Assembly: GCA_025993875.1 (NCBI GenBank)
Contig: JAMQHH010000014.1
Coordinates: forward strand, 8,009 to 72,008
DNA length: 64,000 nucleotides
Reading direction: 5' to 3'
From: Candidatus Dojkabacteria bacterium
GTDB taxonomy: Bacteria > Patescibacteriota > Dojkabacteria > J137
This document shows positions 1-64,000 of this stretch, piece after piece. The position numbers were made by a program, and so were the translations under genes. The first letter of the stretch is position 1, and each line of letters begins with the position of its first letter. Below the pieces are notes generated by a model. That model saw only the letters and a list, made by a program, of their open reading frames with translations. It searched no databases and was not told where the DNA came from.

Positions 1-335
1 TCCGAAAGCTGACCTTTATACATTGCTTTTTTAATTTCAGATACTTCTTCTTTACTTCTCTGTACATCGTCTTCGGTTATCTGGGTTTGACTTTGAAATC
101 TGTGAAGTATGGGAATATAGTTTTGTTCTCTTAAAAATCCTTTGTAATCGGCAATAGTCAACTTATCGATTTTTTCAAAAGGAGTTTCTATGTAATATAA
201 ATACGAGGAAAAAATTTCCAGGTCACGTTGATAATTTTCTAAAGTTTCCTTTGAATAATTATTGTTTTTTAGATTTAACAAAAACTCTCTAAATCTGGGT
301 AGCGTGTATTTAAAAGTTGTGTCCATAGTAATCAT
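1..335 (-). CDS. Partial CDS running off the window start: N-terminal part of a tyrosine recombinase/integrase (Xer-like, N-terminal SAM-like domain)
   Basis: Reverse-strand translation from ATG at 335: MITMDTTFKYTLPRFREFLLNLKNNNYSKETLENYQRDLEIFSSYLYY... The block TLENYQRDLEIFSSYL resembles the conserved N-terminal core-binding domain of XerC/XerD/phage integrases. The C-terminal catalytic part lies outside the window. Confidence 0.4.
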   Translation of the reverse strand, partial: MITMDTTFKYTLPRFREFLLNLKNNNYSKETLENYQRDLEIFSSYLYYIETPFEKIDKLTIADYKGFLREQNYIPILHRFQSQTQITEDDVQRSKEEVSEIKKAMYKGQLS

Positions 336-436
336 AAATTCGGTATTTTTATTATATCATTCTTTACTTTACAGAAGTTTGGTTCCTACATTCTAGAAAC
401 AATTGAATTTGCGAGCTTAAAACATTTATTAAACTA

Positions 437-466
437 TTGACAAAATAAATAATATTTTTGTATATT
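437..466 (+). promoter_or_regulatory. Putative sigma70-type promoter for the hsp20 gene
   Basis: TTGACA at 437-442, a spacer of about 18 nt, then TATATT at 461-466, about 55 nt upstream of the ATG at 522. Confidence 0.35.
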
Positions 467-469
467 AAA

Positions 470-496
470 TTAGCAGTCAAAGGCTTGAGCTGCTAA
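470..496 (+). promoter_or_regulatory. CIRCE-like inverted repeat (candidate HrcA operator) between promoter and hsp20 start
   Basis: TTAGCAGTC-N9-AGCTGCTAA, i.e. a perfect 7-bp inverted repeat TTAGCAG/CTGCTAA with 13-nt spacing. It resembles the CIRCE consensus TTAGCACTC-N9-GAGTGCTAA and sits immediately downstream of the -10 box of a heat-shock gene. Confidence 0.35.
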
Positions 497-521
497 TTAT
501 ATTATTTTTTATTTTTATTGT

Positions 522-950
522 ATGCAAAACAGAAGAATAACATTAGTTCGCCCATCGCAGATTTTTGATAGTTTTATGGACGAATTCTTTAACAGCAATA
601 CGGGAGTTAATTCAGTTTATCAAGGAGGAGTAGATGTAGATATGTACGAAGATGATACTCATGTAGTTGTCAGCTTTAAAGCCCCGGGCTTTAAAAAGGA
701 TGATATAAAAATAACGTTAGAGGATAATGTTTTAACAGTTGAAGGAACAGTAAAAAAAGAAAGTGAGGAACAAAGTAAAAAATATTTTCTAAAGGAAGTT
801 GCTTACGAGAATTTTATTAGGTCGGTAAGCTTGCCTGCAAAAGTTAAGCCGGAAGAAGCAGAAGCCAAACTCGAAAACGGAATAATGACAATAAAACTTC
901 CAAAGGCCGAAGAGATAAAGCCTAAAACTATAACAATAAAGGCAGACTAA
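522..950 (+). CDS. Small heat shock protein, Hsp20/alpha-crystallin family
   Basis: 142 aa. The alpha-crystallin domain pattern (DVDMYEDDTHVVVSFKAPGFKKDDIKITLEDNVLTVEG...ENGIMTIKLPK) is typical of IbpA/Hsp20. Followed by a clear terminator. Confidence 0.85.
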   Translation: MQNRRITLVRPSQIFDSFMDEFFNSNTGVNSVYQGGVDVDMYEDDTHVVVSFKAPGFKKDDIKITLEDNVLTVEGTVKKESEEQSKKYFLKEVAYENFIRSVSLPAKVKPEEAEAKLENGIMTIKLPKAEEIKPKTITIKAD

Positions 951-960
951 AAAAAATTAT

Positions 961-994
961 ACAATCCCTTCAAAATGAAGGGATTGTATTTTTT
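961..994 (+). terminator. Rho-independent terminator after hsp20
   Basis: ACAATCCCTT-caaaatg-AAGGGATTGT, a 10-bp perfect stem, followed by ATTTTTT. Confidence 0.6.
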
Positions 995-1024
995 ATAGTG
1001 AATAAGCAAATTGACGTAAACAAA

Positions 1025-1549
1025 CTATAAAATTGCAAAAGCCCTAACAGGACTTCCATCTCCTTTGGATATTCTTAAAGGCATCCCATAAAACATAAAC
1101 TTTTTAGGGAGTATTTCAGTGTTAGCAAGCCTCTCGAAAACCAGTATGTTTTTTGAAAAGAAAAATTTTTCAACATCAACATCCATTTCAAATTTCGATG
1201 AAAGCCCTATAAATTTTGGTAAACGGTGAGCTGCTTTAACAGCGGTTGTCATATCGATATTTGCTTCTCTAAAAATTACTCCTAAATTTTTCTTTATATC
1301 ATCTATTTTTTCAAAAACAACTGCTTTCCCACAAAACTCTTCTAACTTATAATCGTCCAAAGTTCGACCTTTAGACTGTCCGTGAATTTGAGCATTTACA
1401 TGTGTGCCGTCATGACCGTTTATTTCAAGCCTCTTCATATTCCAGCCGTTTTTTTTGTATGTTTGAAAGTTAAAAATATTTATTGGAGGATCTCCCGGGA
1501 AGACCTTCAAATTATTATTTAGAGGAAGGGTAAGATCAATAATTTTCAT
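1025..1549 (-). CDS. Putative cyclase / kynurenine formamidase-like metal hydrolase (cyclase family)
   Basis: 174 aa. The motif HDGTHVNAQIH matches the HxGTHxDxPxH signature of the putative cyclase/arylformamidase family. Confidence 0.5.
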   Translation of the reverse strand: MKIIDLTLPLNNNLKVFPGDPPINIFNFQTYKKNGWNMKRLEINGHDGTHVNAQIHGQSKGRTLDDYKLEEFCGKAVVFEKIDDIKKNLGVIFREANIDMTTAVKAAHRLPKFIGLSSKFEMDVDVEKFFFSKNILVFERLANTEILPKKFMFYGMPLRISKGDGSPVRAFAIL

Positions 1550-1657
1550 ACAGTGTTTTTAAGAGATATAATTGACTGATAACACTTTTATTATTATGTA
1601 TTGTGCATAATAGATTTTCGTATTATCATTACATTACTATATTTTAACGCAAAAATT

Positions 1658-2116
1658 ATGTTTGGAGATTTAAATAGAGTTACATTAATGGGAAATGTTA
1701 CAAAAGATCCTGAACTTAGGTATACTCCGGGAGGTTCTGCAGTACTAAGTTTTTCAATCGCTACAAATAGGCGGTATAAAAAAGGTGAGGAATGGGTAGA
1801 AGAGGTTGCTTTCCATAATATAGTTACATGGAATAGTGCGGAAGAGCTTTCTAAACGGGTAAAAAAAGGTACCAGACTTTACGTTGAAGGCAGACTAAAT
1901 ACAAGAAGTTGGGACGGAGCAGATGGAAAAAAGAATTATAAAACCGAAATTGTAACGGATAAGGTTATCTTAATTGCCCGCTACGAGGGAGCCGGAGAAT
2001 CATTTGGAAATCGTGAAAAATCCGAGCAGGCCCCTGCCGATGAGCTTTCCGGTAACGTTTTGCCCGAGGCGCAATCGGACGATGATTCAATAGATCCAAA
2101 CGATTTGCCTTTTTAA
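1658..2116 (+). CDS. ssb: Single-stranded DNA-binding protein
   Basis: OB-fold core NRVTLMGNVTKDPELRYTPGGSAVLSFSIATN...HNIVTWNSAEE and an acidic C-terminal tail ending DDDSIDPNDLPF. The likely start is the internal Met at 1658 (MFGDLNRV), not the ORF-track start at 1601. Confidence 0.85.
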   Translation: MFGDLNRVTLMGNVTKDPELRYTPGGSAVLSFSIATNRRYKKGEEWVEEVAFHNIVTWNSAEELSKRVKKGTRLYVEGRLNTRSWDGADGKKNYKTEIVTDKVILIARYEGAGESFGNREKSEQAPADELSGNVLPEAQSDDDSIDPNDLPF

Positions 2117-2132
2117 GTTTTTAAACAGTAAT

Positions 2133-3032
2133 TTAAAAAGTTTGGTATAGAGCTTTTTTTAGTTTGTAGTTTCTACCTGCACCTTCAAACCATGTGATCT
2201 GCCTTTTGGCGTATTTAATGTGAGCGGTTTTAACTTTTTTTATAGTTTCGGGTAGTGTTGCTTTGTTGTCTAAATACTCTAGAACCTCTTTATATCCAAT
2301 GCCTTGCAATGCAATAGAATTTTTTGCATACCCCAATTTTAAAACATTTTGTGTTTCTTCAATAAGTCCTTCCTTAAACATCTCCTCTACCCTTATGGCA
2401 ATTTTTTTCTTCAATTCGGATAATTCAAATACAGGGTAGTAAAAATCAATTATATATTTTGTTGAAAATAAATCACTTTTTTCGAGTACACTATTGCTTC
2501 TTAAATTATATTTCTCAATCTGTCTAATAAGGCGCCTTTTATTATTAAAATCAGAGTTATTAAGATAATTTTTTTTATAAAGTTTAAGGTATTCTTTCTG
2601 AAGATTTTCTTTAGAAAATGCTTCGAGTTTAAGTCGAGTTTCTTTGTTATTTAGCCCGCTATTATCGTGATAATCTTTAACAACAGAATCTATATAAAGA
2701 CCTGTCCCACCAACAATAATTGGAGTCTTACCTTTTTTTGATATCTCTAGAATTTTTTCCTCAGCTTCTCTTTTAAAGGTAAACAAATTGTATCTTTTAT
2801 CGGGCTCTAAAAAATCGATAAGATGAATTGGTACCCCCTCTAGAAATTTTTTCCCGAATTTATTTGTAACCAGCTTGCCTTTATTTGTTCCAATATCTAA
2901 ATATTTGTAAATTTGTCTGGAATCGGCATTAATTAGTTCTCCATTTAATTTGTTGGCCAGCTTAAGAGCAAAACCGGTTTTGCCACTCGAAGTTGGACCT
3001 GCAACTACAATAATCTTTATTGGATTTGCCAT
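2133..3032 (-). CDS. miaA: tRNA dimethylallyltransferase
   Basis: P-loop IIVVAGPTSSGKT at the N-terminus, the overall MiaA pattern including ADSRQIYK, and about 300 aa. Confidence 0.85.
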   Translation of the reverse strand: MANPIKIIVVAGPTSSGKTGFALKLANKLNGELINADSRQIYKYLDIGTNKGKLVTNKFGKKFLEGVPIHLIDFLEPDKRYNLFTFKREAEEKILEISKKGKTPIIVGGTGLYIDSVVKDYHDNSGLNNKETRLKLEAFSKENLQKEYLKLYKKNYLNNSDFNNKRRLIRQIEKYNLRSNSVLEKSDLFSTKYIIDFYYPVFELSELKKKIAIRVEEMFKEGLIEETQNVLKLGYAKNSIALQGIGYKEVLEYLDNKATLPETIKKVKTAHIKYAKRQITWFEGAGRNYKLKKALYQTF

Positions 3033-3118
3033 AGCGAATTTTAGCAGAAAAGGTCATTAATTTTGCAAAATTATTTTTAACAATATAAACTATAAATATA
3101 TAAAAAGCTTTAAACAAA

Positions 3119-4477
3119 ATGGAATCGTTTTTATATTTAAGATTTATATTTACAATTGTTATTGGAGCCATTTTAGGACTGGAAACCGAGACAAGGTTAA
3201 ACCAAAGTGCTGCTGTTAGTAAACCTGCTGTAAAGGAAAAATTTTCTTTAGGCGGAGTTAGAACTTATACAATTATCTCTTTATTTGGTGGTGTAGCAGG
3301 TCTTTTTTATCTAAAAAACGAAACAACAATTTCTTACATTCTTGTTTTTGCTACTATGCTTTTGGTGCTTTCGGCTTATGTTTTAAATGTATCACAAAAA
3401 AAAGCGTTTGGAATGACAACCGAACTCGCAGTATTAATTACGTTTATTTTAGGGTTTTTAACTACCTCCTCACTTGTCCCAATAGAGGTGATAATTGTAA
3501 TAACGGTTCTTTTGGCATTTTTTTTATCTAATAAACGAGGTATTTCCATCCTGGTAAATAAAATTGAGCATAAGGAAATCGAAGATCTTTTTAAGTTTGC
3601 CCTTGTTGCCCTTGTTATTTTGCCTGTTTTGCCAAATAAATCAATTTTGTTAAGCGATGCTGCGTTAATTTTTGGTATTACAAAAGACTCTCTTGGCGTG
3701 TTTTCGGAATTTGTTATAGGTAATCCTTTTTCTGTATGGTTACTTGTTGTAGTAATCTCTGGATTTGGTCTTTTAGGATACATGTTGTCTAAATACATTG
3801 GTGAAAAAAAAGGGCTAATTCTTACATCTTTTTTTAGTGGATTTGTGTCTTCGACAGCAGCTTTGGTTAATTTTTCTCACAAGGCAGAAAGCGAAAAAAA
3901 TGATTACAATACCAGGCTATTTGTTAGCGGATTTCTTTTCTCGCATGCAGCCAGCTTTATTTTACTTGGTGTATTAATTGCTCTTAATAACATAAGGCTT
4001 TTTGAACTTCTCTTTCCTTTTTTGCTGTTATTTTTTGTCTCGAGTTTAATAATTGCTTTTTTTCTAACTGGTAAGACTAAACCAAAGATTTTTAAAAACG
4101 ATAACAAAATCAAATACTACCCTTTTTCTATTATTCCTGCTTTAAAATTTGTACTACTTATAACCTTTATTAACATAGCGGTACAGTTTTTAATTTTTCA
4201 AAATATTTCTTCTACTCTTTTAGTAACACTAACATCTTTAGCCGGTCTAACAGGGGTAGACGCACCTTCTATTGCTATCAGTTCGCTTCAGCAAAAGGAG
4301 ATTTTAGCGGTGGCGCCGGCGGTAATAGCAATTGTGGTAACCAACTATATAAATTTTTTAGGAAAAGGCTTTTATGCTTATCTTTCAAAGAATAAGACAT
4401 TTGGCTTATATATTGTTGTTTCGCTTTTTATTATCTTCCTGGTTTCTCTGCCTCTTTTTCTTTTATTTAGAGTATGA
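3119..4477 (+). CDS. MgtC/SapB-family integral membrane protein with a DUF4010-like C-terminal domain
   Basis: 452 aa with about 10 or more predicted TM helices. The N-terminus IGAILGLETETR...GGVRTY resembles the MgtC GLERE / GLRT motifs. Confidence 0.45.
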   Translation: MESFLYLRFIFTIVIGAILGLETETRLNQSAAVSKPAVKEKFSLGGVRTYTIISLFGGVAGLFYLKNETTISYILVFATMLLVLSAYVLNVSQKKAFGMTTELAVLITFILGFLTTSSLVPIEVIIVITVLLAFFLSNKRGISILVNKIEHKEIEDLFKFALVALVILPVLPNKSILLSDAALIFGITKDSLGVFSEFVIGNPFSVWLLVVVISGFGLLGYMLSKYIGEKKGLILTSFFSGFVSSTAALVNFSHKAESEKNDYNTRLFVSGFLFSHAASFILLGVLIALNNIRLFELLFPFLLLFFVSSLIIAFFLTGKTKPKIFKNDNKIKYYPFSIIPALKFVLLITFINIAVQFLIFQNISSTLLVTLTSLAGLTGVDAPSIAISSLQQKEILAVAPAVIAIVVTNYINFLGKGFYAYLSKNKTFGLYIVVSLFIIFLVSLPLFLLFRV

Positions 4478-4782
4478 AAAAGTTTATAAAAAATAACACA
4501 GGGTTTTCTTGTTTAGTTTGCAAAGCAATGGTACCTCCTCACACCAGCAGTTCACGAGATCATTGTAATCATTGTTTATTTGGTTTACATGTAGATAGCT
4601 TTCCGGGAGATAGAGCCAATAATTGCCAGGGAGTATTAGAGCCGGTAGGTCTAAACATTCTAGGAGGTACAAAAACAATAGTATACCGTTGTCAAAAGTG
4701 TGGTAATTCTGTTAGATGTGTAGCTGCGCCAGATGATAACTTTGAAAGGCTAATTGAACTTAGCAAAAAGGTTTATCGCTAA
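4474..4782 (+). CDS. RNHCP-domain zinc-ribbon protein
   Basis: 102 aa. FSCLVCKAMVPP...SRDHCNHCLFGLH plus a second CQKCGNSVRC pair fit the RNHCP domain family. It overlaps the upstream gene by 4 nt (ATGA). Confidence 0.45.
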   Translation: MKKFIKNNTGFSCLVCKAMVPPHTSSSRDHCNHCLFGLHVDSFPGDRANNCQGVLEPVGLNILGGTKTIVYRCQKCGNSVRCVAAPDDNFERLIELSKKVYR

Positions 4783-5546
4783 ACAATTTCTAGATCTTTA
4801 AAGACTTTTAGTCTTCTCAAGCCGTTATCTAAAGGATTTGTTAGATATCCTTCCAGAGTATGATTTACCCCGAACTCATCAATTTCCAGCCATTCCTGTT
4901 TTTCTAATGGTAAATCGGGATGTTTAATTCTTACTACACCTTTTTTTACCCCGCTTAGTTTCCCGTAATATGGTGTTGAGTGTGTGTACTCTATTTCTAA
5001 AACAGCTCCATTCTTATCTCTTTTTATATCTGTAACAAGCATTATATGATCTCCATTGAGTTTTTTTGAAGAACTCCTTATTAAATCAAGAACTCTAGCT
5101 TGGTTAATTGCTACTGTATCAGTATTATTAGCGGATGTTAGTACATGCGCACCTAACTGCTCTACAGGCCTTAAAAAGTATTTTATCCTACCAATAAAAG
5201 AGTTATCTTTTGGTATCAATTCTCTCCAAATTGTTTTCCCGGTAATTTTTTTATAGATAGCGTTGATTATGTGCGATACAAAACCCGAACAATCTATACC
5301 TATTCCTTTTTCCGTTAAAAAATTTTTTATGGATTCTGAATCTAGTTGATCAAAATTTATTCCTTTAATTTTAGCCCATATTTCAGATTCCATTTTTATT
5401 TCGCTTGGAGTGCCTTTCCCTACCATAGCTCTTAAATCGCGTGTATTTTTGCGATTAATAAAATATGGGCAGGAAACTTCCTTGCCTCCCAGTATAATGT
5501 GTGAATATCGGAAAATCTCATTATCCAAAAATTTTTTTAGTTCCAT
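4779..5546 (-). CDS. Hypothetical protein with an NlpC/P60-like (papain-fold cysteine peptidase/amidase) catalytic motif
   Basis: 255 aa. GIGIDCSGFVSHIINAIY resembles the NlpC/P60/CHAP catalytic-cysteine motif (x-DCSGF-V). It is the last gene of the minus-strand operon running from 8466 to 4779. Confidence 0.35.
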   Translation of the reverse strand: MELKKFLDNEIFRYSHIILGGKEVSCPYFINRKNTRDLRAMVGKGTPSEIKMESEIWAKIKGINFDQLDSESIKNFLTEKGIGIDCSGFVSHIINAIYKKITGKTIWRELIPKDNSFIGRIKYFLRPVEQLGAHVLTSANNTDTVAINQARVLDLIRSSSKKLNGDHIMLVTDIKRDKNGAVLEIEYTHSTPYYGKLSGVKKGVVRIKHPDLPLEKQEWLEIDEFGVNHTLEGYLTNPLDNGLRRLKVFKDLEIV

Positions 5547-5558
5547 ACAATTAACGTA

Positions 5559-6983
5559 TTATTTAATAATATGTTCGATTGCTGCAAAAGCTTCTAAAAT
5601 CCATGGCTTAAGACCGTTTCGATCAAAAATTTGTTCTTTAAACTGCATCCTCGAAAGCTCTTCGCCTGTTAATTTAACTTGCCCCGGGGGTTGATTTAGT
5701 AAAACAAAACCTCCATTATCAATTTGCTCAACACTAAATCCATCTTTCTGATAGATTAGCGGCTTGTCCATCTCCTCATCGAGGTAAATAATATTTTCTT
5801 TTCTTTGCAGAGTATCCCAATTTATTGCACTGTTGTCGCTTTGCAATCTGTAAATTCCCGATTTAGCCATGTGATTAATTTTAAAATTTTCTTTGGCTCG
5901 CAAAAAAACCTGAGATCCGAATAAGTTATTTATCTCCTTTTTGGGATCAATATCTATAGGTATTTCTAAAAACTCAGCAAGGTGTAAAAGACTCAAAGGA
6001 GTTTGATTATGTAAAAGTTCAAGTTTTGTTTGCATGGGAATATTGGCTGTTTGCCTCGCGTTAATTTCGATTACAAAAATATCCCCGGATCTGCTTATTA
6101 TAAGATCTATCCCAAATAGACCTCTGTAACCATTGGCTTTTAAAATCTCTCCAACACAGCTTGTTTGATTAAAAACTTTTTGCTTTAAATCATTATCAAG
6201 AGAATTTGCGTAGCTCCAGTCGTTCCCGACCGTAGAACCTTTACCTAAAGTTAGTTCGGGAATTCCGGTAATTTGGTATTGTAATCCCGCAACAAATATT
6301 TTCCCACCGGCAATACATCCGTTAATTGTGTAAGAATCGCCTTTAATATATTCCGAAAATTTTAAAAAATTTCCCGAAAGCTTTTGCATTAAGATATTAA
6401 ATTCTACCTCTCCATCAATAAAATATGTTCCCGCACCAGTATGTGATACATCCATCTGTACAACTATTGTGCTTCCTAATTTAGATTCAGCTTCGGCAAA
6501 AGAAATTTTCCCTGCCTCTGCAATAATTGTTTTAGGAATATTAACTAAGGTTTCCCTTAGCTTTTGGTACTGGCTTATTTTATTTTCAAATATCCTGTTT
6601 AAAGATGAGTGATTGTTTAAAACTTTTCCGCCGGCTTTTTCGACTATTTTATAAGCAGGTTCATTAAACTGAAAAAATTGAGTAAAAAACACTTTCCCCG
6701 ATGCAATACTATTAATCCAGTTTAAACACTCTTTATGTTTTAAAAGATTTAAAGTAGTTTTAGGAGCTACTTTTACATTATTTTTTTCTGCACAAAAAAT
6801 TTTTAGTCCTTTTGCCGATAATTGTTCCTCGATGTAACTATTTTCAATACAAATTGGAAAATAATTCTCGATTAAATTTTCCATTCCTACCGATCTTTCA
6901 ATATCACGGGAAGCATAAAAAAGCGGAAATTCTTTGGTTTTCGCGTTAATTTGGTCTAAAATTTTTTTTGTATCAGAATTCAT
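5559..6983 (-). CDS. ATP-grasp superfamily ligase (unknown substrate) with about 200-aa N-terminal extension
   Basis: 474 aa. The C-terminal ATP-grasp signature GLFGIDLIISRSGDIFVIEINARQTANIP is present. The start overlaps the upstream methyltransferase stop (ATGA). Confidence 0.7.
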   Translation of the reverse strand: MNSDTKKILDQINAKTKEFPLFYASRDIERSVGMENLIENYFPICIENSYIEEQLSAKGLKIFCAEKNNVKVAPKTTLNLLKHKECLNWINSIASGKVFFTQFFQFNEPAYKIVEKAGGKVLNNHSSLNRIFENKISQYQKLRETLVNIPKTIIAEAGKISFAEAESKLGSTIVVQMDVSHTGAGTYFIDGEVEFNILMQKLSGNFLKFSEYIKGDSYTINGCIAGGKIFVAGLQYQITGIPELTLGKGSTVGNDWSYANSLDNDLKQKVFNQTSCVGEILKANGYRGLFGIDLIISRSGDIFVIEINARQTANIPMQTKLELLHNQTPLSLLHLAEFLEIPIDIDPKKEINNLFGSQVFLRAKENFKINHMAKSGIYRLQSDNSAINWDTLQRKENIIYLDEEMDKPLIYQKDGFSVEQIDNGGFVLLNQPPGQVKLTGEELSRMQFKEQIFDRNGLKPWILEAFAAIEHIIK

Positions 6984-7543
6984 TTTACAATTTTGTAAAA
7001 GTAAAATTTATCGACAATCTTATAAGGCTCAACTTCTTCTAATGTAAATGTGTTTGTAATAATAGTGCTTCCGGGCTTTAGCTCCCTAAACAACTTTTCT
7101 TTTAAAATATTCATATGCTCTGGAAAAAGATACATATAAACAATATCGTAATCAGAATAATTGTGATTCTTAAAATCTTTATTAAACACCCTAACCTTTT
7201 TAGATAAACCTTTAAATGCAGTCTTTACCCTTGTAAAAAGCGAAAGAAATGGATTATATTCTATCCCATGAGCCATAGCCCCTTTTTTAGCTGCCCATAT
7301 CATAATTCTACCATCGCCCGAACCGATATCGATAAAATTTGTTGAGCTGTCGATTGGAATCTCCTTCTCGTTAAAAAGTTTATCCAGTTTTTTTAATTGA
7401 GACGGATAAAAAGGTGTTTTAGTAAGCCAAGACCACAAAAGATAAATAGCAAATACTATTAAAATTATTTCAAAAAGAATAATTGCTATAAAAGCCGTAT
7501 TCATATTTTTATTTATATTAAAAAGTATTATCTGCCAGAACAA
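6980..7543 (-). CDS. Membrane-anchored class I SAM-dependent methyltransferase
   Basis: 187 aa. An N-terminal TM helix (FIAIILFEIILIVFAIYLLWSWL) is followed by motif I FIDIGSGDGRIMIWAA and motif post-I/II. It overlaps the upstream PLP gene by 16 nt. Confidence 0.65.
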   Translation of the reverse strand: MFWQIILFNINKNMNTAFIAIILFEIILIVFAIYLLWSWLTKTPFYPSQLKKLDKLFNEKEIPIDSSTNFIDIGSGDGRIMIWAAKKGAMAHGIEYNPFLSLFTRVKTAFKGLSKKVRVFNKDFKNHNYSDYDIVYMYLFPEHMNILKEKLFRELKPGSTIITNTFTLEEVEPYKIVDKFYFYKIVK

Positions 7544-8466
7544 AGAACTATTGATTTATTTACCTTCAAATCGCCTGAGCCTTTAATTGCAGCTGCTAAA
7601 GCTAAAGCCGATGTATAAGAGATGTTAATATTAAATTTATCTAATAGCAAATTTTTAGCTGCAACAATTTCGTCCTCTTTGGGTACTAAAACTGTTCCAT
7701 TAGAATTTGTGATTATTTTTTTTATTCTTTGCTGGTTTTCGCAAAGCTTATCAAAAATTGAATCGGAAACGCTTTTTTCTACCATACTCTTTAATTCGGG
7801 TTTTAATGGGTGTACGGCCTCTGTTTGGCAGGCAATAAGTTTTGGCATATTGTATTCGTCACCTACCTTTTGATTTATACCTAATGCTGCCCCAATAAAT
7901 GCAGTCCCCGAAGAAACAGGCATAAATATAGCAGTTTGACTGTTATCTTCTTTTTTATTTAGTAGCTCTGCTAATTCGAAACCAAGCGAAAGATAGGCAT
8001 TATAAATTAATGGGTCATTTCCTGACCTTAAGTTAATTGCTTTTCTAAGCGAGGCAATTTTTACACCAGTTGCTTTCGGAGTATCCGATAAATACAACTT
8101 GTGGTGGGTATTTGTTAATAACTTCTGAATTACTCCTACTTTTGTAATATTCGCATCATTTTTTAAAACAATATGTAAAACAATTTCGGGGTATAGCTTA
8201 GAATATGTTAGAAAGCTTATAGCAGCATTACCCGAAGAAACCAATACTGCTTCTTTAACTTTCTGAGCTTTTAGCAATGTAAGCTTGTATGCTGCTGCTC
8301 TATCCTTCCACGATCCTGTTGGGTTTAGGTCTTCTCTTTTAAGAAAAATCACTAAGCCGTTAAGTTCTATCTTATTAACCAAAGTATCAGATTCGTTTAA
8401 AGTAAGCAAAAGCACATCGTGTAACGGCAGAGATTTAGTTATTTCTTTGTATCTCCAAATTGACAT
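7528..8466 (-). CDS. PLP-dependent fold-type II enzyme (threonine synthase / cysteine synthase-like)
   Basis: 312 aa. LKREDLNPTGSWKDRAAAY contains the PLP-lysine motif (S/T-x-K-D-R) of tryptophan-synthase-beta-family enzymes, and the glycine-rich loop PVSSGTAFIGAA is present. Confidence 0.7.
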   Translation of the reverse strand: MSIWRYKEITKSLPLHDVLLLTLNESDTLVNKIELNGLVIFLKREDLNPTGSWKDRAAAYKLTLLKAQKVKEAVLVSSGNAAISFLTYSKLYPEIVLHIVLKNDANITKVGVIQKLLTNTHHKLYLSDTPKATGVKIASLRKAINLRSGNDPLIYNAYLSLGFELAELLNKKEDNSQTAIFMPVSSGTAFIGAALGINQKVGDEYNMPKLIACQTEAVHPLKPELKSMVEKSVSDSIFDKLCENQQRIKKIITNSNGTVLVPKEDEIVAAKNLLLDKFNINISYTSALALAAAIKGSGDLKVNKSIVLCSGR

Positions 8467-8532
8467 AATCTGGTATTTGACTATTAAACATAATATTTTA
8501 TAATATAATCATTATAAGTTAAATCTTTTATT

Positions 8533-8961
8533 ATGGAACCGCAAGCAACTTCTCCACAAACAAGCGATAGCCAAAATGTTGGCAATCCAAGTAACGCTAC
8601 TGTTACGCCGACAAGCTCTCAAATTTCTCAGACTGATTATAAAGTAGATCCAAATACTGAGATAATGACCGATGATTTAGCAGGGTTAAGTTCTGATTCG
8701 AAAACTCCGAAAGTTCAGCCCGGTACTTGGATTGAGGTACTGCTTGAAAACTTTATATGTTCAGAGTGCGAAAACTCAAATTACCTTATGGTAAATACAC
8801 CCGACGGCTTGTCCAAGCTAGGCAGAGAAGAAATTATTGCAGATTTAAAAATGTATCCCGCAAAAAAAATTTACACAAGCTGTGAGTTGTGCGGAATGGA
8901 GTATTCTTTTAAAGAATTTGAAAACAGGCTTTATTTGGAACCATCAGATAGAGAAAAATAG
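8533..8961 (+). CDS. Hypothetical protein with an S/T/Q-rich disordered N-terminus and a C-terminal CxxC...CxxC zinc-ribbon
   Basis: 142 aa with CSEC...CELCG. It lies divergent from the ATP-grasp operon. No recognisable family. Confidence 0.4.
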   Translation: MEPQATSPQTSDSQNVGNPSNATVTPTSSQISQTDYKVDPNTEIMTDDLAGLSSDSKTPKVQPGTWIEVLLENFICSECENSNYLMVNTPDGLSKLGREEIIADLKMYPAKKIYTSCELCGMEYSFKEFENRLYLEPSDREK

Positions 8962-9092
8962 GTAATTTACCTTTTTGATCTTTAGATTTATAATTTATAT
9001 GCATACTGGCAGCTCTTTAAAATTCCGGTCAAAGAAAATACTTTAGGTCCAGCAATTCCTGCTCCCCGTGGGGTTCAGGTAAGCTGCGCAAA

Positions 9093-9118
9093 AATGTCTA
9101 TTCTCGGACATTTTTGGG
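9093..9118. terminator. Palindromic hairpin, candidate bidirectional intrinsic terminator
   Basis: AAAAATGTC-tattctcg-GACATTTTT, a 9-bp perfect stem whose arms are themselves A/T runs. It is followed by TGGGG on the + strand. Confidence 0.35.
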
Positions 9119-9176
9119 GCATAAGTCCAGTGTGCGTGTAATCTTCAATATTGTTTCTAATTCAAGATATAAAGCG

Positions 9177-9248
9177 GCAGATGTAGTTCAATGGTAGAAT
9201 GCTTCCTTCCCAAGGAAGAGGTTGCGAGTTCGATCCTCGTCATCTGCT
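9177..9248 (+). tRNA. tRNA-Gly (anticodon CCC)
   Basis: Cloverleaf folded by hand: acceptor GCAGATG/CATCTGC, D-arm GTTC-AATGGTA-GAAT, anticodon stem CTTCC/GGAAG with loop TTCCCAA (CCC), variable AGGTT, T-arm GCGAG-TTCGATC-CTCGT, discriminator T. No CCA is encoded. Confidence 0.85.
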
Positions 9249-9343
9249 AACAGATCTTCGCATTTGTGTTCAATTGGAAGAATGTCTCGAAGCCATAGCT
9301 TGGCATCTAGTCCCTCTGAGGAGGTTGATCCTGCCCGTAGGTA

Positions 9344-9853
9344 TTACGCGAGATTTTTTTTTGCTATTTTAAGCGCTTCACCTTCCAAAGCTACAACGTA
9401 TATTTTCTCATCTTTTGCAAGAATTTTAATAACTGTTTTAAGAAAAAGTTTTGCTTTGCTAAACTTGCGCGGAAGAATAAGAGCAATCCCTTTTGGAGAA
9501 ATACCTTTTAGCTTTTTTAACTTTATTTTTGCCAGGTTAATTATTCTAATATCCGGAATAAATGCAATACCTCTAGACAGATTGATAATGGTAAAAACAC
9601 TTGCGTCGATAAGATTTGTTTTCCTGGAATCGTTAACTATAATTTCCTCACATGCCTTTTGTATTTGGAAAACAATGGAGTAGTTTGATATTTTTATTCT
9701 CTCCAAAAGATATATCATAACTATATAATAAGAGCTGCTTAGACCGTTTTGGCACAACACTATTTTGAAGTAAAAAGCTTTCTCTTGTAAAAATTTTTTG
9801 TAACCCGACTTTAATAGTTTCTCCTCCTCTATTAAATCCTTGTATCGCAGCAT
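9344..9853 (-). CDS. Hypothetical protein
   Basis: 169 aa ORF immediately 3' of tRNA-Gly. No recognisable motif. Confidence 0.35.
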   Translation of the reverse strand: MLRYKDLIEEEKLLKSGYKKFLQEKAFYFKIVLCQNGLSSSYYIVMIYLLERIKISNYSIVFQIQKACEEIIVNDSRKTNLIDASVFTIINLSRGIAFIPDIRIINLAKIKLKKLKGISPKGIALILPRKFSKAKLFLKTVIKILAKDEKIYVVALEGEALKIAKKNLA

Positions 9854-10073
9854 AGAGTTTATTTAACAATGACACTGTATCCACTTTAAACTGACAGATA
9901 AGTTTAATTGTTTTCAATCACAAATGCAATTCCCTGTTTACTTTTATACATTTTAAAAATTTTTAATGTTGTCAATTAATGCCGTTTTCAGTTTTTTTTG
10001 ACACTGTAATATGTTGTTGATAGCATTTTTTATGCAGGGCCCTAGCAGTAAATAATATGCTTTCGAAAGGAGC

Positions 10074-11054
10074 ATGTTTTCTATATCTTATATAAAAAAT
10101 ATGTCTAAAAGAAAAAGGATACTATCAGTTGCTGTCCTTGCATTTGTTTTGGCAGTCACTGGACCTTTAAGTGCGGTTTATGCAACCTTTAGTACATATC
10201 TGCTTTTACCATATTACTACCCAACATGGAGAAGTATGTTAAGGCACGATATCGAACAAGGTGGGGCCGATGTCACTGATTATTTATCTCTATCACTAAG
10301 GCAGATCAATAAAATCTGTACAGTTGAGCAACCTCAATCGCACCCAATAGATAGAGACAGAGTAATGAAGTTTCTTAACTACTTTAGAATTAGACTTACG
10401 CCAGAGGATACTAACAATTGCTACAGTTCGAGTGAAATTTACCTTGGGCAAAGTCATTACTTTGACCAGCAAGGTCTTTTAGATGCAGATGCCAGAGGGG
10501 ATTTAAGAGTCTTTAAGCCTGGAAAAGAGATAACAACAAGGTTAAGATTCTCCGACTCTTATGCTTCGGGTCAGGGAAAAGGCAATGTAGGTTTGGTAGG
10601 ACAGGGGTGGGAATTTACTACATATCCAATGCCAGATGGTACTGAGCTAACAGTGCCTAATTATGTAATTATTGGGATATCTTATGTTTACGAAATGGAA
10701 GCAGGCGGTTTTTCTTTGCCTAGTGGTGTTTACACAGTTGTAGGTGATTTTTCAACTGGTTTTTTTGATATTTATCCGATTAACCAGCAAATAGGTGATA
10801 TAACGAGTTGGCATAATTACGCAACAAAGTGGCACGAGGGAAATATAATTGAATTCTTTGTGGATGGCACTCTTGTTAGAACTGTAGATGCTTCTTCACC
10901 AGCCTCAATGAGAACAGGAGGTGCACCTTTGCATGTTGGAGCATGGCTTGATAATAATGATTTTTCTGCAGGATTTAGTATTCAGGGAACAGGTTGGCCG
11001 TTAACAGAGGAACAGTATATGGATATTCAGTTTGTAAAAGTATCTGAGTTGTAG
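10074..11054 (+). CDS. Secreted protein with a C-terminal GH16/concanavalin-A-like glucanase/lectin-fold signature
   Basis: 326 aa. The N-terminal signal/TM segment is ILSVAVLAFVLAVTGPLSAVYA. The C-terminal block WHNYATKWHEGNIIEFFVDGTLVRTV resembles the GH16 beta-strand W..Y...W....I.FYVDG.LVRT. A strong SD (AAAGGAG) precedes the ATG. Local GC is visibly higher (about 40% or more) than the flanks. Confidence 0.45.
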   Translation: MFSISYIKNMSKRKRILSVAVLAFVLAVTGPLSAVYATFSTYLLLPYYYPTWRSMLRHDIEQGGADVTDYLSLSLRQINKICTVEQPQSHPIDRDRVMKFLNYFRIRLTPEDTNNCYSSSEIYLGQSHYFDQQGLLDADARGDLRVFKPGKEITTRLRFSDSYASGQGKGNVGLVGQGWEFTTYPMPDGTELTVPNYVIIGISYVYEMEAGGFSLPSGVYTVVGDFSTGFFDIYPINQQIGDITSWHNYATKWHEGNIIEFFVDGTLVRTVDASSPASMRTGGAPLHVGAWLDNNDFSAGFSIQGTGWPLTEEQYMDIQFVKVSEL

Positions 11055-11143
11055 TAACATTCTGCAGTAACTCTTAGATACATATATAACCGGTATAGGT
11101 AATGTAGCTTAGGTTACAGCTTATATCGGTTATTTTTTTTGCT

Positions 11144-11824
11144 ATGTCAAATGGAAGTAGTCAACAACCAATGCAACCCGCAGACTATGATAGGAATTTT
11201 AACGATGATCGCCAATATAAAGCACTTTTAGAAAGAGTAAAAACTTCTACCTATGACAACCCTCACAGAATAGTTTTTTTTATTGAGGATAGTGTTAAGC
11301 AATTTCAGGAAAGATTAGACACTACAGCAAAAACAATATCAGGTAGTTTTGAAAATTCGACTAAATTGGCACTTCTACCATTCCAACAAACAAGTAACGA
11401 AATTACTACAATAACTGATTTGAAAGCATTTGCTAGATTTCTTAAATATTACATAGCTTTAAAAAATAGCTTTGGTGAGTCAGTAACTTTTGAGCTTATC
11501 TCCGACCAGGATTTAGGGGGATTTCCTGGCAATTCAGTCATAAGCCAAGGATTTGTAAGTATGTGGACTCATTTATTAAGTCCTGATAATAACTATCTAA
11601 CTTCCGAAGAAATTAAAGCACTTAGTGATTTATTTGAAATCAATTTAATCCTCTATTCAAAGCAAGCTCCCGCAACAGATAGTCAATACTCAAACTTAAG
11701 TGGGGTAAATTATAAAGGAGTTGTTATTAAAACGCCAAATTCGCCAGGTGATGCAACTAAAATAACTAATTTGTTTACTACAATAAATAAAGGGAGAGAA
11801 GGAGAAGGTCCAACAGAAGCTTAA
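11144..11824 (+). CDS. Hypothetical protein
   Basis: 226 aa. No recognisable motif. Co-directional with the upstream GH16-like gene. Confidence 0.4.
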   Translation: MSNGSSQQPMQPADYDRNFNDDRQYKALLERVKTSTYDNPHRIVFFIEDSVKQFQERLDTTAKTISGSFENSTKLALLPFQQTSNEITTITDLKAFARFLKYYIALKNSFGESVTFELISDQDLGGFPGNSVISQGFVSMWTHLLSPDNNYLTSEEIKALSDLFEINLILYSKQAPATDSQYSNLSGVNYKGVVIKTPNSPGDATKITNLFTTINKGREGEGPTEA

Positions 11825-11909
11825 AGGCAAAAATGCCTTTTGTCAAAATTTCGGTAGTAAAAACTTTTGCCTTTTTATGCGTTATAATGGCAAGTAGTTA
11901 GAAAATTCT

Positions 11910-14900
11910 ATGTCTCTCTTTTTAGAAAAGTATAATAAATTAAACAAAGTACAAAAAGAAGCAGTTAATTCTATTTACGGTCCTATTTTAGTTTTAGCGG
12001 GTCCAGGCACAGGTAAAACTGAGATACTATCACTTCGAATTGCAAATATTCTAGAGAAGACTGATGCCAATCCCGAAAACATTTTGTGTATAACATACAC
12101 CGATGTTGGGGCTACCAACATGAGGGAGAGATTAAAAAAATATATCGGTAATTTAGCTTATAAGGTAAATATATTTACCTTTCACGCTCTTTGCAACGAG
12201 ATAATTATTAATAATCCAGAATATTTTGCCGAAAGAAGAGCGTTAACTCAAATTTCGGATATTCAAAAACAAAAAATTTTAAGAACAATATTAGACCAGT
12301 ATGATCGGGAAAAGGAGAAACGTCCATTGGTTCTTTTTAACGATAAGTACAAATATGCAAAAGAAATTTTAGAGCAAATTGGAATTTTAAAAAAAGAAGA
12401 TATTTTACCCGAGGAATTTCTAAAAAAATCACAGCAGCTTTTAGAGGAACATCTAATGGTTCCCAAAATAAATAAAAAAACACAAAGACCAACAGTCGAC
12501 TGGCAAACAAAAACGGACAAACTTCAAAAAATGTGCGATCTAGCCGAAGTTTATCAAAATTACTCGCTTGAACTAAAAAAGAACGGTCTTTACGATTACG
12601 ATGATATGATTTTACAAACAATAAAAGCCTTACAGGAAAACGAAGCACTTTTGGCAAAATATCAGGAACTTTTTCAATTTACATTAATTGACGAATTTCA
12701 GGATACCAATGGGTCTCAGTTTAAAGTAATTGAACTTTTAACCTCTTTTGATAACTCTCCAAATTTATTTGCGGTGGGGGACGATGACCAATCTATCTTT
12801 CGATTTCAGGGTGCTAATCTTTCTAACATTATTAACTTTACTCAAAAGTTTCCAGGTACAAAAACTATTACCGTAACAACAAATTACAGGTCAAATCAAA
12901 GTATTCTTAATTTGGCAGACTCACTTATTTCTAACAATACCGAAAGAATATCGGTAAAAAATAAAGAGGTAAACAAAAAGCTTGTTAAAGGGGTATTAGA
13001 TCTTCCCGAAATTAAACCTAAACTTATTGAATTTGAAAATCAGGATTTAGAATACATATATTTAATAGATAGTGTAAAAGATCTTATTAATAGTGGCGAG
13101 GATCCCGAAGACATTGCCGTTTTATTTTCAAAAAATGTTACAGGAGAGGAAATAGCTGAACTTTTTATAAAATCAAAGATACCGGTAAAACTTAATTCCG
13201 GAAGAAATGCCTTGGACGAGCCATTTGTAAAAACATTCTGGGAGCTGTTAAAAGCTGCTGATGGAGACCCAGTGGGTCAGAATTTAACAGTTTTTACCTT
13301 ACTATTGAACTTTTTATCTAACATCCCTGCCGATGATTTTTATAAACTTTCGGTGGATTATAAAAAAGAAAAAACTTTTAACAGAGAATACAAAGATTTG
13401 GGTTTTATGGAATATCTTTTAAATCCGAAAACATACGAAAAGCTCGATATCAATACAGGAGAATCCATAATTGAATTTTTGAACAAAATAAAAAAATGGC
13501 ATATTAGTTCTTTTAGCCAAAACATTTTGCTTTTAATCCAGGAGATTTTAGAGGATACAGGCTACATTGAGAAGTTTGTAGAAAAAAATAAAGATAATGC
13601 AATAGAGCCTGTAAATTCTTTTCTTTCCTTTTTTGATTATGTAAAGACCCAGGTAAAGGCAATGCCCGATCTAAAGCTTGCCGAATTCTTAAACGAGGTT
13701 AACTTAATGAACGAAACTAAAATCGTTGTACCCGAAAAGGAGCTTAAAACAGACCAAAAGGGAGTAACACTGTCTACTGTACATAGTGCCAAAGGGCTGG
13801 AATTTAAGTATGTATTTTTTGTAGATTTAACAAATAAAGAGTGGGGTGCCATTAAAAAAAGTAATCATTTAGCTATTCCTCCCGAACTTGTATTTAACTC
13901 GAATGCTCTTCCCTCTCGAGAAAGCCAAATTGAAGATAGAAGAAGACTTTTTTTTGTTGCAGTTACACGGGCAAAGCAATATTTAACTCTTATGTATCCG
14001 CTTAAATATTCTGATTCCGAAAAAGAAAAAGAGGAAGTTTCGAGCTTTATAGGCGAAATAGATAAAACGCTTATTGAGGTTACAAATGTAAATACAAACA
14101 ATAAAGCTGTTACAGATTTTGCATTACTTAAATTAAAAAGTGATGCTAAAACCCGAAATGAATCTAAATTTTTAAAACAGATTGTAGAAAATTTTGAACT
14201 TAGTCCTACAAACTTAAACTCGTATATAACTTGTCCGCTGGAATTTAAATACAACTACCTTGTAAAGGTGCCATCTGTTTCTAATCAGGCTACTGCCCTT
14301 GGCACAGCGATACACTCGGCGCTGGAAAAATGGAATAGAAATATAATGGAAAGTAAACCTACCTCGTTTGAGGAACTGGTTAGCCAGTTTAAATTAAAAG
14401 TGAGTAAAGAAATTATCCCTATAGCGATGCAAGATAGCGTTTTAAAGGAAGGCATAAAACTATTGCAAGGATATTTTGATTACTATAAAGGCATTAGCCG
14501 TAAGCCTGTTAAAGTAGAATATAATTTTTCGCAAAGAAATATTTATTTCCCTCTATCGAATGGGGAAAATATTAAGCTTACCGGTAAAATTGATTGTATC
14601 GATTTAATTGATAAAAATACAATAAGTTTAATAGATTATAAGGTTTCTTCTCCCAAATATCCCAAGCTTATTATGGGCAACCCGCCTTATTGGGAAAATA
14701 ATTACCGCCAGCTTTTATTTTACAAATTGCTTATCGATTTAGATACAACTTTTTTTGTTGATAGATCGTTAACTAAACCCGGCGTTTTGGAAGTTATTTT
14801 AAATTATGTTAAGCCTCAAAAACAAAAGTACATACAAAGAGCTTTTGTAATAACAAGTGACGAAACCGATGCCTTTAAGTCTTTAATAAATAAGGTTACT

Positions 14901-14987
14901 TTGAATATAAAAAACCTCGAATTTTACGGGACGAATGAGTTTCCTCTTTGCAAAAAATGTAAATGGTGTCAATTAAACTTGGCATAG
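11910..14987 (+). CDS. UvrD/PcrA-family SF1 helicase fused to a C-terminal PD-(D/E)XK nuclease with Cas4/AddB-like Fe-S cysteines
   Basis: 1025 aa. Walker A LVLAGPGTGKTE, motif III LIDEFQDTNGSQ, motif IV TTNYRSNQSIL, motif V/VI STVHSAKGLEFKYVFF and RRRLFFVAVTRAK are all present. C-terminal nuclease motifs are IDCIDLI...IDYKVS (D..D/ExK) and QLLFYKLL (QxxxY). The Cys quartet is CPLEF (N-terminal of the nuclease domain) plus CKKCKWC at the extreme C-terminus. Confidence 0.8.
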   Translation: MSLFLEKYNKLNKVQKEAVNSIYGPILVLAGPGTGKTEILSLRIANILEKTDANPENILCITYTDVGATNMRERLKKYIGNLAYKVNIFTFHALCNEIIINNPEYFAERRALTQISDIQKQKILRTILDQYDREKEKRPLVLFNDKYKYAKEILEQIGILKKEDILPEEFLKKSQQLLEEHLMVPKINKKTQRPTVDWQTKTDKLQKMCDLAEVYQNYSLELKKNGLYDYDDMILQTIKALQENEALLAKYQELFQFTLIDEFQDTNGSQFKVIELLTSFDNSPNLFAVGDDDQSIFRFQGANLSNIINFTQKFPGTKTITVTTNYRSNQSILNLADSLISNNTERISVKNKEVNKKLVKGVLDLPEIKPKLIEFENQDLEYIYLIDSVKDLINSGEDPEDIAVLFSKNVTGEEIAELFIKSKIPVKLNSGRNALDEPFVKTFWELLKAADGDPVGQNLTVFTLLLNFLSNIPADDFYKLSVDYKKEKTFNREYKDLGFMEYLLNPKTYEKLDINTGESIIEFLNKIKKWHISSFSQNILLLIQEILEDTGYIEKFVEKNKDNAIEPVNSFLSFFDYVKTQVKAMPDLKLAEFLNEVNLMNETKIVVPEKELKTDQKGVTLSTVHSAKGLEFKYVFFVDLTNKEWGAIKKSNHLAIPPELVFNSNALPSRESQIEDRRRLFFVAVTRAKQYLTLMYPLKYSDSEKEKEEVSSFIGEIDKTLIEVTNVNTNNKAVTDFALLKLKSDAKTRNESKFLKQIVENFELSPTNLNSYITCPLEFKYNYLVKVPSVSNQATALGTAIHSALEKWNRNIMESKPTSFEELVSQFKLKVSKEIIPIAMQDSVLKEGIKLLQGYFDYYKGISRKPVKVEYNFSQRNIYFPLSNGENIKLTGKIDCIDLIDKNTISLIDYKVSSPKYPKLIMGNPPYWENNYRQLLFYKLLIDLDTTFFVDRSLTKPGVLEVILNYVKPQKQKYIQRAFVITSDETDAFKSLINKVTLNIKNLEFYGTNEFPLCKKCKWCQLNLA

Positions 14988-15132
14988 CCTTTTTCTTTTT
15001 TTAGATATTATTTAGCTATAAACCTTTTAGAGACAAATTTTGACAACTGAACTTAGACTAATGCTGCCATAATACGATGACAAATCTCTGATTTTGTTAT
15101 ATAATAGTGATATCAATTATTAATAACAAAAT

Positions 15133-15966
15133 ATGTGGGATAGAAAATTAGGTGGCCTTGAGTGTGAAACTTATCGCAAAATAACGATTCCTACAATAGA
15201 AGAGGCAAAAGACACTTTTAAGAGTATAAAGGATGAATGGAGGCCAAAATATAGTTACGACCCTGATGCATTAAAAACAATATGGAGAGAGGTTGAGAGT
15301 GCCTATGGTGTTGTTGTTTCGGAAGGCGATACAGATAAATTGCCTAGTTCTGAAACCTCACGAGGATTTAACCAACTGACAAACCAGGAACTAAATGATC
15401 TTCTTATCGACATTGCAATAGTTAAAGCAGAAATTGATAGGGCGATTGAGGATAAAGATACATTTGACTTATTTGCAGTTGCAAATGCTATTCATAGAAG
15501 ATGGGTTGAAAGTAATAGTAAAGAAGTATTTAACGTTAATCAAGGTGAATTAACTGATTCTGATTCTGAAAAACATAACCCTAAGATCGTTTATCAGGAA
15601 ACGAATAACAGTTACCAATTTTATATTTATGTTGAGTTTGAGGGCAACTTTAGAGAGGTTTATGTAGGTTCGGGAGAGAGTTTAGAACCAATTCCACAAG
15701 CTGTAATAGAAAAAGCTAAAAAAAGACAAGCCCAAATGGTAGATTTTGCAAGATTAAGTAAAAAAGATAAATTGTTCGATTTAATAAGAGGCTTAAGCAT
15801 ACATGCGAATATTAAGCGAAATTCAAGTCGTTTTAATAATGGTGTCATTAATACTATTTGTCGCGTACGCGGAATAGAAGAATATCAGAGATTGTTTCTC
15901 GAAGTCTGTCGTACAAAACCTAAGGAAAAAGAGGGAGCGGGAATATATGATAGCAGAGAAGCTTAA
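15133..15966 (+). CDS. Hypothetical protein
   Basis: 277 aa. No recognisable motif. Sits 145 nt downstream of the helicase-nuclease. Confidence 0.4.
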   Translation: MWDRKLGGLECETYRKITIPTIEEAKDTFKSIKDEWRPKYSYDPDALKTIWREVESAYGVVVSEGDTDKLPSSETSRGFNQLTNQELNDLLIDIAIVKAEIDRAIEDKDTFDLFAVANAIHRRWVESNSKEVFNVNQGELTDSDSEKHNPKIVYQETNNSYQFYIYVEFEGNFREVYVGSGESLEPIPQAVIEKAKKRQAQMVDFARLSKKDKLFDLIRGLSIHANIKRNSSRFNNGVINTICRVRGIEEYQRLFLEVCRTKPKEKEGAGIYDSREA

Positions 15967-15972
15967 GTTAAA

Positions 15973-16968
15973 CTATTCTAAAAAATCCTTTAAAAGAGAA
16001 TTAAAAATCTCTGGCTGTTCTTCCATGGGTAAATGCCCTGCCTCCCTAATAATTTTAAAAACGCTTTTACTAAATCTGGTATTTAGTTCCATTGCTTCAC
16101 GAAGTTTTATCCACTGGTCGTTTTCACCCCAAATTAAAAGTATATTTTTATCTAGTGCTTTTAAATCAAAATTAATCTTATTTAAATAACTATCTCTTGC
16201 CATTCCAATAAGGGCAAGATCCCAGTTTTTAATCTCAAAGGGCAGGTAGTAACCATCAAAATCGGCCTTTGTTAGCTTTTGAACATCAAAATATGCTATT
16301 TTTAAAAGTTCTTCAAATTTAGTGTAACTAAAAATCCTTGTAAAAATCTGCCTCTCAATCTGCCTAAAAAAGTAAAAATCGAAAAGGAAAGAGGCGTTAA
16401 AGCTGTTATTTTCGGAAACAGCAGGTGCAACAAGCACAATTTTTTCGATCGAATCGGGATATTTACTTGCAAAATGCAATACAACGCTGCCTCCCATACT
16501 ATGCCCTACCAAGGTAGCCTTTGAAACTTCGAGCTTTTGCATAATGTTATACAAAAATTCAGCCTGTGAGGTGTGCGAATAATCGGTATCCCAGAGCTTA
16601 TCAGTTAACCCAAAGCCCTTCAGATCTAAAGCTATAATATAATGACCCGCGTCGGCCAGCGGTTTTAAGTTTTTACGCCAAGTAAAGGTACTTCCCCCAA
16701 ATCCGTGAACAAAAATTATTGCCGGATTTGCTTTATCTCCAAGCACCTGAACAAATGCGTTAACATTATCAATCTGCAGGAATTCACCAAATACCGGTTT
16801 TGTGTCGGCTCCACTACCATATCGGGAAGCAGGAAGGGTAATAAAAGTTGGAAGTATTAAAACTAGAAAGGCAATTACACCAAAAGTTATAATAACCCTT
16901 TTTTTCTTATACCATAAGTCTTTTAGCCTGACAATCGGATTTATTATACGAAAATGAATTTTCATCAA
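15973..16968 (-). CDS. Alpha/beta-fold hydrolase (membrane-anchored)
   Basis: 331 aa. N-terminal TM helix, HGFGGS oxyanion region, and the nucleophile elbow VGHSMGGSV. Confidence 0.75.
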   Translation of the reverse strand: MMKIHFRIINPIVRLKDLWYKKKRVIITFGVIAFLVLILPTFITLPASRYGSGADTKPVFGEFLQIDNVNAFVQVLGDKANPAIIFVHGFGGSTFTWRKNLKPLADAGHYIIALDLKGFGLTDKLWDTDYSHTSQAEFLYNIMQKLEVSKATLVGHSMGGSVVLHFASKYPDSIEKIVLVAPAVSENNSFNASFLFDFYFFRQIERQIFTRIFSYTKFEELLKIAYFDVQKLTKADFDGYYLPFEIKNWDLALIGMARDSYLNKINFDLKALDKNILLIWGENDQWIKLREAMELNTRFSKSVFKIIREAGHLPMEEQPEIFNSLLKDFLE

Positions 16969-17061
16969 ATAATTCTAAGCCAAAATTAAATTGGTAGCAA
17001 ATAGAACTAAGTATAAGTGAGGAAAATGGTATAATTCTTACCGGATGTAGTATTTAACACT

Positions 17062-18135
17062 ATGAAGAAAAAGGTTTTTGCCGGGTTATCAGGCGGAGTG
17101 GACAGCTCTTTGTCTGCGTTGCTTTTAAAAGAGGCGGGGTACAATGTTACCGGAGTCTTCTTAAAAAACTGGTCGGGGGACGATTACGGCATACAATCTG
17201 ACTGCCCCTGGGAAAAAGATCAACAAGATGCCGAAAATGTATGCAAGATGATTGGTATTGATTTTATGTCGTACAATTTTGAAAAAGAATACAGAACAAA
17301 AGTTGTCGAGTATTTTTTTAAAGAATATAAAAAAGGTAGAACACCAAACCCCGATGTAATGTGTAACAAGGAGATAAAATTTAAACTTTTTCTGGAAAAA
17401 GCAATGTCGGAAGGCGCAGATTTTATTGCAACCGGTCACTATGCTCAAATAAAAAAAATTGATAATAATAGAATCTCGCTTTTTAAAGGAAGTGATCCAA
17501 AAAAAGATCAAAGCTATTTTTTATACACCTTAAGAAAAGAGCAACTTAAGAAAATAATTTTTCCTGTTGGCAACCTAACAAAAGATCAGGTTAGAAAAAT
17601 TGCCGAACAAAAAAATCTTCCAACTGCCAAAAAACCCGATAGCCAGGGGATCTGTTTTATTGGAGAGATAAATGTTTTAAAATTTTTAATGTCACAGATT
17701 CCAACCAGGAAAGGCGATATTATCGATATAGATTCGGGAAAAACTGTGGGAGAACATAGTGGAGTAGAATTTTACACCATTGGCCAACGTTCAGGTTTAA
17801 AAATTGGTGGTAGTTCTTTGCCGTATTATCTTGCAAAAAAAGATATAGCCAAAAATATTTTGTATGTAGCATTAGGGAGAAATAATCCTGAACTTTTTAC
17901 ACAAGAAGTTATTTTAGAAGAGCTTTTTCTTTCCGCTCGAGATTTTTCTGAACTAAGTTCGCTTACACTATCAGCTTCGATTCGGTACAGGCAAAATCCC
18001 GCCAGGTGCAAAATTTTAAAAGAAAATAATACCGTTAAAGCTGTTTTTACCGAGCCTTTAAAAACACCATCCAGTGGGCAAAGTCTGGTTTTGTACAATA
18101 ATGACGAATGCCTAGGAGGAGGAATAATAAAATAA
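17062..18135 (+). CDS. mnmA: tRNA-specific 2-thiouridylase
   Basis: PP-loop FAGLSGGVDSSLSA and the conserved cysteines/pattern of MnmA (ATGHYA, DQSYFL). 357 aa. Confidence 0.9.
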   Translation: MKKKVFAGLSGGVDSSLSALLLKEAGYNVTGVFLKNWSGDDYGIQSDCPWEKDQQDAENVCKMIGIDFMSYNFEKEYRTKVVEYFFKEYKKGRTPNPDVMCNKEIKFKLFLEKAMSEGADFIATGHYAQIKKIDNNRISLFKGSDPKKDQSYFLYTLRKEQLKKIIFPVGNLTKDQVRKIAEQKNLPTAKKPDSQGICFIGEINVLKFLMSQIPTRKGDIIDIDSGKTVGEHSGVEFYTIGQRSGLKIGGSSLPYYLAKKDIAKNILYVALGRNNPELFTQEVILEELFLSARDFSELSSLTLSASIRYRQNPARCKILKENNTVKAVFTEPLKTPSSGQSLVLYNNDECLGGGIIK

Positions 18136-18206
18136 GGTGTCGGCGGGAATTGCACCCGCGGATAACAGTTTTGCAGACTGTCGCCTTACTACTTGGCCAC
18201 GACACC
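18136..18206 (-). tRNA. tRNA-Cys (anticodon GCA)
   Basis: Reverse complement folds as GGTGTCG-TG-GCC..., anticodon stem ACAGT/ACTGT with loop CTGCAAA (GCA), T-arm GCGGG-TGCAATT-CCCGC, acceptor 3' strand CGACACC. It abuts the mnmA stop codon and lies 2 nt from the stop of the convergent downstream gene. Confidence 0.8.
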
Positions 18207-18207
18207 A

Positions 18208-18843
18208 CTAATTATCTAAAACGAAGCCTGTATTGGTGATATATACAGTGTATTTTTGTTCTGAATCGCTTACAAATTTTCCCGCATCGCTTATTTGCCA
18301 TACATCGACTATCGAATCGTATATTCTTCCTCTTAGATTTTTATTTGAAATATCGTCAAAAAGTTCTTTCCATTCGGCATATGCGCCGTTAATAAAAAAG
18401 TTTGAACCGGATTTAGCTTCTAACTCAGATCTTTCGGGCAAATATCTGCCGTAAATTTCCCCAACTTTATATATAGTTTTAAAATTTATCAAAATAAGGC
18501 CATTATGAAATTTTATAATTGGCCCTCCTATATGCACTATTTCGCCGTAGACTTTTAGTTCTATTGTTTCACCTTTTTCTTCACTTATTTTAGTACTTGG
18601 CGATAAAAACTCGGTTAATGCCGTTGGAATATTAATGGGTGTAAACTTTACTACCGAAAATATTCCACCTTCATCAGAACTTTTGGCCGAAATTGTTATC
18701 TCTCCTACTGCCCGTTTATCTGTAAATACTCTATACGTATGTAACCAAGCAGCAAAATATCCTAAGCTAAGTATTACTATGCAGGCAACAAGAAAAAGAG
18801 CAAAAAGACCCAATGTAACTACAGCTTTAATTAATCCTTTCAT
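18208..18843 (-). CDS. Hypothetical membrane-anchored protein
   Basis: The ORF track gives 18208..18969. The more plausible start is the Met at 18843 (MKGLIKAVVTLGLFALFLVACIV, a TM helix), which avoids overlap with the divergent SpoU gene. Confidence 0.4.
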   Translation of the reverse strand: MKGLIKAVVTLGLFALFLVACIVILSLGYFAAWLHTYRVFTDKRAVGEITISAKSSDEGGIFSVVKFTPINIPTALTEFLSPSTKISEEKGETIELKVYGEIVHIGGPIIKFHNGLILINFKTIYKVGEIYGRYLPERSELEAKSGSNFFINGAYAEWKELFDDISNKNLRGRIYDSIVDVWQISDAGKFVSDSEQKYTVYITNTGFVLDN

Positions 18844-18901
18844 ACGATAATTATACCTAAAATTGCCAAAAAAGGGTGTATAATGTGGTAAAAGAAAAAC
18901 T

Positions 18902-19423
18902 ATGCAAAAGATTAAATTTAACAAAAAAGAGTCAAAAAAATTTATTAATAAAACATCATATAGAGACAAGGAGATAGTATTAATATTGGAAAATATTCAA
19001 TATGCAAGAAATGTAGCAGCAATATTTAGAACAGCGGATGCTGCAGGCGTAAGTAAGATTTTTCTAACAGGGATAAGTAAAACACCTCCATTTGGTAAAG
19101 AACTTATGCAGGTTTCAAGATCCAGAGAAAAATTTTTAACATGGGAATATTTTGAATCTTCCGGCCAGGCAATAAAAAAATTAAAGGAAAACGGGTTTAA
19201 AATAGTAGGGATAGAACTTGCTCATAACAGCATAATGCTCGAAAAACTAAAATCTGCGTTAAAAAATGTAGATAAAGTATGTTTTGTTGCGGGCTCTGAG
19301 GTTTTTGGGGTAAAAGAGTCAACTCTTAACGAATGTGATAACACCGTTATTATTCCAATGTATGGGAAAGGGATAAGTTTAAATGTATCTACCAGTGTAG
19401 GTGTTGTACTCTATTCTTTTTAA
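18902..19423 (+). CDS. SpoU/TrmH-family (SPOUT) RNA 2'-O-methyltransferase
   Basis: 173 aa with the motifs NVAAIFRTADAAGVSKIFL, IELAHNS, and PMYGKGISLNVSTSVGVVLY. Confidence 0.75.
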   Translation: MQKIKFNKKESKKFINKTSYRDKEIVLILENIQYARNVAAIFRTADAAGVSKIFLTGISKTPPFGKELMQVSRSREKFLTWEYFESSGQAIKKLKENGFKIVGIELAHNSIMLEKLKSALKNVDKVCFVAGSEVFGVKESTLNECDNTVIIPMYGKGISLNVSTSVGVVLYSF

Positions 19424-19467
19424 AGGTTTTGGATAAATATTTGAGACAGTAAGAAAATATTTTCAAA

Positions 19468-20427
19468 CTAATCTTTTTTTATGGCTTGCCAAATCTTAAA
19501 TGCTTCTTTACTAACATCTTGGTTAGTAAATAGTTGATTTTGCAAAAGCCCAAAATATAAAACAATAAGTTTTACAACCTCAACCTTTCGGCTTACAATT
19601 ATAAGTTCATTTGGATCGACTTTGTTCATCTCGCTTAAAAAGATTTTTTCGTATTTTCTGCAAACGTAAAGTCCGTTTAGATAAGCTAAATGTTTTTTTT
19701 CATCTTCCATTCTCTTTTTTAAAAGAGAAAACGATTTTCCTCCAAAATGAAAAACATATGAATAGGTTGTAATGCCAATTTCTCCAAAATTTCTAAGATA
19801 GGTACTTAATTCTAAATCGTCCCAGTATCCGTGTGCTATCTGCGGATCTAAAATATATTCCCTCTGTTTTATTGGAGCAGAATTGAATAGTGTGCAAAAT
19901 CCTCCGCAAAAGTCGTAAAAATGAGAAGATGCTTTAAATTTTTCTCTGCTTTTACTTCTTGGTGATAAGTTTAAAATATTTTGATAAATTTGAGCTCTAT
20001 TTAACCCAAAAGGAAGTCTTTTTATTATCTTCCAAAAAACTGTATCTTGATAAAAGCTGTTACAATCGGGCATGATCTGCGAAATTTTAGGGTTGTTATC
20101 CATCTCATCGTTTAATATCTTAAGCCAATCCTTTGTTACAATCGCATCGCTATTTAAGAGGCAAATTCTTTTGTGTTTTACTGCGTCTAGATAACATGTG
20201 TTAACTCCTCCTGTAAGACCGAGATTTTTTTTGTTTTTATATATTTTAATTTTATCTGGATATCTCTTTTTAAAATTTTCTCCTACTTTGTAAGAACCTG
20301 CATCTTGCGAATTATGCACAAGATAAATACAAAAATCTTGTGTGAATTTAAAAATGCTATTTATACATTGTTTTAAATGCCATGGAGTTTTATAGTTAAC
20401 AATAACTATAGCTGTAGAATTTTGCAT
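19468..20427 (-). CDS. Family 2 glycosyltransferase
   Basis: 319 aa. The N-terminus IVIVNYKTPWHLKQCINSI and the NSDAIV (DxD-like) region are typical of GT2 / GT-A fold enzymes. Confidence 0.55.
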   Translation of the reverse strand: MQNSTAIVIVNYKTPWHLKQCINSIFKFTQDFCIYLVHNSQDAGSYKVGENFKKRYPDKIKIYKNKKNLGLTGGVNTCYLDAVKHKRICLLNSDAIVTKDWLKILNDEMDNNPKISQIMPDCNSFYQDTVFWKIIKRLPFGLNRAQIYQNILNLSPRSKSREKFKASSHFYDFCGGFCTLFNSAPIKQREYILDPQIAHGYWDDLELSTYLRNFGEIGITTYSYVFHFGGKSFSLLKKRMEDEKKHLAYLNGLYVCRKYEKIFLSEMNKVDPNELIIVSRKVEVVKLIVLYFGLLQNQLFTNQDVSKEAFKIWQAIKKD

Positions 20428-21180
20428 TTACTTTATCTCTCTTATAATAAGCATTGGTGTATTACCTGATTGGCCTTGCGGATTTCCTTTTAAAATTGTT
20501 GCCAAATCGTTTAAGCTATATTTCTTTTTTACACTTTTACTTACACCACAAATATTGTTATCAATAAAATTACCATCGAGTATTATTGTTGGTATACCTA
20601 GCTTCTCTTCAACCTCATTACAAATTGATTCCGGATTTTTAGGGGCTAAAAAGCCATATCCTCTTAATTTTGGAGGATAAAATTCGGGCGGTAAAAAACC
20701 ATCTATAGCATTTACATTGTTTCCGGCTATTCTATAAAACCAACCTCTAATGCCAACTAACTTTAAAAATCCTCCAATAAATACTGCAAGTGTAAATCTG
20801 AACCAACCGGCTTCCCTTATTGCAAGCTGAATTTTTCGCGGAACTGCAAAACCCGGGTCATCTGGCCACTTTTTTACAAACCGAACAAGAAATTTTGCCA
20901 GCCAACCTACTTTTACCTCGCTTTCTTTAACGTAAAATCCTCTGGTGATACTTACAACTTTTGAAGCAATGCAGAAAAGGTCTCCTTCTTTAAAATGAGG
21001 GCTGGCATATTCCTTTATAATTTTAATTAAATCTTCGTCAAAAAGAATAAGACGGGTCTTTATCGGGTATCGGGCAAATTTTCTACCGTTTAAATCGGTA
21101 AAGATCTCCCTGCCTTCTATGGGACTTGTTTTTAGCCCTTCATCTTCGTGTATTACCTCTTCGACCTCGGCTTTATTCAT
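20428..21180 (-). CDS. Hypothetical protein with weak resemblance to F420-0:gamma-glutamyl ligase (CofE)-like fold
   Basis: 250 aa. GDLFCIASKVVSITRG is loosely like the CofE block G-D-[VI]-x-V-V-S-x-K-V-V-S-K-A-E-G. Low confidence. Its start abuts the stop of the upstream gene, so it lies within the operon 21830-19468. Confidence 0.3.
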   Translation of the reverse strand: MNKAEVEEVIHEDEGLKTSPIEGREIFTDLNGRKFARYPIKTRLILFDEDLIKIIKEYASPHFKEGDLFCIASKVVSITRGFYVKESEVKVGWLAKFLVRFVKKWPDDPGFAVPRKIQLAIREAGWFRFTLAVFIGGFLKLVGIRGWFYRIAGNNVNAIDGFLPPEFYPPKLRGYGFLAPKNPESICNEVEEKLGIPTIILDGNFIDNNICGVSKSVKKKYSLNDLATILKGNPQGQSGNTPMLIIREIK

Positions 21181-21185
21181 ATAAG

Positions 21186-21830
21186 TTATTCGTTTTGATT
21201 AATAAATGAATATACCTGAGAATCCTTCCCTATTTCGGCAATATAAACAATGTTAGATTTTAGTATATAAAATGCACCTTCGGGCTGGTAAACCTCTTCT
21301 TTAGAAGGCTTTGTGACATATATTTTTTCTTCACTTTTTCCATCTGAACCAGCTTCCTTTTTCCTAACAAGATAATATGGATCGTTACATTTAATATACT
21401 CAGAATTTAGGTTTTCAATTTTGCAAAAGTAAAATAGGTTGTTTTGCAAGAAAACAATGTTATATGTATCTGAACCAAACGCATCTAAGAGAGGCAAGCT
21501 CATTTGATTATCTAAGTTTGTTAATACCCTTATACCTAAAAACGAGGCTATCGCAATAAGAATAATAGTAACAAATATGGCTGATTGTTTTACAATTCTG
21601 AAAATTCCTTTAGCTATTATGTAAGAAGTCGCACTATTTTTTGATGTAGCAGATGTGTTTACGCTTGCAACCGATGCCGCAGGAACCTGAGAGCTTGGTA
21701 CAAAATATCCTGCAGTAACATTTTGTACGGGCCTTTGCTGAACTTGCTGGGGAACCGGATTGATATTTTTTTGTGAAGAACTTACCTCCGGTTGATTATT
21801 ATACTGCTGAGTCTGCTGATTGTTGCTCAT
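21186..21830 (-). CDS. Hypothetical membrane protein with a Q/S/P-rich low-complexity N-terminus
   Basis: 214 aa. MSNNQQTQQYNNQPEVSSSQ...QQVQQRPVQ is followed by one TM helix (FVTIILIAIASFLGI). Confidence 0.4.
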   Translation of the reverse strand: MSNNQQTQQYNNQPEVSSSQKNINPVPQQVQQRPVQNVTAGYFVPSSQVPAASVASVNTSATSKNSATSYIIAKGIFRIVKQSAIFVTIILIAIASFLGIRVLTNLDNQMSLPLLDAFGSDTYNIVFLQNNLFYFCKIENLNSEYIKCNDPYYLVRKKEAGSDGKSEEKIYVTKPSKEEVYQPEGAFYILKSNIVYIAEIGKDSQVYSFINQNE

Positions 21831-21856
21831 GTAATAGTTTTAACATTTAAAATGTA

Positions 21857-21891
21857 AAAGGCGCCCCAACAAACATTGTCGGGACGCCTTT
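21857..21891 (-). terminator. Rho-independent terminator after the giant surface-protein gene
   Basis: On the minus strand, TAAAGGCGTCCCGACAATGTTTGTTGGGGCGCCTTT (stem AAAGGCG+CCC) is followed by TACATTTTAAA (T-rich). Confidence 0.5.
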
Positions 21892-21912
21892 ATTATACCT
21901 TATTAATTAGTA

Positions 21913-24792
21913 CTATTGAAGTACTGCTGTCCAAGCTACTCCTGTAACTGTATCTGCACCTGCTCCACCCGGACCTGTAACAATAATTGTTGCTGTATTG
22001 GATCCAGTTGGATCGGAAACTAATGCAACTCTTGTATTTGGTCCAGCCGATGCTGTTATTGGTGTAAATGTTATTGATTGAATCGGTGCACCTACATTAA
22101 TTACGCAAGTAAATCCTGCTGCTGTGGTAACTCCCGCACATGTTAAATCTACGCCTCCTGTTACTACATTTCTTGCCTGTAGTGCTGTTACGTCAGCTTG
22201 AAGGTTTGTAATATCAGTTTGAGCGGTTGTCATAGCAGTTTGCAGATTTGTTACATCTGTTTGTAACAATGTAACCGACGAATTAATATTTGTTAATTCG
22301 GAAGCTACATCTGCGTATCCTGTAATAGAGAGAGTTCCCAAAACATTTAGGTTTCCAGTTAAATCAGCATTACCTAAATAAGCATTTGCCCATCTGTAGG
22401 TTGTATTACCTAAACTGTAAACATTATCAATATCGGGAATTAAATCGCTATCGACTGTACCTAGGAATGTTGCCATGTTGTTTACAACAAGATCATTTAC
22501 TGTGAGTTGAGCATTAATAAACGAATTACTGTCAACTGTTAATGCACCACTAAATGAAGCATCTCCGGACTGTGTAATAGTTGCTCCACCTGCTCCATAA
22601 CCTGCTCCTGTAGCTAAAAATCCATCCATATAGATATCACCTGTATCGGTTAAGGTTAAACCTCCATCAGCATCTCCATAACCACCCGCTACATTCATAT
22701 AACGGTTTGTTCGTAGTGCTCCAAATTCGTCTATAGTTAAACCTCCGTCGGCATCACCAAACCCACCTCCGACTTGCAGAGAGAAATCAACAAAGCTTGT
22801 CTCTGTTGTTGTATTGTCAGAGTAGACATTTGCCCATCTTGTAGTATCTGAGCCTAGGTTGAATAAAGAATCCCACGATGGCATGGCATTGCCAAAGAAT
22901 GTGGTTGTTCCAGCTCCATCTACCCACAAAAGCGTTCTAAACGGATCGTCTCGTCTTGTTATAATCATTCCGCTATTATCTTCGATAGTTAGCGGATCGG
23001 AATCACCGGAACTGATTGGACCGGTTATTACTACTCTGTCGGAGTTTGCATTTCCTAAAAATACATCTCCGGTTGCTCTTAAATTATCGTTTACTACAAC
23101 GGTTCCCGTAGAGTTGTAAATTTCTCCGTTTACATTAAGATTTCCACCAACTGTTGCATTTCCTAAAATATTTGCGTCATCACAGTAGCTTGAGCCTCCC
23201 GTAGTTGTAAAGCAATCTGCAAAGATGTTATCTACAAACAGGTTTGCCCAAGAATGTGCTGCGCTTCCAAGGCTATATATTCCGTCACCATCCGGTAATA
23301 TGTCAGATCTTACCAAAGAATAAAATCTTACTATATCGGCATCGCTATTACCGATTCTAACTTCGCCATTTAAAAACGAAGTTCCATCGGTTGCTATATT
23401 TCCTCTGGTGTACATATCTCCGGTTGAATTTACTACAAAAAGTTCATTATTTGTTAAATCAAAAAGCCTTATTCCGGATGCTGCAGTATGAATTGCTCTT
23501 ATATTTAATTCACTTGCATCTACTGTTCCTTCTACTCTAAGATCTCCGATTAACTTTGCTTCAAAATTTGTTGCTTCGGGAATTTCAAATCCGTTATCAC
23601 CAGTTCTTAAAACGCTAAATACCGGGTCACCGATAGCGGTAAGTCCCACTTCTAGGCTTCCTAATACCTGAGCATTTTCATCTACTGATAGGTTATCAAC
23701 AATATGCGCACTATCGCAGTATGTAGAACCTCCCATTGAAGAAAAACAATCTGCTGAAAGATTTGCAGCATAAATATTTGCCCATCTTAAAGCACTTGTT
23801 CCTAAGCTATAAGTATTATCTACCATTGGCACAAGATCAGAAGTAGCTCTACCTAAAAAGAATAGTGCGTCGGATGCGCTGTTTCCTAAATATGTATCAA
23901 AATTAAAATAACTTGCACCTTCGAAAGTGCTTGTTCCTAAAACTCTTAAAGTTCCATCAAATCTTGTATTTGCAAATCCTACAAGATCATCAACCAAAAT
24001 CGTTTTACCATATACATATAAGTCCTCGCTCAGTCGAGTAAGACCGTTTACTGTTAAAGCAGGTGCCAATGTTGATGCATAGGGAGAATTTATTGTTAGG
24101 GCCCCGCTCATAGTATCTCCCGTAACGTTTACGTAAAGATCATTTGCCTGGCCTTTTAATAAAACGTCTGTATTACTGTTGTTATCAAGGTATCCTTGAT
24201 CGGCTAAATCCGAGTATGCATCAAAATATGTGTTTCCTAATAATCCTGCATTTATGTTACTTGCATTTCTAAAAAATGTTGAGTCAAATCCATCTAGTAA
24301 ATCTGCATTTCTGAAAAAAGACGAATCAAATCCGTCCAATAAATCAGAATTTAATCCAGACCCGTTTCCCTGCAAAAGGTTAAGAGTAACATTTTGTCCC
24401 GATGTGGTAACAGGAAGATTTCCACTTATTGAGGTAATTGTTATATCACCCTCCGAGATGTTATTAATAGAAGTAATGTTTTCAGTGGACCCTATAGGAA
24501 AAGAGAATGGGGTGTCTTCCTCGCCGGGTGCTTTTACAACTAATTCGTCGTTTTCGTTGACCAAAACTTTTAGCTCACCTTCTTTAGTTGTAGCTCCAAG
24601 AACCTGATCGTTCTTTTTTGAATCGAGATCTTCGGTGATCAATTTACCTTTAATAGTTTGACCATCCTTTAATTCAATACCAATTTCTTTATTATTTAGA
24701 TTGATATTGGGGGTAAATAAACCTATTACTGCAATGATTACAGCGATCAGGCTGAATGCTGCAAGTAACCTAACTACATTAGATTTACTCAT
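21913..24792 (-). CDS. Large (959 aa) repeat-containing fibrous secreted/surface protein (tail-fibre-like repeats)
   Basis: N-terminal signal-anchor. G/T/S/N/D-rich. A tandem 14-aa repeat DLLDGFDS(S/T)FFRNA x2. Four copies of a D-[LI]-[VIL]-P-x2-D-x2-Y-S-L-G-x4-[RS]-W-A-N-x-[YF] unit, two followed by ADCF..GGS.YCD. A GYGDADGGLT x2 repeat. A C-terminal coiled-coil-like TNLQ...TNLQADVTALQ. Confidence 0.6.
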   Translation of the reverse strand: MSKSNVVRLLAAFSLIAVIIAVIGLFTPNINLNNKEIGIELKDGQTIKGKLITEDLDSKKNDQVLGATTKEGELKVLVNENDELVVKAPGEEDTPFSFPIGSTENITSINNISEGDITITSISGNLPVTTSGQNVTLNLLQGNGSGLNSDLLDGFDSSFFRNADLLDGFDSTFFRNASNINAGLLGNTYFDAYSDLADQGYLDNNSNTDVLLKGQANDLYVNVTGDTMSGALTINSPYASTLAPALTVNGLTRLSEDLYVYGKTILVDDLVGFANTRFDGTLRVLGTSTFEGASYFNFDTYLGNSASDALFFLGRATSDLVPMVDNTYSLGTSALRWANIYAANLSADCFSSMGGSTYCDSAHIVDNLSVDENAQVLGSLEVGLTAIGDPVFSVLRTGDNGFEIPEATNFEAKLIGDLRVEGTVDASELNIRAIHTAASGIRLFDLTNNELFVVNSTGDMYTRGNIATDGTSFLNGEVRIGNSDADIVRFYSLVRSDILPDGDGIYSLGSAAHSWANLFVDNIFADCFTTTGGSSYCDDANILGNATVGGNLNVNGEIYNSTGTVVVNDNLRATGDVFLGNANSDRVVITGPISSGDSDPLTIEDNSGMIITRRDDPFRTLLWVDGAGTTTFFGNAMPSWDSLFNLGSDTTRWANVYSDNTTTETSFVDFSLQVGGGFGDADGGLTIDEFGALRTNRYMNVAGGYGDADGGLTLTDTGDIYMDGFLATGAGYGAGGATITQSGDASFSGALTVDSNSFINAQLTVNDLVVNNMATFLGTVDSDLIPDIDNVYSLGNTTYRWANAYLGNADLTGNLNVLGTLSITGYADVASELTNINSSVTLLQTDVTNLQTAMTTAQTDITNLQADVTALQARNVVTGGVDLTCAGVTTAAGFTCVINVGAPIQSITFTPITASAGPNTRVALVSDPTGSNTATIIVTGPGGAGADTVTGVAWTAVLQ

Positions 24793-24888
24793 TTAAAATA
24801 ACTAATATATAAAATATATATTTCTAACTATTGACTGATTATAGCACAGAGCTGCCTATTGTGTATAGTAGTTAAGAAAAAGTCGCAA

Positions 24889-26832
24889 TTAGTGATTTTC
24901 TTTTAAGAGCATGTACATGTAACTGTAACTATTAGAAGAATCGAGGTTGATTGTTTTTAGCTTTTCAAAATTTATCTCTTCTATGTTGTTTATTGCTGCC
25001 CAAAAGTATATTTGATCTTCCAGAAAACCGCTTCCCGACATATTATTTATAAAGTATTGATACTGGATTAAAGCATTAGGGTTATTACGTAGGTAAAAAC
25101 TCCCGCGCGAAATCGGCAATATTATTATTCCAAGCTTTGCTTCAATTTCGTTACTAAAAAAGGTAGCGAGTTCGGCTTTTCCTTGCCATAAAAGTGAGAT
25201 AAAGGGAAGGTTTTCGGGTAGAACGCTATTGTAATTCCACCAATACTCTTTTGCAGCCTCAATTTCCATTGTATAAAGGGAAAGCGCGTAGTTTTGCATT
25301 TCCAAATTGTTACTAATTCGCGCGTTAAGGTAAACTGCATACCAAGCATTTATAGCTTCCGAAACTGATTCTTGATTATTCCCGTCTCTAAACTGATCAA
25401 GCCCATTTGCCCATGAATGCCATTCAAAAAGATCGAAATATCTTAAAAATGGGTAGCTTGTGTTATCTAAATTATAATTCATTATATCTAATACAAGTTT
25501 GGTAACAATCCCAGCATACTTTTCTTTAAATTCTGTATCAATTTCTGCAAGTTGTGTGTAAGCATAAATAAAATATCCATAGTGAAAGTGATGATCATTG
25601 TATCTTTCAGATCCAAAATCAGGCTTTTGCGCTAGGATGCCTTTCCCGCTTGTATCGTATGCAAAATATTTATTATTCTCGCCCTTAGTGTATGTAAACC
25701 AGTCTATTAGTTCGCTTTTTAAAACTTCTGAAATTAATTTTGTGCGTTTCCCGCTATCGGTTTTATCCAGCAAGATTGCCGGCTCGAGCATGTTGGCAAG
25801 CCTGAAAAGCTCTTTACCAATAAAATATATTGATGAGCTTTGCACAGATAATGTACTCAGATCGATTTTCATTAGGCTATCTAATTCGGCTAATATATAA
25901 CCTTCCTTGTATGGCGACTTATCGGGTACAGAAAGATCTATTGAAAGTGCTAACTCTTTTCCGATAAAAGTTTCTAACTTACCTCTTATTGTACTGATTG
26001 AAAAGGCAGTATCTACATTTTTTTCTAAAAATTTTTTATGAATTGGGAGAAATCCGATAAATGTGTCTCCTTCATTTTCTGTATAGATTTGATACTCTAA
26101 TCCCAGCTTGCTGTTATCGGCAAATGTAAAGTTTACCTCAGATTTTACAGGAAGGTTTACTGCCGTTTTTTGGTAAAACTCCAAATATATCTCGTTTGGA
26201 ATGTAACCCAAAGCTATGTATTTGCCAGAAATTTTTTTTTGGTCCTGTATTGTTGCACCCTCTAAACTTTCCAAATAAAAAAGTTTTCCTGACTCGCTTA
26301 CAATTACCTTTTCTTCTTTAAAATTTTCAGCCTGTTTTAGTATAAAACTATTTTTGCACTCAGATATATAAATAAGAGGGTTACCTCTAACCAATGTTAA
26401 TTTAAAAAATCCGGTATCATTATAAAATTTATATCTAGCCAAAAGAGCATCAAAATATTCAAGCTCGTAGTTATAGGTATTATCGAATTCTATTGTTAGA
26501 TCGGGAGAAAAACTTTGAAAAACTCCCTGTTCTAATGTAATTTGAGAAGGAATAGAATATGCAATTTGTGTAGCCGAAAGCTCTATAGAATATGGATAAG
26601 GGTAAATTGGATTGTCTTTTTCGCCAAGGCTTCCCGTAAACCACTTATTTGTTGGTAATGGCTGTTTTTGCAAATCTTTAGAGAGTTTTAAAGTGTATGT
26701 GGTGCTTATTTCGGGGGAATTTTCAGAATATACTTCCTCCTCAATGTATAAGGGTTTTAAACCAGAGGAAACGATAATAATTGCAATTCCTGTTGTAAAA
26801 AGTGTAAGAAAGATAAAAAAGGTAGATTTCAT
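24889..26832 (-). CDS. Membrane-anchored glycoside hydrolase, GH81-like endo-beta-1,3-glucanase
   Basis: 647 aa with an N-terminal TM segment. The block YNDHHFHYGYFIYAYTQLAEID matches, as I remember it, the conserved GH81 motif (DHHFHYGY). Its start overlaps the stop of the HlyD-like gene (ATGA). Confidence 0.5.
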   Translation of the reverse strand: MKSTFFIFLTLFTTGIAIIIVSSGLKPLYIEEEVYSENSPEISTTYTLKLSKDLQKQPLPTNKWFTGSLGEKDNPIYPYPYSIELSATQIAYSIPSQITLEQGVFQSFSPDLTIEFDNTYNYELEYFDALLARYKFYNDTGFFKLTLVRGNPLIYISECKNSFILKQAENFKEEKVIVSESGKLFYLESLEGATIQDQKKISGKYIALGYIPNEIYLEFYQKTAVNLPVKSEVNFTFADNSKLGLEYQIYTENEGDTFIGFLPIHKKFLEKNVDTAFSISTIRGKLETFIGKELALSIDLSVPDKSPYKEGYILAELDSLMKIDLSTLSVQSSSIYFIGKELFRLANMLEPAILLDKTDSGKRTKLISEVLKSELIDWFTYTKGENNKYFAYDTSGKGILAQKPDFGSERYNDHHFHYGYFIYAYTQLAEIDTEFKEKYAGIVTKLVLDIMNYNLDNTSYPFLRYFDLFEWHSWANGLDQFRDGNNQESVSEAINAWYAVYLNARISNNLEMQNYALSLYTMEIEAAKEYWWNYNSVLPENLPFISLLWQGKAELATFFSNEIEAKLGIIILPISRGSFYLRNNPNALIQYQYFINNMSGSGFLEDQIYFWAAINNIEEINFEKLKTINLDSSNSYSYMYMLLKENH

Positions 26833-27455
26833 ATTCTAAGTTTTACATCTACAGGTTGCTCAAAAAAAAGCCCATTTGGAACAGGGTCGATTTTAAACAG
26901 AGCTTTTATCTCGCCATCGGTAAGAAATGGATAAAGATATATAAGTTCTGCATTGTGAGGCGATTTGTCTAAAGGATTGATCCACTCTGCGGTTTTTGGC
27001 TGAGTAAAGTCAAAATCAATTGTCCAGTTAAATGGTATCGAGGCTTCAATATAATCCGAATCTACAACTATAATATCTAATATCTTGGCATATAAAGTTA
27101 CTGTATCACCTTTGTTAAGACTTATATTAGTAACCTCTCCTTTAGAAGTTGAATATACACTCGAAATAAATGATTCTTCTGTATTAGTTTGTTCGACCCC
27201 AACAATATTATCTCCTACTCTTCCTAAAAGAGTTTCTATTTCTGCAATTTTTTCACCTTTATCTACAAAATCACCATTTGTTACATACATTTCTTTTATC
27301 TGCCCTATCGAAACTGAATTTATAGTGGCTATTTCGGCCTTTAATTTTCCTTTTAGAGTAATTTCTTTTTTATTGCTAAAAACCTTGTTAAATAATAGAT
27401 AACCAAATCCGAAAATTAAAATTACAAACATTACTGTAAAAATTCTTTTACTCAT
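26829..27455 (-). CDS. HlyD-like membrane-fusion/periplasmic adaptor protein (biotin-lipoyl-like barrel)
   Basis: 208 aa. An N-terminal TM segment, then GQIKEMYVTNGDFVDKGEKIAEIE, a lipoyl-like hairpin typical of HlyD/MFP adaptors. Overlaps the GT2 synthase gene by 8 nt. Confidence 0.45.
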   Translation of the reverse strand: MSKRIFTVMFVILIFGFGYLLFNKVFSNKKEITLKGKLKAEIATINSVSIGQIKEMYVTNGDFVDKGEKIAEIETLLGRVGDNIVGVEQTNTEESFISSVYSTSKGEVTNISLNKGDTVTLYAKILDIIVVDSDYIEASIPFNWTIDFDFTQPKTAEWINPLDKSPHNAELIYLYPFLTDGEIKALFKIDPVPNGLFFEQPVDVKLRI

Positions 27456-29010
27456 TTGTTGCTAAATTAATATGTAATCTCTCTTTTCTGCTTTTTTTTC
27501 GGTAAAATTTAGTAAAAATCATTGTCTTGAGTCCTTTTTCCTTAATAAATTCAAGGATAATTGTGCCAAATAATGCTGAATAAAGGCTTACCCAAAATAT
27601 ACTTAAAACTGTCGACGGAATGTCTCTAGGCTTAATTGCACCAATCACGATGGATGCTATTCCTAGCCCAAAAATAAGAAGGTGCGGATATATTACCGAG
27701 AAATTGGTCTTTGTTGTTTGTATTCCGTTAGTTGCCTGCCATACAAATTTTCTTCCTAAAAGAATTTCAAAAAAACTGCCTATATATATTGGAAAAGTTG
27801 CAATAGAAAGAGCCATAGACTTAAGTTTTAATCCGCCCATTGCATATAGCGTAATAGAAAAGTTTATTATAAAAAAGGGAATATATCTAATCAGCCAATC
27901 GGTTGCATTATTTGTAACTATGGGTCTTTCTCCTGTTAGCAGATAAATCATAGGAAATAAAACATAAGCCATAATTGCAAAGCCCGAAAGATAAAAAGTG
28001 CACGACATATATTGTATTCTTTGATCTAGTGAAAGATTTCTATTAAAAAGGGGAAAATGTTCCAACAACATAGAAAATCCACCTCTGGACCACCTTCTTT
28101 GTTGCTTAAAATATGATTCTATGGTGTCTGGCGCTAGTCCAATCGCCATAACATCCGGAACATAAAGCGTTTTCCATTTTAATTCGTGCAATTTGTACGA
28201 GGTAAATACGTCTTCGGAGTGGCTAACCTGTGCAAGCCCACCCATTTCTTCTAAAGCTTTTCTTCGATATATTACGTTTGTGCCTACGCAAAATGCAGCG
28301 TTAAACGAATTTTTACCTGGCATTATTAGCTCATAAAAAACATTTTGAATCGGTAAAGCTGCTTCTTCAACAAAGGTGGATCCTTTCTTATAGTACTGTG
28401 GAGTTTGTAAAAGAGCCAGATTTTCATCGTCAAAATATGGGAGCAATTTACTTAAAAAATCTTTTCTTGGAACAAAATCGGCATCAAACACAACTATGTA
28501 TTCACCATTTGATTGTTTTATTGCATTATTTACATTGCCCGATTTAAAATTTTCGTTAGTACCTCTATGTATATATTCAACTTTAAGAGTCTTTGCAAGA
28601 GTTTTGAGCTCATCTCTGCCTTTATCGTCCAAAATATATGTTTTGTGATTAAGATCCATACTTTTAACTGCAACAACTGTTTTCTTTATTACACTGAAAG
28701 GTTCGGTTACAACCGGTATAAACACATCTATTGTTGTCTTTTTAAACTTTTTTTGCAGTTCTTCTTTTTTTGCGTGTAAAGGTGTTGGCTCTTTATGGTG
28801 AAGAATTGTCCACCAAACAAAAACTGAGTGGACAATAACATAGGTTTCAACAATTATGTAAAAAATATATAGATAAGGGTTTGAAATAATTGAGGGATTA
28901 ATAATAAAGGAAAAATATAGAAGTGCAAATATTATTGCTAAAAAGGTAAGCAACAAAATTGACTTTTGCGCCTTTTGTAACTTGTTAAGATGTAACTCTT
29001 CTCTAGACAT
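27448..29010 (-). CDS. Processive family-2 beta-glycosyltransferase (cellulose/curdlan/chitin-synthase-like) with multiple TM helices
   Basis: 520 aa. The D, DxD (VVFDADF), TED-like and QQRRWSRG (QxxRW) motifs of processive GT2 polysaccharide synthases are present. TM helices occur at both ends. Confidence 0.75.
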   Translation of the reverse strand: MSREELHLNKLQKAQKSILLLTFLAIIFALLYFSFIINPSIISNPYLYIFYIIVETYVIVHSVFVWWTILHHKEPTPLHAKKEELQKKFKKTTIDVFIPVVTEPFSVIKKTVVAVKSMDLNHKTYILDDKGRDELKTLAKTLKVEYIHRGTNENFKSGNVNNAIKQSNGEYIVVFDADFVPRKDFLSKLLPYFDDENLALLQTPQYYKKGSTFVEEAALPIQNVFYELIMPGKNSFNAAFCVGTNVIYRRKALEEMGGLAQVSHSEDVFTSYKLHELKWKTLYVPDVMAIGLAPDTIESYFKQQRRWSRGGFSMLLEHFPLFNRNLSLDQRIQYMSCTFYLSGFAIMAYVLFPMIYLLTGERPIVTNNATDWLIRYIPFFIINFSITLYAMGGLKLKSMALSIATFPIYIGSFFEILLGRKFVWQATNGIQTTKTNFSVIYPHLLIFGLGIASIVIGAIKPRDIPSTVLSIFWVSLYSALFGTIILEFIKEKGLKTMIFTKFYRKKSRKERLHINLATNE

Positions 29011-29167
29011 TCTGGAGCCTAATTAAACAAGCCATTATAACAGAAAACAATTATTGCAAAAAATTTTTAGTTTTAAATAAAAAATAATCTTCCTAAAATC
29101 GCCGTAAAATAGATTAGAGTATTTAATTTGATATAATATATTAATAAATAATTTTTAACACCATCCT

Positions 29168-30088
29168 ATGGAATACCTATTTTTTATGTGCGGATTTGGA
29201 TTACTTGGAATTATTATTCTGGCAGTAATAGTATCCCCACCAATTTTTATTGTAAAGCAGCAAACAGTTGCAGTAGTGGAACGATTCGGAAAGTTTGCCC
29301 GTATTGCAACTCCTGGACTGCAATTTAAAATTCCAGTAATCGATAACATTAGCGGGAGGCTTTCTCTTAGAGTAAAACAGTTAGATGTCAGAGCCGAAAC
29401 AAAAACTTTAGATAATGTTTTTGTTCATGTTATCGTTTCGGTTCAATTTTATGTTATACCCGAAAAAGTTTACGATGCATTTTACAAGCTTTTAAATGCA
29501 GAAGTACAGATTAATTCATATGTATTTGATGTTGTAAGAGCCAGAGTTCCATCAATAAAACTAGATGATCTTTTCGAAAAAAAGGATGAAATTGCGACTG
29601 CAGTTAAAAACGAACTCAACGAAACAATGACAGGTTTTGGCTTTAACATTTTAAACGCTCTTGTTACCGATATTGAGCCGGACAAAAAAGTTAAGGAAGC
29701 CATGAACGAGATAAACGCAGCTCAAAGGCTAAGGGTTGCTGCAACCGAAAAAGGAGAAGCAGATAGAATTTTAAAGGTAAAAGCAGCTGAAGCCGATGCT
29801 CAGTCTAAAGCTCTTCAGGGTAAGGGGATTGCCGATCAGCGAAAAGCAATTATTGAGGGTCTTAAAGAGTCTGTTGAAGAGTTCCAAAAAGGTGTAGAAG
29901 GATCTACTTCGCAAGATGTTATGAATTTAGTCTTGCTAACACAGTATTTTGATACATTAAAAGAAGTAGGGCAAAACTCGGCTACAAATACAATCCTAAT
30001 CCCGCATAGCCCTGGAGGACTTAATGATCTTGCAGCACAAGTTAGAGACGCAATAATTACCGGAAATCAGGTAACAAAAACAAGGTAG
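29168..30088 (+). CDS. SPFH/band-7 (stomatin/prohibitin-like) membrane protein
   Basis: 306 aa. An N-terminal TM segment, an SPFH core (VVERFGKFARIATPGLQFKIPVIDNI...), and a coiled-coil A/E/K-rich C-terminal half. Confidence 0.8.
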   Translation: MEYLFFMCGFGLLGIIILAVIVSPPIFIVKQQTVAVVERFGKFARIATPGLQFKIPVIDNISGRLSLRVKQLDVRAETKTLDNVFVHVIVSVQFYVIPEKVYDAFYKLLNAEVQINSYVFDVVRARVPSIKLDDLFEKKDEIATAVKNELNETMTGFGFNILNALVTDIEPDKKVKEAMNEINAAQRLRVAATEKGEADRILKVKAAEADAQSKALQGKGIADQRKAIIEGLKESVEEFQKGVEGSTSQDVMNLVLLTQYFDTLKEVGQNSATNTILIPHSPGGLNDLAAQVRDAIITGNQVTKTR

Positions 30089-30092
30089 ATTT

Positions 30093-31280
30093 TTAGTAAA
30101 CATACAGTAGAAGTGACTTTAAATAGTCTATCTCCATGTGGTTAATATTTATTGGATGGTCTGAAGCAAGCCTTTGTCTACTTATAATTCTCACCTCTCT
30201 TTTTGCATCAAAGGCTGCTTTTTTAATAATTTGTTCAAACATCTCCTGGCTTAAATGATACGAACACGAGCATGTTAAAAGAATTGATCCGACAGGCATT
30301 TTAGATAATGAAGTTCTGTTAATTTCGGCATAGCCTTTTACTGCCTTATCCAAGTCGGTCTTCTTCTTGGCAAAAGCAGGTGGATCTAAAATAATTATGT
30401 CGAAATTTAATGGATTGGAACGTAAAAAATCAAAAGCATCTATGGCTAAAAAATCGTCATCTCCTATACTAAAGCTATTTGCTTCATAGTTTAGCTTACA
30501 TTGATTAATTGCCGGCTCCGAAATATCTATGGTAGTTACAGAAAGAGCGTTTCCTGATTTTGCATAAAGGCTAAATCCTCCTGTGTAACCGAAGCAGTTT
30601 AAAACTTTTTTCCCGTTTGAATAAGTTCCAATTAGGTTTCGCATCTCTCTTTGATCCAAGAACAGCCCAGTTTTCTGACTCTCAGTAATATTTACTACAA
30701 ACTTTATTCCATTTTCCTCCACTAAGGTATTCGAGGAGAGATTTCCGTAAAGTAAACCCTCAAATGGCATAAGTCCATCTTTTGATCGAGCACTCATAGT
30801 AGATTTTTCGTAAATTCCCTCTATTTTCAGCCCAATTTTACTTGAAGCATTCTTAATAAATTTAATAATTGTATTCTTTAACTTATCTATCCCAACAGTC
30901 GAAATTTGCAGGACCAAAATATCGTTATATCGATCAACTATTAGGCCGGGAACTAAATCACCTTCACCATTTATTAGCCTATATGCATTTGTGTTTTTAT
31001 CGTTAAATAGGTTTATACGCATTCGAAATGCCTTTTCGACGTTTTTTTCTAGTGATACAAGAGGATTCTCAGTACTGTAGTTAATCATTCTAATTGCTAT
31101 TGTTGTTTTATTGTTGCAGTAGCCGTGACCTAAAAATTCGTTTGAATAAGAATAAATTTCACAAATGTCACCATCGGCGAATTTTGCGCCATGGCTTATT
31201 GCACCACTAAAAATCCAGTGATGCCTTCTTTTTATGGGAATCTCCTTGCTTTGTTTTAAATAAATTGACGGATATTTCAT
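30093..31280 (-). CDS. PUA-domain class I SAM-dependent rRNA (m5C) methyltransferase, RlmI/RlmK-like
   Basis: GFSLYA motif I region, IILDPPAFAKKK (the DPPxF motif of m5C RNA MTases), and an N-terminal PUA-like region. The probable start is MKYPSIY at 31280, adjacent to the upstream stop; the ORF track extends to 31319. Confidence 0.65.
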   Translation of the reverse strand: MKYPSIYLKQSKEIPIKRRHHWIFSGAISHGAKFADGDICEIYSYSNEFLGHGYCNNKTTIAIRMINYSTENPLVSLEKNVEKAFRMRINLFNDKNTNAYRLINGEGDLVPGLIVDRYNDILVLQISTVGIDKLKNTIIKFIKNASSKIGLKIEGIYEKSTMSARSKDGLMPFEGLLYGNLSSNTLVEENGIKFVVNITESQKTGLFLDQREMRNLIGTYSNGKKVLNCFGYTGGFSLYAKSGNALSVTTIDISEPAINQCKLNYEANSFSIGDDDFLAIDAFDFLRSNPLNFDIIILDPPAFAKKKTDLDKAVKGYAEINRTSLSKMPVGSILLTCSCSYHLSQEMFEQIIKKAAFDAKREVRIISRQRLASDHPININHMEIDYLKSLLLYVY

Positions 31281-32125
31281 TGTATTAATAGCTGTTTTAG
31301 GTAATGCATTCCCCCCCATAATGCTCCCAAGTCGCCAAGTTCCGACTTTAAAATTACCGGTTTAACAGGTATTCGATTATATATCAAATTGTATTCTTTT
31401 ATCAGTTTTTCAATAACTATTTTATTGCCGTTAACGAGTCCTCCTCCCAATACTAATGCCTCCGGCGACCAACACATTGTTATATTTGCGAGTCCGATTG
31501 CCAAATAATTATGTACTTTCTCCCATACTGCTATATCGGCAATTTCACTTGGTTGTTTATTATATTGAGCTTTTAACGCGCTACCCGAAACAAGATTTTC
31601 CAATGTATAAAGTTTTTTATCTATTATCAGAATTTGATGTCCGGGTTCAAAGCCGGTGTAGTGTGGTTCAATAGCATTGTTTACTATCTTTACCCCACCT
31701 ACTCCCGTACTTATGGTTATATACCCGTTAATTTTATAATTTTTTGCTGCCCCAAAAACCGATTCTCCCAACCCAACCATTGCCGTATCGTTTTCTAAAT
31801 AGCAGCGCACACTGAGAGCTGCTTCTAATTCATTTTTTAGAAACACACCTTCCCATTCTTTTAAATGTGGGGCTTTTAGTAAAAAACTTTTGGAAGGTTC
31901 AAGTGTTCCGTGTACACCTGCAGCGGCTAATTTTAAAGAGGAACCTGCTGAAAAATCTTTTATATATTTTTTTGCAATTGAGATAAAATCTCTAAAATTT
32001 TTTGGGGTTGAAAATATTAAAGGTTCGGTAAAGCTTTTTAGCTCCGAACTTAGTGCAATCCGAGATTTTGTTCCTCCTATATCTGCTAAAAAATACATAT
32101 TTTTAATCTTTATCATGCCTGCCAA
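31277..32125 (-). CDS. ROK-family glucokinase
   Basis: ADIGGTKSRIAL (N-terminal ATP-binding), ENDTAMVGLGE, and ISTGVGGVKIV ROK motifs are present. The true start may be MYFLADIGG at 32098, which removes the 23-nt overlap with zwf-gnd. Confidence 0.7.
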   Translation of the reverse strand: MAGMIKIKNMYFLADIGGTKSRIALSSELKSFTEPLIFSTPKNFRDFISIAKKYIKDFSAGSSLKLAAAGVHGTLEPSKSFLLKAPHLKEWEGVFLKNELEAALSVRCYLENDTAMVGLGESVFGAAKNYKINGYITISTGVGGVKIVNNAIEPHYTGFEPGHQILIIDKKLYTLENLVSGSALKAQYNKQPSEIADIAVWEKVHNYLAIGLANITMCWSPEALVLGGGLVNGNKIVIEKLIKEYNLIYNRIPVKPVILKSELGDLGALWGGMHYLKQLLIQ

Positions 32126-34295
32126 ACATATGCCTTATTGCGGTAACTATTTTCCCGGCAAACCTTGGATTAGATTTAGCAGTTATCCTAAAATTAAGTG
32201 AATCTTCTATAACTTTAACATCTACTCCAAGTTTTTTACCTGTTTCCACTGTCCAGTCGCCCATACCGGTATGGGGTGTAATGTGTGAAATCGTATCGAG
32301 TTTATTAGAATAGATTAAAAATGCCTGCCATAACCATACAATTAATTTCGATTCTATTATGCTTCCTGAGCTATAGTTTCCAGCAACCTCCAAAAGGTCA
32401 ATTTCGGGACTATACGTATTTATAAGTTCAAAACCCTCTGCGATAGACTCCATCATTCCATATTCTATTCCGTTATGAACCATTTTTACAAAATGCCCTT
32501 CTCCCGGGTTTGAAAAAATTGTGTATCCCCCTGTTTCGCAGATGCTTTCGAAAAGGTATTCGACAGATCTCGTAACATCCGGTTTTCCTCCTACCATTAC
32601 TGTAGCTCCATTTCTAGCGCCGGTTGGCCCTCCCGAGGTTCCCATATCAATAAACTCAATTCCTTTCTCTTCTAAAAGCTTAAATCTTCTTAAAGAGTCT
32701 ATGTAGTTCGAGTTTCCTCCATCGATAATAATATCTCCTGTCTCCAAAAAGTTTATTAAACCATTTTCGCTAAAAATCACCTCTTCAATAGGATCCCCTT
32801 CTGGTAAATATAAAAGTATTGTTCTTGGCTTGGACATTGCGCTACATAAATCCTTAATGCTATTAAATCCATTAGCTTTATTTTTTACAAAATCAGCCAT
32901 TTTTTCGGGGGTCCGGTTGTAAACGAATAGGTTCCAGCCCTTATCTAGTAATTGATAAGCTATCCCGCCCCCCATTTTCCCTAAACCAATTATTCCAACA
33001 GTTTTTTTGTGATTCTCTACATTTTTATGTAACAGAGGATAAGAATAATCGTTATAAGTAACGATCCGATTAGGATCTTTTAATTTGTTAAACACAGGTA
33101 ATATTAAGTTCCAGCAAAATTTGGCTTCGGATACGGTTACTAGTTTCGAAAAATCACTCTTCAATATTATTTCGTTAAATGCTTTGCAGTATTCGGTAAG
33201 ATACGATTCTCCTTCTTCGTTCTCTTTTTCTGAAAAATATGAAATCTCTTTATTATTGATATTTGCAATAATATATTCTGAGTTACGATTAAAGGAGATA
33301 AGTAGAAAGTCCCCATTTTTAAAATTAATTTTTATCTCTTTTTCGACTTTAGAAAGCTTTTTACCACCTTCAATTTTGGCTACTACTCCTCTCCATCTGG
33401 GGGATTTTAGTTTAAGTTCCATTTTAAAAAAAGTTTCAGTACAAGATCTTTCCAGACCTTCTATGGTTTTATAAGAACTATACTGGCCAAGTATTAATGA
33501 TTGGTCAATAACCTCAAACGATTTTATTGCCCACTCTCTTTTTTCGGCAAAACTTACGGGGTTATATTTGTCAAATTTATCCATAGTAACTAAGGCTAGC
33601 ATTTCGAGCGCATGATTTTGCCCTACATCAGTTAAGGCGCCTGTTGAATCGTAAAATATACTGCGTTTTTCTATGCCTGATGTTTCGTTAATTTTTATTT
33701 CTATGCTTTTTACATAATTTTTATTTAGCGCAGACTCAAAAAGAGAAATTTCAAATCTAAATTTTAGAAAAGACTCTACGATTTTTTTGTAAAGGTAGTG
33801 ATCTATAATATAAAAATTACTACTCAAGTTATTAGCTTGTATTGATGTAGCAATTTTATTGGCTTCGGCCGGTGAGTTTCCGAATGGTTTTTCAGATAAA
33901 AAGAATAATTCGACAGAAGTTAAGGCCAACCGGTTAATTTTTACAATAATATCGTTGTAGCCTGTTGGCGGTACACTTAGATGGATAAAAGCTTTTTGTA
34001 TACCGTTTTTAAGAATGTATTCTTCAATTTTGGAGTAAAGTTCATCATTATTAAAATCACCACTTATAAAATCGGTATTTTTTTCAAGTGGCGAAATATC
34101 CTCAGAATTAAAAATCTCAGTTTTTAAAAAACTAAGAAACTCGGTTTTCCCGAATTGTTTTCTGGATATCCCAATAATATCTACATTTAGAAATTCGGGA
34201 TTCTTTTTGCACAGTAACTTAATACCAGGGAAAATTTTTCTTTTTGCCAGGTCTCCAGTTGCTCCAAATATAAATAAAGCTGTTTTCTTTTCCAT
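32103..34295 (-). CDS. zwf-gnd: Fused glucose-6-phosphate 1-dehydrogenase / 6-phosphogluconate dehydrogenase (decarboxylating, short form)
   Basis: 730 aa. N-terminal half carries the G6PD motifs GATGDLAKRK, EKPFG, IIDHYLYKK (RIDHYLGK), and DVGQNHALEM. C-terminal about 300 aa carries the 6PGD motifs IIGLGKMGGG, DGGNS, GTSGG, and HFVKMVHNGIEYG. Confidence 0.85.
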   Translation of the reverse strand: MEKKTALFIFGATGDLAKRKIFPGIKLLCKKNPEFLNVDIIGISRKQFGKTEFLSFLKTEIFNSEDISPLEKNTDFISGDFNNDELYSKIEEYILKNGIQKAFIHLSVPPTGYNDIIVKINRLALTSVELFFLSEKPFGNSPAEANKIATSIQANNLSSNFYIIDHYLYKKIVESFLKFRFEISLFESALNKNYVKSIEIKINETSGIEKRSIFYDSTGALTDVGQNHALEMLALVTMDKFDKYNPVSFAEKREWAIKSFEVIDQSLILGQYSSYKTIEGLERSCTETFFKMELKLKSPRWRGVVAKIEGGKKLSKVEKEIKINFKNGDFLLISFNRNSEYIIANINNKEISYFSEKENEEGESYLTEYCKAFNEIILKSDFSKLVTVSEAKFCWNLILPVFNKLKDPNRIVTYNDYSYPLLHKNVENHKKTVGIIGLGKMGGGIAYQLLDKGWNLFVYNRTPEKMADFVKNKANGFNSIKDLCSAMSKPRTILLYLPEGDPIEEVIFSENGLINFLETGDIIIDGGNSNYIDSLRRFKLLEEKGIEFIDMGTSGGPTGARNGATVMVGGKPDVTRSVEYLFESICETGGYTIFSNPGEGHFVKMVHNGIEYGMMESIAEGFELINTYSPEIDLLEVAGNYSSGSIIESKLIVWLWQAFLIYSNKLDTISHITPHTGMGDWTVETGKKLGVDVKVIEDSLNFRITAKSNPRFAGKIVTAIRHMFGRHDKD

Positions 34296-34424
34296 TCTTA
34301 AAAAGTAACTACATATAACTATAATTTAGCACCAAATTTTTTACAAATGTTTTGAAATTTTTTTTGTAGCTTTCCGTATTATCATTAAAGATATAAAAAT
34401 AAATTTAACTGTTATATTTTTTAT

Positions 34425-34757
34425 ATGCAGCTAGTGTTTTATCATTCGGGCATTTCGAAACCTACAGTTGAGACATTTGAAGAGTATTCCAAGATTAAAT
34501 TTCCAAGGTTACAGAAATTATATGCAAAAAAGGAGGATAGTAATCCTCTTATACAGGTAAGTATAAAAAAAGAACCACACGAGTTTGATATGAGTATTGA
34601 AACTTTTTTTAGAGGTAAAATGTTTGTAGTAAAGGAAAAAGCGGAAAGTGTAAAGGAGGTAATCGATAAATGCTATAAAACTCTTCGTTATGCTCTGAGT
34701 ACATATAAAAAACGCCAGATGGAGCACAAAGCAGAATGGAAAAGCGCAGTGGTATAA
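34425..34757 (+). CDS. hpf: Ribosome hibernation-promoting factor / RaiA (YfiA) family
   Basis: 110 aa. MQL...G...T...E...K...L...V.L and the AESVKEVIDKCYKTLRYAL..YKKR pattern track E. coli HPF ([27 protein letters not shown]). Confidence 0.55.
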   Translation: MQLVFYHSGISKPTVETFEEYSKIKFPRLQKLYAKKEDSNPLIQVSIKKEPHEFDMSIETFFRGKMFVVKEKAESVKEVIDKCYKTLRYALSTYKKRQMEHKAEWKSAVV

Positions 34758-34759
34758 AG

Positions 34760-35797
34760 TTATTCAATAATGTATTTTGTCATTCCGAGCTGTTGAGATA
34801 TTTTTATAACTGAAGTTGTATAGCTTTTAGATGGAAAAATTGCGGTATATGTTTTTCCCTCAAAATCAATATTTTGAATTGAATATGCATTTGGACTTTC
34901 GTTTAGTTGTGCAACATCAAGCTCTCTTATTAAAGCTTGCGGCTCGTCTAAAGCATAATTTTTATCTACATTATTTTCAACTTCTCTTACGGGCCAAAGA
35001 TAGGTTTTTGTACTTATTATTGGAATTAGTAATCCTTTGGGAGCTCCTTTATAAATTAAATAACTCAAAACTTTTTCTGCCCAAGAGATATTGGACACCT
35101 CTGCCGGAAGAATAAAATATTGATTAACTATTCCATAAAGTTCTACTTTATAATAATTTGCAAGAGAAAAAAAGATATCCCAGTTAAGTTTTTCCCCAAA
35201 ATTTACATCAAGCTTTTTGTAATGAAAATAATTAGCGTAATCACTCCAGTAGGGGTACATTCTAAGGTAAAGCGTAAGGTTAGGAAAAAGGCCTTTTAAA
35301 CTTTTTAAAAAATTAATATATTCACCTTGGTTGTTTTGTAAGCCTGCAGAAATTTCTATAGACTTTATTTCAGTAAAAAGTTCTAATTTATTTTTGATCT
35401 CTTCCAGATAAATTTGCGTTTTCTCCGAAGAATTAAATAAATTATTAGAGTCGACGTTTTTGTCGTTTTTAGAAATTACCATGGCTTTTGGTGATTCGCT
35501 TGAGTTTTGAGTTTTAACAGAAAAATCATTTTGAATTACAAAGTACAGCAGGTCTGTTTCTAAACTTGCTTTATCAATAAGGTTTGATGGAGTACTTTGC
35601 ATCCTTACTTGTTCTAGATTTTTTTCTTCTGCGTATTCGTGTGATTTATCTAATAAAGTTTCGGTAGCATATACAGTATAAGTAACGGGAACAGAGATTG
35701 AATAACTATTTTTCAGGAAAACCATCACTCCTGCCGATAATGCAACCAAAATAAAAAGCGAAAGTATTATCAATAAATAGTATTTAAGCTTTAGCAT
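34760..35797 (-). CDS. Hypothetical membrane-anchored/secreted protein
   Basis: 345 aa with an N-terminal TM/signal segment. No recognisable catalytic motif. Overlaps the rnhA start by 14 nt. Confidence 0.4.
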   Translation of the reverse strand: MLKLKYYLLIILSLFILVALSAGVMVFLKNSYSISVPVTYTVYATETLLDKSHEYAEEKNLEQVRMQSTPSNLIDKASLETDLLYFVIQNDFSVKTQNSSESPKAMVISKNDKNVDSNNLFNSSEKTQIYLEEIKNKLELFTEIKSIEISAGLQNNQGEYINFLKSLKGLFPNLTLYLRMYPYWSDYANYFHYKKLDVNFGEKLNWDIFFSLANYYKVELYGIVNQYFILPAEVSNISWAEKVLSYLIYKGAPKGLLIPIISTKTYLWPVREVENNVDKNYALDEPQALIRELDVAQLNESPNAYSIQNIDFEGKTYTAIFPSKSYTTSVIKISQQLGMTKYIIE

Positions 35798-36179
35798 CCA
35801 AAATCAAATTAACAAGTTTATCGGCAATTGCGTTTTGCTCTCTTGGAACATGAGTAAAAGAGATATTACTAAATTTATTAATAAGACTTTTAACTTTATT
35901 ATAAAGCTCTAACACCTTGGATTCCTTTACTTTATAAACACCCGTTAATTGCTTTACAACAAGTTCACTGTCCAAATAACACTCAACTTGTGTTACTCCC
36001 AATTTTAGAGTGTGTGTTAAAGCAAGTATCAGCGCACTATATTCAGCTACATTATTAGTTTGCGTACCTAAAAACTCTCCTCCTAAATCAATTAAGTTGC
36101 CGTCCTTGTATATTGCAAAGGCAGAAGCTGCATTCCCGGGATTTCCCCTCGAGCCCCCATCTGTAAAGATTTTGTGCAT
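35784..36179 (-). CDS. rnhA: Ribonuclease HI
   Basis: 131 aa. The RNase H1 motifs TDGGSRGNPG, TNNVAEYSALILAL, and HVPREQNAIADKL are present. Confidence 0.85.
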   Translation of the reverse strand: MHKIFTDGGSRGNPGNAASAFAIYKDGNLIDLGGEFLGTQTNNVAEYSALILALTHTLKLGVTQVECYLDSELVVKQLTGVYKVKESKVLELYNKVKSLINKFSNISFTHVPREQNAIADKLVNLILDAKA

Positions 36180-36184
36180 ATAAA

Positions 36185-36793
36185 TTATCTAACTTGATTA
36201 ATAAACCATGTAACATTTTTTATCCAAAGATCTTTATCGTCTGCAGGACCCGCGTATTTATTAATAATACAGGTTAAATCGCCTACACATGGAGCAATAA
36301 ATCTTTGCGATATAACACACGAAAGTTTGTTTAGAGATTCTTCCCAACCACTATATTCTATCCCATCTAGATACCCGTACGGATTGTATTTTTTATAGGG
36401 CACTTTTCCCAGCCCAGACTCGTTTCCGGCTATCCCTACTAAAACTGCATAATCTCCGCCACACTCAAGGGCTTTTCTAACAATAATTTCTTCGTATCCT
36501 ACAAGGGGAGAGCTGTAGTTAACAAAAAAAGTATGCACTTTAGCTGTTTGTTCGGCTATTAGTGTTTCTTTTTGCTGCGACTCCAAAAAATCGATAATTT
36601 TCTCAGCGACATCTTTTTGCTGATTCGAAAGAATTTTCCCAAAATTCGGTTCAACAGAATCTTGACTTTCAAAAGATTCTGCAGCAACAAGTTGCTGAAT
36701 GTGGGCTGATACACCCCACTGCAAAATTGAAAATAAAGAGATTAAAACGAGCATTAAGGGCACAAAGCCACTCTTTGCAAATTTATTTTTCAT
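36185..36793 (-). CDS. Hypothetical secreted protein
   Basis: 202 aa with an N-terminal signal peptide (FVPLMLVLISLFSILQWGVSA). No recognisable family. Confidence 0.4.
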   Translation of the reverse strand: MKNKFAKSGFVPLMLVLISLFSILQWGVSAHIQQLVAAESFESQDSVEPNFGKILSNQQKDVAEKIIDFLESQQKETLIAEQTAKVHTFFVNYSSPLVGYEEIIVRKALECGGDYAVLVGIAGNESGLGKVPYKKYNPYGYLDGIEYSGWEESLNKLSCVISQRFIAPCVGDLTCIINKYAGPADDKDLWIKNVTWFINQVR

Positions 36794-36909
36794 AAATAAT
36801 TTTCTATAAAATTTCTTGCACTAACTATTTTAGCAGTAAAATTTTAAATTGTAGAATTTGCTAACAAATTTCTCAGATAGAAGTATTTAGAATTCTCTCG
36901 ACTCATCGT

Positions 36910-38058
36910 CTAAACTTTTAGTGAAGCACAGATAATATTTCCTAACCCTTTTTCTCTTATGTCCAAAGTAGCTATTGCTCTAGAAATGGACTCTCCGATA
37001 AGTATTTTAGAGTCTTTGTGTTTTTGTAAAAAGGAGATCGCGTTTAGTAACGTTTCCATGCTGTTTTTGCCACCTTCATCCTCAAATTTTCCTGTTGCAC
37101 CATATGCAATAATACTTCCCTTATCTTCTAATGCTTTTTTAAACAGTGATACAGAGTGGTTACCTATATCTAAAATACTTTCAGGTTCTATGTTTTGTAA
37201 TTCTTTTACTGTAATAGTTTTTACCTTTTTGTTAGTTTTAACTACAAAATCTGTTGGAAGTATAATTTCTAACTTTTTTTTCTCTAAAGAATATAAAACT
37301 TTTTGTATCTCTTTTTTTGTTTTATCGTCAAAAATTTTGTTCTTGACCTTGTTTGCTACAAGTGTGAGATATACACCCAGCTTGCCTCCTGCTAGTACGA
37401 CACTGTTTTTGTTGGCAAATAACTTTATTACTTTGAGTTTGTTTAAAGCATTATCTCCACCAACCAAAAATATCATCTTATCTTTGGAAGTTTGCATTTT
37501 CTTAAGTTTGCTAGAAATTTCTAACTCGTTAAAATAATTATACCCAAAATATGTAGGAAGTTCTTCGGCTAATATGGAAACGCTTGAAGATTTGGCACTT
37601 AATTCGATAGACTCAATAACAATCAAATCTAGTAATTTTAATAATGGCTTTAGCATCTGCTTGCGTTTTTCACTTGAACCTTTGTTTTCAAATTCTTCAA
37701 AATTAATATTTTCTAGTAATAAGACCTCCCCAAAATCCATAAATTTTATTGAATTCTCACACTGTTTTATATTTGCAAACTTTATTTGTTTTACCAATAT
37801 TCTGCCCAGCAAAAATCTTACCGGCATTAAGGACATCTCATCGTTAAAAGTGCCGTTAGCACTTCCAAGGTGAGAAATTAAAACTACTTTGCACTGGTTT
37901 TTTAGAAGGTAATTTATTGTAGGGATTACAGATTTAATCTTTCTTTCGTCGATTATTTTTCCACCCTGCAAGAAGACATCAAAATCGGCCCTGATTCCGA
38001 CAACTTTACTCTTAATATTTTTATATTCGGTAATATGTCTAACTGTTTTTGCCATCAC
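36910..38058 (-). CDS. pgk: Phosphoglycerate kinase
   Basis: The N-terminus KSKVVGIRADFDVFL...VIPTINYLLKNQCKVVLISHLGSANG parallels PGK (GKRVxxRVDFNVP...PTI.Y......VVLxSHLGRP). C-terminal ILDIGNHSVSLF...AYGATGKFE matches MLDIGPKT...WNGPMGVFE. Confidence 0.8.
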   Translation of the reverse strand: MMAKTVRHITEYKNIKSKVVGIRADFDVFLQGGKIIDERKIKSVIPTINYLLKNQCKVVLISHLGSANGTFNDEMSLMPVRFLLGRILVKQIKFANIKQCENSIKFMDFGEVLLLENINFEEFENKGSSEKRKQMLKPLLKLLDLIVIESIELSAKSSSVSILAEELPTYFGYNYFNELEISSKLKKMQTSKDKMIFLVGGDNALNKLKVIKLFANKNSVVLAGGKLGVYLTLVANKVKNKIFDDKTKKEIQKVLYSLEKKKLEIILPTDFVVKTNKKVKTITVKELQNIEPESILDIGNHSVSLFKKALEDKGSIIAYGATGKFEDEGGKNSMETLLNAISFLQKHKDSKILIGESISRAIATLDIREKGLGNIICASLKV

Positions 38059-38239
38059 TTATTATACCAAAAAAACTGTAAAATCGCCATATTGAGTAAT
38101 GATATTAAGAAGTCTAAAGAGTCAAAATACCTACTACAGAGCATATAAGCCTGAAATTAAATAGGTATCTTTTAAGTACCGCGGTTAAGAAGAAAGATAA
38201 TAATTTGGATACTAAAAAACCTTGTAAGTACTTTGCAGC

Positions 38240-39598
38240 TTATTTTATGTACTCTTTACCCAGGTATTTTACTAATGCTTTCGGTACTTTTACGGAGCCA
38301 TCCGATTGCTGATAGTTATCAATAATGGCTATAATCATTCTACCCATTGCTACACCGGTATCATTAACTGTGTGAGCATAAAGTTTGCTTCCATCTCGTT
38401 TTGCGACCTTAATGTTTAGCCTTCGAGCTTGGAAATCAGTAGTATTTGTATCGGTACCTACCTCCATAAATTCCTGCTGTGCTGGTAGCCAAACCTCAGG
38501 ATCTATCTGCTCGGCGCTAGCCAGATAACCCCCATCCGATGTGCATTTGCGAGCTAGTCTATATGGCAATTCGAGTATTTGTAAAAGCCACTCGTTAATT
38601 GATAGTAGTTCGCTAAACATTTCGGAGGATTGTTTTGGTGTACAAACAATATTCATTTCAATCTTGTCAAATTGGTGTACTCTTTTAATTCCCCTTACAT
38701 CCCTACCCCACGACCCCACCTCGCTTCTAAAACATGAGGTATAAGCAAACAATTTTATCGGCAAATCTTCCTCTTTTATTGTTTTACCCATAAAATATGC
38801 AAAATTGCTAGGTTCCGAAGAGCCAACTAGGTAAAGTTCCTCTGAGTTTTCAGTATTATAAGAGTCTATTTTATATGCCTGATCTATGCCTTCCGGGAAG
38901 TGGCTTGTGCCATACAAAACATCATGCTTAACCAGTAATGGCGGGATTTGGTAGATAAATCCCCTTTTTAATAGTTCACTAAATAATAATTGCTGAATTC
39001 CATATTGAAGTAGCGCTCCATCGCCTCTTATATATGTAAATCGGCTGCCAGATGTTATTGCACTCTGCTCGTTATCGATTATCTTTAAATCTTTCCCAAT
39101 ATCTATGTGGTGTTTGGGATTTTGCAATTTTGAATCCCAGTGGACGGATGATTGGTTAAATTCTTGCAGTTTATCTTTTACCTTGCCAAGTTTATCTTTG
39201 TCTAAATATCCTAAACCTGGAAGCCATGCTTTATCAATTGGATTATCATCTTCAGATTTACCAAGGGGCATAGCAATGTCGCTTACTGGAATATTCGGTA
39301 ACCAATCTAGAATTTCCTGCCATTCTTTTTCAATTGCTTCCAGATCCCGCTTTGCATACTCAAGTTTTTCTTTTAATTCACGGCCTTTTTCCCGTGCTAC
39401 TTCTGGATTTTCTTTTCCCAATTGCGCTACATTATTTCTTTCGCGATTTAGTTCTTCCAACTGTTTTATATGTACACTCCTCTTTTCGTCCAGTTCCAGC
39501 CATCTTTTAACATCAGCTTTTTTTGGGTTTCCTCTTCCCGATTCTATTATTTTAATAATTTGCGCTGGGTTTTCTCGAACATATTTGGGATCTATCAT
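38240..39598 (-). CDS. serS: Seryl-tRNA synthetase
   Basis: 452 aa. An N-terminal coiled-coil arm (IDPKYVRENP...LEELNRERN), then a class II core. Confidence 0.9.
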   Translation of the reverse strand: MIDPKYVRENPAQIIKIIESGRGNPKKADVKRWLELDEKRSVHIKQLEELNRERNNVAQLGKENPEVAREKGRELKEKLEYAKRDLEAIEKEWQEILDWLPNIPVSDIAMPLGKSEDDNPIDKAWLPGLGYLDKDKLGKVKDKLQEFNQSSVHWDSKLQNPKHHIDIGKDLKIIDNEQSAITSGSRFTYIRGDGALLQYGIQQLLFSELLKRGFIYQIPPLLVKHDVLYGTSHFPEGIDQAYKIDSYNTENSEELYLVGSSEPSNFAYFMGKTIKEEDLPIKLFAYTSCFRSEVGSWGRDVRGIKRVHQFDKIEMNIVCTPKQSSEMFSELLSINEWLLQILELPYRLARKCTSDGGYLASAEQIDPEVWLPAQQEFMEVGTDTNTTDFQARRLNIKVAKRDGSKLYAHTVNDTGVAMGRMIIAIIDNYQQSDGSVKVPKALVKYLGKEYIK

Positions 39599-39682
39599 AA
39601 TAGCAATTTATCTAAAAACTATTGAAGTGATTATACAACTTTGTGTCGAAAATGTGATAAAATGGCTGTAATTCTAATATAG

Positions 39683-39816
39683 CGTTGATGGGGTGGCATC
39701 CCTGAGCTAGGAATAAAAAGAGAGCCCGAAATGTTTTCGGGAAGTTGGGTGGAACCGCGATTCAAAATTTGAACCGTCCCATATAAACAATATTTTGTTT
39801 ATTGGACGGTTTTTTT
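39683..39816 (+). promoter_or_regulatory. T-box-like riboswitch leader (glycine-type) with antiterminator/terminator
   Basis: AGTTGGGTGGAACCGCGATT at 39743-39762 matches the T-box consensus AATTAGGGTGGNACCGCG. The UGGA bulge predicts pairing to a tRNA ending UCCA, which is consistent with the tRNA-Gly at 9177. The stem III-like hairpin CCCGAAA-tg-TTTCGGG at 39725-39741 is immediately 5'. A GGC-A candidate specifier is at 39695-39698. An intrinsic terminator at 39774-39816 is immediately 3'. Confidence 0.4.
39774..39816 (+). terminator. Rho-independent terminator (terminator arm of the T-box leader)
   Basis: CCGTCC-cat-ATAAACAA-tatt-TTGTTTAT-tg-GGACGG followed by TTTTTTT. Confidence 0.6.
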
Positions 39817-39828
39817 ATATTTTAAATT

Positions 39829-40385
39829 ATGCTGTTTAATAAAAAATACAGGGTTGAAACAATACGTAAAAAGAATTTTGATTATTCCAGTGCGGGATAT
39901 TATTTTGTTACGATATGCACACGCAATAGACAGAATTTTTTGGTAGAGTAGAAAACGAGGCAATACAATTAACAAAATTAGGTGAAATCGCAAAATTATG
40001 TATAGGAGAAATACCAAAACATTTTCCAAATGTTTTGGTAGATAAATTTGTTGTTATGCCCAACCATGTGCATATTTTGATACAAATTTTGCAAAACAAC
40101 GTTGCAGAGACGCAAAATTTTGAGTCTCTACGAAATGATACAAACGGCAAAACACAATTCGAAAATTTTGCGTCTCTACGGAATAAAAACTGGCATGCAA
40201 ATAAATTTGGGCCACAATCAAAAAATTTGGCATCGATAATCCGTGGTTACAAAATCGGGGTAACAAAATTATCTAAAAAAATAAATATAAATTTTTCCTG
40301 GCAATCGCGGTATTATGAAACTATAATAAAAACAGAACGAGATCTATTTAATGTTAGAAATTATATAGATCAAAACATTGCATGA
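39829..40385 (+). pseudogene. tnpA: IS200/IS605-family Y1 (HUH) transposase of the RAYT/TnpA-REP type, interrupted by a frameshift in a poly-T tract
   Basis: Frame 1 from ATG 39829 gives MLFNKKYRVETIRKKNFDYSSAGYYFVTICTRNRQNFLVE*, a RAYT N-terminus (YR..G.YFFT....R). Frame 0 continues (T)EFFGRVENEAIQ...VDKFVVMPNHVHILIQ (HUH motif)...SWQSRYYETIIKTERDLFNVRNYIDQN (RAYT C-terminal catalytic-Tyr region). Adding one T to the T6 run at 39936-39941 restores a single ORF of about 186 aa. Either a pseudogene or a sequencing error. Confidence 0.6.
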
Positions 40386-40428
40386 TCGAATTTAAATGCA
40401 AATTTTAATATTTTATATTTAGAAATTA

Positions 40429-41874
40429 ATGAATCAGCAAAATGTTACCGAAACAGTTTCACAGTCTAACAGTGTTTTAACCTCGCTTGAACAATTTAAA
40501 TCTTGGGCAAAAGAGAATGGATTTATTTATCCTTCCAGTGAAATTTATGGAGGATTTGCTGCAGTGTACGATTACGGGCATTACGGGATATTACTAAAAA
40601 ATAATATTCAAAGACTGTGGGAAAAATCTATGGTTCAAGAAAGAGAGGACGTATATCTTTTAGATTCGGGAATTTTTATGCACCCAAAAACCTGGGTAGC
40701 ATCGGGGCATGTAGGGGGGTTTGAAGATGTTTTGGTGGAAGATAAAAAGACACATAAAAGATTTAGGGCTGATCACCTTGTTGAAGAATGGTTTGAAAAA
40801 CATGGTAAATCTGTAGATATGGATAAAAAAACTGCCGCAGAGCTTTCGGAACTTATAAAAGCCAATAATATAAAAAGCCCGGACGGTAACGAATTAACTG
40901 AACCCAGAAGCTTTAATCTTCTTGTAAAATCTAACATGGGAACAACTGATGCAAGTTTTAATAACGAAAATGTAACATATTTAAGAGGAGAAACATGTCA
41001 GGGTATTTATTTGGAATACAAAAATTTTAGAGATACTTTGCGCCCAAAACTTCCATTTGGAATTGCTCAGGTAGGCAAGGCATTTAGGAACGAAATTGTA
41101 GCACGCCAGTTTATATTTAGAACAAGAGAGTTTGAGCAAATGGAGATGCAGTATTTCCATAATCCCAAGGATAAAGAGAAATTGTTTGATATGTGGAAAA
41201 ACGAGAGAATGAACTGGCTTGTAAATGTGCTTGGGATTTCCTCGGAAAACCTGCGATTTAAAAAACATGAAAAACTTGTTTTTTATGCAACAGCAGCGTT
41301 TGATATAGAATACAATTTCAAGACCTTGGGAGGTTTTAAAGAACTCGAAGGTATACATGACAGAGGTGACTATGATCTAACGCAGCACTCTAAGTTTTCG
41401 GGTGAAAAACTGGATTATTTTGACCAGGAGAGTGGGGAAAGGTTTACACCTCATATTATGGAAACCTCGGTAGGGCTAAATCGTTTACTTATGATGGTAC
41501 TGGAAGAAGGATGGGTGGTAGAGGAGATAGTAAATGCTAAAGGGGAAAAAGATAAAAGGATTGTTTTAAAAATTAAACCGGAACTTTCGCCAATTAAAAT
41601 TGCAATACTTCCGTTATCTCGAAAAATAGAGCTGCAAACAAAGGCGAAGGAGGTACTAAATATTCTAAAAGGAACTTATCAAACACAATACGATGAGACG
41701 GCTTCGATTGGAAAAAGATATCGAAGACAAGACGAAATTGGTACACCTTATTGTTTAACTGTAGATTTTGATTCTTTGACCGATAATTCTGTTACGGTAA
41801 GGGATAGAGATACAATGAAACAAGAGAGAATAGAAATTTCTCAACTGAAAGATTATTTTAAATTAAAACTTTGA
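40429..41874 (+). CDS. glyQS: Glycyl-tRNA synthetase, dimeric (alpha2, archaeal/eukaryal-like) type
   Basis: 481 aa. NGFIYPSSEIYGGFAAVYDYGHYG, HPKTWVASGHVGGF, and FRNEI class II motifs are present, followed by a C-terminal anticodon-binding domain. Confidence 0.85.
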   Translation: MNQQNVTETVSQSNSVLTSLEQFKSWAKENGFIYPSSEIYGGFAAVYDYGHYGILLKNNIQRLWEKSMVQEREDVYLLDSGIFMHPKTWVASGHVGGFEDVLVEDKKTHKRFRADHLVEEWFEKHGKSVDMDKKTAAELSELIKANNIKSPDGNELTEPRSFNLLVKSNMGTTDASFNNENVTYLRGETCQGIYLEYKNFRDTLRPKLPFGIAQVGKAFRNEIVARQFIFRTREFEQMEMQYFHNPKDKEKLFDMWKNERMNWLVNVLGISSENLRFKKHEKLVFYATAAFDIEYNFKTLGGFKELEGIHDRGDYDLTQHSKFSGEKLDYFDQESGERFTPHIMETSVGLNRLLMMVLEEGWVVEEIVNAKGEKDKRIVLKIKPELSPIKIAILPLSRKIELQTKAKEVLNILKGTYQTQYDETASIGKRYRRQDEIGTPYCLTVDFDSLTDNSVTVRDRDTMKQERIEISQLKDYFKLKL

Positions 41875-42683
41875 ACAAAGAACTTTTAGATGTTTTGGCC
41901 TTGTGGCAATTTGGGAAAGAGGTGGAATTGCCGGAAGGCTTTATTGAAGCCCATGGCGTTTTTAAACCTGGAGAACCATATAATAAGGCTGCACTAGAAA
42001 AAATAATCCCTATTTCTGAGATTTCCGGTTTAATAAGTGAAGCTGTAAAAGCAAAAAAACATGTATTACTTTTATCGGGAAGTTTTGATGTTCTGCATAT
42101 AGGCCATTACTTTTATTTAAATAGTATTAAAAGTTTGGCTAAAGAAGTTTTAAAAGTAGCTGATGATAATATTTTTATCGTTGTAGTTGTAGATTCCGAT
42201 AACATTGTTGCTCAATTAAAGGATAAAAATTGGGCTAGCGCGGGAGGAAATAGATATGGAACAATTCCTATTGATCCTTTAATAGTTCGGGTGTTAAAGC
42301 TTTCGTGTATAAATGTTGTTAATTTAATATCTGTTTTACAGGGCTCTCCTGCCGATATTGAGGCACTTCAATACAATTTTATGAAAAAAATTTCTTTAAG
42401 AAGTGGGGTTGATCTTGGGAGGGTACATCGTGTTATTCCATTAGGGGAATCTTATAGTAACACTTTAAAAGAGATAACATTGGCAGCAGGGCTTGCACCT
42501 TTTTTATGCAATATAAGCACTCTACAAACTACTGCAAATATAATGAGAAGCTTTGCAATAGAATCTGCATCTCAAAACACAAATCCTTATGCCGAGCTCA
42601 AATCTCTAATGGAAATAGTTGCAAGCCCTCTCTCACCATTTTACAAAAGCGCTATAATAAAGCTTTTCGAACAGCAACCTTAA
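41871..42683 (+). CDS. HIGH-motif nucleotidyltransferase (cytidylyl/adenylyl-transferase-like) family protein
   Basis: 270 aa. LLSGSFDVLHIGH is the (T/H)xGH nucleotidyltransferase signature. Overlaps the glyQS stop by 4 nt (ATGA). Confidence 0.5.
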   Translation: MNKELLDVLALWQFGKEVELPEGFIEAHGVFKPGEPYNKAALEKIIPISEISGLISEAVKAKKHVLLLSGSFDVLHIGHYFYLNSIKSLAKEVLKVADDNIFIVVVVDSDNIVAQLKDKNWASAGGNRYGTIPIDPLIVRVLKLSCINVVNLISVLQGSPADIEALQYNFMKKISLRSGVDLGRVHRVIPLGESYSNTLKEITLAAGLAPFLCNISTLQTTANIMRSFAIESASQNTNPYAELKSLMEIVASPLSPFYKSAIIKLFEQQP

Positions 42684-42693
42684 CTTAAAAGTT

Positions 42694-43857
42694 TTACATT
42701 TTTCCCTTACCTGGGGTTATTTTATTTAGAATTTCGGAGCTAAATGTTTTGGTATAACTATTTTTAGAATTATGCGTTTTTAATGCAGTATCTATTAACT
42801 CTTCTAAAAAAACCGAAAATTCTACATTACTTGCCTTCCAAAGATGATGGTAAAGTGTTCCCGGTAATGTGTTAATTTCGTTAGCATAAAACTTTTTATA
42901 AGTTTTATTGTATAAAAAATCAACTCTTGCGGTACCGGTGCACTCAAAGATTTTGTAAATTTCCAGCGCTGTTTCTTTAATTTTATCTGTAATATTTTCC
43001 TCAAGCCTTGCTGGGATTACTATTCTTTTTTGGGCGTTACCAGTTTGGGCTCCACCTTCTTTTAGATATTTATCCTCGTACGAAAAGAAATCAGAGCTAA
43101 AATCGGATTCCTGGATTTCGGATGTTACTGGAGAACTTCCTCCCTTTACCGCAACGGTAATGTCCATTAAATCTTCAACACTTTCTTCTACCAGCACTTT
43201 ACTATCGTAATGTAGCGCTACTTCGATAGAAGTTTCGAGGTCTTTTTCTGTTTTCACTTTTGCTATCCCAATGGAAGAACCAAGTCGTGCCGGTTTAACA
43301 AAAACTGGCCAAGCAAAGTTAGATTTAATTTCCTCAATAATATTTACACTATTTGAAAGCCACTGCTCTTTTGTAAAATTGATAAACTTGGTAGTTGGAA
43401 TATTAAATCTTTGATATATAAGTTTAGTCCAGACTTTATCCATTGTTAAAGCTGAAGATAAAACGCCACAACCAACGTAGGCAATATTAACAAATTCAAA
43501 TAACCCCTGAATTGTTCCGTCTTCGCCATTTTGCCCGTGAAAAGCTGGAAATGCCAGATCGATTGCAACCTTTTCATTTTTAAATAAACCTTTCCTCTCA
43601 AAAACAATCCGCCCGATTGATTTATTTAAGTTTAAAGAATATCCACCAAAATCTTTTAGCTTTTCTTCATAATTGGAAGATTTAAAAAAAGAAAGTTCGG
43701 AAAGTTGGCTAGAAATAAACCATTCACCTTTTTTGGAAATATAAACAGGTATAACGTTATGCCCGCTTTTTACAAGTTCGGTCGCAATAAGGGTACCGGT
43801 GATAATGGAGACGTCGTGTTCCGGTGATTGTGATCCAAAAAAAACCCCAATGTTCAT
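42694..43857 (-). CDS. ddl: D-alanine--D-alanine ligase
   Basis: 387 aa. The N-terminus MNIGVFFGSQSPEHDVSIITG and the ATP-grasp C-terminal pattern (ARVDFLYNK...YANEINTLPG) are present. Confidence 0.85.
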   Translation of the reverse strand: MNIGVFFGSQSPEHDVSIITGTLIATELVKSGHNVIPVYISKKGEWFISSQLSELSFFKSSNYEEKLKDFGGYSLNLNKSIGRIVFERKGLFKNEKVAIDLAFPAFHGQNGEDGTIQGLFEFVNIAYVGCGVLSSALTMDKVWTKLIYQRFNIPTTKFINFTKEQWLSNSVNIIEEIKSNFAWPVFVKPARLGSSIGIAKVKTEKDLETSIEVALHYDSKVLVEESVEDLMDITVAVKGGSSPVTSEIQESDFSSDFFSYEDKYLKEGGAQTGNAQKRIVIPARLEENITDKIKETALEIYKIFECTGTARVDFLYNKTYKKFYANEINTLPGTLYHHLWKASNVEFSVFLEELIDTALKTHNSKNSYTKTFSSEILNKITPGKGKM

Positions 43858-43877
43858 AATAAAATTATAACAAAAAA

Positions 43878-45275
43878 TTAATAGCGGTAGTGTTCTGCTT
43901 TATATGGGCCTTCTATTGGCACATCTAAATAACTGGCTTGTTTTTGAGTTAACTTTTCTAGTTTAACACCAATTTTTTCCAGGTGTAATCTGGCCACTTC
44001 CTCGTCGAGATGTTTTGGCAGTCTGTACACTCCAATAGGATACATTGAGTTTTTGGTAAAGAGTTCAATCTGAGCAAGTACCTGATTTGTAAAGCTGTTA
44101 CTCATAACAAAACTTGGATGGCCGGTTGCATTTCCTAAATTAAACAATCTACCTTCGGACAATAATATTATTCTATTCCCGTTTGGAAGCGTAATTAAAT
44201 CGACTTGTGGCTTTATATTGTCCCATTTATATTTTCGCATTTTAGAAACCTCTATTTCAGAGTCAAAATGTCCTATATTTCCGACAATGGCACAATCTTT
44301 CATTTTTAACATATGTTCTTCCCTAATTACATCAACACAACCTGTTGCCGTAATAAATATATCGCCTATAGAACAAGCTTCGTCCATTGTTATTACCTGA
44401 AACCCTTCCATACTCGCCTGCAAGGCGCAAATTGGGTCGACCTCCGTTACGATTATTCTTGCGCCCTGACCTTTAAATGCCTGCACTGTTCCTTTGCCTA
44501 CATCGCCGTATCCCGCTACAACGACAACCTTTCCGGCTATCATTACATCTGTTGCTCTCATTACACCATCTACTGCAGAGTGTCGACACCCGTATAGATT
44601 ATCAAATTTAGATTTTGTTACTGAGTCATTAACATTAATTGCTGCAAATTTAAGTTCTCCTTGCTTAAACATGTGATAAAGCCTGTGTACTCCAGTTGTT
44701 GTTTCCTCGCTAACACCTTTTACCAATTCAATTCTTTTTGAAAAAAAACTGGGATCTTTTTCCAACGTCTTTTTTATTTGAGCATATAGTATTTTTTCCT
44801 CTTCGCTTTCAAAATCAGTTTTACTTAGCAAGTTGTTATCTTTTTCAACTTTTAACCCGAGGTGTAAAAATAGTGTAGGATCTCCACCATCATCTACTAT
44901 CATATTGGGACCGATATCAGTTCCCCAGTCTAAAATTTTTTCGACATATTCCCAGTACTCCTCCAATGTTTCTCCTTTATAAGCGTAAACAGGAATTCCG
45001 GCTTTGGCAATTGCTGCTGCAGCATGATCCTGTGTAGAAAAAATGTTACAAGTAGCCCATTTTACTTTTGCACCTAATTCAACTAGAGTTTCAATTAAAA
45101 CAGCTGTTTGGATTGTCATGTGCAAAGATCCGGTTATTCGCGCACCGCTTAATGGCTTACTTTGGCCATATTTTTTTCTTAACGCCATTAACCCCGGCAT
45201 CTCTTTTTCGGCCAAAGTTATCTCCATTCTTCCAAATTCCGCAAGCAAAAGATCCTTAACTTTATAATCATCCAT
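43878..45275 (-). CDS. ahcY: Adenosylhomocysteinase
   Basis: 465 aa. [21 protein letters not shown], the NAD-binding GYGDVGKG, and a C-terminal tail typical of SAHH. Confidence 0.9.
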
Positions 45276-45303
45276 TTTTCAATAATTAAAAAATATTTTA
45301 TTT

Positions 45304-46242
45304 TTAAAACTGCAGATCTATTTTATATAATTGTCCGCCATATTCCTCTACTGATTTTGCTCCCATCATAGCACCAATTTTACAGCTTTCATAAATATCT
45401 TTTCCTTTTGATAGTCCGAAAAGTAATCCGGCTCTAAAAGCATCTCCGGCACCGGTTGTTTCTACTATTCTTTTGGGTTTTACCGAGCCGATTTTTCTAT
45501 CTCCGTCTTTTGAATATACAATACTCCCATCCGCTCCTTTAGTTTCAACTACATATTGAACACCGGTTTCTAAAATATTATTGACTGAGTAACCAAAAAT
45601 AGAATTTAACTGTGCTATTTCTGTCTCGTTTCCGATAAAAATATCAGCTAAAGAAAGGCATTCCCTTATGGTTTCTTTATCAAATAAAATTGAAAGAACC
45701 TGACTTGGATCAAATATAATTTTTACTTTATTTCCTAGCTTTTTTCTTAATTCCAGCATATGGTTTCGAGTACTATTACCAGTTCCCGGAGAAAATATTG
45801 CATATTCTATCTTATTGAAATCTTGTTTTGTTAATGTTTCGGAAAGTTTTATCTCGTTAATGAAATCATAATAAACATTTGGTTGAAAAATTCCTATCTG
45901 CTGATATTCTTCGTCGGAAATTCCATAAAAGGTTGAAGTAAATTTGTCTTTAACAACTTTTACTCTTAATTTAACATTGTTGTTTCCTAAATGAGATTTA
46001 TAATCTTGTAAAAAATCTTCGCCAACAACTCCGTGAAGATATACATTACCACCAAGCATACCAATACCGTAAGCAATATTTCCCCCTGTTCCCCCAAAAT
46101 ATTTTTGCTTTTCTTTAGCAGTAAACATTAAATTTACACGCTGAACTTCACCATCCTTAACCATTAATTCGTTTTTTATATTCCCATGAACGGCAAAAAT
46201 AATATCGTATACAATTGACCCTACAACTAAAATACTCATCAC
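45304..46242 (-). CDS. PfkB-family carbohydrate/nucleoside kinase (candidate adenosine kinase)
   Basis: 312 aa. A GG motif (GGTGGN) and the PfkB signature TTGAGDAFRAGLLFGL are present. The position next to ahcY suggests adenosine salvage; this is inference. Confidence 0.7.
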   Translation of the reverse strand: MMSILVVGSIVYDIIFAVHGNIKNELMVKDGEVQRVNLMFTAKEKQKYFGGTGGNIAYGIGMLGGNVYLHGVVGEDFLQDYKSHLGNNNVKLRVKVVKDKFTSTFYGISDEEYQQIGIFQPNVYYDFINEIKLSETLTKQDFNKIEYAIFSPGTGNSTRNHMLELRKKLGNKVKIIFDPSQVLSILFDKETIRECLSLADIFIGNETEIAQLNSIFGYSVNNILETGVQYVVETKGADGSIVYSKDGDRKIGSVKPKRIVETTGAGDAFRAGLLFGLSKGKDIYESCKIGAMMGAKSVEEYGGQLYKIDLQF

Positions 46243-46328
46243 TAAACAAATAAAAACTATTTAGTCACTAAAGTATAGCACCAGGAAATCTTTTTTCCGA
46301 CAAAATTTTTGAAAATATTTCTGTACAC

Positions 46329-47795
46329 CTATGTATAATTATCACTCCAATCATTTTGCATTAAAACAACGTCACCTTCTTTTAAAAATTTTCCAAAACT
46401 TGAATATGCCTCTTTGGCAGAATTGTAAATAACAATATTTTCGTGTTTAAATCCTTTAGAATTTAACCCCTCTTTGATGTAATCGCTCACACTGTTTTTT
46501 ATTAAGATTACAATATCACAAACAGAAGCAAGATCTTTTCCAATTTCTAAATGAATCTCTTTTTCTAGATAACCTGTTTCTACAAGCCCGGGAGTTATGT
46601 AGATTTTTCGCCTATTTTGGAATTGTTTTAAAACATCAATTCCTGCTTTAAACCCTGTGGAATTCCCATTATATGTATCGTCGATTATAACAATCTCGCC
46701 TTTTTTAACAACCTGCATTCTATGATCAAACGGCTTTAACTTAGAGATTCCTAGCCTGATTTGCGGAGTAGAAAGATTTAATGTATCTGCAATAATAACT
46801 GCTGCTGCAATATTGCCAATAATATAATAAGATACAAAAGGTACTTTTATTCCTGTTAATTCTGTTTTTTGAACAGTTAGATCAAAAGACAACCCATTAC
46901 CATTCTGATCAAATAACAAATTCTCTAAAAAAATCTGATTATTTTTATCGGTATCTGATGAATAAAATAGCACCTTTTGATCTGACTTAATAAATCTCTG
47001 GTAACTATCTAAAATGAGCTTATCATCTCCATTTAAAACAACTGTATGGGCAGTATCAACTATTTCAAATTTGGTATCAATTGCATTTTGCATAGTTTTG
47101 TATCTTTCCAGATGAGCTTCGTTTATTCCGGTAATAACTGCAATTTCGGGAGGAGCAATTTGACAGAGCTTTAATACATCTCCTTTTACATATTCGCCCA
47201 TTTCGACAACAAAAACCTCTGTATTCGATTTTAATTTGTTAATAATAGTATTAGAAATTCCAAGGGGGGTATTGTTGTTGCCTTCAGTTTTAACTACTTT
47301 ATATTTTTCCGAAAGAATTCCGGCAATTGTTTCTTTTGTTGTAGTTTTTCCATAACTTCCTGTTACTCCAATTATAATGAGTCCGTTTTTTTTAAGTTCC
47401 AAAATTTTTTGCTTGGCTTTGTTAATTCGTTTTTGTTTTATTACAAATTCTACCGGAAAAAGTAGATCTGCCGATTGAATAATTACAATATAGCTATTTA
47501 TTGAGAGAAGATAAAAAAATAATATCCATAATATTATTCCTGCCCAGATTGATAGTTCAACACCATAAAGAAAAATAAATACAATAAAACTGCTCCAGAA
47601 AATTTGCATACTCAGAGCTGTTAAAAAAATTACTTTGGCTTTAGTTGTCCAGTCAAATTTTTTTCTAAAATCGTCTTTAGGTATAAGACCCTTTTTAAAA
47701 ACAGCTTTTAAAAACCTTTCGGCTATATACTCTTCCAGTTGAAAAATATGTAGCTGGTAAAGTAAAATTTTAAAGGGGATAAATCTTTTAATCAT
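46329..47795 (-). CDS. murF: Mur-ligase family protein (MurF-like) with an about 100-aa N-terminal membrane-spanning extension
   Basis: 488 aa. The Mur ligase P-loop IIGVTGSYGKTTTKE plus central and C-terminal Mur ligase domains are present. The first about 100 residues contain 2-3 hydrophobic helices (ILLYQLHIF..., FLTALSMQIFWSSFIVFIFLYGVELSIWAGIILWILFFYLL). Confidence 0.65.
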   Translation of the reverse strand: MIKRFIPFKILLYQLHIFQLEEYIAERFLKAVFKKGLIPKDDFRKKFDWTTKAKVIFLTALSMQIFWSSFIVFIFLYGVELSIWAGIILWILFFYLLSINSYIVIIQSADLLFPVEFVIKQKRINKAKQKILELKKNGLIIIGVTGSYGKTTTKETIAGILSEKYKVVKTEGNNNTPLGISNTIINKLKSNTEVFVVEMGEYVKGDVLKLCQIAPPEIAVITGINEAHLERYKTMQNAIDTKFEIVDTAHTVVLNGDDKLILDSYQRFIKSDQKVLFYSSDTDKNNQIFLENLLFDQNGNGLSFDLTVQKTELTGIKVPFVSYYIIGNIAAAVIIADTLNLSTPQIRLGISKLKPFDHRMQVVKKGEIVIIDDTYNGNSTGFKAGIDVLKQFQNRRKIYITPGLVETGYLEKEIHLEIGKDLASVCDIVILIKNSVSDYIKEGLNSKGFKHENIVIYNSAKEAYSSFGKFLKEGDVVLMQNDWSDNYT

Positions 47796-47811
47796 ACAAA
47801 AAGTATAATTT

Positions 47812-48432
47812 ATGGAAACAGCTTACGCAATTAAAAAATATAAGTTAGTTAATACAATTTTACATCAATATTTTAAAAATAGAGTAAATGTTTTGGATGT
47901 TGGCTGTGCAACAGGAGAAATTACCGATTATCTTACAGACATAAATTATACAGGAATAGATATTGATAAAAGTAATATTTTAGAGATGAAAAAGCGAAAT
48001 CTGAAGGTAATTGAAGTTGATTTAAGTAAAGAGATTCCTAAAATTAGTAAGAAATTTAATGTAATTTTAATGCTGGATATATTAGAACATCTTCAAAACC
48101 CCGCAACTGTTATAGAAAATTCAAAAAATCTTTTGGAAAAGGAGGGCATTTTATTAATAAGCCTTCCGAACGATTACAACTTTTTTAACAAAATTCGATT
48201 TCTTTTAAATAAAAATATAAACTGGGATCCATTTGATCCGTACGGACATTTACACATTTTCCCGATAAAAACCGGAGAAATGTTTTTAGAACAAACCGGT
48301 ATAAAAATTGTGCAAAGCTTTTTTTTGGAGTCAACTAAACCCGCGTTTTTAGGAAAACATATTTTAAAACTTCTTTCTAAAATAAGCCCTAATAACTTTA
48401 GCCGAGGGGTATTATATATTTGCAAAATATGA
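47812..48432 (+). CDS. Class I SAM-dependent methyltransferase
   Basis: 206 aa. Motif I VLDVGCATGEI, and motif II/III regions (ILMLDILEHL). Confidence 0.6.
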   Translation: METAYAIKKYKLVNTILHQYFKNRVNVLDVGCATGEITDYLTDINYTGIDIDKSNILEMKKRNLKVIEVDLSKEIPKISKKFNVILMLDILEHLQNPATVIENSKNLLEKEGILLISLPNDYNFFNKIRFLLNKNINWDPFDPYGHLHIFPIKTGEMFLEQTGIKIVQSFFLESTKPAFLGKHILKLLSKISPNNFSRGVLYICKI

Positions 48433-48998
48433 AAATTTACACAAAAACCGGTGATAAAGGTGAAACAGGTTTTATTGGCGGAAGAGCTTCTAAATCGAAT
48501 CTTCTATTTGATGTTTTAGGGACACTGGACGAGTTAAATTCGGTACTTGGTATAGCTGTTTCAAAGGCTAATGCAATAGAAGAACTTAAAAATATGATGT
48601 TAAAAATTCAGTCTGCTATCTTAACAATAGGAGGATTTTTTGCAGGTAGTGAATTTACTTATAATTTAAAAAACGAAGTCAATGTTTTGGAACAAAGCAT
48701 TGACTTAATGGAAAAAGATTTAGAACCACTAAAAAATTTTATTCTTCCTGGCAGTAGCAATCTTGGTGCATATTTGCACTATGCTCGCTCAATTTGTAGA
48801 AGAGCCGAAAGGTCAATTATTATATTTGAAGGTTCAAATGATTTAAATGTTTTAAGAAAAACAGGCTATAACCCTCAAAACATTTTATTTAGTGAGGTAA
48901 AAATTTATATAAACAGGCTTTCGGATTGGCTCTTTGTTGCTGCAAGGTGGGAAAATAAAAAAAGAGGTGTAAAAGAGACGTTATGGAATGTTGGGTAA
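48420..48998 (+). CDS. ATP:cob(I)alamin adenosyltransferase, PduO/MMAB type
   Basis: 192 aa. MKIYTKTGDKGETGFIGGRASKSNLLFDVLGTLDELNSVLG matches the PduO-type N-terminus (IYTRTGDKGETSL...R..K.....EA.G..DEL). Confidence 0.75.
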   Translation: MQNMKIYTKTGDKGETGFIGGRASKSNLLFDVLGTLDELNSVLGIAVSKANAIEELKNMMLKIQSAILTIGGFFAGSEFTYNLKNEVNVLEQSIDLMEKDLEPLKNFILPGSSNLGAYLHYARSICRRAERSIIIFEGSNDLNVLRKTGYNPQNILFSEVKIYINRLSDWLFVAARWENKKRGVKETLWNVG

Positions 48999-49595
48999 TT
49001 TTGTTAGCTTAAGTAAACTAAGCATTAATCCTCTTCTTGAAATAATTTCTACGTTAAATCCAAGACGTTGCAGAAAAATTTCAGATACATAAACAGTGTA
49101 TTCTGTATTGTCTTCTATAGCTTTTAAAGTGAAGTGATAATAATGATCACCATCCATGGTTGTAAAAAAAACCTTACAAAGTATTAAAGCCGTTCCGCCC
49201 GGCTTAAGGATTCTAAAAAGCTCAGAAAGCTCCATATTCTTTTCTTCGTTAATCTCTTTAAATCCGTAAAATAGAAATGCATATGTGGAAATAGCCAAAT
49301 CAACAAAGTTACTCGGCAAAGCAATCCCTTTGAACATACATTCAATTTGATATCCGCTACGCGCTACATTTCTTACAGGAAAACCGTCTATTCCCAGTAC
49401 TGTTGTTTGTGGATACAATGTGGTACATTGCTCTACAAATTTACCGTCTCCGCATCCCAAGTCTAAAACAAATCTGGAATTTTCCAATAACTCTCGGAGG
49501 GGTTCACCCAACAACTCAGAGACTATTCGAAAATTTCTCCATCTTGTTTTTCCCATAAAAGGATTTTTACTATTTGGATGTATTTCCGGTTTCAC
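48981..49595 (-). CDS. Class I SAM-dependent methyltransferase
   Basis: 204 aa. Motif I VLDLGCGDGKF. There is an 18-nt convergent overlap with the PduO-type gene. Confidence 0.6.
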   Translation of the reverse strand: MKPEIHPNSKNPFMGKTRWRNFRIVSELLGEPLRELLENSRFVLDLGCGDGKFVEQCTTLYPQTTVLGIDGFPVRNVARSGYQIECMFKGIALPSNFVDLAISTYAFLFYGFKEINEEKNMELSELFRILKPGGTALILCKVFFTTMDGDHYYHFTLKAIEDNTEYTVYVSEIFLQRLGFNVEIISRRGLMLSLLKLTKLPNIP

Positions 49596-49657
49596 AAATC
49601 AATAGAAAATTGATAATATTCTTAATAGTTTTTGATTTTATTTTAATCTAACAAATT

Positions 49658-51193
49658 ATGCAAGACACAAATAATATTCAATCTTCTGATTTAAAAGGTC
49701 AAAGAGCTTTACGTATTGAAAAATTAAAAAAATTACGAAGTCTTGGAATTGATCCGTATCCCGCCAGAACTTACCGAACAAACTCTAACCGTGAAATTGT
49801 AGAAGGCTTTGATAAATTTGAAAACAAAGAGGTAGTTTTGGTTGGAAGGTTACATAATTTCAGAATTCACGGAAAGCTTATTTTTGCGGATCTATACGAT
49901 GATTCGGGTAAAATTCAAATCTATGTTAAAGAAGATGAACTGAAGCCCACACAAATTATTGATAAAGAGAAACAGACATTAGGCTTTGCTGATTTAAATC
50001 TAACTGATATCGGCGATTTTGTAGAGGTTAAAGGGATAATTACCAAAACTCAAAGAGGCGAAATATCAATTCTTACCCACGAATTTAGACTTTTAGCCAA
50101 AGCGTTAAGACCACTTCCTGTAAAACTGGAAGATAAAGAAGAGCGTTTTAGAAGAAGATATGTAGATATGGCAGTAAATACTGAAGTTAGAGAAAGAATG
50201 AAAAGAAGATCTCTCTTTTGGCAGGCACATAGAGAATTTCTAAACAGTAAAGGCTTTTGCGAGGTTAACATTCCTGTTTTGGAACACGTTCCTGGCGGTG
50301 GTGATGCCGTACCTTTTACTACGCACATGAATGCTATAGGTGAAGACTTTTTTTTACGAATTTCACACGAGCTTCCTTTAAAAAGATTAATTGGAGGTGG
50401 TTTCGAAAAAGTGTACGATATAGGTGCCCGTTTTAGAAATGAAGGATTATCAGACGAACATTTGCCTGAACATGTAGCAATGGAATTTTACTGGGCATAT
50501 GCCGACTGGCAAGCTGGAATGAAACTTGTCCAAGAATTAAATAGCTATATTATTGATAAAGTTTATGCCGGCAAAAAGAAGTTTCAGATTAGAGAATTTG
50601 AGGTAGATTTTTCCCACGACTGGGAGGTAATAGATTTTAATGAGGTCTTTAAAAAAACTTACGGTGTTTCGGATGTTTATAATATCACATTAGATGATGT
50701 AAAGGAGCTTTTAACAAAGCATGGAATAAAATTTGAGCGAAGCATAAATGTTGCAAGAGGAGTAGACGCGCTCTGGAAAAAAATTAGAAAAACAATAGCA
50801 GGGCCGGCGTTTCTAATAAATCACCCTAAATTTTTATCGCCACTTCAAAAACCAAGTTTGGATAATCCTAATATGGTCGAAAGATTTCAACCAATTATTG
50901 CAGGTAGCGAATGTGGTAATGGGTGGAGTGAAGTTAACGATGCTATAGATCAGTTTGACAGATTTTTGGAGCAGCAAAAATTAAGAGATTCCGGAGATGC
51001 AGAAGCTCAATGGCTAGATATCGATTACGTAGAGATGCTCGAATACGGCATGCCACCAACATTTGGCTATGGCCATGCAGAAAGAAATTTTTGGTTTTTG
51101 GAAAATGTAACTGCCAGAGAGGGAGTTCCTTTTCCTCAGTTAAAAATGGAAATTGATGAATTAACAAAAGAGATTTATCCTGAAGCGTTTTAA
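49658..51193 (+). CDS. lysS: Lysyl-tRNA synthetase, class II
   Basis: 511 aa. An N-terminal OB anticodon-binding domain, then the class II motifs (FRNEGLSDEHLPEHVAMEFYWAY, GGGFEKVYDIGARFRNE). Confidence 0.9.
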   Translation: MQDTNNIQSSDLKGQRALRIEKLKKLRSLGIDPYPARTYRTNSNREIVEGFDKFENKEVVLVGRLHNFRIHGKLIFADLYDDSGKIQIYVKEDELKPTQIIDKEKQTLGFADLNLTDIGDFVEVKGIITKTQRGEISILTHEFRLLAKALRPLPVKLEDKEERFRRRYVDMAVNTEVRERMKRRSLFWQAHREFLNSKGFCEVNIPVLEHVPGGGDAVPFTTHMNAIGEDFFLRISHELPLKRLIGGGFEKVYDIGARFRNEGLSDEHLPEHVAMEFYWAYADWQAGMKLVQELNSYIIDKVYAGKKKFQIREFEVDFSHDWEVIDFNEVFKKTYGVSDVYNITLDDVKELLTKHGIKFERSINVARGVDALWKKIRKTIAGPAFLINHPKFLSPLQKPSLDNPNMVERFQPIIAGSECGNGWSEVNDAIDQFDRFLEQQKLRDSGDAEAQWLDIDYVEMLEYGMPPTFGYGHAERNFWFLENVTAREGVPFPQLKMEIDELTKEIYPEAF

Positions 51194-51398
51194 AAAATAT
51201 TAAAAACAGAAATATTTATAAATTTATTACTCTGAAAATATTCGAAATAATATTGTGTGGGTAAATAAAAAGCTTAGTAAAACTAGGTATGATTACAATA
51301 GCCTGGAATTATATTTTTTGTAACGATTTGCACTAAACACAAGAAAAATTTGTGGTATATTTATTTTACTCAGAATTTATTAATTTACCTTTACAAAT

Positions 51399-51968
51399 AT
51401 GCTTCCAAATCGTGAACAGGCACAAAGCCTTTTAACCCAACATGTAAAAGATAATTACCAAATTACACATTCCAACATGGTAGCTTTGGCAATGGAAGCA
51501 TGGGCCAAAAAGTTAAATCTAGATACTGAACTTTGGTATATAACCGGGCTTTTGCACGATATAGATTATTTTGAATTTCCTGCCGAGCATCCTAACCAAT
51601 CTTTAGCATGGTTTAAAGAGTGGGGATATCCCGAAGAATTGATTTCGGCCGTTTCGGAGCATGCGTTTATGCGAACAGGAGTGGAAGTTAAATCACTTTT
51701 GGGTTCTGCTTTAATTGCCTGCGATGAGCTTTCGGGCTTTATTTATGCGTACTCTCTAATGCGACCGGGTAAATTTGATGGTATGGACGCAACAGGTGTA
51801 AAGAAAAGGCTTAAGGATAAAGCATTTGCTGCAAAGATAGATAGAAGCGATATTGAATTAGGCATTTTTAAATTTGCAGAGCATTTAGGAAAAAATATAG
51901 AGGAGTTTAAAATAGAGCATATAAATTTGTTAATAGAGGTGTTTAAAAATCTTAAGCTGAATATATGA
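51399..51968 (+). CDS. HD-domain phosphohydrolase
   Basis: 189 aa with H...HD motif (HSNMVALAMEAW...GLLHDIDY). Its stop overlaps the start of the next ORF. Confidence 0.65.
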   Translation: MLPNREQAQSLLTQHVKDNYQITHSNMVALAMEAWAKKLNLDTELWYITGLLHDIDYFEFPAEHPNQSLAWFKEWGYPEELISAVSEHAFMRTGVEVKSLLGSALIACDELSGFIYAYSLMRPGKFDGMDATGVKKRLKDKAFAAKIDRSDIELGIFKFAEHLGKNIEEFKIEHINLLIEVFKNLKLNI

Positions 51969-52363
51969 TATTCAAGGAGACAAAGGATTTGCAACCTCAG
52001 CAAACTTTTTTCAGAGCTATGCAGGAAGCTTTTAGTGAATGCGTCGGAAGAAAAAAAAATACATGTTTTGTTAAATACTATATTGACCAAAACCAGGGCA
52101 TTGTATATTTTTTCGCTGAAAATTTTGTTCATAGTGTTTTGCACAGAAAACAAATTATAAGCGAATATTCACCAACACAGGTTCCAGATATAAATTTACA
52201 GGGTAACCTAATAATTACAAAAGATGAAAATGGAGAGTTCCGGCTTTTTGTCCCGGTTTTTCAAGTTAATCATTATTTTACAAGGGTAAACTCAATACTT
52301 TTAAGTAAGCTTGCTAATGGTTTTACCTTCGAGTATTTGCCATATAGGAGGTTGCAAGGCTAA
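51965..52363 (+). CDS. Hypothetical protein
   Basis: 132 aa. Translationally coupled to the HD-domain gene (ATGA overlap). Confidence 0.4.
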   Translation: MIFKETKDLQPQQTFFRAMQEAFSECVGRKKNTCFVKYYIDQNQGIVYFFAENFVHSVLHRKQIISEYSPTQVPDINLQGNLIITKDENGEFRLFVPVFQVNHYFTRVNSILLSKLANGFTFEYLPYRRLQG

Positions 52364-52468
52364 TAGCCTATATCAGCAATTTCTTAACATACAGACAAAA
52401 GGGCGTTTGCTTAAATATATTAGGTATCTTTTTCTTAGAAAATAATTGCAATCTGCAAAAAAATTTAA

Positions 52469-52729
52469 CTACTGCTCTAAATTTTCTAAAACATCGACTA
52501 GTCGGTTTAGATTATTTGTAGGGGCATATTCTTTATCCAAAAAATTACAAATTACACTCGTTATTTCTAAAACCTGCTGGTCGGTGAGATTACTAATTTT
52601 TAACTCGTATTGACATAACAAGTTAGCCAGAATATTAATGCATTTTGCAAATTTTTCACTGGCATCTGTTATATCAACTGTTTCTGAAAATATTTTCATT
52701 TCTAAAATTTCGATAAACTCTGAAATCAT
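52469..52729 (-). CDS. Hypothetical small protein
   Basis: 86 aa ORF divergent from the ATPase-wHTH gene. No motif. Confidence 0.3.
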   Translation of the reverse strand: MISEFIEILEMKIFSETVDITDASEKFAKCINILANLLCQYELKISNLTDQQVLEITSVICNFLDKEYAPTNNLNRLVDVLENLEQ

Positions 52730-52843
52730 ATATTTAGTTTAAAAATTCATACAAAATTTTACTGTTATCAATAAATAATATCTTGATCCAACAGGTATAA
52801 ATATAGTACAATTACCTGACAAAAATATAATTCTGATAATATT

Positions 52844-54004
52844 ATGATAATTAATGAAGACATAAATACAGAAAAAATTTTACGATCAATAGTATATGGT
52901 ACTTGTTTAACTGTTTTCGGGGTTTCCGGAATGGGTAAATCAAAGATACTAAGGGATTTACTTGCTAAAAGTGAGATAGCTAATTTTGTATATTTGGATT
53001 TACATTCGTTATTTGCATTAGATGAAAACTCAATAATTGTACAGTTTGCTATTGAATTGCTAAATAACCTGACATTAAAAAAAATAATAAGCGAATCAGA
53101 ATGTAAGAACTTTATTGCAATTTTTCAGGCAAATTTACATTTACAGCTTCATTTGAATACGTTAAACACAATAATTAGCTTGCTGCCCGAAAATACCTTT
53201 TTAATCCTAGACCATTTTGAAAAAGTCTTTAACAACATTGAAAAAATAAATACCGATCTTTTTAAGTACATAAGGGATATAAATAAAGGCAAAATACAAT
53301 ATATCTTTGCAATTGGAGACATAAATACTTTGTTTTTGTTAAATCAAAAAAACTTTGGTTCGCTTACAGATTTAGTAAGCCAGAAGATAATATTCTTAAG
53401 TATCTCTAGTAAAGGAGATGAAAGTAAAATCGCTAATCTCATTAACAAAGGTTATGCTCCAAAAGAAATTGAAAGAGTTTCTGGTAACTTTAATGCTTAT
53501 ACGAAAGTTTTAAATTCTTTTGGGACATTGGAAACCAGTAAGCCACTTTCTAGGGAACTAAAAATAGTCTCGCAAAGGCTGCTAAATTCTTTAGCCTTTG
53601 AACAAATTGAGATTTTAAAAATGATAGCGAAAAAGGAGAAAATAGATACAACTAATAATAATGTAAAAATATTACTGCAGCTTGGTGTTATTGATAAAAA
53701 CTTTAAAATCAGACTTCCTATTTTAGAAATTTATTTAATGGAAGATATTGAAAAAAACGGCTACACAAATGATCAATCGCTTACCAAAAACGAGGATTTA
53801 ATTTACTCCCTTTTACTGAAAAATAAAAATGAAATTGTTTCGAAGGAAGAGATAGCAAAAACTATATGGGGGAACTCGGTTCAAAATAAATATTCTGATT
53901 GGGCAATAGATCAAACTTTAAAGAGGCTAAGAGTAAAATTAAAAAAAATAAATCCTGATATAAGAATCGAAACCAAAAGAGGAAGAGGTTTGGTTTTAAG
54001 GTAG
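52844..54004 (+). CDS. P-loop NTPase fused to a C-terminal OmpR/PhoB-type winged-helix DNA-binding domain
   Basis: 386 aa. Walker A VFGVSGMGKSKIL, a Walker B-like FLILDHFE, and a C-terminal SKEEIAKTIWG...DQTLKRLRVKL...ETKRGRGLVL typical of the Trans_reg_C domain. Confidence 0.55.
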   Translation: MIINEDINTEKILRSIVYGTCLTVFGVSGMGKSKILRDLLAKSEIANFVYLDLHSLFALDENSIIVQFAIELLNNLTLKKIISESECKNFIAIFQANLHLQLHLNTLNTIISLLPENTFLILDHFEKVFNNIEKINTDLFKYIRDINKGKIQYIFAIGDINTLFLLNQKNFGSLTDLVSQKIIFLSISSKGDESKIANLINKGYAPKEIERVSGNFNAYTKVLNSFGTLETSKPLSRELKIVSQRLLNSLAFEQIEILKMIAKKEKIDTTNNNVKILLQLGVIDKNFKIRLPILEIYLMEDIEKNGYTNDQSLTKNEDLIYSLLLKNKNEIVSKEEIAKTIWGNSVQNKYSDWAIDQTLKRLRVKLKKINPDIRIETKRGRGLVLR

Positions 54005-54008
54005 AAAT

Positions 54009-54800
54009 TTACTGCTCCCTTTCCACAATTCGTTGCACAAACAAAATTAGTTCTTTGGTTTGTCCGACTAGAGCGCTTATAACATCACTTGTAGGTAATA
54101 CAGCTAATTCTCTTAAGATCGATGTAAGCTCGGTAATAAGCTTTTTAAATGCTTGTCCGCTCTCTAGAACTTCTAGGTCGCTGTTTTCATCAAAATACCT
54201 AAACATTATATTGGCTTTACTAGCATCTTTTCTTCTAACAAAACTTATAAAAGCAATCAGTTCTGCCTTAACATCCAATGTTAGATTCCCGCATCTCAGT
54301 TGTATTGTTTGGTCTTCCGGTTTATGGTATTTTACTAAAGCAGTTTGAAATTGGTTCGAATAATTGGGCCAGTTTTCAAAATTTATTGTTTCTCTTTCCG
54401 CTAATTTTGGAGCTACATTTTGTTTTCTTTCTAAATATGCTCTTTCTTTTATAATGTTGTAAATTGTTTCTTTAAATAAATTTAAAAGATCTAAAAATTG
54501 CGTAAAACCCAATTTATTTTCCTCTCTAAATGTTTTGATCATGTTATCTAATTGTCCAATTTTGGTTGCTACATCTCGAAGTAGTCTATCTGTAACACTA
54601 TCTGGCTCAGTCTCAAATAGAGCCTTTAATCTTGTGATTAGTGTTAAAAGATCATTAATGTTGTTAGCTAATTTCGGAATATATGCGGAAACCACACTAA
54701 TTTGGTCATCCAGTTTTTTAAAATTATCACCAAGATAGCTTAAAATATTTGCAATTGCTGTAAGGCATTTATCTTTAGTTGTAAGTTTTTCTGTTTCCAT
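54009..54800 (-). CDS. Hypothetical protein, paralog A of a tandem pair
   Basis: 263 aa. Shares with the next gene the blocks WPNYSNQFQTAL / WPDYKQGFKNAL, then I.L..GN.T...ELI.(F/Y)I(S/A)F(V/I)R, and a similar N-terminal helical region. Confidence 0.45.
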   Translation of the reverse strand: METEKLTTKDKCLTAIANILSYLGDNFKKLDDQISVVSAYIPKLANNINDLLTLITRLKALFETEPDSVTDRLLRDVATKIGQLDNMIKTFREENKLGFTQFLDLLNLFKETIYNIIKERAYLERKQNVAPKLAERETINFENWPNYSNQFQTALVKYHKPEDQTIQLRCGNLTLDVKAELIAFISFVRRKDASKANIMFRYFDENSDLEVLESGQAFKKLITELTSILRELAVLPTSDVISALVGQTKELILFVQRIVEREQ

Positions 54801-54845
54801 AATTTTTAATTATAGAACTAACAAATGTATTTTATTCAAAAGCTT

Positions 54846-55661
54846 TTATTGTTCACCCTGTCGCTGTGGTGATAAAAATCTCTTTAACATTATAAGTTCC
54901 TGTGCGAGTGCACTTAATTCGTGGTCGCTTTCGAACATAAACTCAGTTAAACCAATTATTTGATTAATAAGATAGCTGGGATCCTCGTTAGAAATTTTTC
55001 GTTTTAGAGCACGCCAAAACGAGGTATAGTTGCCGTTAGCATATCTTAAAGTAATACCTCTAATAAAAGCAATGTATGTAATCAGTTCAATTGAAGCAGT
55101 AAATGTATTCTTCCCTATTTCGAGTGTTATTGGTGCAGGTTTTTCGCGTTTTATTGTGCTATCAAGTGCATTTTTAAAGCCTTGTTTATAATCCGGCCAT
55201 TTTCTCCAATCGGGTTCGGCCTCATTTTTATTATTAATATTTGTTAAATTTGGAATTGGTTCTGGATGGATAACCTGAAATATCCATAAATATACATTGC
55301 GTAAAATATTCAGAAATTTTGATAAAGAAGGGGGGTAACCCTGGTTTATTTCCGGTGCTACCGTATCCTTTAACATTGATTCGAAATCATCTATTTGCTT
55401 AATAAATTTAAATAGCGCACTTGAAGATAGACTTGCAAAATCCTGTTTTGTAACAGTACTGTGCAAAGCATTGATATTGTTTATTATTGCATTTAAATAT
55501 ATGTTTAGAATTTGGTTATTGGGCTCTATTGTTTTAAATTCACATTCTAATTGAGTTCTTTCACTCTCCAAAAAATCGGTAAAATTCTTGTAAAGTTCCT
55601 GTAATGAACATACATCCTCTTGCGTAGGGGTTGTTAATTCTTTAAGCTGTGTTTTCGGCAC
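54846..55661 (-). CDS. Hypothetical protein, paralog B of a tandem pair
   Basis: 271 aa. Co-linear similarity to 54009..54800 (see above). Confidence 0.45.
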   Translation of the reverse strand: MPKTQLKELTTPTQEDVCSLQELYKNFTDFLESERTQLECEFKTIEPNNQILNIYLNAIINNINALHSTVTKQDFASLSSSALFKFIKQIDDFESMLKDTVAPEINQGYPPSLSKFLNILRNVYLWIFQVIHPEPIPNLTNINNKNEAEPDWRKWPDYKQGFKNALDSTIKREKPAPITLEIGKNTFTASIELITYIAFIRGITLRYANGNYTSFWRALKRKISNEDPSYLINQIIGLTEFMFESDHELSALAQELIMLKRFLSPQRQGEQ

Positions 55662-55720
55662 AAATGCTATAATTAAAGGTTATTATAAACAAGTTACTTA
55701 ATTTTTTCACCTGCTATTAA

Positions 55721-58702
55721 ATGGCAACAGATTATATCAAAATTAGGGGAGCCAGGACAAACAATTTAAAGAATATCGATTTGGATATTCCGAAAGAAGA
55801 ATTAACCGTAATAACAGGGCTATCCGGCTCGGGAAAATCCTCACTTGCATTCGACACACTGTATGCCGAAGGTCAAAGAAGATACGTAGAGTCACTTTCC
55901 TCCTATGCAAGGCAGTTTTTAGGGCTTATGGATAAACCCGATGTTGATTTAATTGAAGGACTCTCCCCTGCTATTTCGATCGATCAAAAAAGTGCGGGCC
56001 ACAATCCTCGCTCTACTGTTGGGACCGTTACCGAAATTTACGACTATCTAAGGCTTTTGTATGCAAGGGTAGGACATCCTAGAAGTACCTTTAACGGAAA
56101 TCTTTTACAAAAGCAAACACCGCAGCAAATTGTCGATTCACTTTTTGATCTTCCAAAGGAGTTTAGTACATCCGAACTCAAAATTATTATTTTGGCTCCA
56201 ATAATAAAAAATCGTAAAGGAACATACGAAGAGCTATTTGCAAGATATTTATCGCAGGGATATGTTAGAGCAAGAGTCGATGGTGAGATTTTTAATTTAG
56301 AAGAGGAAATTAAACTTGAGAAATTTAAAAAACATAATATCGATTTAGTTGTAGACAGGCTTGTTTTAAAGACCGATAAAACAAAAGAACAGCTTAAAAG
56401 AGTTACCGATTCTATTGAGCTCGCACTTAATATGGGTCAGGGAGAGATACTTGTAAATTTTCCGGACTTAAAAGAGACAAAGGATAAGTTTTATTCCGAA
56501 AAATTGGTTGACCCCGAAACAGGAGAATCTTTTTTGGAAGTAGAACCTCATTCATTTTCTTTTAATTCGCCGCATGGAGCGTGCCCAAACTGTAATGGTC
56601 TTGGAACAATTAAAGAGATAGACGAAACAAATATTTATAATCCAAGATTAACAATTTTAGAAGGCGGCATTTACCCATGGGCAAGAGTTATAGAATCTAC
56701 CGACTCTATGACCTATAAAATTTTAGAAATATTTGCCAGAGAAGAAAATATCTCCCTTAAATCGCCAATTAGAGAGCTTCCTAAAAGTGATTTGGAAAAA
56801 GTTTTGTATGGAAATGGTGATAAAAAATATACCTGGGAGTTTTTAGACTCTTACGGACAGCCAAAAAAATGGAGTTCGATCTTTGAAGGTGTAATTCCAA
56901 ACCTGGAAAGAAGATATAAAGAAACAGATTCGGAATACATAAGATCCGAAATTGAGCAGTACATGGTAGAGAAGGTTTGCAATGTTTGCAATGGTTTTAG
57001 ACTTAAAAGAGAATCTCTGGCTGTTACAATAAAAGGTAAAAATATAGCGGATGTTTGCGAGCTTAGTATAAACGAACTTTTTCTTTGGATAAACCAATTG
57101 GATAGTAGTTCGATCAAAATTCCAGACAATAAAACATCTATTTATTTTAAAACTTTTGGATTTATACCGCCTTTAATCGAAAAAGATATTTTATCTAACC
57201 AGGAGCTGACTATTTCCAAACAGATAGTTAAAGAAATCTCTACAAGATTAAATTTTTTGCTTTCCGTGGGGCTAAATTATCTTACATTAAGTAGAACTGC
57301 CAGAACATTATCGGGAGGCGAAGCTCAAAGAATTAGGCTTGCCTCTCAAATAGGAACAGGTTTAACAGGAGTTTTGTATGTACTTGATGAACCGTCAATT
57401 GGGCTGCACCAGCGAGACAACAGCAAATTAATATCAACTCTTTTTAAATTAAAGGAATTAGGAAACACAGTTGTAGTTGTTGAACACGATGAGGATACAA
57501 TAAAAAATGCCGATTACATAGTCGATATAGGTCCCGGAGCCGGCGAACATGGAGGTAACGTTGTTGCTGTTGGTAGTTTGGACGAGGTAAAAAAGTCCAA
57601 AGAGTCTTTAACTGCAAAATATTTAACAGGTAAGCTAAAAATTGATAGAGATGAAATTTATAAGGAGATACAAAAAATAGATTCAATAAAAGCCGGCTCT
57701 ATTAAGAATACGGGGAAAATTGTTTTAAGAGGTGTAAAACATCATAATTTAAAAAATGTTGATTTAGAAGTTCCGCTTGGTAAAATGGTTTGCGTTACAG
57801 GTGTTTCGGGTTCGGGGAAATCGTCTTTAATAAACGAAGTTTTGTACCGGATTTTAAGTAAAGAACTTTACGGTAGCAAGGAAATTCCCGGTGAATATAC
57901 CGAGTTTCGCGGAATTGAAAATATAGATAAGGTAATAGATATTGATCAGTCTCCAATCGGAAGAACTCCTAGGTCTAATCCGGCAACATATACTGGGGTA
58001 TTTAATATTATTCGCGAAATCTTTGCGCAAACAAAAGAATCTAAAGTGCGAGGATATAATGCCGGAAGATTTAGCTTTAACGTAAAGGGTGGACGGTGCG
58101 AAAAATGTCAAGGTGCAGGGGTAAACAGAATTTCAATGCAATTTTTACCGGATGTTTATGTTACATGTGATGAGTGTGAAGGCCATAGATATAACAGGGA
58201 AACACTTCAAATCGATTATAAAGGGAAAAATATTTATGATGTTTTAAATATGACAGTTGAAGAAGGGGTTGAATTTTTTAGTAACATTTCAGCAATAGGA
58301 AACAAGCTAAAAACATTAATGGATGTTGGACTTGGGTATATTAAACTTGGACAGGGTGCTACTACATTATCGGGTGGAGAATCACAGAGAGTAAAACTTG
58401 CTTCTGAACTTGCAAAAAGGCAAACAGGAAAAACATTTTACATTTTAGACGAACCTACCACGGGACTGCATTTTGAAGATGTGCGAAAACTTTTAGTAGT
58501 TCTTCATGGTCTGGTTTTAAAAGGCAATTCTGTTTTAGTAATAGAACATAATTTAGATGTGATAAAAACCGCCGACTGGATAATAGATTTAGGGCCTGAA
58601 GGTGGCGAAAAAGGCGGCTATATTATTGCCGAAGGAACGCCAAAAGATATTTCAGAAAATAAAGATAGCTTTACCGGCGAATGGTTAAAAAAACTACTGT
58701 AG
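55721..58702 (+). CDS. uvrA: Excinuclease ABC subunit A
   Basis: 993 aa. Two ABC modules (GLSGSGKSSLAFDT; GVSGSGKSSLINEV), the signature LSGGEAQRIRLA / LSGGESQRVKLA, and zinc-finger cysteines (CPNCNG, CEKCQG, CDEC). Confidence 0.95.
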   Translation: MATDYIKIRGARTNNLKNIDLDIPKEELTVITGLSGSGKSSLAFDTLYAEGQRRYVESLSSYARQFLGLMDKPDVDLIEGLSPAISIDQKSAGHNPRSTVGTVTEIYDYLRLLYARVGHPRSTFNGNLLQKQTPQQIVDSLFDLPKEFSTSELKIIILAPIIKNRKGTYEELFARYLSQGYVRARVDGEIFNLEEEIKLEKFKKHNIDLVVDRLVLKTDKTKEQLKRVTDSIELALNMGQGEILVNFPDLKETKDKFYSEKLVDPETGESFLEVEPHSFSFNSPHGACPNCNGLGTIKEIDETNIYNPRLTILEGGIYPWARVIESTDSMTYKILEIFAREENISLKSPIRELPKSDLEKVLYGNGDKKYTWEFLDSYGQPKKWSSIFEGVIPNLERRYKETDSEYIRSEIEQYMVEKVCNVCNGFRLKRESLAVTIKGKNIADVCELSINELFLWINQLDSSSIKIPDNKTSIYFKTFGFIPPLIEKDILSNQELTISKQIVKEISTRLNFLLSVGLNYLTLSRTARTLSGGEAQRIRLASQIGTGLTGVLYVLDEPSIGLHQRDNSKLISTLFKLKELGNTVVVVEHDEDTIKNADYIVDIGPGAGEHGGNVVAVGSLDEVKKSKESLTAKYLTGKLKIDRDEIYKEIQKIDSIKAGSIKNTGKIVLRGVKHHNLKNVDLEVPLGKMVCVTGVSGSGKSSLINEVLYRILSKELYGSKEIPGEYTEFRGIENIDKVIDIDQSPIGRTPRSNPATYTGVFNIIREIFAQTKESKVRGYNAGRFSFNVKGGRCEKCQGAGVNRISMQFLPDVYVTCDECEGHRYNRETLQIDYKGKNIYDVLNMTVEEGVEFFSNISAIGNKLKTLMDVGLGYIKLGQGATTLSGGESQRVKLASELAKRQTGKTFYILDEPTTGLHFEDVRKLLVVLHGLVLKGNSVLVIEHNLDVIKTADWIIDLGPEGGEKGGYIIAEGTPKDISENKDSFTGEWLKKLL

Positions 58703-58706
58703 TTTA

Positions 58707-60203
58707 TTATTCTAAAGTATTGATTACCCAATCTAGTAGAATTTGATCAGTTTGATCGGGTTTTGAAATATTCTTAATCATAGCACTCAATAAGAGGTTA
58801 AAATTTTCTTGTGCAAGTTTTAGAATTAGCTCAATAACATCCTGGAATGGGCGCATTTGATCTGGTTTATCTGCCTGCAGATGTGGGGTTTGTGTTGGGA
58901 GTTTCAAAAATGGGTATAGTAGATTATCGTGTTGCTGCAGAGGTGTAAAAAAACCGTGGCAAAACCATACTTTATATTTAACAAAAAGCTGGATAAAAAC
59001 CAGTTTACGGCAAAACATTGTTAGCTTATTTATACTGCGGTTAACAAAGTATAAATCAAATCCCGAACGGCCATTAGCGGATTTTGTTGAGATTGCTTCA
59101 TTAGAGTTAATAACAACCACACTTCCTCCCATGTATGTTTTAAATTCTAAAATATATTCCAGAATTTTAGGGCGAATATTAAGAGAAAAGTTTTGGAGTA
59201 ACAAATCAAATGTATCTCTATAGGTAGTCAGTATAATAAATAATGCTACTCTCGGGCTATGGCTTGGGACTATTTTCCCGTTTTCGTAAACAACAATAAA
59301 TTCCCCTTTCTCTATTTGTTCTAACTTTTCCTCAATTGATTTTCGAAGGTATGCAATTTTGCTTGGCGAGGATTCGTTATCCGGCCAACATGTTTCCTTT
59401 AAAATTGAGCTAATTGTTACCTCTTCGCCATTATCTTGTAACCTAACAAGTGCAATTGCTAAGCTTTTTTCCTCGGGCGAGAGACACTTTAAAAACTCAT
59501 CAAAAGATGAAAGACCTGTCAACACCTCGGCTTGCTGTGAAAGAAGGCTTTGGCGAGGAGGTTTATCGTTGTCATTATTTGAATATCCGGGATTTGTTAA
59601 TGCTTCTATTATTCTAGAGATCAACTTCGAAAATCGCGTATTTTTCCAGCCAGGCAGCTTTTGTATAATTTCTTTGCTCGAGAGCAATTTGTAACCAGAT
59701 TCGGAGGTGAAGTTTTCAAACACAGCTATTAAAGCTTCGCTTTCGTTCTCCTTTAGATCAACAATGCCTAAAATCCTGTCCAAAAACAATCTTAGTGTAG
59801 CTTGCGTTGGCAAAGTTGCACCGCAAAAATCTAAATAAATTTCTACTAAAGTAAACACGTTGCTCCCTTCTTGTTGCGCATGGTAGAGCTCCCGAAATGC
59901 TCTAAAAATCAGTTCCAGCCTTGTTCTGAAAATTTTATATGGCTCATCATAATGTTTAAATAATTTAGTGACATTTTCTAGTCTGGTAAGTGCCAGCTGC
60001 ACTCTGGTTCTAAAATGCTTTGGATCTAGATTTTCACAGGCAGCATAGAAATTAAAATTGACCGGAAAGCCAAACTGTCTAAATAAATCATATGCAATTG
60101 CTAAAATTATTTGATCTTTAATTCCTACTTTCAAAAACGAAGCTTGAATTTGAGGGTCTCTAAAATCCAATTTATTCTCCGGTATATCAATTGTACTATC
60201 CAT
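58707..60203 (-). CDS. Hypothetical protein (498 aa)
   Basis: A long ORF convergent on uvrA with a 4-nt gap. No recognisable motif. Predominantly helical by composition. Confidence 0.4.
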   Translation of the reverse strand: MDSTIDIPENKLDFRDPQIQASFLKVGIKDQIILAIAYDLFRQFGFPVNFNFYAACENLDPKHFRTRVQLALTRLENVTKLFKHYDEPYKIFRTRLELIFRAFRELYHAQQEGSNVFTLVEIYLDFCGATLPTQATLRLFLDRILGIVDLKENESEALIAVFENFTSESGYKLLSSKEIIQKLPGWKNTRFSKLISRIIEALTNPGYSNNDNDKPPRQSLLSQQAEVLTGLSSFDEFLKCLSPEEKSLAIALVRLQDNGEEVTISSILKETCWPDNESSPSKIAYLRKSIEEKLEQIEKGEFIVVYENGKIVPSHSPRVALFIILTTYRDTFDLLLQNFSLNIRPKILEYILEFKTYMGGSVVVINSNEAISTKSANGRSGFDLYFVNRSINKLTMFCRKLVFIQLFVKYKVWFCHGFFTPLQQHDNLLYPFLKLPTQTPHLQADKPDQMRPFQDVIELILKLAQENFNLLLSAMIKNISKPDQTDQILLDWVINTLE

Positions 60204-60248
60204 CCTTGTATCCTAAAATAGACGCAGGATGTTACCATTTAGTTTGAC

Positions 60249-62144
60249 TTAAGCCAAGCCCATTTTCTGTTTAGCATAGTCCGTTAAGTTTTCTCTTTTA
60301 GACCAGTCTCGCTCTGTTTTCGTTAAATACTGTTTTCTAAGTCTAAGGTTTTTGGGCGTTACTTCTAATATTTCGTCTTTTGCTAAAAAAAGTAAAGCAT
60401 ACTCCAATGTTAAATTTTTTACAGCCTTTAGTATTGTCTGTGTAATTTCATCGTGTTTTATTCTAACGCCACTTTTGTGTCTTTCCTTGCATGGGTTAAC
60501 TTCCAAATCATTTTCATATTTATGGATTCCTATAATCATTCCTTCGTAAACCTCGGCCCCCGGTTCTATAAAAAGTTCTCCTCTTTCCTGAATTGTATTT
60601 AAAGCGTAACCCATAGCCGTCCCTGTTTCGGAAGAGATTAAAACTCCTTTTCTAAAGAGTTCTTCCTGCTCAGTATAAGCTACATATCCTAAAAGGAAAT
60701 TGTTGACAACAGCATTACCTTTGGTAGCAGTTAATAATTGATTTCTTAAGCCTAAAAGATTGCGGGTTAAGATGTTGTAAGTAAAAACAACCTGATTATT
60801 TTCCAAACTCATATCTTTTAGTTCGGCTTTTCTTTCGTTTACAAGCATAGAAACAACACCCTGGTATTCCTCGGGAACATCTATAATCAACTCTTCCAAC
60901 GGCTCTTTTTTTATTCCATCTTCTTCTATAAAAATTACTTCGGGCTTTCTAACCTGAAACTCGTAACCCTCCCTTCTCATTGTTTCAATTAAGATTGAAA
61001 GCTGGAGCTCTCCCCTTCCTGCAACGTAATATGCTCCCCCGTCGGTCTTGTCTATTACTAAACTTATGTTGTTTTCGGCTTCTTTATCTAACCGTTGTTG
61101 TAAAAGTTTGGCCGTAACAAATTTACCTTCTTTCCCGACAAGTGGTGATGTGTTTGCTTCAAATTTTATTTTTACTGACGGGTTAGAAATTTTAATAACG
61201 GGAAGGGCTTCAATATTGGATGGTGAACAAAGTGTTCCCCCAATAGCTTTAGAATCTATTCCCGCAACTGCTACTATTTCGCCAGCTTTGGCGCTTTCTA
61301 CTTCTTTATAGGTTAAACCTTCCCATAAATATAGCTTTTTAATTACACCCGAGTCTTTTGCAGCTCCTATTTCGGGAGAATGCACAACAACTGCAGAACT
61401 CCCTGTGGAAATTTTACCGCGAACTACTTTTCCTACTAAAAGCCTCCCTAAATGAGGATTAAAATCTAAAGAAGAAATTTGCATTTGCAATGATTTATCA
61501 GAATCAAATTTAGGCTCGGGGATATGTTTTATTATCCCTTCCAAAAGTGGCTTTATATTTCCCAGAGTCGAGTTCGGAATTGTTAAATCACCTTCGGGAA
61601 GTTTTTCGAAAGCCTTTCCCTCTCTTCCTATTGCATAGTAAACAGGAAATTCAAGCTGGTTATCTTCTGTTGCTAGATGTAAAAATAAATCACTTACTTT
61701 TTCGAGCGCTTTTTTGGGATTTGCAAATTTTTTATCAATTTTATTGATTACAACTATAACTTTTAGGCCAAGTTCCAAAGCTTTTCTCAAAACAAACTTT
61801 GTTTGAGGCATTGTTCCTTCCTGGGCATCTACTAAAAGCAGGCAGCCTTCGGCCATATTTAACGTTCTTTCAACTTCTCCTCCAAAATCGGCATGCCCTG
61901 GTGTATCTATTATATTTATTTTGTATTCGTTTCCGTCTTGTGCTGTGTATTTTACCGAGATATTCTTAGCTCTTATTGTAATACCTTTTTCCCGCTCCAG
62001 TTCGTCAGAGTCTAAAATCATTTCTTGCTTAAATTCTTCCTGATTTTCTCTAAATACATTTGTCTGTTTTAAAAAGGCATCGACAAGTGTAGTTTTCCCA
62101 TGGTCTACATGGGCGATTATTGCTATGTTTCTTAAATTTTCCAT
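60249..62144 (-). CDS. typA: Translational GTPase TypA/BipA
   Basis: 631 aa. The G-domain NIAIIAHVDHGKTTLVD...DTPGHADFGGEVER...NKID and the EF-G-like domain architecture with a BipA C-terminus. Confidence 0.9.
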   Translation of the reverse strand: MENLRNIAIIAHVDHGKTTLVDAFLKQTNVFRENQEEFKQEMILDSDELEREKGITIRAKNISVKYTAQDGNEYKINIIDTPGHADFGGEVERTLNMAEGCLLLVDAQEGTMPQTKFVLRKALELGLKVIVVINKIDKKFANPKKALEKVSDLFLHLATEDNQLEFPVYYAIGREGKAFEKLPEGDLTIPNSTLGNIKPLLEGIIKHIPEPKFDSDKSLQMQISSLDFNPHLGRLLVGKVVRGKISTGSSAVVVHSPEIGAAKDSGVIKKLYLWEGLTYKEVESAKAGEIVAVAGIDSKAIGGTLCSPSNIEALPVIKISNPSVKIKFEANTSPLVGKEGKFVTAKLLQQRLDKEAENNISLVIDKTDGGAYYVAGRGELQLSILIETMRREGYEFQVRKPEVIFIEEDGIKKEPLEELIIDVPEEYQGVVSMLVNERKAELKDMSLENNQVVFTYNILTRNLLGLRNQLLTATKGNAVVNNFLLGYVAYTEQEELFRKGVLISSETGTAMGYALNTIQERGELFIEPGAEVYEGMIIGIHKYENDLEVNPCKERHKSGVRIKHDEITQTILKAVKNLTLEYALLFLAKDEILEVTPKNLRLRKQYLTKTERDWSKRENLTDYAKQKMGLA

Positions 62145-62153
62145 AGTTTAAAA

Positions 62154-63389
62154 CTAATATCTACCGGAATATCTATGTCCCGCAAAGCCTTCCACAAATG
62201 TTAAAGCTTTTCCTTTTTTATTTGCTCTTCCCGTTCTTCCAATTCGGTGTACGTAATCCTCGTATGTTGCCGGCATATCATAATTAATAACATGCGATAC
62301 TTCCGGGATATCTAATCCTCGAGCTGCAATATCTGTAGCAATTAAAACCTTGCTTACATTATTTTTAAAGTTGTATATCGACCTTTGCCTAATACTTTGG
62401 GGCTTATCACCATGAATAGTCGAAACCTTTACTCCTCTTTTTATTAAATCTCTTTCAAGCCTATCTACACCACTTTTGGTCTTTACAAAAATTAAAACTT
62501 TCGAAAATTCTGCTGTGTTTAACAACTCAGTTAGTTTATCGAGTTTTTCTACAATACTTTGAACCTTAATTACATCCTGGCTTACACTCTTTGCAGTCTC
62601 GCGCGCTTTTACCGAGATGACCTTGTGTTCTCCCAAAAACTCGTTGATTAAACCCTTAACTTCGGAATTAATTGTTGCCGAAAAAAATAGTGTTTGCTTT
62701 TCTTTCGGCATTTTGCCGACAATATATTTTATATCGTCAATAAAACCCATATCCAGCATTCTATCCACTTCGTCCAAGACAAGATACGAAGCGTTATCGA
62801 GTCTTAGTGTTTTTCTAAAAAGAAGATCTTTAATTCTTCCGGGTGTTCCTATAATAAATTGGTGTGGTTTTGTTAAAAAGTGTATCTGTGTTCTAATATT
62901 TGCTCCACCAATGCATAGTACAGAGAAAAGCCCTGTGCCTTTACCAAAACTCTTAAATTCCTCGTTAATTTGTAATGCAAGTTCGCGAGTTGGACAAATT
63001 ACAACTACCTTTTTACTTCGATTTTGCAAAACTTTTTCCAAAAGCGGTATAGCAAATGCTGCGGTTTTCCCTGTTCCTGTATTGGCCAGACCTAAAACAT
63101 TATGTCCCGAAAGAATTTCGGGAATTGCAGCATCCTGAATAGGAGTTGGTTCGCTATATCCTTTTCCCATAACATTCTCCTTTATCCTGCTTGAAACATT
63201 AAAATCGCTAAAAAGATGTTTTGGAGTAAATACTTCTTGTTTTTCCTCCTCTTGCGGCTCATTATTTATTAGTCTAGAAATATCCAACCCTTTTGATTTT
63301 CGTCTAGAAAATCTGTTGCTGGACCTTCTAAATGGAGGTCTGCTGTATCTTCCACTAAACCTGGAATTTGACGGTCTACTAGAAACCAT
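62154..63389 (-). CDS. DEAD-box ATP-dependent RNA helicase
   Basis: The motifs Q, I (ANTGTGKTAAF), Ia (PTRELA), Ib (TPGR), II (DEVD), III (SAT), and VI (HRIGRTGR) are present. An Arg/Ser-rich N-terminal tail. Confidence 0.85.
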   Translation of the reverse strand: MVSSRPSNSRFSGRYSRPPFRRSSNRFSRRKSKGLDISRLINNEPQEEEKQEVFTPKHLFSDFNVSSRIKENVMGKGYSEPTPIQDAAIPEILSGHNVLGLANTGTGKTAAFAIPLLEKVLQNRSKKVVVICPTRELALQINEEFKSFGKGTGLFSVLCIGGANIRTQIHFLTKPHQFIIGTPGRIKDLLFRKTLRLDNASYLVLDEVDRMLDMGFIDDIKYIVGKMPKEKQTLFFSATINSEVKGLINEFLGEHKVISVKARETAKSVSQDVIKVQSIVEKLDKLTELLNTAEFSKVLIFVKTKSGVDRLERDLIKRGVKVSTIHGDKPQSIRQRSIYNFKNNVSKVLIATDIAARGLDIPEVSHVINYDMPATYEDYVHRIGRTGRANKKGKALTFVEGFAGHRYSGRY

Positions 63390-63539
63390 AAGTTTGTTAT
63401 AATAATTACAATGGTTGAAATCTAGAAGTTTTATTTTTACTTCCGGAGTTCAAATACTCCAGAAATAACGCCTTTAACCAAAGGATTCTGGAGACTGAAC
63501 ATTGTAGCATAAAAAGTTTATTTTTTCAAATTCAATGAA

Positions 63540-64000
63540 ATGCTAGAGTCGCAAATTACCGGCAGGCAACTGGTTTTATTAATGCTTATGAGCATGCTTC
63601 CGGATAATAGTGGCTTTGAAAATCGTACAACAGATACATCTAACATTGAGTTTTTAGATACAAGTCGAAAAGCAAAAAGTATATTTGATGACGGTTTTTC
63701 GGGAAGATATAATCAAATAGATTTGGCAGTCGAATTTGATAACCCAGGTAAAAGTATAGAGTTTCCTGCTCTATCAGAAAACATATCGCAAAGAAATATG
63801 GCAGTGCAGTCTATGAGTATTTTGTGGAGAGTCATAGAATTGCGGGATAAACATGTTATAGATAATAAAGCAGACTTCGTAAGAGCTGCAGTAGATAAAT
63901 TTAACTATGAGCTTTCGTTACTATATAGCACTCAAAAATGGAATCGGTTGTTTACTAATATCTTTACCGAGGATGGAATTCCTATTCTTAAATTTGAAAA
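63540..64000 (+). CDS. Partial CDS (5' end) of a hypothetical protein, open to the window edge
   Basis: ATG at 63540 gives MLESQITGRQLVLLMLMSMLPDNSGFENRTT... with no stop before position 64000. Confidence 0.35.
   Translation, partial: MLESQITGRQLVLLMLMSMLPDNSGFENRTTDTSNIEFLDTSRKAKSIFDDGFSGRYNQIDLAVEFDNPGKSIEFPALSENISQRNMAVQSMSILWRVIELRDKHVIDNKADFVRAAVDKFNYELSLLYSTQKWNRLFTNIFTEDGIPILKFE

Follow-up and report, generated by a model that had tools for sequence, protein, structure and literature searches.

One uninterrupted reading frame in a small-genome (CPR/Patescibacteria) bacterium encodes a compact glucose-6-phosphate dehydrogenase (G6PD) followed by a short-chain 6-phosphogluconate dehydrogenase (6PGD), and this fusion is a genuine single-polypeptide gene. 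[quoted passage not shown] The enzymology is ordinary, the novelty modest and the fusion not a new kind of system; in bacteria it forms a sizeable family in public data (more than 100 clusters) that has so far gone unremarked.

One reading frame for two dehydrogenases

Within the window, the whole 64-kb stretch of DNA analysed here, the fused gene runs from ATG to TAA with no interruption in the ORF listing and is organized into a G6PD module, a 17-residue linker and a short-chain 6PGD module (Table 1). Four Pfam domains exceed their gathering scores and lie far beyond chance, namely G6PD_N (aa 9–174, E 2.8e-24), G6PD_C (aa 178–363, E 1.8e-34), NAD_binding_2 (aa 432–587, E 1.8e-43) and 6PGD (aa 600–708, E 1.7e-15). 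A sequence-only reading had already described this architecture, within a range (nt 31277–34295) that covers the fusion plus the downstream ROK gene; every motif it quoted is found in the translation, and the junction that it placed at about nt 33000–33050 lies at about nt 33003–33053. The catalytic and cofactor motifs of both modules are all intact, and an AlphaFold2 model, computed for the monomer only, comprises two confident modules (mean pLDDT 87.9; pTM 0.68).

Table 1. Coordinates of the fused gene, its parts and its neighbours in the window
Feature	Position	Strand	Basis
Fused G6PD-6PGD gene, 730 aa	32103..34295	minus	ATG 34295..34293, TAA 32105..32103; ORF listing, Pfam/NCBIfam
G6PD module, compact form, aa 1-414	33054..34295	minus	Pfam, L. 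mesenteroides alignment, Foldseek, dN/dS
Inter-module linker, aa 415-431, DYSYPLLHKNVENHKKT	33003..33053	minus	Model confidence, alignment A1, dN
Short-chain 6PGD module, aa 432-730	32106..33002	minus	NF007161, Pfam NAD_binding_2 and 6PGD, PDB relatives
ROK-family sugar kinase, 273 aa	31277..32098	minus	Pfam ROK (PF00480), E 3.7e-26
PUA and SAM-dependent methyltransferase (RlmI-like, 408 aa)	30093..31319	minus	Pfam PUA_3, Methyltrans_SAM
A+T-rich intergenic region, 129 nt	34296..34424		Separates the fusion from a divergent HPF/S30AE-like gene

An artefact of assembly or sequencing, in which adjacent zwf and gnd genes are read through a missed stop or a frameshift, would produce the same picture. 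Elsewhere zwf and gnd are usually separate neighbours (76 of 80 genome loci), and in one CPR locus (L008) the two lie in the same order and frame as in the fusion with only TAA...TAG between them, so that one error would be enough to imitate a fusion. However, 15 contigs, drawn from six or more independent sequencing runs, encode the identical 730-residue product, and the one-ORF state is kept in orthologues at 99, 88 and 57% identity and in about 100 more distant clusters. Across homologues collected from NCBI, JGI, ENA and Logan, the full architecture occurs in 104 protein clusters at 90% identity, or about 13–17 representatives at 50% identity, and bacterial members carry only the public annotation 'glucose-6-phosphate dehydrogenase'. 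Loci L092 and L087, each assembled independently, have the linker in frame as well, and selection on both modules is strongly purifying (dN/dS 0.087 for G6PD and 0.077 for 6PGD, calculated against the orthologue with 88% identity). Independent assemblies, the 104 fused clusters and selection on both halves effectively refute a false read-through, the outcome that the sequence-only reading had named as fatal to its own claim.

Catalytic features of the two modules

The G6PD module contains the signature motifs GATGDLA (aa 11–17, within GATGDLAKRK 11–20), EKPFG (135–139), IIDHYLYKK (163–171, including IDHYL 164–168) and QNH (226–228, within DVGQNHALEM 223–232). Every residue known for G6P binding or catalysis is retained, including E135-K136, D165-H166-Y167-K170, the catalytic H228 and K312; the six from D165 to K312 align residue by residue with D177/H178/Y179/K182/H240/K343 of the L. 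mesenteroides enzyme (1dpg/1e77), and the key residues, which also include the 2'-phosphate arginine R45, are invariant in alignment A1. G6PD_N (PF00479) scores 87.2 bits against a cut-off of 22.1 and G6PD_C (PF02781) 119.6 against 27, the latter over profile positions 2–206 of 296 only. Foldseek matches the module to the G6PD structures 7e6h, 1dpg and 8i37 (E 9e-33 to 3e-30) with target-normalized TM-scores of 0.75–0.85, the best being 8i37, the 428-residue H. pylori G6PDH, a solved enzyme of similar compactness. We infer that the module is an active, compact and divergent glucose-6-phosphate dehydrogenase (EC 1.1.1.49).

Its divergence takes several forms. The TIGR00871 (zwf) equivalog cut-off of 400.6 bits is not reached (205.3 bits, profile positions 2–362 of 486) because of a deleted or diverged C-terminal third. 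Two loops of about 18 and about 26 residues, present in other fused members, are missing; the motif RIDHYLGKE reads IIDHYLYKK, with R replaced by I and G by Y while D, H, Y and K are retained; and in alignment A1 a Phe occupies the position of Gln (Q365) in L. mesenteroides.

The 6PGD module is 299 residues long with a single, unduplicated helical hemi-domain, and the Pfam 6PGD profile is covered at positions 1–115 of 290 only. It carries GLGKMGGG (aa 437–444, with GLGKMG at 437–442), N460-R461-T462, DGGNS (525–529), GTSGG (552–556) and HFVKMVHNGIEYG (601–613), the last including K604, H607, N608 and E611. The features by which short-chain 6PGDs are recognized, whose roles have been described (bioRxiv 10.64898/2026.01.21.700892; PMC8900737), are all present: the catalytic Lys/Glu pair (K604/E611), the SGG substrate loop (S554-G555-G556) and a C-terminal RX2FGXH motif (R721-H-M-F724-G725-R-H727). 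NF007161 (PRK09599) is passed with 287.1 bits over positions 2–298 of 302 (cut-off 271), and TIGR00872 (gnd_rel), a narrower, NAD+-dependent equivalog, is just missed (269.5 against 297.2 bits). The best solved relatives are the short-chain 6PGDHs 8ihe/9ijb and 10gw/6xeq (340–353 aa); HIBADH and tartronate-semialdehyde reductases, members of the 6PGD fold family, match more weakly. R45 in the first module and the 'Asn-Arg-X' motif N460-R461-T462 in the second point to a preference for NADP+ in both.

These departures from the reference profiles could also mean that the fusion is real with one module changed in function or catalytically dead, the G6PD half acting on another sugar phosphate or as a mere scaffold, or the 6PGD half being a different beta-hydroxyacid dehydrogenase. 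A G6PD score at half of the TIGR00871 cut-off, the deleted loops, the two replaced motif residues, the near miss to TIGR00872 and the breadth of the 6PGD fold family are what would be expected of such a protein. We nevertheless consider it improbable: no known G6P-binding or catalytic residue has been lost, the H. pylori enzyme is similarly compact, the 6PGD-specific Lys/Glu pair and RX2FGXH persist in a module that passes NF007161, both halves are strongly constrained, and the neighbouring genes encode G6P-producing enzymes.

The linker DYSYPLLHKNVENHKKT is the shortest among aligned relatives, and its length and sequence vary across columns ~530–560 of alignment A1. Low model confidence between the modules is limited to a disordered stretch of five residues (aa 424–428), and dN is 0.154 in the linker vs 0.073 and 0.045 in the modules. 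A short, disordered and fast-evolving segment would suit post-translational cleavage of the chain into separate G6PD and 6PGD, the fusion then only ensuring co-expression. This outcome appears very improbable: no protease site and no bacterial precedent came to light, co-expression is available without fusion through translational coupling of neighbouring genes (the ROK gene being an example), and the fusion persists in lineages that have diverged widely. A bifunctional single chain is the reading that we follow below.

Gene neighbourhood and predicted pathway

The ROK gene starts at a conserved ATG (32098), 4 nt past the fusion stop; an alternative start further upstream, at 32116 or 32125, would make the two genes overlap. 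Two orthologous loci, L092 and L087, use the equivalent ATG, and L092 has ACG in place of the upstream ATG. Adjacency of fusion and ROK gene is conserved at 88, 57 and 38% identity, the last in the fused relative P0010, and more distant fused relatives instead adjoin phosphoglucose isomerase, another G6P supplier. The fusion had been called co-operonic with glucokinase, of which the operon with a ROK kinase stands and the enzyme name becomes a prediction. The ROK domain scores 92.8 bits against a gathering score of 22.9, but the protein falls below the glucokinase subfamily cut-off (TIGR00744, 79.7 vs 260.35 bits) and lacks the ROK zinc motif CxCGxxGC after ExGH, the corresponding sequence EPGHQILIIDKKLYTLENL having no cysteines. 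Its best PDB matches, S. griseus glucokinase 3vgk and B. subtilis fructokinase 1xc3, are about equal, and CPR ROK proteins could not be placed with glucokinases in earlier work (Jaffe et al.). The divergent kinase may be a glucokinase, and most likely supplies G6P to the fusion.

The methyltransferase gene shares 43 nt with the 3' end of the ROK gene, and the gene order including it is identical in loci L001–L006, L087 and L092; it probably closes the transcription unit of the fusion and the ROK gene and has an unrelated function. Upstream of the fusion, a sigma-70-like site (TTGTAA-17-TATAGT, 34346..34318, minus strand) is only a candidate promoter, because a consensus scan found 29 promoter-like sites against 28.3 expected. 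Neither the window nor the surroundings of six fused relatives show a recognizable lactonase, in line with the sequence-only reading, and a Pfam search of the fusion for Glucosamine_iso (PF01182) or another lactonase domain gave no match at E<=0.01. Transketolase, transaldolase, RPE and RPI are unseen because the window spans only 64 kb.

In the proposed pathway, the fusion and the ROK kinase would be co-transcribed and tightly coupled, with the kinase most likely making G6P. The N-terminal module would convert G6P to 6-phosphoglucono-delta-lactone and NADPH; the lactone would give 6-phosphogluconate, spontaneously or through a lactonase not recognizable here; and the C-terminal module would oxidatively decarboxylate 6-phosphogluconate to ribulose-5-phosphate, CO2 and a second NADPH. 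Two polypeptides would suffice to take glucose to pentose phosphate with a yield of 2 NADPH. The fusion would fix 1:1 expression and co-localization of the two dehydrogenases; strict substrate channelling is excluded, since the two reactions are not consecutive.

A bolder reading, which we regard as unlikely, takes the fusion as a lactonase-free oxidative branch in which G6PD dimers are tethered to a 6PGD tetramer. A microenvironment, or a latent hydrolytic activity of one module, would then allow hydrolysis and consumption of the delta-lactone to outpace its rearrangement to the dead-end gamma-lactone and its acylation of other molecules. If so, kinase and fusion would form the main route, independent of PFK, by which glucose enters central metabolism in these lineages of CPR and Coriobacteriia.

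Origin and comparison with known systems

Nearly every non-CPR locus is arranged gnd→zwf, opposite to the fusion; a short gnd in zwf→gnd order, in frame and with two stops between, occurs only in L008. An adjacent zwf→gnd pair probably gave rise to the fusion through loss of the intervening stop codons. The same fusion is present in Coriobacteriia-type contigs of 67–68% GC, and the CPR genes at L008 are split, so streamlining in a reduced genome, put forward in the sequence-only reading, is not required; horizontal transfer of the fused gene between CPR and Actinomycetota is a further, improbable possibility.

The fusion had also been called unusual, which is true of the literature only, given a diatom precedent and a sizeable bacterial family in public data. 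In the literature searched, a G6PD-6PGD fusion is described for a diatom only, and a 2024 review of G6PD types lists no such class. The Phaeodactylum tricornutum protein (54663 / XP_002183714.1; Kroth et al. 2008, PMC2173943; Stover et al. 2011, PMC3148214) likewise joins steps 1 and 3 in one reading frame, in the named G6PDH/6PGDH order and with the lactonase left out; its spacer is also comparable, at 8–25 residues in diatom fusions and 17 here. A 2011 search of nr yielded no further examples, and the fusion was described as confined to that species; JGI has since divided the gene model. Unlike this cytosolic protein of a eukaryote, the present one is bacterial, has more than 100 clusters in its family and carries a 6PGD half of the prokaryotic short-chain type. 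We infer independent origins for the two.

The bifunctional G6PD-6PGL proteins (vertebrate H6PD, Plasmodium GluPho, and G6PD::6PGL of Giardia and Trichomonas) resemble the fusion in joining G6PD to an enzyme of the same pathway, and they too are usually annotated as 'G6PD' only (PMC3148214, PMC11448927). Their partner, however, is the lactonase, so that consecutive steps 1 and 2 are combined and the labile lactone can pass straight from one to the other, whereas here it is the step-3 dehydrogenase. Separate short-gnd and zwf pairs in many bacteria, among them Pseudomonas, Chloroflexota, Acidobacteriota and Nitrospira, bring the same two families together on one strand, often as overlapping or abutting ORFs, but yield two polypeptides. 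Finally, the short-chain tetrameric 6PGDHs of Gluconobacter oxydans (10gw/6xeq) and M. tuberculosis (Gnd2, 8ihe/9ijb) align end to end with aa 429–728 of the fusion and share its catalytic Lys/Glu pair and RX2FGXH motif. Members of that family are homotetramers in which a C-terminal helix is exchanged between subunits; they stand alone, whereas the module described here carries a 431-residue N-terminal extension made up of G6PD and the linker.

The fused ORF: two intact dehydrogenase modules

The fusion is real, and the core interpretation of the sequence-only reading is correct. All eight motifs quoted there are present in the translation of a single ORF on the minus strand, and the domain scan it called for returned the two G6PD and two 6PGD domains, with E-values of 1e-15 to 1e-43, confirming the fusion at the coordinates tabulated here.

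Features of the window and of related loci (window positions unless stated otherwise)
Feature	Position	Strand	Evidence or remark
Fusion ORF	32103-34295	-	730 aa, single ORF, ATG to TAA (ORF listing)
G6PD_N	aa 9-174 of fusion		Pfam
G6PD_C	aa 178-363 of fusion		Pfam
NAD_binding_2	aa 432-587 of fusion		Pfam
6PGD	aa 600-708 of fusion		Pfam
ROK-family protein	31277-32098	-	PF00480, E 3.7e-26; next gene downstream of fusion
PUA/SAM methyltransferase			overlaps ROK 3' end by 43 nt
Glucan-related gene set	21913-29010	-	959-aa protein (faint tail-spike-like match), GH81, 208-aa protein, GT2/cellulose-synthase-like glycosyltransferase; adjoins kinase/fusion operon
F420-0:gamma-glutamyl ligase-like	20428-21180	-	weak match, E 1.8e-7; unexpected in small CPR genome
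HPF/S30AE-like ribosome-hibernation protein	34425-34757	+	110 aa; E 1e-4, just under Pfam gathering score
PduO-type cobalamin adenosyltransferase domain	48420-48998	+	E 2.9e-44; unexpected in small CPR genome
tRNA gene	9177-9248	+	Rfam; with the next, sole Rfam matches in window
tRNA gene	18135-18206	-	Rfam
zwf, gnd	L008:5962-8322		Candidatus Moraniibacteriota JALVQA010000001.1
Fused gene	L007:5944-8346		JALHJB010000009.1; 67% GC
Fused gene	L091:8001-10349		GCA_964565645.1; 68% GC contig

The C-terminal 299 aa are recognized as a short-chain NADP-dependent phosphogluconate dehydrogenase (NCBIfam NF007161, 287 bits vs a 271-bit cut-off); the N-terminal part is recognized as zwf, but at 205 bits, half the equivalog cut-off of 400.6 (NCBIfam). 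Alignment of the fused relatives and structure alignments showed intact key residues in the G6PD module, including T13, R45, E135 and K136 of EKPFG, and D165, H166, Y167 and K170 of IIDHYLYKK. R45 corresponds to R46 of the L. mesenteroides enzyme and, by this alignment, is the Arg responsible for binding the NADP+ 2'-phosphate. H228 (L. mesenteroides H240) is the predicted catalytic base, and K312 (K343) is likewise intact. The 6PGD module retains GLGKMG (437-442), S554-G555-G556, K604, H607, N608, E611 and the C-terminal RX2FGXH (R721...F724-G725...H727), a motif with a cross-subunit role in 6PG binding in the short-chain tetramers (bioRxiv 10.64898/2026.01.21.700892).

The family is at its most compact in the window protein and its two nearest relatives, P0002 and P0003: in the alignment their G6PD halves lack two loops of ~18 and ~26 aa, and their linkers are the shortest. 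An AlphaFold2 model of the fusion was confident (mean pLDDT 87.9), with residues 424-428 as the sole disordered stretch between the modules. In Foldseek searches the G6PD half matched solved G6PDs with target-normalised TM-scores of 0.75-0.85, best of all a likewise compact 428-aa H. pylori enzyme; no PDB chain spanning both modules was found. G6PDs are dimers or tetramers. Short-chain 6PGDHs are tetramers (bioRxiv 10.64898/2026.01.21.700892; PMC8900737). Given these oligomeric states, a D2 assembly of the fusion on its 6PGD core is plausible, and the protein offers a test case for how joined dimeric and tetrameric enzymes assemble.

Independent assemblies, selection and distribution

A missed stop or frameshift, named in the sequence-only reading as its refuting case, was not borne out, the junction being in frame in independent assemblies. 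At least six sequencing runs contributed the 15 independently assembled contigs on which the identical 730-aa product was recovered, and its neighborhood was the same in each. A search of 5.8 billion proteins yielded 104 clusters (90% identity level; 730-843 aa; sources NCBI, JGI, ENA and Logan) carrying all four domains at ≥91% query coverage, which answers the question of conservation in relatives; when 1.84 billion representatives were scanned exhaustively with HMMER, ~13-17 at the 50% identity level were full-length fusions. Compared with an 88%-identical orthologue, the G6PD half had a dN/dS of 0.087 and the 6PGD half one of 0.077, indicating that both are kept by selection, and the 17-aa linker accumulated non-synonymous change about twice as fast as the modules. 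Independent contigs, homologous clusters and selection on both halves together led us to reject sequencing error as the source of the fusion. The window protein belongs to an already existing bacterial family in which G6PD is fused to short-chain 6PGD and which has gone unremarked; its named homologues come from Kerfeld-, Nealson-, Gottesman- and Andersen-bacteria, Paceibacterota and Minisyncoccia.

Within this family, the 6PGD cofactor motif is of the NADP type (NR[STN]) in 66 of 98 fused proteins. An Asp-type motif, as expected for NAD+ use, occurs in at least 12 of the 98 (for example FDPQ, YDPS or HDPD) and suggests NAD+ use there; the remaining 20 could not be clearly assigned to either type.

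Among the 600 pattern matches listed from species-representative genomes, the modules lay in separate adjacent ORFs in 76 of 80 loci and fused in one, a 1:76 ratio that is not a frequency. CPR is under-sampled among these matches, and the window's own genome is absent from them. Nearly all non-CPR bacteria among them carried short gnd followed by zwf, the reverse of the order in the fusion. A Moraniibacteriota locus (L008) has zwf followed by gnd, in the same order and frame as the fusion. The two genes are separated only by TAA-AGA-ATA-AAA-TAG, two stops and three sense codons ('...KH*RIK*MTLGYIGLGKMG'), and this gnd shares 55-61% identity with the 6PGD halves of fused proteins. L008 thus shows either a fusion that split recently or the state directly preceding one; from this in-frame arrangement, only a couple of point mutations separate fusion from fission, and such events have probably occurred more than once.

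The sole fused genome locus among the matches listed, L007, encodes a ThrRS with 89-92% identity to Anaerosoma tenue and Coriobacteriia MAG sequences (89% to A. tenue, a cultured Coriobacteriia species). Its fused protein shares ~60% identity with a subgroup of proteins 782-789 aa in length, of which one is encoded on a 68%-GC contig. With L007 and L091 both of high GC, the architecture is not confined to reduced, low-GC genomes; we therefore rejected restriction of the fusion to CPR or its birth from genome reduction, and the earlier suggestion of streamlining in a reduced genome is undercut. The fusion thus exists outside CPR, possibly through horizontal transfer, and a cultured Coriobacteriia relative might carry it.

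Public proteins also include other 6PGD fusions: PGI-6PGD (P0141, 735 aa), shikimate-kinase/AAA_33 (gluconokinase-like)-6PGD (P0162, 478 aa), 6PGD-transaldolase (P0247, 579 aa), 6PGD-RpiB (P0200, 481 aa), pyridine-nucleotide-disulfide oxidoreductase-6PGD (P0250, 764 aa) and, at 715 aa, P0203, for whose ~400-aa N-terminal part, preceding 6PGD, Pfam gave no separate assignment at the threshold used. No description of these six types was found in the literature searched. The idea that G6PD must be N-terminal to leave the 6PGD C-terminal tail free is weakened by P0247 and P0200, in which 6PGD is N-terminal, and also by the report that residues past RX2FGXH make no substrate contact (bioRxiv 10.64898/2026.01.21.700892).

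Operon context and the ROK kinase

The window has 33% GC and is ~93% coding, with TGA read as stop; its BipA shares 65-69% identity with Candidatus Doudnabacteria and Dojkabacteria proteins and 73% with further proteins. Together with the named fused homologues, this places the host among the CPR/Patescibacteria. The proposed operon of the fusion with the ROK gene held up: the conserved ROK ATG at 32098 lies 4 nt past the fusion's stop (an upstream alternative ATG, overlapping the fusion, is not conserved), and the gene order is retained in relatives at 88%, 57% and 38% identity. Phosphoglucose isomerase directly adjoins two more distant fused genes, and one fused relative has neither neighbor. 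From these adjacencies, the recurring neighbors appear to be enzymes that make glucose-6-phosphate.

The earlier assignment of a ROK glucokinase stands for the family (table) and is not supported for the subfamily: the protein scores far below the ROK glucokinase cut-off and lacks the zinc motif; it weakly matches polyphosphate-glucose phosphotransferase. The kinase is short (273 aa), without CxCGxxGC, and after EPGH reads QILIIDKKLYTLENL. PFK is often missing from CPR bacteria, which use the non-oxidative pentose-phosphate shunt. Glucokinase is reportedly rare among them, their ROK proteins could not be assigned to glucokinases, and phylogeny alone could not settle a role as hexose kinases (PMC7304191). 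The tight, conserved linkage provides genome-context evidence for these enigmatic proteins as hexose kinases, the fusion-linked ROK clade putatively feeding hexose into the pathway.

The window also encodes phosphoglycerate kinase and a PfkB kinase (Pfam); no transketolase, transaldolase, RPE or RPI was found by Pfam in ~55 of its 58 ORFs. Promoter and terminator scans gave counts at chance level, leaving the promoter as a candidate only. The HPF/S30AE-like gene and the fusion are transcribed divergently, with 129 nt of A+T-rich sequence between them, and the former keeps this position in orthologous loci. GT2 and GH81 genes, the latter of an endo-beta-1,3-glucanase family, also adjoin the 57%-identical orthologue; beta-glucan turnover could be linked to the kinase/G6PD-6PGD operon.

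Proposed pathway and comparison with known systems

One polypeptide combines two complete catalytic modules, both under selection, and its gene shares an operon with that of a sugar kinase. In the proposed mechanism, the ROK kinase would phosphorylate glucose, the G6PD module would generate delta-lactone and NADPH, the lactone would hydrolyse spontaneously or via an unrecognized hydrolase, and the 6PGD module would then yield ribulose-5-phosphate, CO2 and a second NADPH. The earlier failure to see a lactonase was reproduced: neither Glucosamine_iso nor beta-propeller Lactonase gave a Pfam match in ~55 of the 58 window ORFs, and none was found beside six fused relatives, the sole trace being a beta-propeller protein of 561 aa near P0028, for which PF10282 is mentioned as "faint". 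Since 12 scanned ORFs had no Pfam match at the threshold used, a novel lactonase may be among them. Spontaneous lactone hydrolysis occurs, yet efficient flux needs 6PGL (PMC3148214); that the fusion renders the oxidative branch lactonase-independent seems to us improbable. Classical channelling is excluded because the two reactions of the fusion are not consecutive, and its benefit is most economically explained by fixed 1:1 stoichiometry and proximity.

The enzymology is conventional, and the novelty lies in documentation and annotation: no concept is changed, each half being a textbook enzyme and such a fusion having been noted once already, in a diatom. What is documented is a conserved, selected bacterial fusion family across many CPR lineages and some Coriobacteriia. 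Public sequence databases hold this family labeled with one activity only, and such labels from genome pipelines will lead to under-calling of the oxidative pentose-phosphate branch, reported as patchy in CPR (PMC7304191), in pathway reconstructions. With a predicted two NADPH per G6P, the compact natural enzyme could be a ready-made part for cofactor-regeneration cascades.

No description of a bacterial or CPR G6PD-6PGD fusion was found in the literature searched (largely outside subscription journals), which is not proof of absence. A 2024 structural review of G6PD types has no such class; 'fusion' and 'fused' do not occur in a 2022 review of 6PGDH structures (PMC8900737) or the 2026 short-chain-enzyme preprint (bioRxiv 10.64898/2026.01.21.700892). 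Literature matches to 'zwf-gnd' were set aside as engineered co-expression constructs rather than natural fusions. Phaeodactylum tricornutum was reported to have a G6PDH/6PGDH fusion (PMC2173943), which is discussed in PMC3148214, where a 2011 nr search found no other example; this diatom protein is a functional analogue of the bacterial family. In the well-known natural fusions (H6PD, GluPho, Giardia and Trichomonas), by contrast, G6PD is joined to the lactonase, whereas here it is joined to 6PGD.

Follow-up and report, generated by a model that had tools for sequence, protein, structure and literature searches.

A putative pared-down glycine T-box leader with a RAYT-like passenger gene upstream of glyS in Candidatus Dojkabacteria

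To our knowledge, each of the four described T-box classes possesses a Stem II, an IDTM (the distal Stem I platform that stacks on the tRNA elbow), or a combination of the two. Transcriptional T-boxes are said to need the IDTM or a long Stem I platform for fast tRNA capture, and a short Stem I is said to work only in combination with Stem II (PMC7583486, PMC10482949). A truncated Stem I shows barely any tRNA binding without Stem II (PMC7583486). The RRRxG-Stem III-AA motif is used here as defined in PMC7583486 and PMC11404447.

Class II, represented by the Bacillus subtilis glyQS leader (PMC10482949), shares several features with the leader found in the window, i.e., in the whole 64 kb stretch of Candidatus Dojkabacteria DNA that was analysed. 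Both are associated with Gly, have a GGC specifier with a purine behind it, a K-turn at the base of Stem I, a single-stranded linker where other leaders have Stem II, the RRRxG-Stem III-AA motif, the UGGAACC bulge, the A2-top G-U pair, and competition between terminator and antiterminator. Compared to Class II, the window leader lacks the distal half of Stem I, namely the S-turn side of the Specifier loop, the AG bulge, and the distal loop with the IDTM. Furthermore, its codon is situated in an apical and not in an internal loop, its target is a one-chain glyS, its host belongs to the Candidate Phyla Radiation (CPR; Patescibacteria), and its Rfam score is about half of the gathering score.

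The translational Class III leaders of Nocardia farcinica and Mycobacterium tuberculosis ileS (Sherwood et al. 2015 via PMC7583486; PMC10482949) likewise combine a short Stem I without IDTM with a Specifier in a small apical loop just above the K-turn. Class III has and requires a Stem II with S-turn and a IIA/B pseudoknot, whereas the window leader has neither, and regulation is translational, by Shine-Dalgarno sequestration, for Ile in Actinobacteria, whereas the window leader possesses a terminator with U-run and a Gly codon. Neither Stem II S-turn plus IIA/B pseudoknot nor a sequestrator without terminator, the traits of Classes III and IV, was observed in any of the 11 leaders considered below.

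Staphylococcal and clostridial glyS T-boxes (PMC4574755, PMC9177973, PMC11404447) are similar in their single-chain glyS target and in showing lineage-specific insertions and deletions; an insertion of about 50 nt in the A2 loop of the L015 leader is reminiscent of their stem Sa. They differ in having retained Stem I at full length, including its AG bulge and apical loop. The gene between leader and glyS in the window resembles RAYT and IS200/IS605 TnpA (Y1 HUH) proteins in its HUH motif and catalytic Tyr region, but it is frameshifted, situated between a riboswitch and an essential gene, and scores below the NCBIfam RayT cutoff.

Table 1. Features of the putative T-box locus and its context (positions within the window)
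Feature	Position	Strand	Details
tRNA-Gly(CCC), context only	9176..9249	+	ends ...CAUCUGC-U, discriminator U73
serS, divergently transcribed, context only	38240..39598	-	limits 5' extent of leader
Putative extended -10 promoter element	39655..39663	+	TGaTAAAAT; read from the sequence
Ultrashort Stem I, 28 nt	39681..39708	+	covariation of both helices; C-stem AGC/GCU, K-turn bulge GUU, 3-bp GGG/CCC stem, apical loop GUGGCAU
Specifier codon GGC (Gly)	39695..39697	+	apex of Stem I; followed by purine A39698
A-rich single-stranded linker, 16 nt	39709..39724	+	ends in RRRxG purine string GAGAG (39720-39724)
Stem III, 7 bp	39725..39741	+	loop UGU; followed by AA, 39742-39743
Antiterminator	39746..39781	+	-8.0 kcal/mol
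Intrinsic terminator	39773..39816	+	hairpin 39773-39810, U-run 39810-39816; -18.0 kcal/mol
RAYT-like gene, N-terminal frame	39829..39951	+	40 codons, then TAG; covered by full-length homologues of 180-230 aa
T6 run, reading-frame break (-1 frameshift)	39936..39941	+	one T fewer than in intact homologues
RAYT-like gene, C-terminal frame	39939..40385	+	HUH motif PNHVHIL (HVH in PNHVHILI), catalytic Tyr region SRYYETI
glyS, single-chain (alpha2-type) glycyl-tRNA synthetase, presumed regulated target	40429..41874	+	481 aa; tRNA-synt_2b + HGTP_anticodon

The T-box leader extends over 39681-39816 (+) and consists of a K-turn hairpin, Stem III, the UGGAACC bulge, the antiterminator, and an overlapping terminator (Table 1). 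The original prediction had proposed a T-box here from a match to the T-box consensus with a hairpin in Stem III position and a strong terminator next to it. All three elements were recovered, and an antiterminator alternative to the terminator could be drawn. The motif GGGTGGAACCGCG at 39747-39759 (+) occurs a single time in the window, with 0.01 chance matches expected at up to one mismatch. Helix A1 comprises 4 bp (39746-39749 with 39778-39781), the T-box bulge of 7 nt is situated at 39750-39756, and helix A2 opens with the wobble pair G39757-U39777. Terminator and antiterminator are mutually exclusive, as 39773-39779 forms the terminator 5' arm as well as the 3' strand of A2 and A1.

The K-turn of Stem I contains tandem G.A pairs (39687-39688 with 39704-39705), and the bases of Stem I agree with the Rfam Stem I base consensus. 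Neither a Stem II nor a IIA/B pseudoknot is present between Stem I and Stem III of the window leader, where the linker is unpaired, and the IDTM with its AG bulge and distal loop is absent; across the leaders, Stem I is closed by an apical loop of 5-7 nt. On the 5' side, the putative leader -10 element is overlapped by a minus-strand serS promoter-like site (39658..39630), so that a long Stem I would not fit in. The reduced Stem I and the missing Stem II on a terminator-type T-box had been overlooked in the original prediction.

Useful relatives were found by exact-protein look-up of GlyRS homologues. Protein-guided scans of genomes and metagenome contigs yielded, among the matches listed, mainly loci of remote GlyRS with no more than 57% identity. 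Since MAFFT failed to align Stem I, a covariance model was seeded from the window leader alone and then iterated. The resulting set of 11 leaders comprises the window, nine lineages retrieved by the single-sequence model, and L015, retrieved by the refined model; they come from Dojkabacteria and two other CPR lineages. In the 11-sequence alignment, 97.1% of the cells pair, and changes on both sides (compensatory) occur in 17 out of 22 pairs, although the leaders are related to one another, so that each covarying cell cannot be taken as an independent event. The covariation score was unmatched in 500 shuffles (0/500), and slid controls pair at 40-52%. For Stem I helices 1 and 2, both-side changes were observed in 6/6 pairs with 94-100% of the cells pairing, as measured on model-fitted alignments, which favour the model. 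Stem III covaries in 7/7 pairs across the relatives, and so do both antiterminator helices A1 and A2.

Regarding the single elements, the UGGAACC bulge is invariant and flanks equivalent to RRRxG-Stem III-AA are present in 11/11 leaders, while the terminal A2 pair is G-U in 10 leaders and A-U in one. Across the leaders, Stem I comprises a K-turn and 3-5 bp, capped by an apical loop with a glycine codon; the GA/GA of the K-turn is clear in 7/11. The linker between Stem I and Stem III is A-rich and unpaired throughout, with lengths of 11-25 nt. Every leader possesses an intrinsic terminator (hairpin plus U-run) that overlaps the antiterminator. Upstream of the hairpin, at a distance of 8-25 nt, the relatives carry a TATAAT or TATTAT promoter. 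The refined covariance model gave 0 matches in 77 more distant GlyRS loci (483 kb; mostly labelled Actinomycetota and Bacteroidota), a strict motif search of 88 GlyRS loci among the matches listed returned only the species of the window, and no canonical T-box of at least 93 bits was detected upstream of glyS in 20 other loci of the closest GlyRS homologues (mostly CPR-labelled). Within the Dojkabacteria, L184 and L009 have no T-box upstream of glyS.

With respect to specificity, GGC-A at 39695-39698 agrees with the amino acid of the downstream glyS. The original prediction had assumed glycine specificity, which is backed by this codon and by Gly codons in the loops of the relatives, and had named glyQS as target, which has to be replaced by the single-chain glyS. 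The apical loops of the 11 leaders contain GGC (7), GGA (2), possibly GGU (1), and, as an exception, GCC (1). A GGN specifier is thus present in 9 or 10 out of 11 leaders, the uncertainty being due to the ambiguous Stem I of L092; the GCC occurs in L182 in place of GGC. The Gly codons vary exclusively at the third position across lineages whose GlyRS are 52-86% identical. The anticodon of tRNA-Gly(GCC) is complementary to GGC, and a gene for this tRNA was found in the relative L183 but not within the 64 kb window. The UGGA of the bulge had been taken to predict a tRNA with discriminator U, in agreement with U73 of both the window tRNA-Gly(CCC) and the L183 tRNA-Gly(GCC).

A scan with the T-box model RF00230 had been suggested as a check and gave a divided answer. 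At the gathering score of 93 bits, Rfam reported nothing but two tRNAs in the window, whereas a local Infernal scan matched the window leader with 48.6 bits (E 6.3e-10). The score falls below the gathering score because half of the RF00230 model is missing in this leader. Nine relatives score 35.7-55.9 bits, the L015 leader is not detected by RF00230, and consequently standard Rfam thresholds miss 11/11 leaders. In single-sequence folding, the short Stem I hairpins are no more stable than shuffled sequences (z-scores -1.9 to +0.3), so that the support for Stem I comes from covariation.

Taken together, 39681-39816 probably represents a pared-down, glycine-specific, transcription-terminating T-box riboswitch of Candidatus Dojkabacteria (CPR), with the RAYT-like gene as a passenger. 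This interpretation is based on the sequence elements, the mutually exclusive helices, the covariation, the match between codon and gene, the match of the discriminator base, and the comparative gene arrangement; from these we infer tRNA binding, antitermination, co-transcription of the RAYT-like gene with glyS, and the transcription start. Transcription is predicted to begin near 39670. The emerging Stem I would fold into its K-turn, three G-C pairs, and the apical loop presenting GGC followed by A, which would pair with the anticodon of tRNA-Gly(GCC). The A-rich linker would lead over to the discriminator, made up of GAGAG, Stem III, AA, and the antiterminator. An uncharged bound tRNA would pair its 3'-UCCA with the UGGA of the bulge and thereby stabilise the weak antiterminator. 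Without it, the much more stable terminator would form and transcription would end at 39816. Transcripts reading through would cross the RAYT-like gene into glyS, and most likely both genes are read through together; no other strong terminator was found on the + strand between 39817 and 40428.

Among the alternative explanations, a relic switch survives best, but we regard it as unlikely. In this scenario, the discriminator still works, while the truncated Stem I has lost its selectivity for tRNA-Gly, leaving either a generic or constitutive attenuator, responsive to, e.g., any uncharged tRNA with U73, or just a leaky terminator. The absence of both IDTM and Stem II points in this direction, given the negligible tRNA binding of a truncated Stem I alone (PMC7583486), as do the GCC in the L182 loop and the weak Stem I of L092. 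The element also appears dispensable, since L184 and L009 manage without a T-box at glyS. However, a relic hairpin would not be expected to be maintained with both-side changes in all six Stem I pairs, with the K-turn GA/GA kept in the majority of the leaders, and with a loop Gly codon that tolerates third-position changes only at the given GlyRS divergence.

Even less probable is a decoupled target, i.e., that most glyS transcription since the RAYT insertion originates at a promoter within or downstream of the RAYT-like gene and the T-box gates the frameshifted RAYT-like gene only. Promoter-like sites that could drive glyS independently are located in the region of the RAYT 3' end, at 40298-40327 (CTGGCA-18-TATAAT, 10 out of 12 matches; also present in L089) and 40391-40419. 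Nevertheless, such sites are not enriched (9 sites versus 6.4 +/- 2.5 expected in shuffles), and the conservation of the TATAAT is explained by coding, since it lies within the codons of the conserved catalytic-Tyr motif. Moreover, the leader has remained intact although synonymous sites of glyS have diverged to saturation (dS 2.3), which is hard to explain by gating of a passenger gene alone.

Very improbable is a canonical long Stem I formed by the AT-rich region 39597-39680, with the hairpin at 39681-39708 as a remnant of Stem II. It is suggested by the cmscan alignment to RF00230, which covers 39597-39784 and puts the hairpin into the Stem II/IIA-B region. In the AT-rich region, this alignment contains several mismatched pairs and low posterior probabilities, the RF00230 matches of L182 and L183 are limited to 105-109 nt, against 219 positions in the model, and the base of the hairpin agrees with the K-turn consensus of Stem I (AGCGUUGAUGGG...CCCUGAGCU). 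The cmscan placement was rejected, as 39597-39680 runs into both the start codon of serS (39596-39598) and its promoter-like site, and promoters of the relatives (TATAAT, or TTGACA-17-TATTAT) abut the hairpin. A chance T-box-like motif beside an ordinary terminator, to which the lack of a match at the Rfam gathering score might point, is already refuted by the comparative data, i.e., by 11 lineages in which the region upstream of glyS preserves the motif, the flanks of Stem III, the bulge, the G-U pair, and the overlap with the terminator, and by the lack of matches in the 77 more distant GlyRS loci.

If a pared-down T-box riboswitch is accepted, its novelty would reside in an architecture without IDTM and without Stem II and in the phylum-level distribution, with the function deduced from sequence. 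A literature search for T-boxes in connection with the Candidate Phyla Radiation or Patescibacteria retrieved no report. We lean slightly towards the broader view that the CPR possess a fifth T-box architecture, a terminator-type Gly leader of about 105 nt with two tRNA contacts, and that unrelated small or selfish genes have repeatedly settled in the spacer between it and glyS, where they would become inducible by tRNA-Gly starvation. The first contact would be a codon-anticodon 'kissing' of the apical loop, and the second the NCCA end held by the discriminator. If true, T-boxes would be extended to the Candidate Phyla Radiation, the requirements for sensing tRNA charging would have a new lower bound, and a very small natural scaffold would be available for engineering. 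The question which T-box class is ancestral would be affected as well.

Between terminator and GlyRS gene, the original prediction had placed a frameshifted Y1 transposase gene of RAYT type, and a Y1 HUH transposase-like (RAYT-like) gene is indeed located there (39829-40385, +), starting about 12-13 nt past the terminator U-run. Its ORF matches Pfam Y1_Tnp with 24.4 bits (cutoff 23) and NCBIfam NF047646 REP_Tyr_transpos with 46.3 bits (E 3.9e-12), the latter below the equivalog cutoff of 80 bits, and the annotation of its homologues reads RayT or transposase. A PDB sequence search gave only marginal matches to IS200-family transposases (E about 0.3). Contrary to its homologues, the gene does not form an intact single ORF. 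The frameshift is identical in six independent assemblies, each of which contains 39599-40428 as an exact copy, and the same split was found by tblastn in 7/7 assemblies, L007 included. The split as such was therefore confirmed, whereas the position of the T run had to be corrected to a start at 39936; its zero-frame context is AAU UUU UUG (U_UUU_UUG). The gene is single-copy, has a repaired length of about 185 aa, and is not accompanied by tnpB. REP arrays, repeated palindromes, or flanking subterminal hairpins were found neither in the 64 kb window nor beside the gene, and a search for IS ends, target duplications, and further RAYT copies gave nothing convincing.

The T-box is situated directly upstream of glyS, without a RAYT-like gene, in L092, L098, L180, L182, and L015. 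In seven lineages the spacer contains mutually unrelated ORFs, among them RAYT, DUF559, a 23S-rRNA-IVS protein, and orphan ORFs, and no homology was found among spacer ORFs of different lineages. Due to this arrangement, the RAYT-like gene is most likely a long-resident insertion into the spacer between leader and glyS. Of the two possibilities originally raised, insertion into the leader with readthrough to glyS is thus the better reading. A riboswitch captured to control the transposase finds no support, the leader being conserved irrespective of the presence of RAYT, and the occurrence of a gene in this spacer, originally regarded as unusual, is common in this clade, with seven lineages sharing it. 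As the leader is conserved with or without RAYT and the 12 nt behind the U-run cannot accommodate a separate promoter, the RAYT-like gene is probably co-regulated as a passenger and not the purpose of the switch. The locus also indicates that a transposase-like gene can reside within a riboswitch-controlled essential operon over long periods and stay subject to purifying selection. The dN/dS of the RAYT-like gene is 0.17 in comparison with the same-site copy in L089, and the leader in the window is still fully intact.

The leader between serS and glyS of the window is a genuine T-box with a new minimal architecture (Table), found in a phylum for which T-boxes were not described before in the searched literature; no papers tying T-boxes to the CPR or Patescibacteria were found there. 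A passenger transposase-like gene sits in the T-box operon. We infer the switch function from sequence, structure and comparative evidence.

Table. Features of the serS-glyS locus in the window and Stem I apical loops of the T-box leaders
Feature	Position	Strand	Sequence or size
serS	38240-39598	-	
Intergenic region serS/Y1 gene			230 nt
Stem I hairpin	39681-39708	+	28 nt, AGC-GUU-GA-U-GGG[GUGGCAU]CCC-U-GA-GCU
Stem III	39725-39741	+	
Antiterminator	39746-39781	+	bulge UGGAACC at 39750-39756
Terminator	39773-39816	+	
Y1 transposase-like gene, two frames	39829-39951 and 39939-40385	+	
Spacer Y1 gene/glyS			43 nt
glyS, glycyl-tRNA synthetase	40429-41874	+	481 aa
Apical loop, window			GUGGCAU
Apical loop, L091			GUUGGAAU
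Apical loop, L094			CUUGGCAA
Apical loop, L180			CUUUGGCAA
Apical loop, L098 and L099			AAUGGCAU
Apical loop, L183			AGUGGCGC
Apical loop, L182			AGUGCCGC
Apical loop, L017			AGUGGCAC
Apical loop, L015			GAUUGGAU

The predicted match to the T-box consensus holds, as the 64 kb contain GGGTGGAACCGCG a single time, and chance alone would give 0.01 matches even if one mismatch is allowed. An Infernal scan with the Rfam T-box model RF00230 returned nothing at the gathering score, but a local scan gave 48.6 bits (E 6.3e-10) with the 3' half aligned at high posterior probability. An antiterminator alternative to the terminator can be drawn (computed energies of -8.0 vs -18.0 kcal/mol, respectively); both helices use 39773-39781 and are therefore mutually exclusive, and as modeled the pair follows the usual T-box logic of termination by default. 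Stem III is flanked by GAGAG...AA, which matches the RRRxG/AA purine string described for T-box discriminators (PMC7583486, PMC11404447). The discriminator U expected from the UGGA bulge is present as U73 in tRNA-Gly(CCC) of the window and in tRNA-Gly(GCC) of a relative. The tRNA-Gly genes window:9176-9249 and L183:7337-7409 lack an encoded 3' CCA, thus the CCA must be added post-transcriptionally and the T-box bulge must pair with the added end.

The reduced Stem I had been overlooked in the original prediction. It has the consensus T-box Stem I base, i.e., a C-stem, a 3-nt bulge, and tandem G.A pairs forming a K-turn, above which three G-C pairs lead directly into an apical loop with the codon GGC and a subsequent A. 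The window leader has no distal Stem I, and the 16-nt A-rich linker contains no candidate sequence for Stem II or a IIA/B pseudoknot. A placement of Stem I on 39597-39680 by cmscan was rejected; the alignment there is poor, and both the start codon of serS and a promoter-like site on the minus strand (39658..39630) fall within this stretch. Several leaders have a good promoter 8-25 nt upstream of the hairpin, e.g., TATAAT in L180, L182, and L183 and TTGACA-17-TATTAT in L015, confirming that a long Stem I would not fit.

Four T-box architectures are listed in PMC10482949. Classes I and II both have a long Stem I with IDTM (the distal platform stacking on the tRNA elbow), accompanied by Stem II in Class I and by a single-stranded linker in Class II (glyQS type). 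The mostly translational Class III has a short Stem I, an apical-loop specifier, and a required Stem II, and Class IV an intermediate Stem I and Stem II. Either the IDTM or the Stem II S-turn, or the two together, enhance tRNA binding (PMC10482949); transcriptional T-boxes cannot do without the IDTM, and a truncated Stem I without Stem II barely binds tRNA (PMC7583486). In contrast to the four listed classes, the window leader combines a Stem I of the Class III type with a linker of the Class II type and a terminator, and carries neither augmenting contact. Reviews attribute the lack of Stem II in glycine T-boxes to the very high stability of the GGC:GCC duplex; in our own reading, this duplex may also permit the loss of the platform in this clade.

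For comparison, glyS loci were fetched for GlyRS homologues at 60-86% identity (L-numbers denote assemblies or loci holding such homologues). A covariance model seeded from the window sequence alone identified one leader each upstream of glyS in L091, L092, L094/L096, L098, L099, L180, L182, L183, and L017; L017 is a MAG with the label Micavibrio, and its GlyRS clusters with those of the CPR. The model rebuilt from these matches added L015 from Moraniibacteriota. With filters off, it gave no further match in the window (next best 14 bits), and 0 matches were obtained in 77 loci with more distant GlyRS homologues (483 kb, mostly labelled Actinomycetota or Bacteroidota). Rfam scores of these leaders are 35.7-55.9 bits and L015 is missed entirely (none at E<0.01), so that routine annotation would report none of them. 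In the 11-sequence alignment, standard pairs occupy 97.1% of cells (shuffles, 68%; slid partners, 40-52%), and both-sided changes occur in 17 of 22 pairs. These counts overstate independent events, since the sequences are mutually related and their alignment was made to fit the model. All five helices are supported, both Stem I helices among them. The predicted T-box-like leader with terminator is thus corroborated by the local RF00230 match, the bulge, the exclusive helices, and the pairing across the 11 leaders.

The specifier is GGC in seven of the 11 leaders and GGA in two. Such variation in the third position only is as expected for a glycine specifier, with the exceptions of L092 and L182. 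In L092 the Stem I is weak and its assignment ambiguous; the codon there may be GGU. In case of L182 (L182:2832-2934), an otherwise typical mini T-box, the loop contains GCC (Ala) vs GGC in its sister L183, making it the sole leader without a Gly codon; the deviation may be genuine or an error of the assembly.

Helix A2 of the L015 antiterminator has an insertion of approximately 50 nt in its loop (L015:2809-2872), reminiscent of the staphylococcal "stem Sa". No T-box is located upstream of glyS in two Dojkabacteria lineages (L184:2920-3000, with a serS-glyS spacer of only 81 nt, and L009:2600-3000), so that not all members of the phylum possess the leader. Cobalamin-riboswitch matches were observed at L094:5202-5318 (above the Rfam gathering score), L182:5251-5346, and L183:5418-5507 (both just below), upstream of a conserved ORF of 585-587 aa without Pfam domain two genes downstream of glyS; the window has no counterpart at the gathering score.

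The downstream gene is not glyQS, as had been proposed, but of the single-chain glyS type due to the presence of tRNA-synt_2b and HGTP_anticodon domains, and GlyRS homologues up to 86% identical to its product bear the name Candidatus Dojkabacteria, from which the window is assigned to a genome of this CPR (Patescibacteria) group. A RAYT-like gene, i.e., one resembling REP-associated tyrosine transposases, does lie between terminator and synthetase gene as predicted. Its frameshift is real as well, since 39599-40428 (830 nt) is identical with zero differences in six independent Logan assemblies and the same two-frame split was found by tblastn in a seventh, L007, which lacks the full span. When the T6 run at 39936-39941 is extended by one T, the product is 185 aa long, contains the HUH (HVH) and Tyr (SRYYETI) motifs, and scores 24.4 bits for Pfam Y1_Tnp (cutoff 23) and 46.3 bits for the NCBIfam REP-associated tyrosine transposase (cutoff 80). 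Uninterrupted homologues of 180-230 aa number thousands across phyla, many named RayT. The gene is single-copy in the window, where REP-like repeats were looked for and none found. A RAYT homologue, inside which the contig starts, occupies the same site in L089, the nearest relative for which sequence was available (GlyRS identity 86%). The shared site and a dN/dS of 0.17 over 91 aligned codons indicate that the RAYT is long resident and under purifying selection. The frameshift is either recent or bypassed. By its sequence, the zero-frame context of the break, AAU UUU UUG (window:39934-39942), conforms to a -1 slippery heptamer of the form X_XXY_YYZ, at which a predicted -1 slip would give the full-length 185-aa protein; no stimulatory structure occurs within 10 nt downstream.

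The dS of the RAYT (0.74 over the 91 codons, 39829-40385 vs L089:1-384) is far below that of the adjacent glyS (2.3, saturated), which could be small-sample noise or mean that lineages exchanged the RAYT at a later time. Repeats at 40012-40040 and 40106-40177 of its coding sequence include a perfect 13-bp palindrome, TACCAAAACATTT/AAATGTTTTGGTA; a 16-nt inverted repeat, AGAGACGCAAAATTTT/AAAATTTTGCGTCTCT, belongs to a direct repeat that encodes xNFxSLR, of which L089 contains more copies.

In L092, L098, L180, L182, and L015, relatives without the RAYT, the first gene after the terminator is glyS itself, 35-150 nt away. Elsewhere the spacer holds other ORFs: a RAYT-like gene in the window and L089, a 103-aa ORF and a 23S-rRNA-IVS-type (four-helix-bundle) protein in L091, a DUF559 protein in L099, and ORFs of 155, 105, and 123 aa in L094/L096, L183, and L017, respectively. 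No similarity was found among those of different lineages. Independent insertions are the simplest reading, and the unrelated small ORFs suggest a recurrent insertion site inside the T-box-glyS unit.

The original prediction had offered either an insertion with readthrough into glyS or a capture of the T-box by the RAYT. The start codon of the RAYT lies 13 nt after the U-run, therefore its own promoter has no room; no other strong + strand terminator was found before glyS in the window, and the leader is fully intact although synonymous sites of glyS are saturated vs L089. For these reasons a single T-box-gated transcript, which would span RAYT and glyS, is favored, with the RAYT as a passenger rather than the captured target. 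Promoter-like hexamers within the 3' end of the RAYT would fit a decoupling, in which glyS is driven from there apart from the T-box, but we consider this improbable. The same T-box-gated transcript probably includes a 270-aa ORF (window:41871-42683) with a 4-nt overlap with the glyS stop codon; this ORF is conserved in L089 and shows a weak cytidylyltransferase-like Pfam match (E 0.002).

Follow-up and report, generated by a model that had tools for sequence, protein, structure and literature searches.

The window analysed comprised 64,000 nt of the forward strand of a Candidatus Dojkabacteria bacterium (GCA_025993875.1, contig JAMQHH010000014.1, positions 8,009-72,008), and all feature coordinates given here are positions within this window. 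The studied locus (52469-55661) was bordered by uvrA and, at the opposite end, by a gene for an HD-domain protein that overlaps a 132-aa ORF. Four ORFs of 86, 386, 263 and 271 aa were confirmed with the ORF list. The 386-aa protein, encoded on the plus strand (52844..54004) and called the regulator below, combined an AAA+ NTPase and its lid with two winged helices, an internal one and one of the OmpR/PhoB type at the C-terminus. The 86-aa ORF (52469..52729, minus strand) diverged from it and would encode an acidic protein with a pI of 4.2. Two paralogous genes followed on the minus strand, paralog A (54009..54800, 263 aa) and paralog B (54846..55661, 271 aa), the latter with a GTG start; the two genes are 45 nt apart and probably share one transcript. 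A divergent promoter region of 59 nt (55662..55720) was common to paralog B and uvrA, showed promoter-like sites on both strands and was partly conserved in the related loci L007 and L096.

A sequence-only reading of the locus had placed the unit between an HD-domain gene pair and uvrA, with a divergent 86-aa ORF upstream of the regulator and the paralogs converging on it within 5 nt. All of this was found, with 4 nt between the stop codon of the regulator gene and that of the 263-aa gene. This spacing is ordinary for the genome. Of the 14 convergent gene pairs in the window, about 8 overlapped or had gaps of at most 10 nt, and one of these, uvrA with a 498-aa gene, likewise had a gap of 4 nt. 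The 86-aa ORF was called as a gene in all contigs of the same species; in the sister species, two small ORFs of 74 and 89 aa, unrelated to it, took its position. It is uncertain whether it is a real gene.

The DNA-binding part of the regulator was assigned by sequence and structure. Trans_reg_C (PF00486) matched residues 312-382 (53777..53989, plus strand) with E=2.3e-11 and 44.1 bits (gathering score 26.2), and all 21 aligned family members matched it as well. Profile searches against the PDB retrieved the DNA-binding domains of ArlR, CovR and WalR with E-values down to 4e-10. Foldseek returned the corresponding domains of CssR, ArlR, CovR and PhoB, with TM scores on the target of 0.59-0.67 and an rmsd of 2.0-2.7 Å. 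In the AlphaFold2 (AF2) model, the local pLDDT of this domain was mostly 82-91, with one 10-residue block at 66. The Response_reg receiver domain had no match in the regulator, whose N-terminus is a P-loop NTPase, and neither the genes called up to 10 kb away on both sides nor the remaining window included a histidine kinase.

The NTPase part was identified by its motifs and by its predicted fold. The Walker A motif GVSGMGKS (residues 26-33, 52919..52942, plus strand) was read directly from the sequence. It satisfies the pattern GxxxxGK[ST] and was kept in the homologues P0005 and P0006, according to the alignment. The family alignment also located a Walker B-like strand, FLILDHFE (residues 119-126, 53198..53221, plus strand), with a nearly invariant D123. 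Compared with the pattern hhhhD[DE], its LILDH holds a histidine in place of the usual second acidic residue, and for this reason it is uncertain whether the regulator would hydrolyse ATP. The Pfam models AAA_22 (19.6 bits, gathering score 27), AAA_16 (17.5 and 32.6) and nSTAND6 (18.1 and 27.7) matched residues 20-148 below threshold, and nSTAND1 gave a weak match with E=0.08. PF01637 (ATPase_2) did not match, and the NTPase part reached no Pfam gathering score. Profile searches of the N-terminal region against the PDB retrieved 2qen, weakly, as the sole match of NTPase type, besides the ABC transporter 3c41 at E=0.96.

The AF2 model of the regulator was of moderate confidence, with a pLDDT of 70, a pTM of 0.42 and a Walker A loop below pLDDT 50. 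Its best whole-chain match in Foldseek was 2qen (E=1.2e-6), followed by ORC4, Orc1 and Cdc6 with E-values from 6e-6 (ORC4) to 2e-3, 2fna (2e-4) and, weakly, MalT (8bob_C, 2.3e-3). The alignments to 2qen and to ORC/Cdc6 spanned the full length, and the matches shared an alpha/beta core, a helical lid and a winged helix with the model. Secondary structure of the model and Foldseek placed an internal helical, winged-helix-like domain at about residues 237-305 (53552..53758, plus strand; pLDDT 71-90), in the position of the winged-helix domain of ORC/Cdc6 and ATPase_2 proteins. The N-terminus is thus a P-loop NTPase of the AAA+/ORC-like type, and the proposed union of a Walker A/B NTPase with a C-terminal OmpR/PhoB-type domain was confirmed.

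This union sets the regulator apart from known systems. OmpR/PhoB response regulators such as PhoB, ArlR and WalR also carry the Trans_reg_C winged helix at the C-terminus. The supposed reversal of the domain order therefore holds relative to SARP/AfsR proteins but not relative to classical response regulators. What is unusual is the P-loop AAA+ module that replaces the receiver domain. The regulator differs from response regulators by the missing receiver, phospho-acceptor and neighbouring kinase, and its presumed input is the nucleotide state instead of phosphorylation. With the ATPase_2/DUF234 proteins (2qen, 2fna) and ORC/Cdc6 it shares the order of AAA+ core, lid and winged helix. It differs from them by the additional OmpR-type domain, the histidine in Walker B, an identity of only 12-16% and the lack of a matching Pfam model. 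In the STAND regulators, a nucleotide-driven oligomerisation module is coupled to a DNA-binding domain, and the same may apply to the regulator. MalT/LAL proteins have the ATPase first and a LuxR helix-turn-helix last, whereas SARP/AfsR proteins begin with an OmpR winged helix and BTAD, followed by NB-ARC and TPR. The regulator resembles MalT in domain order and AfsR in the type of DNA-binding domain, but its DNA-binding domain is not LuxR-type and its order is opposite to that of SARP/AfsR. BTAD had no match, and no Pfam match to sensor repeats (TPR, SUPR, WD40) was found in the chain of only 386 residues, in which the winged helix is the last domain. A limited literature search found no paper on this combination of an ATPase with an OmpR-type domain.

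The regulator belongs to an uncharacterised family that is spread across Microgenomates, including Levyi-, Woese- and Curtissbacteria. The family comprised 24 protein matches and 79 GTDB loci, nearly all of them with titles naming Patescibacteria or Microgenomates lineages. An intact Walker A (GxxGxGKS) was present in the clade of the window protein, P0005 and P0006. Most family members had lost the Walker A lysine, among them about 45 Levy-type members of roughly 433 aa with the degenerate motif GMKRVGIS (K to I). The distant Levy-type homologues were located between genes for DUF4012 and LeuRS. The syntenic orthologue P0005 was 48% identical to the window regulator and P0006 47%, and P0005 and P0006 shared only 40% with each other. 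On short contigs, P0006 lay directly upstream of genes for a TraC-like protein, a VirB4-like protein (VirB4/TraG-type ATPase) and SSB, a type IV secretion-like neighbourhood.

A candidate sigma-70-type promoter of the regulator gene was located at 52783..52812 on the plus strand (TTGATC, 18 nt, TACAAT; 9/12 in a consensus scan). When the clade's three upstream regions were aligned, both hexamers fell in conserved columns. Two direct repeats with 11-bp phase followed on the same strand. The first was a weak hexamer pair, AGTACA-N5-CTGACA (52805..52821), across the predicted -10 element and start of transcription; it had three mismatches to CTGACA-N5-CTGACA, and its CTGACA copy was conserved upstream in L007 and L012. 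The second, CTGATAatattATGATA (52833..52849), overlapped the start codon of the regulator gene and is the predicted operator. No other match to MTGAYA-N5-MTGAYA was present in the 64 kb, where 0.08 were expected by chance; the pattern was composed after inspection of the three sequences. L007 and L011 each showed one such match, likewise unique and overlapping the start codon. The second MTGAYA hexamer overlaps Met-Ile or Met-Thr codons, so its conservation may be due in part to coding constraint.

The wider family supported the motif. CTGACA-N5-CTGACA with at most two mismatches occurred 39 times near family genes against 2.24 expected (P=2e-34), distributed over 29 of 79 loci, and exact copies numbered six against 0.02 expected. 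The enrichment was confined to the 11-nt spacing, and CTGACA was at the top of 180 permutations. The two sites of the window itself were weak versions with three mismatches each. CTGACA resembles the -35 hexamer TTGACA, so that part of the copies upstream of family genes could belong to promoters and not to operators; TTGACA was less enriched than CTGACA (6 vs 17). CTGACA also resembles the Pho-box repeat CTGTCA, and the regulator would share with OmpR/PhoB response regulators a direct-repeat site of 11-bp phase on its own promoter. From the motif counts, direct repeats of CTGACA-N5-CTGACA are likely to be the operator of the family. The regulator gene is probably autoregulated, since the single match of the window lies across its own start codon. 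No operator-like repeat was detected by motif scans in 55662-55720 or near the paralog promoter.

Taken together, these observations favour, at a probability of roughly 0.6, an autorepressing transcription factor with a nucleotide switch, accompanied by paralogs and an 86-aa ORF that are lineage-specific co-residents of a variable islet. An AAA+ module of the ORC/Cdc6 or ATPase_2 kind would take the place of the receiver before the OmpR-type winged helix. Binding or hydrolysis of ATP would control self-association of the regulator. The associated form would place at least two C-terminal winged helices head-to-tail on the CTGACA-like repeats, with a helical turn of 11 bp from one hexamer to the next. 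Such repeats would, in this lineage, cover the -10/start site and the start codon of the regulator gene, and because of this position the regulator most likely represses its own transcription.

The structural matches could also be read as an ORC/Cdc6-like ATPase of DNA transactions, such as an initiator, a loader or a partition-type protein, with the OmpR-type domain serving only to find the DNA site. ORC4, Orc1 and Cdc6, which bind origin DNA by combined AAA+ and winged-helix domains, were the best structural matches after 2qen, and P0006 adjoins SSB and conjugation-type genes. But most family members are conserved without the Walker A lysine, a better fit to a regulator than to a motor or loader; the genes of the family carry the repeats at their own 5' ends, like autoregulatory operators; and neither an iteron cluster nor an AT-rich unwinding element was found. 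This reading is considered highly improbable.

The paralogs and the 86-aa ORF gave no significant match in Pfam, NCBIfam, PADLOC, PHROGs and PDB sequences, in agreement with the earlier view that the three proteins have no recognisable family. The paralogy of the two larger ones was verified, with 26% identity over 188 aa (E=3e-9) and two common blocks, W(P/D)xY..F..A(L/M) and (E/D)L(I/L)..(I/V)(S/A)F(I/L/V)R. An exhaustive HMMER search of 1.84e9 representative proteins retrieved five relatives of paralogs A and B, all from the same lineage. Structure prediction, which had been proposed for the paralogs, pointed to no known family. The AF2 model of paralog A (pLDDT 70) showed an N-terminal four-helix bundle and a small C-terminal alpha/beta domain, without a significant structural match in PDB or BFVD; a toxin-like fold was not found in the structure searches. 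The C-terminal domain (residues 165-262) had the order beta-beta-alpha-alpha-beta-alpha-alpha, with a pLDDT of only 52-83 from a 5-sequence alignment. Foldseek matched it to BTB domains with a probability of only 0.1-0.2. Sequence profiles gave no indication of BTB/POZ: the hhalign probability was at most 1% against an alignment of BTB sequences verified by Pfam, and no Pfam BTB domain was present in the paralogs. All three unknown proteins are soluble, specific to the lineage and fast-evolving.

Sequence change is far more rapid in the islet than in the genes around it. Identities to the sister species were 92% for UvrA, 89% for the HD protein, 73% for the 132-aa ORF and 65% for the 498-aa ORF, compared with 48% for the regulator, 35% for paralog A and 26% for paralog B, the fastest-evolving gene of the islet. 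Against a strain with a UvrA identity of 98%, paralog B had a dN/dS of 0.55 and uvrA one of 0.044. In its first 150 codons, 28 nonsynonymous and 3 synonymous changes were counted, an excess that was not significant (P=0.10). Divergence at silent sites was also higher in the islet (60/88 vs 244/537, P=8e-5). A sharp change of identity between related strains marked a recombination breakpoint inside paralog B. The islet, of which only three alleles are known, is thus variable and swapped by recombination between conserved housekeeping genes. Conserved flanks, a divergent interior, deeper silent divergence and an intragenic breakpoint between close strains are shared with replacement-type flexible genomic islets. 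These usually contain a glycosyltransferase, restriction-modification or defence set, whereas this islet holds a regulator and proteins without known relatives.

The deeper silent divergence and the active recombination in the population would also be expected if the islet were a piece of a decayed conjugative or integrative element, with the regulator as the transcription factor of the element and the paralogs and the 86-aa ORF as leftover cargo. The secretion-like surroundings of P0006 and its sequence, as similar to the window protein as that of P0005, point in the same direction. Against this origin, the islet contained no integrase, relaxase, secretion gene, flanking repeats or tRNA, its genes had a GC3 normal for the genome, and the same site is occupied in two species. 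In addition, the window clade had no relatives in IMG/VR, and the wider family is found in stable chromosomal contexts. An origin from such an element is regarded as very unlikely.

The fast evolution of the islet together with allele replacement by recombination is the one point that favours a role in biological conflict. The four genes might form a single module for defence against phages or mobile elements or for the interaction of an episymbiont with its host, in which the paralogs act in trans as sensors or adaptors that switch a short, sensor-less STAND/AAA+ regulator and thereby alter transcription. The dN/dS of paralog B, the higher silent divergence of the islet, the weak nSTAND and AAA_16 matches and the structural match to MalT are consistent with this, as is the arrangement of regulator and paralogs, which was retained in the sister species. 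The sister-species synteny says nothing on coupling, though, because the whole neighbourhood is syntenic in L007. In other genomes, the paralogs were missing beside the equally close P0006 and beside all distant homologues. The best hits in PADLOC-DB v2 were mad8 (E=0.0019, 15.8 bits, P-loop only), PbeC (0.0029) and HEC-01B (0.023), none significant or full-length, and PHROGs likewise gave no significant match for the islet proteins. Neither an effector enzyme nor sensor repeats or a toxin-like fold were found, the nonsynonymous excess was not significant and the paralog promoter lacked an operator-like site. A conflict module of this kind therefore appears doubtful. The proposal of a regulatory or stress/defence module stands in its regulatory half, which is borne out by the ATPase, the OmpR-type domain and the predicted operator; its module and defence half received no direct support.

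A more specific variant, which we consider quite unlikely, is a strain-variable conflict cassette in which a sensor-less, AAA+/STAND-like ATP switch is controlled in trans by the two diversifying paralogs, with their four-helix bundle and BTB-like domain. On detecting, for example, a phage, a mobile element or contact with the host, the paralogs would signal through the ATP switch and so bring about a transcriptional response. If true, this would be a split design of sensor and regulator, which was undescribed for STAND or OmpR-type systems in a limited literature search. Because the regulator and the paralogs are all fast-evolving and have remained neighbours in the sister species, a functional tie between them may exist.

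To our knowledge, the genomes of candidate phyla (Patescibacteria) hold few recognisable transcription factors, and we know of no member of this regulator family that has been studied. On the preferred reading of an autorepressing regulator with a nucleotide switch, an ORC/Cdc6-like ATPase in place of the receiver would represent a different route of control for a very common DNA-binding module. The widespread Microgenomates family, in which the P-loop is mostly degenerate, may offer a natural series from an active ATP switch to a pseudo-ATPase. The predicted CTGACA operator would make the regulon computable across hundreds of uncultured genomes. The paralogs mark a hypervariable spot, swapped by recombination, in an otherwise conserved and tiny genome, and such a spot is the expected place for genes of strain-level interaction with a host or phage.

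All four reading frames of the islet were recovered by ORF calling where the sequence-only reading had placed them. The 86-aa ORF (52469-52729, minus strand) was followed by the gene of the 386-aa regulator (52844-54004, plus strand) and the genes of paralog A with 263 aa (54009-54800, minus strand) and paralog B with 271 aa (54846-55661, minus strand). The flanks had also been named correctly, with uvrA on one side and, on the other, an HD-domain gene that a 132-aa ORF overlaps. The supposed convergence on the regulator within 5 nt was confirmed as a 4-nt junction, but such spacing is the norm in this compact genome. At least 24 public metagenome contigs held identical or near-identical copies, with the same genes called. 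The G+C content of the islet region was about 27-33% compared with about 34% for the genome. The window encodes aminoacyl-tRNA synthetases, Mur ligase, D-Ala-D-Ala ligase, PGK, UvrA, BipA and similar proteins and is ordinary chromosome of a small AT-rich bacterium. Only two tRNAs, both far from the islet, were returned by the Rfam search.

Several other genes of the window were recorded. The 132-aa ORF (51965-52363, plus strand) overlapped the stop of the HD gene by 4 nt. Its sole match was the PADLOC DrmC model, which was weak (E = 2.8e-4, 18.7 bits), and Pfam returned none. A 498-aa protein without family match in any library searched was encoded at 58707-60203 (minus strand), convergent with uvrA across a 4-nt gap that was replaced by a 9-nt overlap in the sister-species locus L007. 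At 32103-34295 (minus strand), one 730-aa product combined G6PD_N/C with NAD_binding_2 and 6PGD domains; two enzymes of the pentose-phosphate pathway, glucose-6-phosphate dehydrogenase and 6-phosphogluconate dehydrogenase, appear to be fused in it. A cell-surface or glycan gene run (21913-29010, minus strand) comprised a 959-aa protein with a faint End_tail_spike match, a GH81-family glucanase, a 208-aa unknown protein and a family-2 glycosyltransferase of the cellulose-synthase type.

In the regulator, the Pfam domain Trans_reg_C was detected at residues 312-382 (E = 2.3e-11, 44.1 bits versus a gathering score of 26.2), and NCBIfam returned only the effector-domain part of response regulators. 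P-loop matches at residues 20-148 (AAA_22, nSTAND6 and AAA_16) were all sub-threshold, and the protein lay below every Pfam NTPase threshold. The Walker A motif GVSGMGKS (26-33) and the Walker B-like motif FLILDHFE (119-126) could be read in the sequence as previously described. An AlphaFold2 model from a 21-sequence alignment reached pLDDT 70 and pTM 0.42. Its top Foldseek match in the PDB was the Pyrococcus Walker-type ATPase 2qen (E = 1.2e-6), followed by ORC4, Orc1/Cdc6, the Sulfolobus AAA+ protein 2fna and MalT. The C-terminus separately matched the DNA-binding domains of ArlR, CssR, CovR and PhoB with rmsd of 2.0-2.7 Å. A profile search of PDB sequences gave good scores for response-regulator effector domains; for the N-terminal ATPase region, 2qen was the only NTPase-type match and the ABC transporter 3c41 was also returned (E = 0.96). 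The agreement of profile and Foldseek matches points to a modelled order of AAA+ core, lid, internal winged helix (about 237-305), linker and OmpR-type winged helix. An ORC-like DNA-transaction protein that is not a transcription factor would fit the ORC4 and Orc1/Cdc6 matches; this explanation was considered highly improbable.

The architecture had been described as the reverse of classical response regulators, which is wrong because the winged helix is C-terminal in those too. The reversal holds for SARP/AfsR only. Compared with OmpR/PhoB response regulators, the regulator has an ATPase at the place of the receiver, whereas its DNA end would work alike; its control end would work like that of MalT, AfsR or ORC. 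The protein belongs neither to the response regulators, having no receiver and no kinase, nor to SARP, having no BTAD and the opposite order, nor to the classical STAND proteins, having no sensor repeats. No account of this architecture or of such Patescibacteria transcription factors was found in the literature library, which is incomplete, so that this is absence of evidence.

A word-indexed protein search returned 24 relatives of the regulator. They included strain variants of the window protein and two homologues at 47-48% identity, P0005 in the sister species and P0006. Relatives of about 433 aa were 22-27% identical to the regulator over almost the full length and, where named, were Levybacteria "OmpR/PhoB-type protein". 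Scanning one genome per GTDB species gave 79 family loci, whose named hosts were Levyi-, Woese-, Curtiss-, Roizman-, Blackburn-, Ames-, Shapiro- and Dojkabacteria or unspecified Patescibacteria. Judged by these relatives, the window would belong to the Microgenomates group within Patescibacteria. No relatives were found when JGI metagenome contigs and IMG/VR were scanned for the regulator clade. In the family alignment, the window clade retained GxxGxGKS, whereas the Levy-type proteins of about 433 aa (loci L013-L016 and about 50 of L017-L095) had GMKRVGIS in about 45 of 50 members, where isoleucine replaces the lysine. Across the alignment, the aspartate of Walker B was almost invariant. The family thus spans apparently competent to degenerate ATPases. 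The Levy-type proteins are well conserved despite their degenerate P-loop, and they look like a pseudo-ATPase branch whose chromosomal context is stable. Regulators 50-54% identical to the Levybacteria reference P0011, with the same GMKRVGIS P-loop, occurred in L018, L020, L027 and many other loci whose GTDB record titles, "uncultured Gammaproteobacteria bacterium", are probably wrong.

OmpR/PhoB domains bind direct repeats one helical turn apart, and the repeat of the Pho box is CTGTCA. A conserved CTGACA was present in the alignment of three upstream regions of the window clade, and CTGACA pairs at 11 nt recurred next to family genes in the GTDB loci. The exact repeat CTGACA-N5-CTGACA occurred seven times in 1.13 Mb compared with about 0.1 expected, six of these near a family gene. 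With up to two mismatches, 39 copies were counted in the 25 kb around family gene ends, where the remainder of the loci predicts 2.24 (P = 2e-34). They were spread over 29 loci, mostly on the strand of the gene and just upstream of its start. CTGACA ranked first of 180 hexamer permutations, with 17 near-gene copies and seven for the next best, and among spacings of 6-25 nt only 11 was enriched (18 copies versus 0-3 elsewhere). In four loci, an exact repeat closely followed the regulator gene and preceded the next one (L017 4909-4925, L051 8234-8250, L062 8322-8338 and L063 8251-8267). The genes that follow, in L063 a putative carbonic anhydrase, may be direct targets.

In the window, the predicted operator CTGATAatattATGATA at 52833-52849 overlapped the start codon of the regulator gene. 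It was the single occurrence of MTGAYA-N5-MTGAYA in 64 kb versus 0.08 expected, for a relaxed pattern that was set post hoc and whose second hexamer is also coding. The same unique start-codon placement was seen in L007 (ATGATAaatatATGATA) and in the P0006 locus L011 (CTGACAtttaaATGACA). A weaker pair, AGTACA-N5-CTGACA (52805-52821), lay over the start site and the -10 element TACAAT (52807-52812) predicted by promoter scanning. Since the predicted sites are at and downstream of the promoter, their positions suggest negative autoregulation of the regulator gene. The pattern scan of the window gave no operator-like site near the paralogs, the 86-aa ORF or uvrA, and generic scans for intergenic repeats, promoters and terminators gave nothing above chance. 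In the preferred account, with a probability of roughly 0.6, the regulator would be an autoregulated, nucleotide-switched transcription factor that merely shares a variable islet with lineage-specific genes.

Neighbours of other family members differed from those in the window. The paralogs were absent beside P0006, an equally close homologue. P0006 had unrelated ORFs on one side; on the other (L011 1615-5089, L012 3364-4309), the 47%-identical gene was followed on the same strand by genes for a TraC-like protein, a 167-aa protein, a VirB4/TraG-type ATPase and SSB. Judged by gene content, the cluster resembles those for conjugation or type IV secretion and belongs to a related candidate-phyla organism; the homologue may control it there. 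A decayed mobile-element fragment as the origin of the islet was rated as rather improbable: secretion or conjugation genes resembling this cluster were absent from the window, and the normal GC3 of the islet genes gave no pointer to recent import from a compositionally different donor. Foreign origin by composition was rejected; the regulator gene is low in overall GC (z = -2.0), which follows from its amino-acid content. In the four Levybacteria-type loci with annotated neighbours (L013-L016), the regulator directly followed a DUF4012 gene of about 880 aa, with an 84-aa ORF between them in L013 and L014, and lay upstream of LeuRS where the contig extended. Other subfamilies had different neighbours, often proteins without known family. 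One branch was paired with a recurrent family of 500-750-aa proteins (L022 4625-10818, L023 3281-6051, L064 7122-10479), and in L022 the two-gene unit was tandemly duplicated. This partner family is unrelated to the window paralogs and had no convincing Pfam assignment, with sub-threshold MarR_2/GntR matches in L064 only.

The paralogy of the two proteins of about 265 aa was upheld, with 26% identity over 188 residues (E = 3e-9). They and their sister-species orthologues shared the block W/F-x-x-Y..F..A(L/M), continued as (I/V)xLxxxxxx(F/L)xxxx(E/D)L(I/L)..(I/V)(S/A)F(I/L/V)R, 6-7 residues and AN. That they belong to no recognisable family also stood, as Pfam, NCBIfam, PADLOC, PHROGs and PDB sequences gave no significant match. 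Among 1.84 billion representative proteins, exhaustive HMMER searching turned up five matches, all same-lineage fragments or orthologues. The word-indexed search with paralog A returned nothing, not even its own entry; a 132-aa fragment stands for its 90% cluster, and the cluster of a query can thus go unseen behind a "no hits" result of this search. Searching with a profile built from four paralogs recovered paralog B only, and the alignment was too variable for metagenome scanning. Both are mildly acidic, soluble proteins that lack hydrophobic segments. Modelled from five sequences (pLDDT 70), paralog A showed a four-helix bundle at 2-127 and a beta-beta-alpha-alpha-beta-alpha-alpha domain at 165-262. 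Foldseek matches in PDB and BFVD were limited to generic bundles of four helices (copper storage proteins, Avd), with E no better than 0.03, and to low-probability BTB domains. The latter, with the motif ITLEIGKNTFTASIELITYIAFIRG, prompted a BTB/POZ assignment of the C-terminal domain, which was rejected at hhalign probabilities of 1% or less versus verified BTB, Skp1 and T1 sequences; a topological resemblance alone was retained. Given the generic bundles and this negative comparison, no fold family was assigned. A relationship to the 498-aa ORF or to a 440-aa ORF beside P0006 was likewise rejected (hhalign probability about 1%).

The islet arrangement was retained in the sister species, as was every neighbouring gene, so this synteny is no test of coupling. 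Amino-acid identity to L007 was 89% for HD, 73% for the 132-aa ORF, 92% for UvrA and 65% for the 498-aa ORF, compared with 48% for the regulator, 35% for paralog A and 26% for paralog B; the 86-aa ORF had none with the two small ORFs at its place. Four-fold degenerate sites within identical amino acids differed at 0.32-0.50 in the flanks and 0.61-0.84 in the islet genes (pooled, 244 of 537 versus 60 of 88; Fisher P = 8e-5), which indicates islet alleles older than the flanks. This pattern is expected if recombination exchanges whole alleles. Between L007 and a third strain (L096), UvrA was 97.8% identical and paralog B just 67%. Their nucleotide identity was 89-98% from uvrA through the intergenic region and roughly 430 nt into paralog B and then dropped to 78, 69, 71 and 48%, placing a breakpoint inside paralog B. 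For this pair, dN/dS was 0.55 over whole paralog B and 0.044 for uvrA. The first 150 codons of paralog B, nearly clonal, held 28 nonsynonymous and three synonymous changes; positive selection on this N-terminus was suggestive, not significantly above neutral (P = 0.10). The strain contig L005 (Logan SRR23459708) was identical to the window at 52544-60596 and 63135-64000. Over the intervening 2.5 kb (60597-63134), in the BipA and DEAD-box helicase genes, 289 substitutions made it about 11% divergent. This patch resembles a tract brought in from a diverged relative by homologous recombination, or it may be an assembly chimera of strains. Recombination is evidently at work in the population of the window strain.

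A true conflict module, with the paralogs acting on the regulator, would suit an islet that evolves fast and recombines. It is unlikely, as the paralog promoter has no operator-like site, P0006 lacks adjacent paralogs, and the Levy-type proteins sit between a DUF4012 protein and LeuRS. For the islet proteins, the PADLOC defence and PHROGs phage libraries gave no significant match, and the fast, recombining character of the islet is what remains in favour of defence. Of the regulatory or stress/defence module proposed by the sequence-only reading, a regulator with a predicted operator stands; coupling to the paralogs is unsupported, and defence has no direct support. The module idea is at present a possibility only. 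Useful and testable results are the regulator family and the operator predicted for it.
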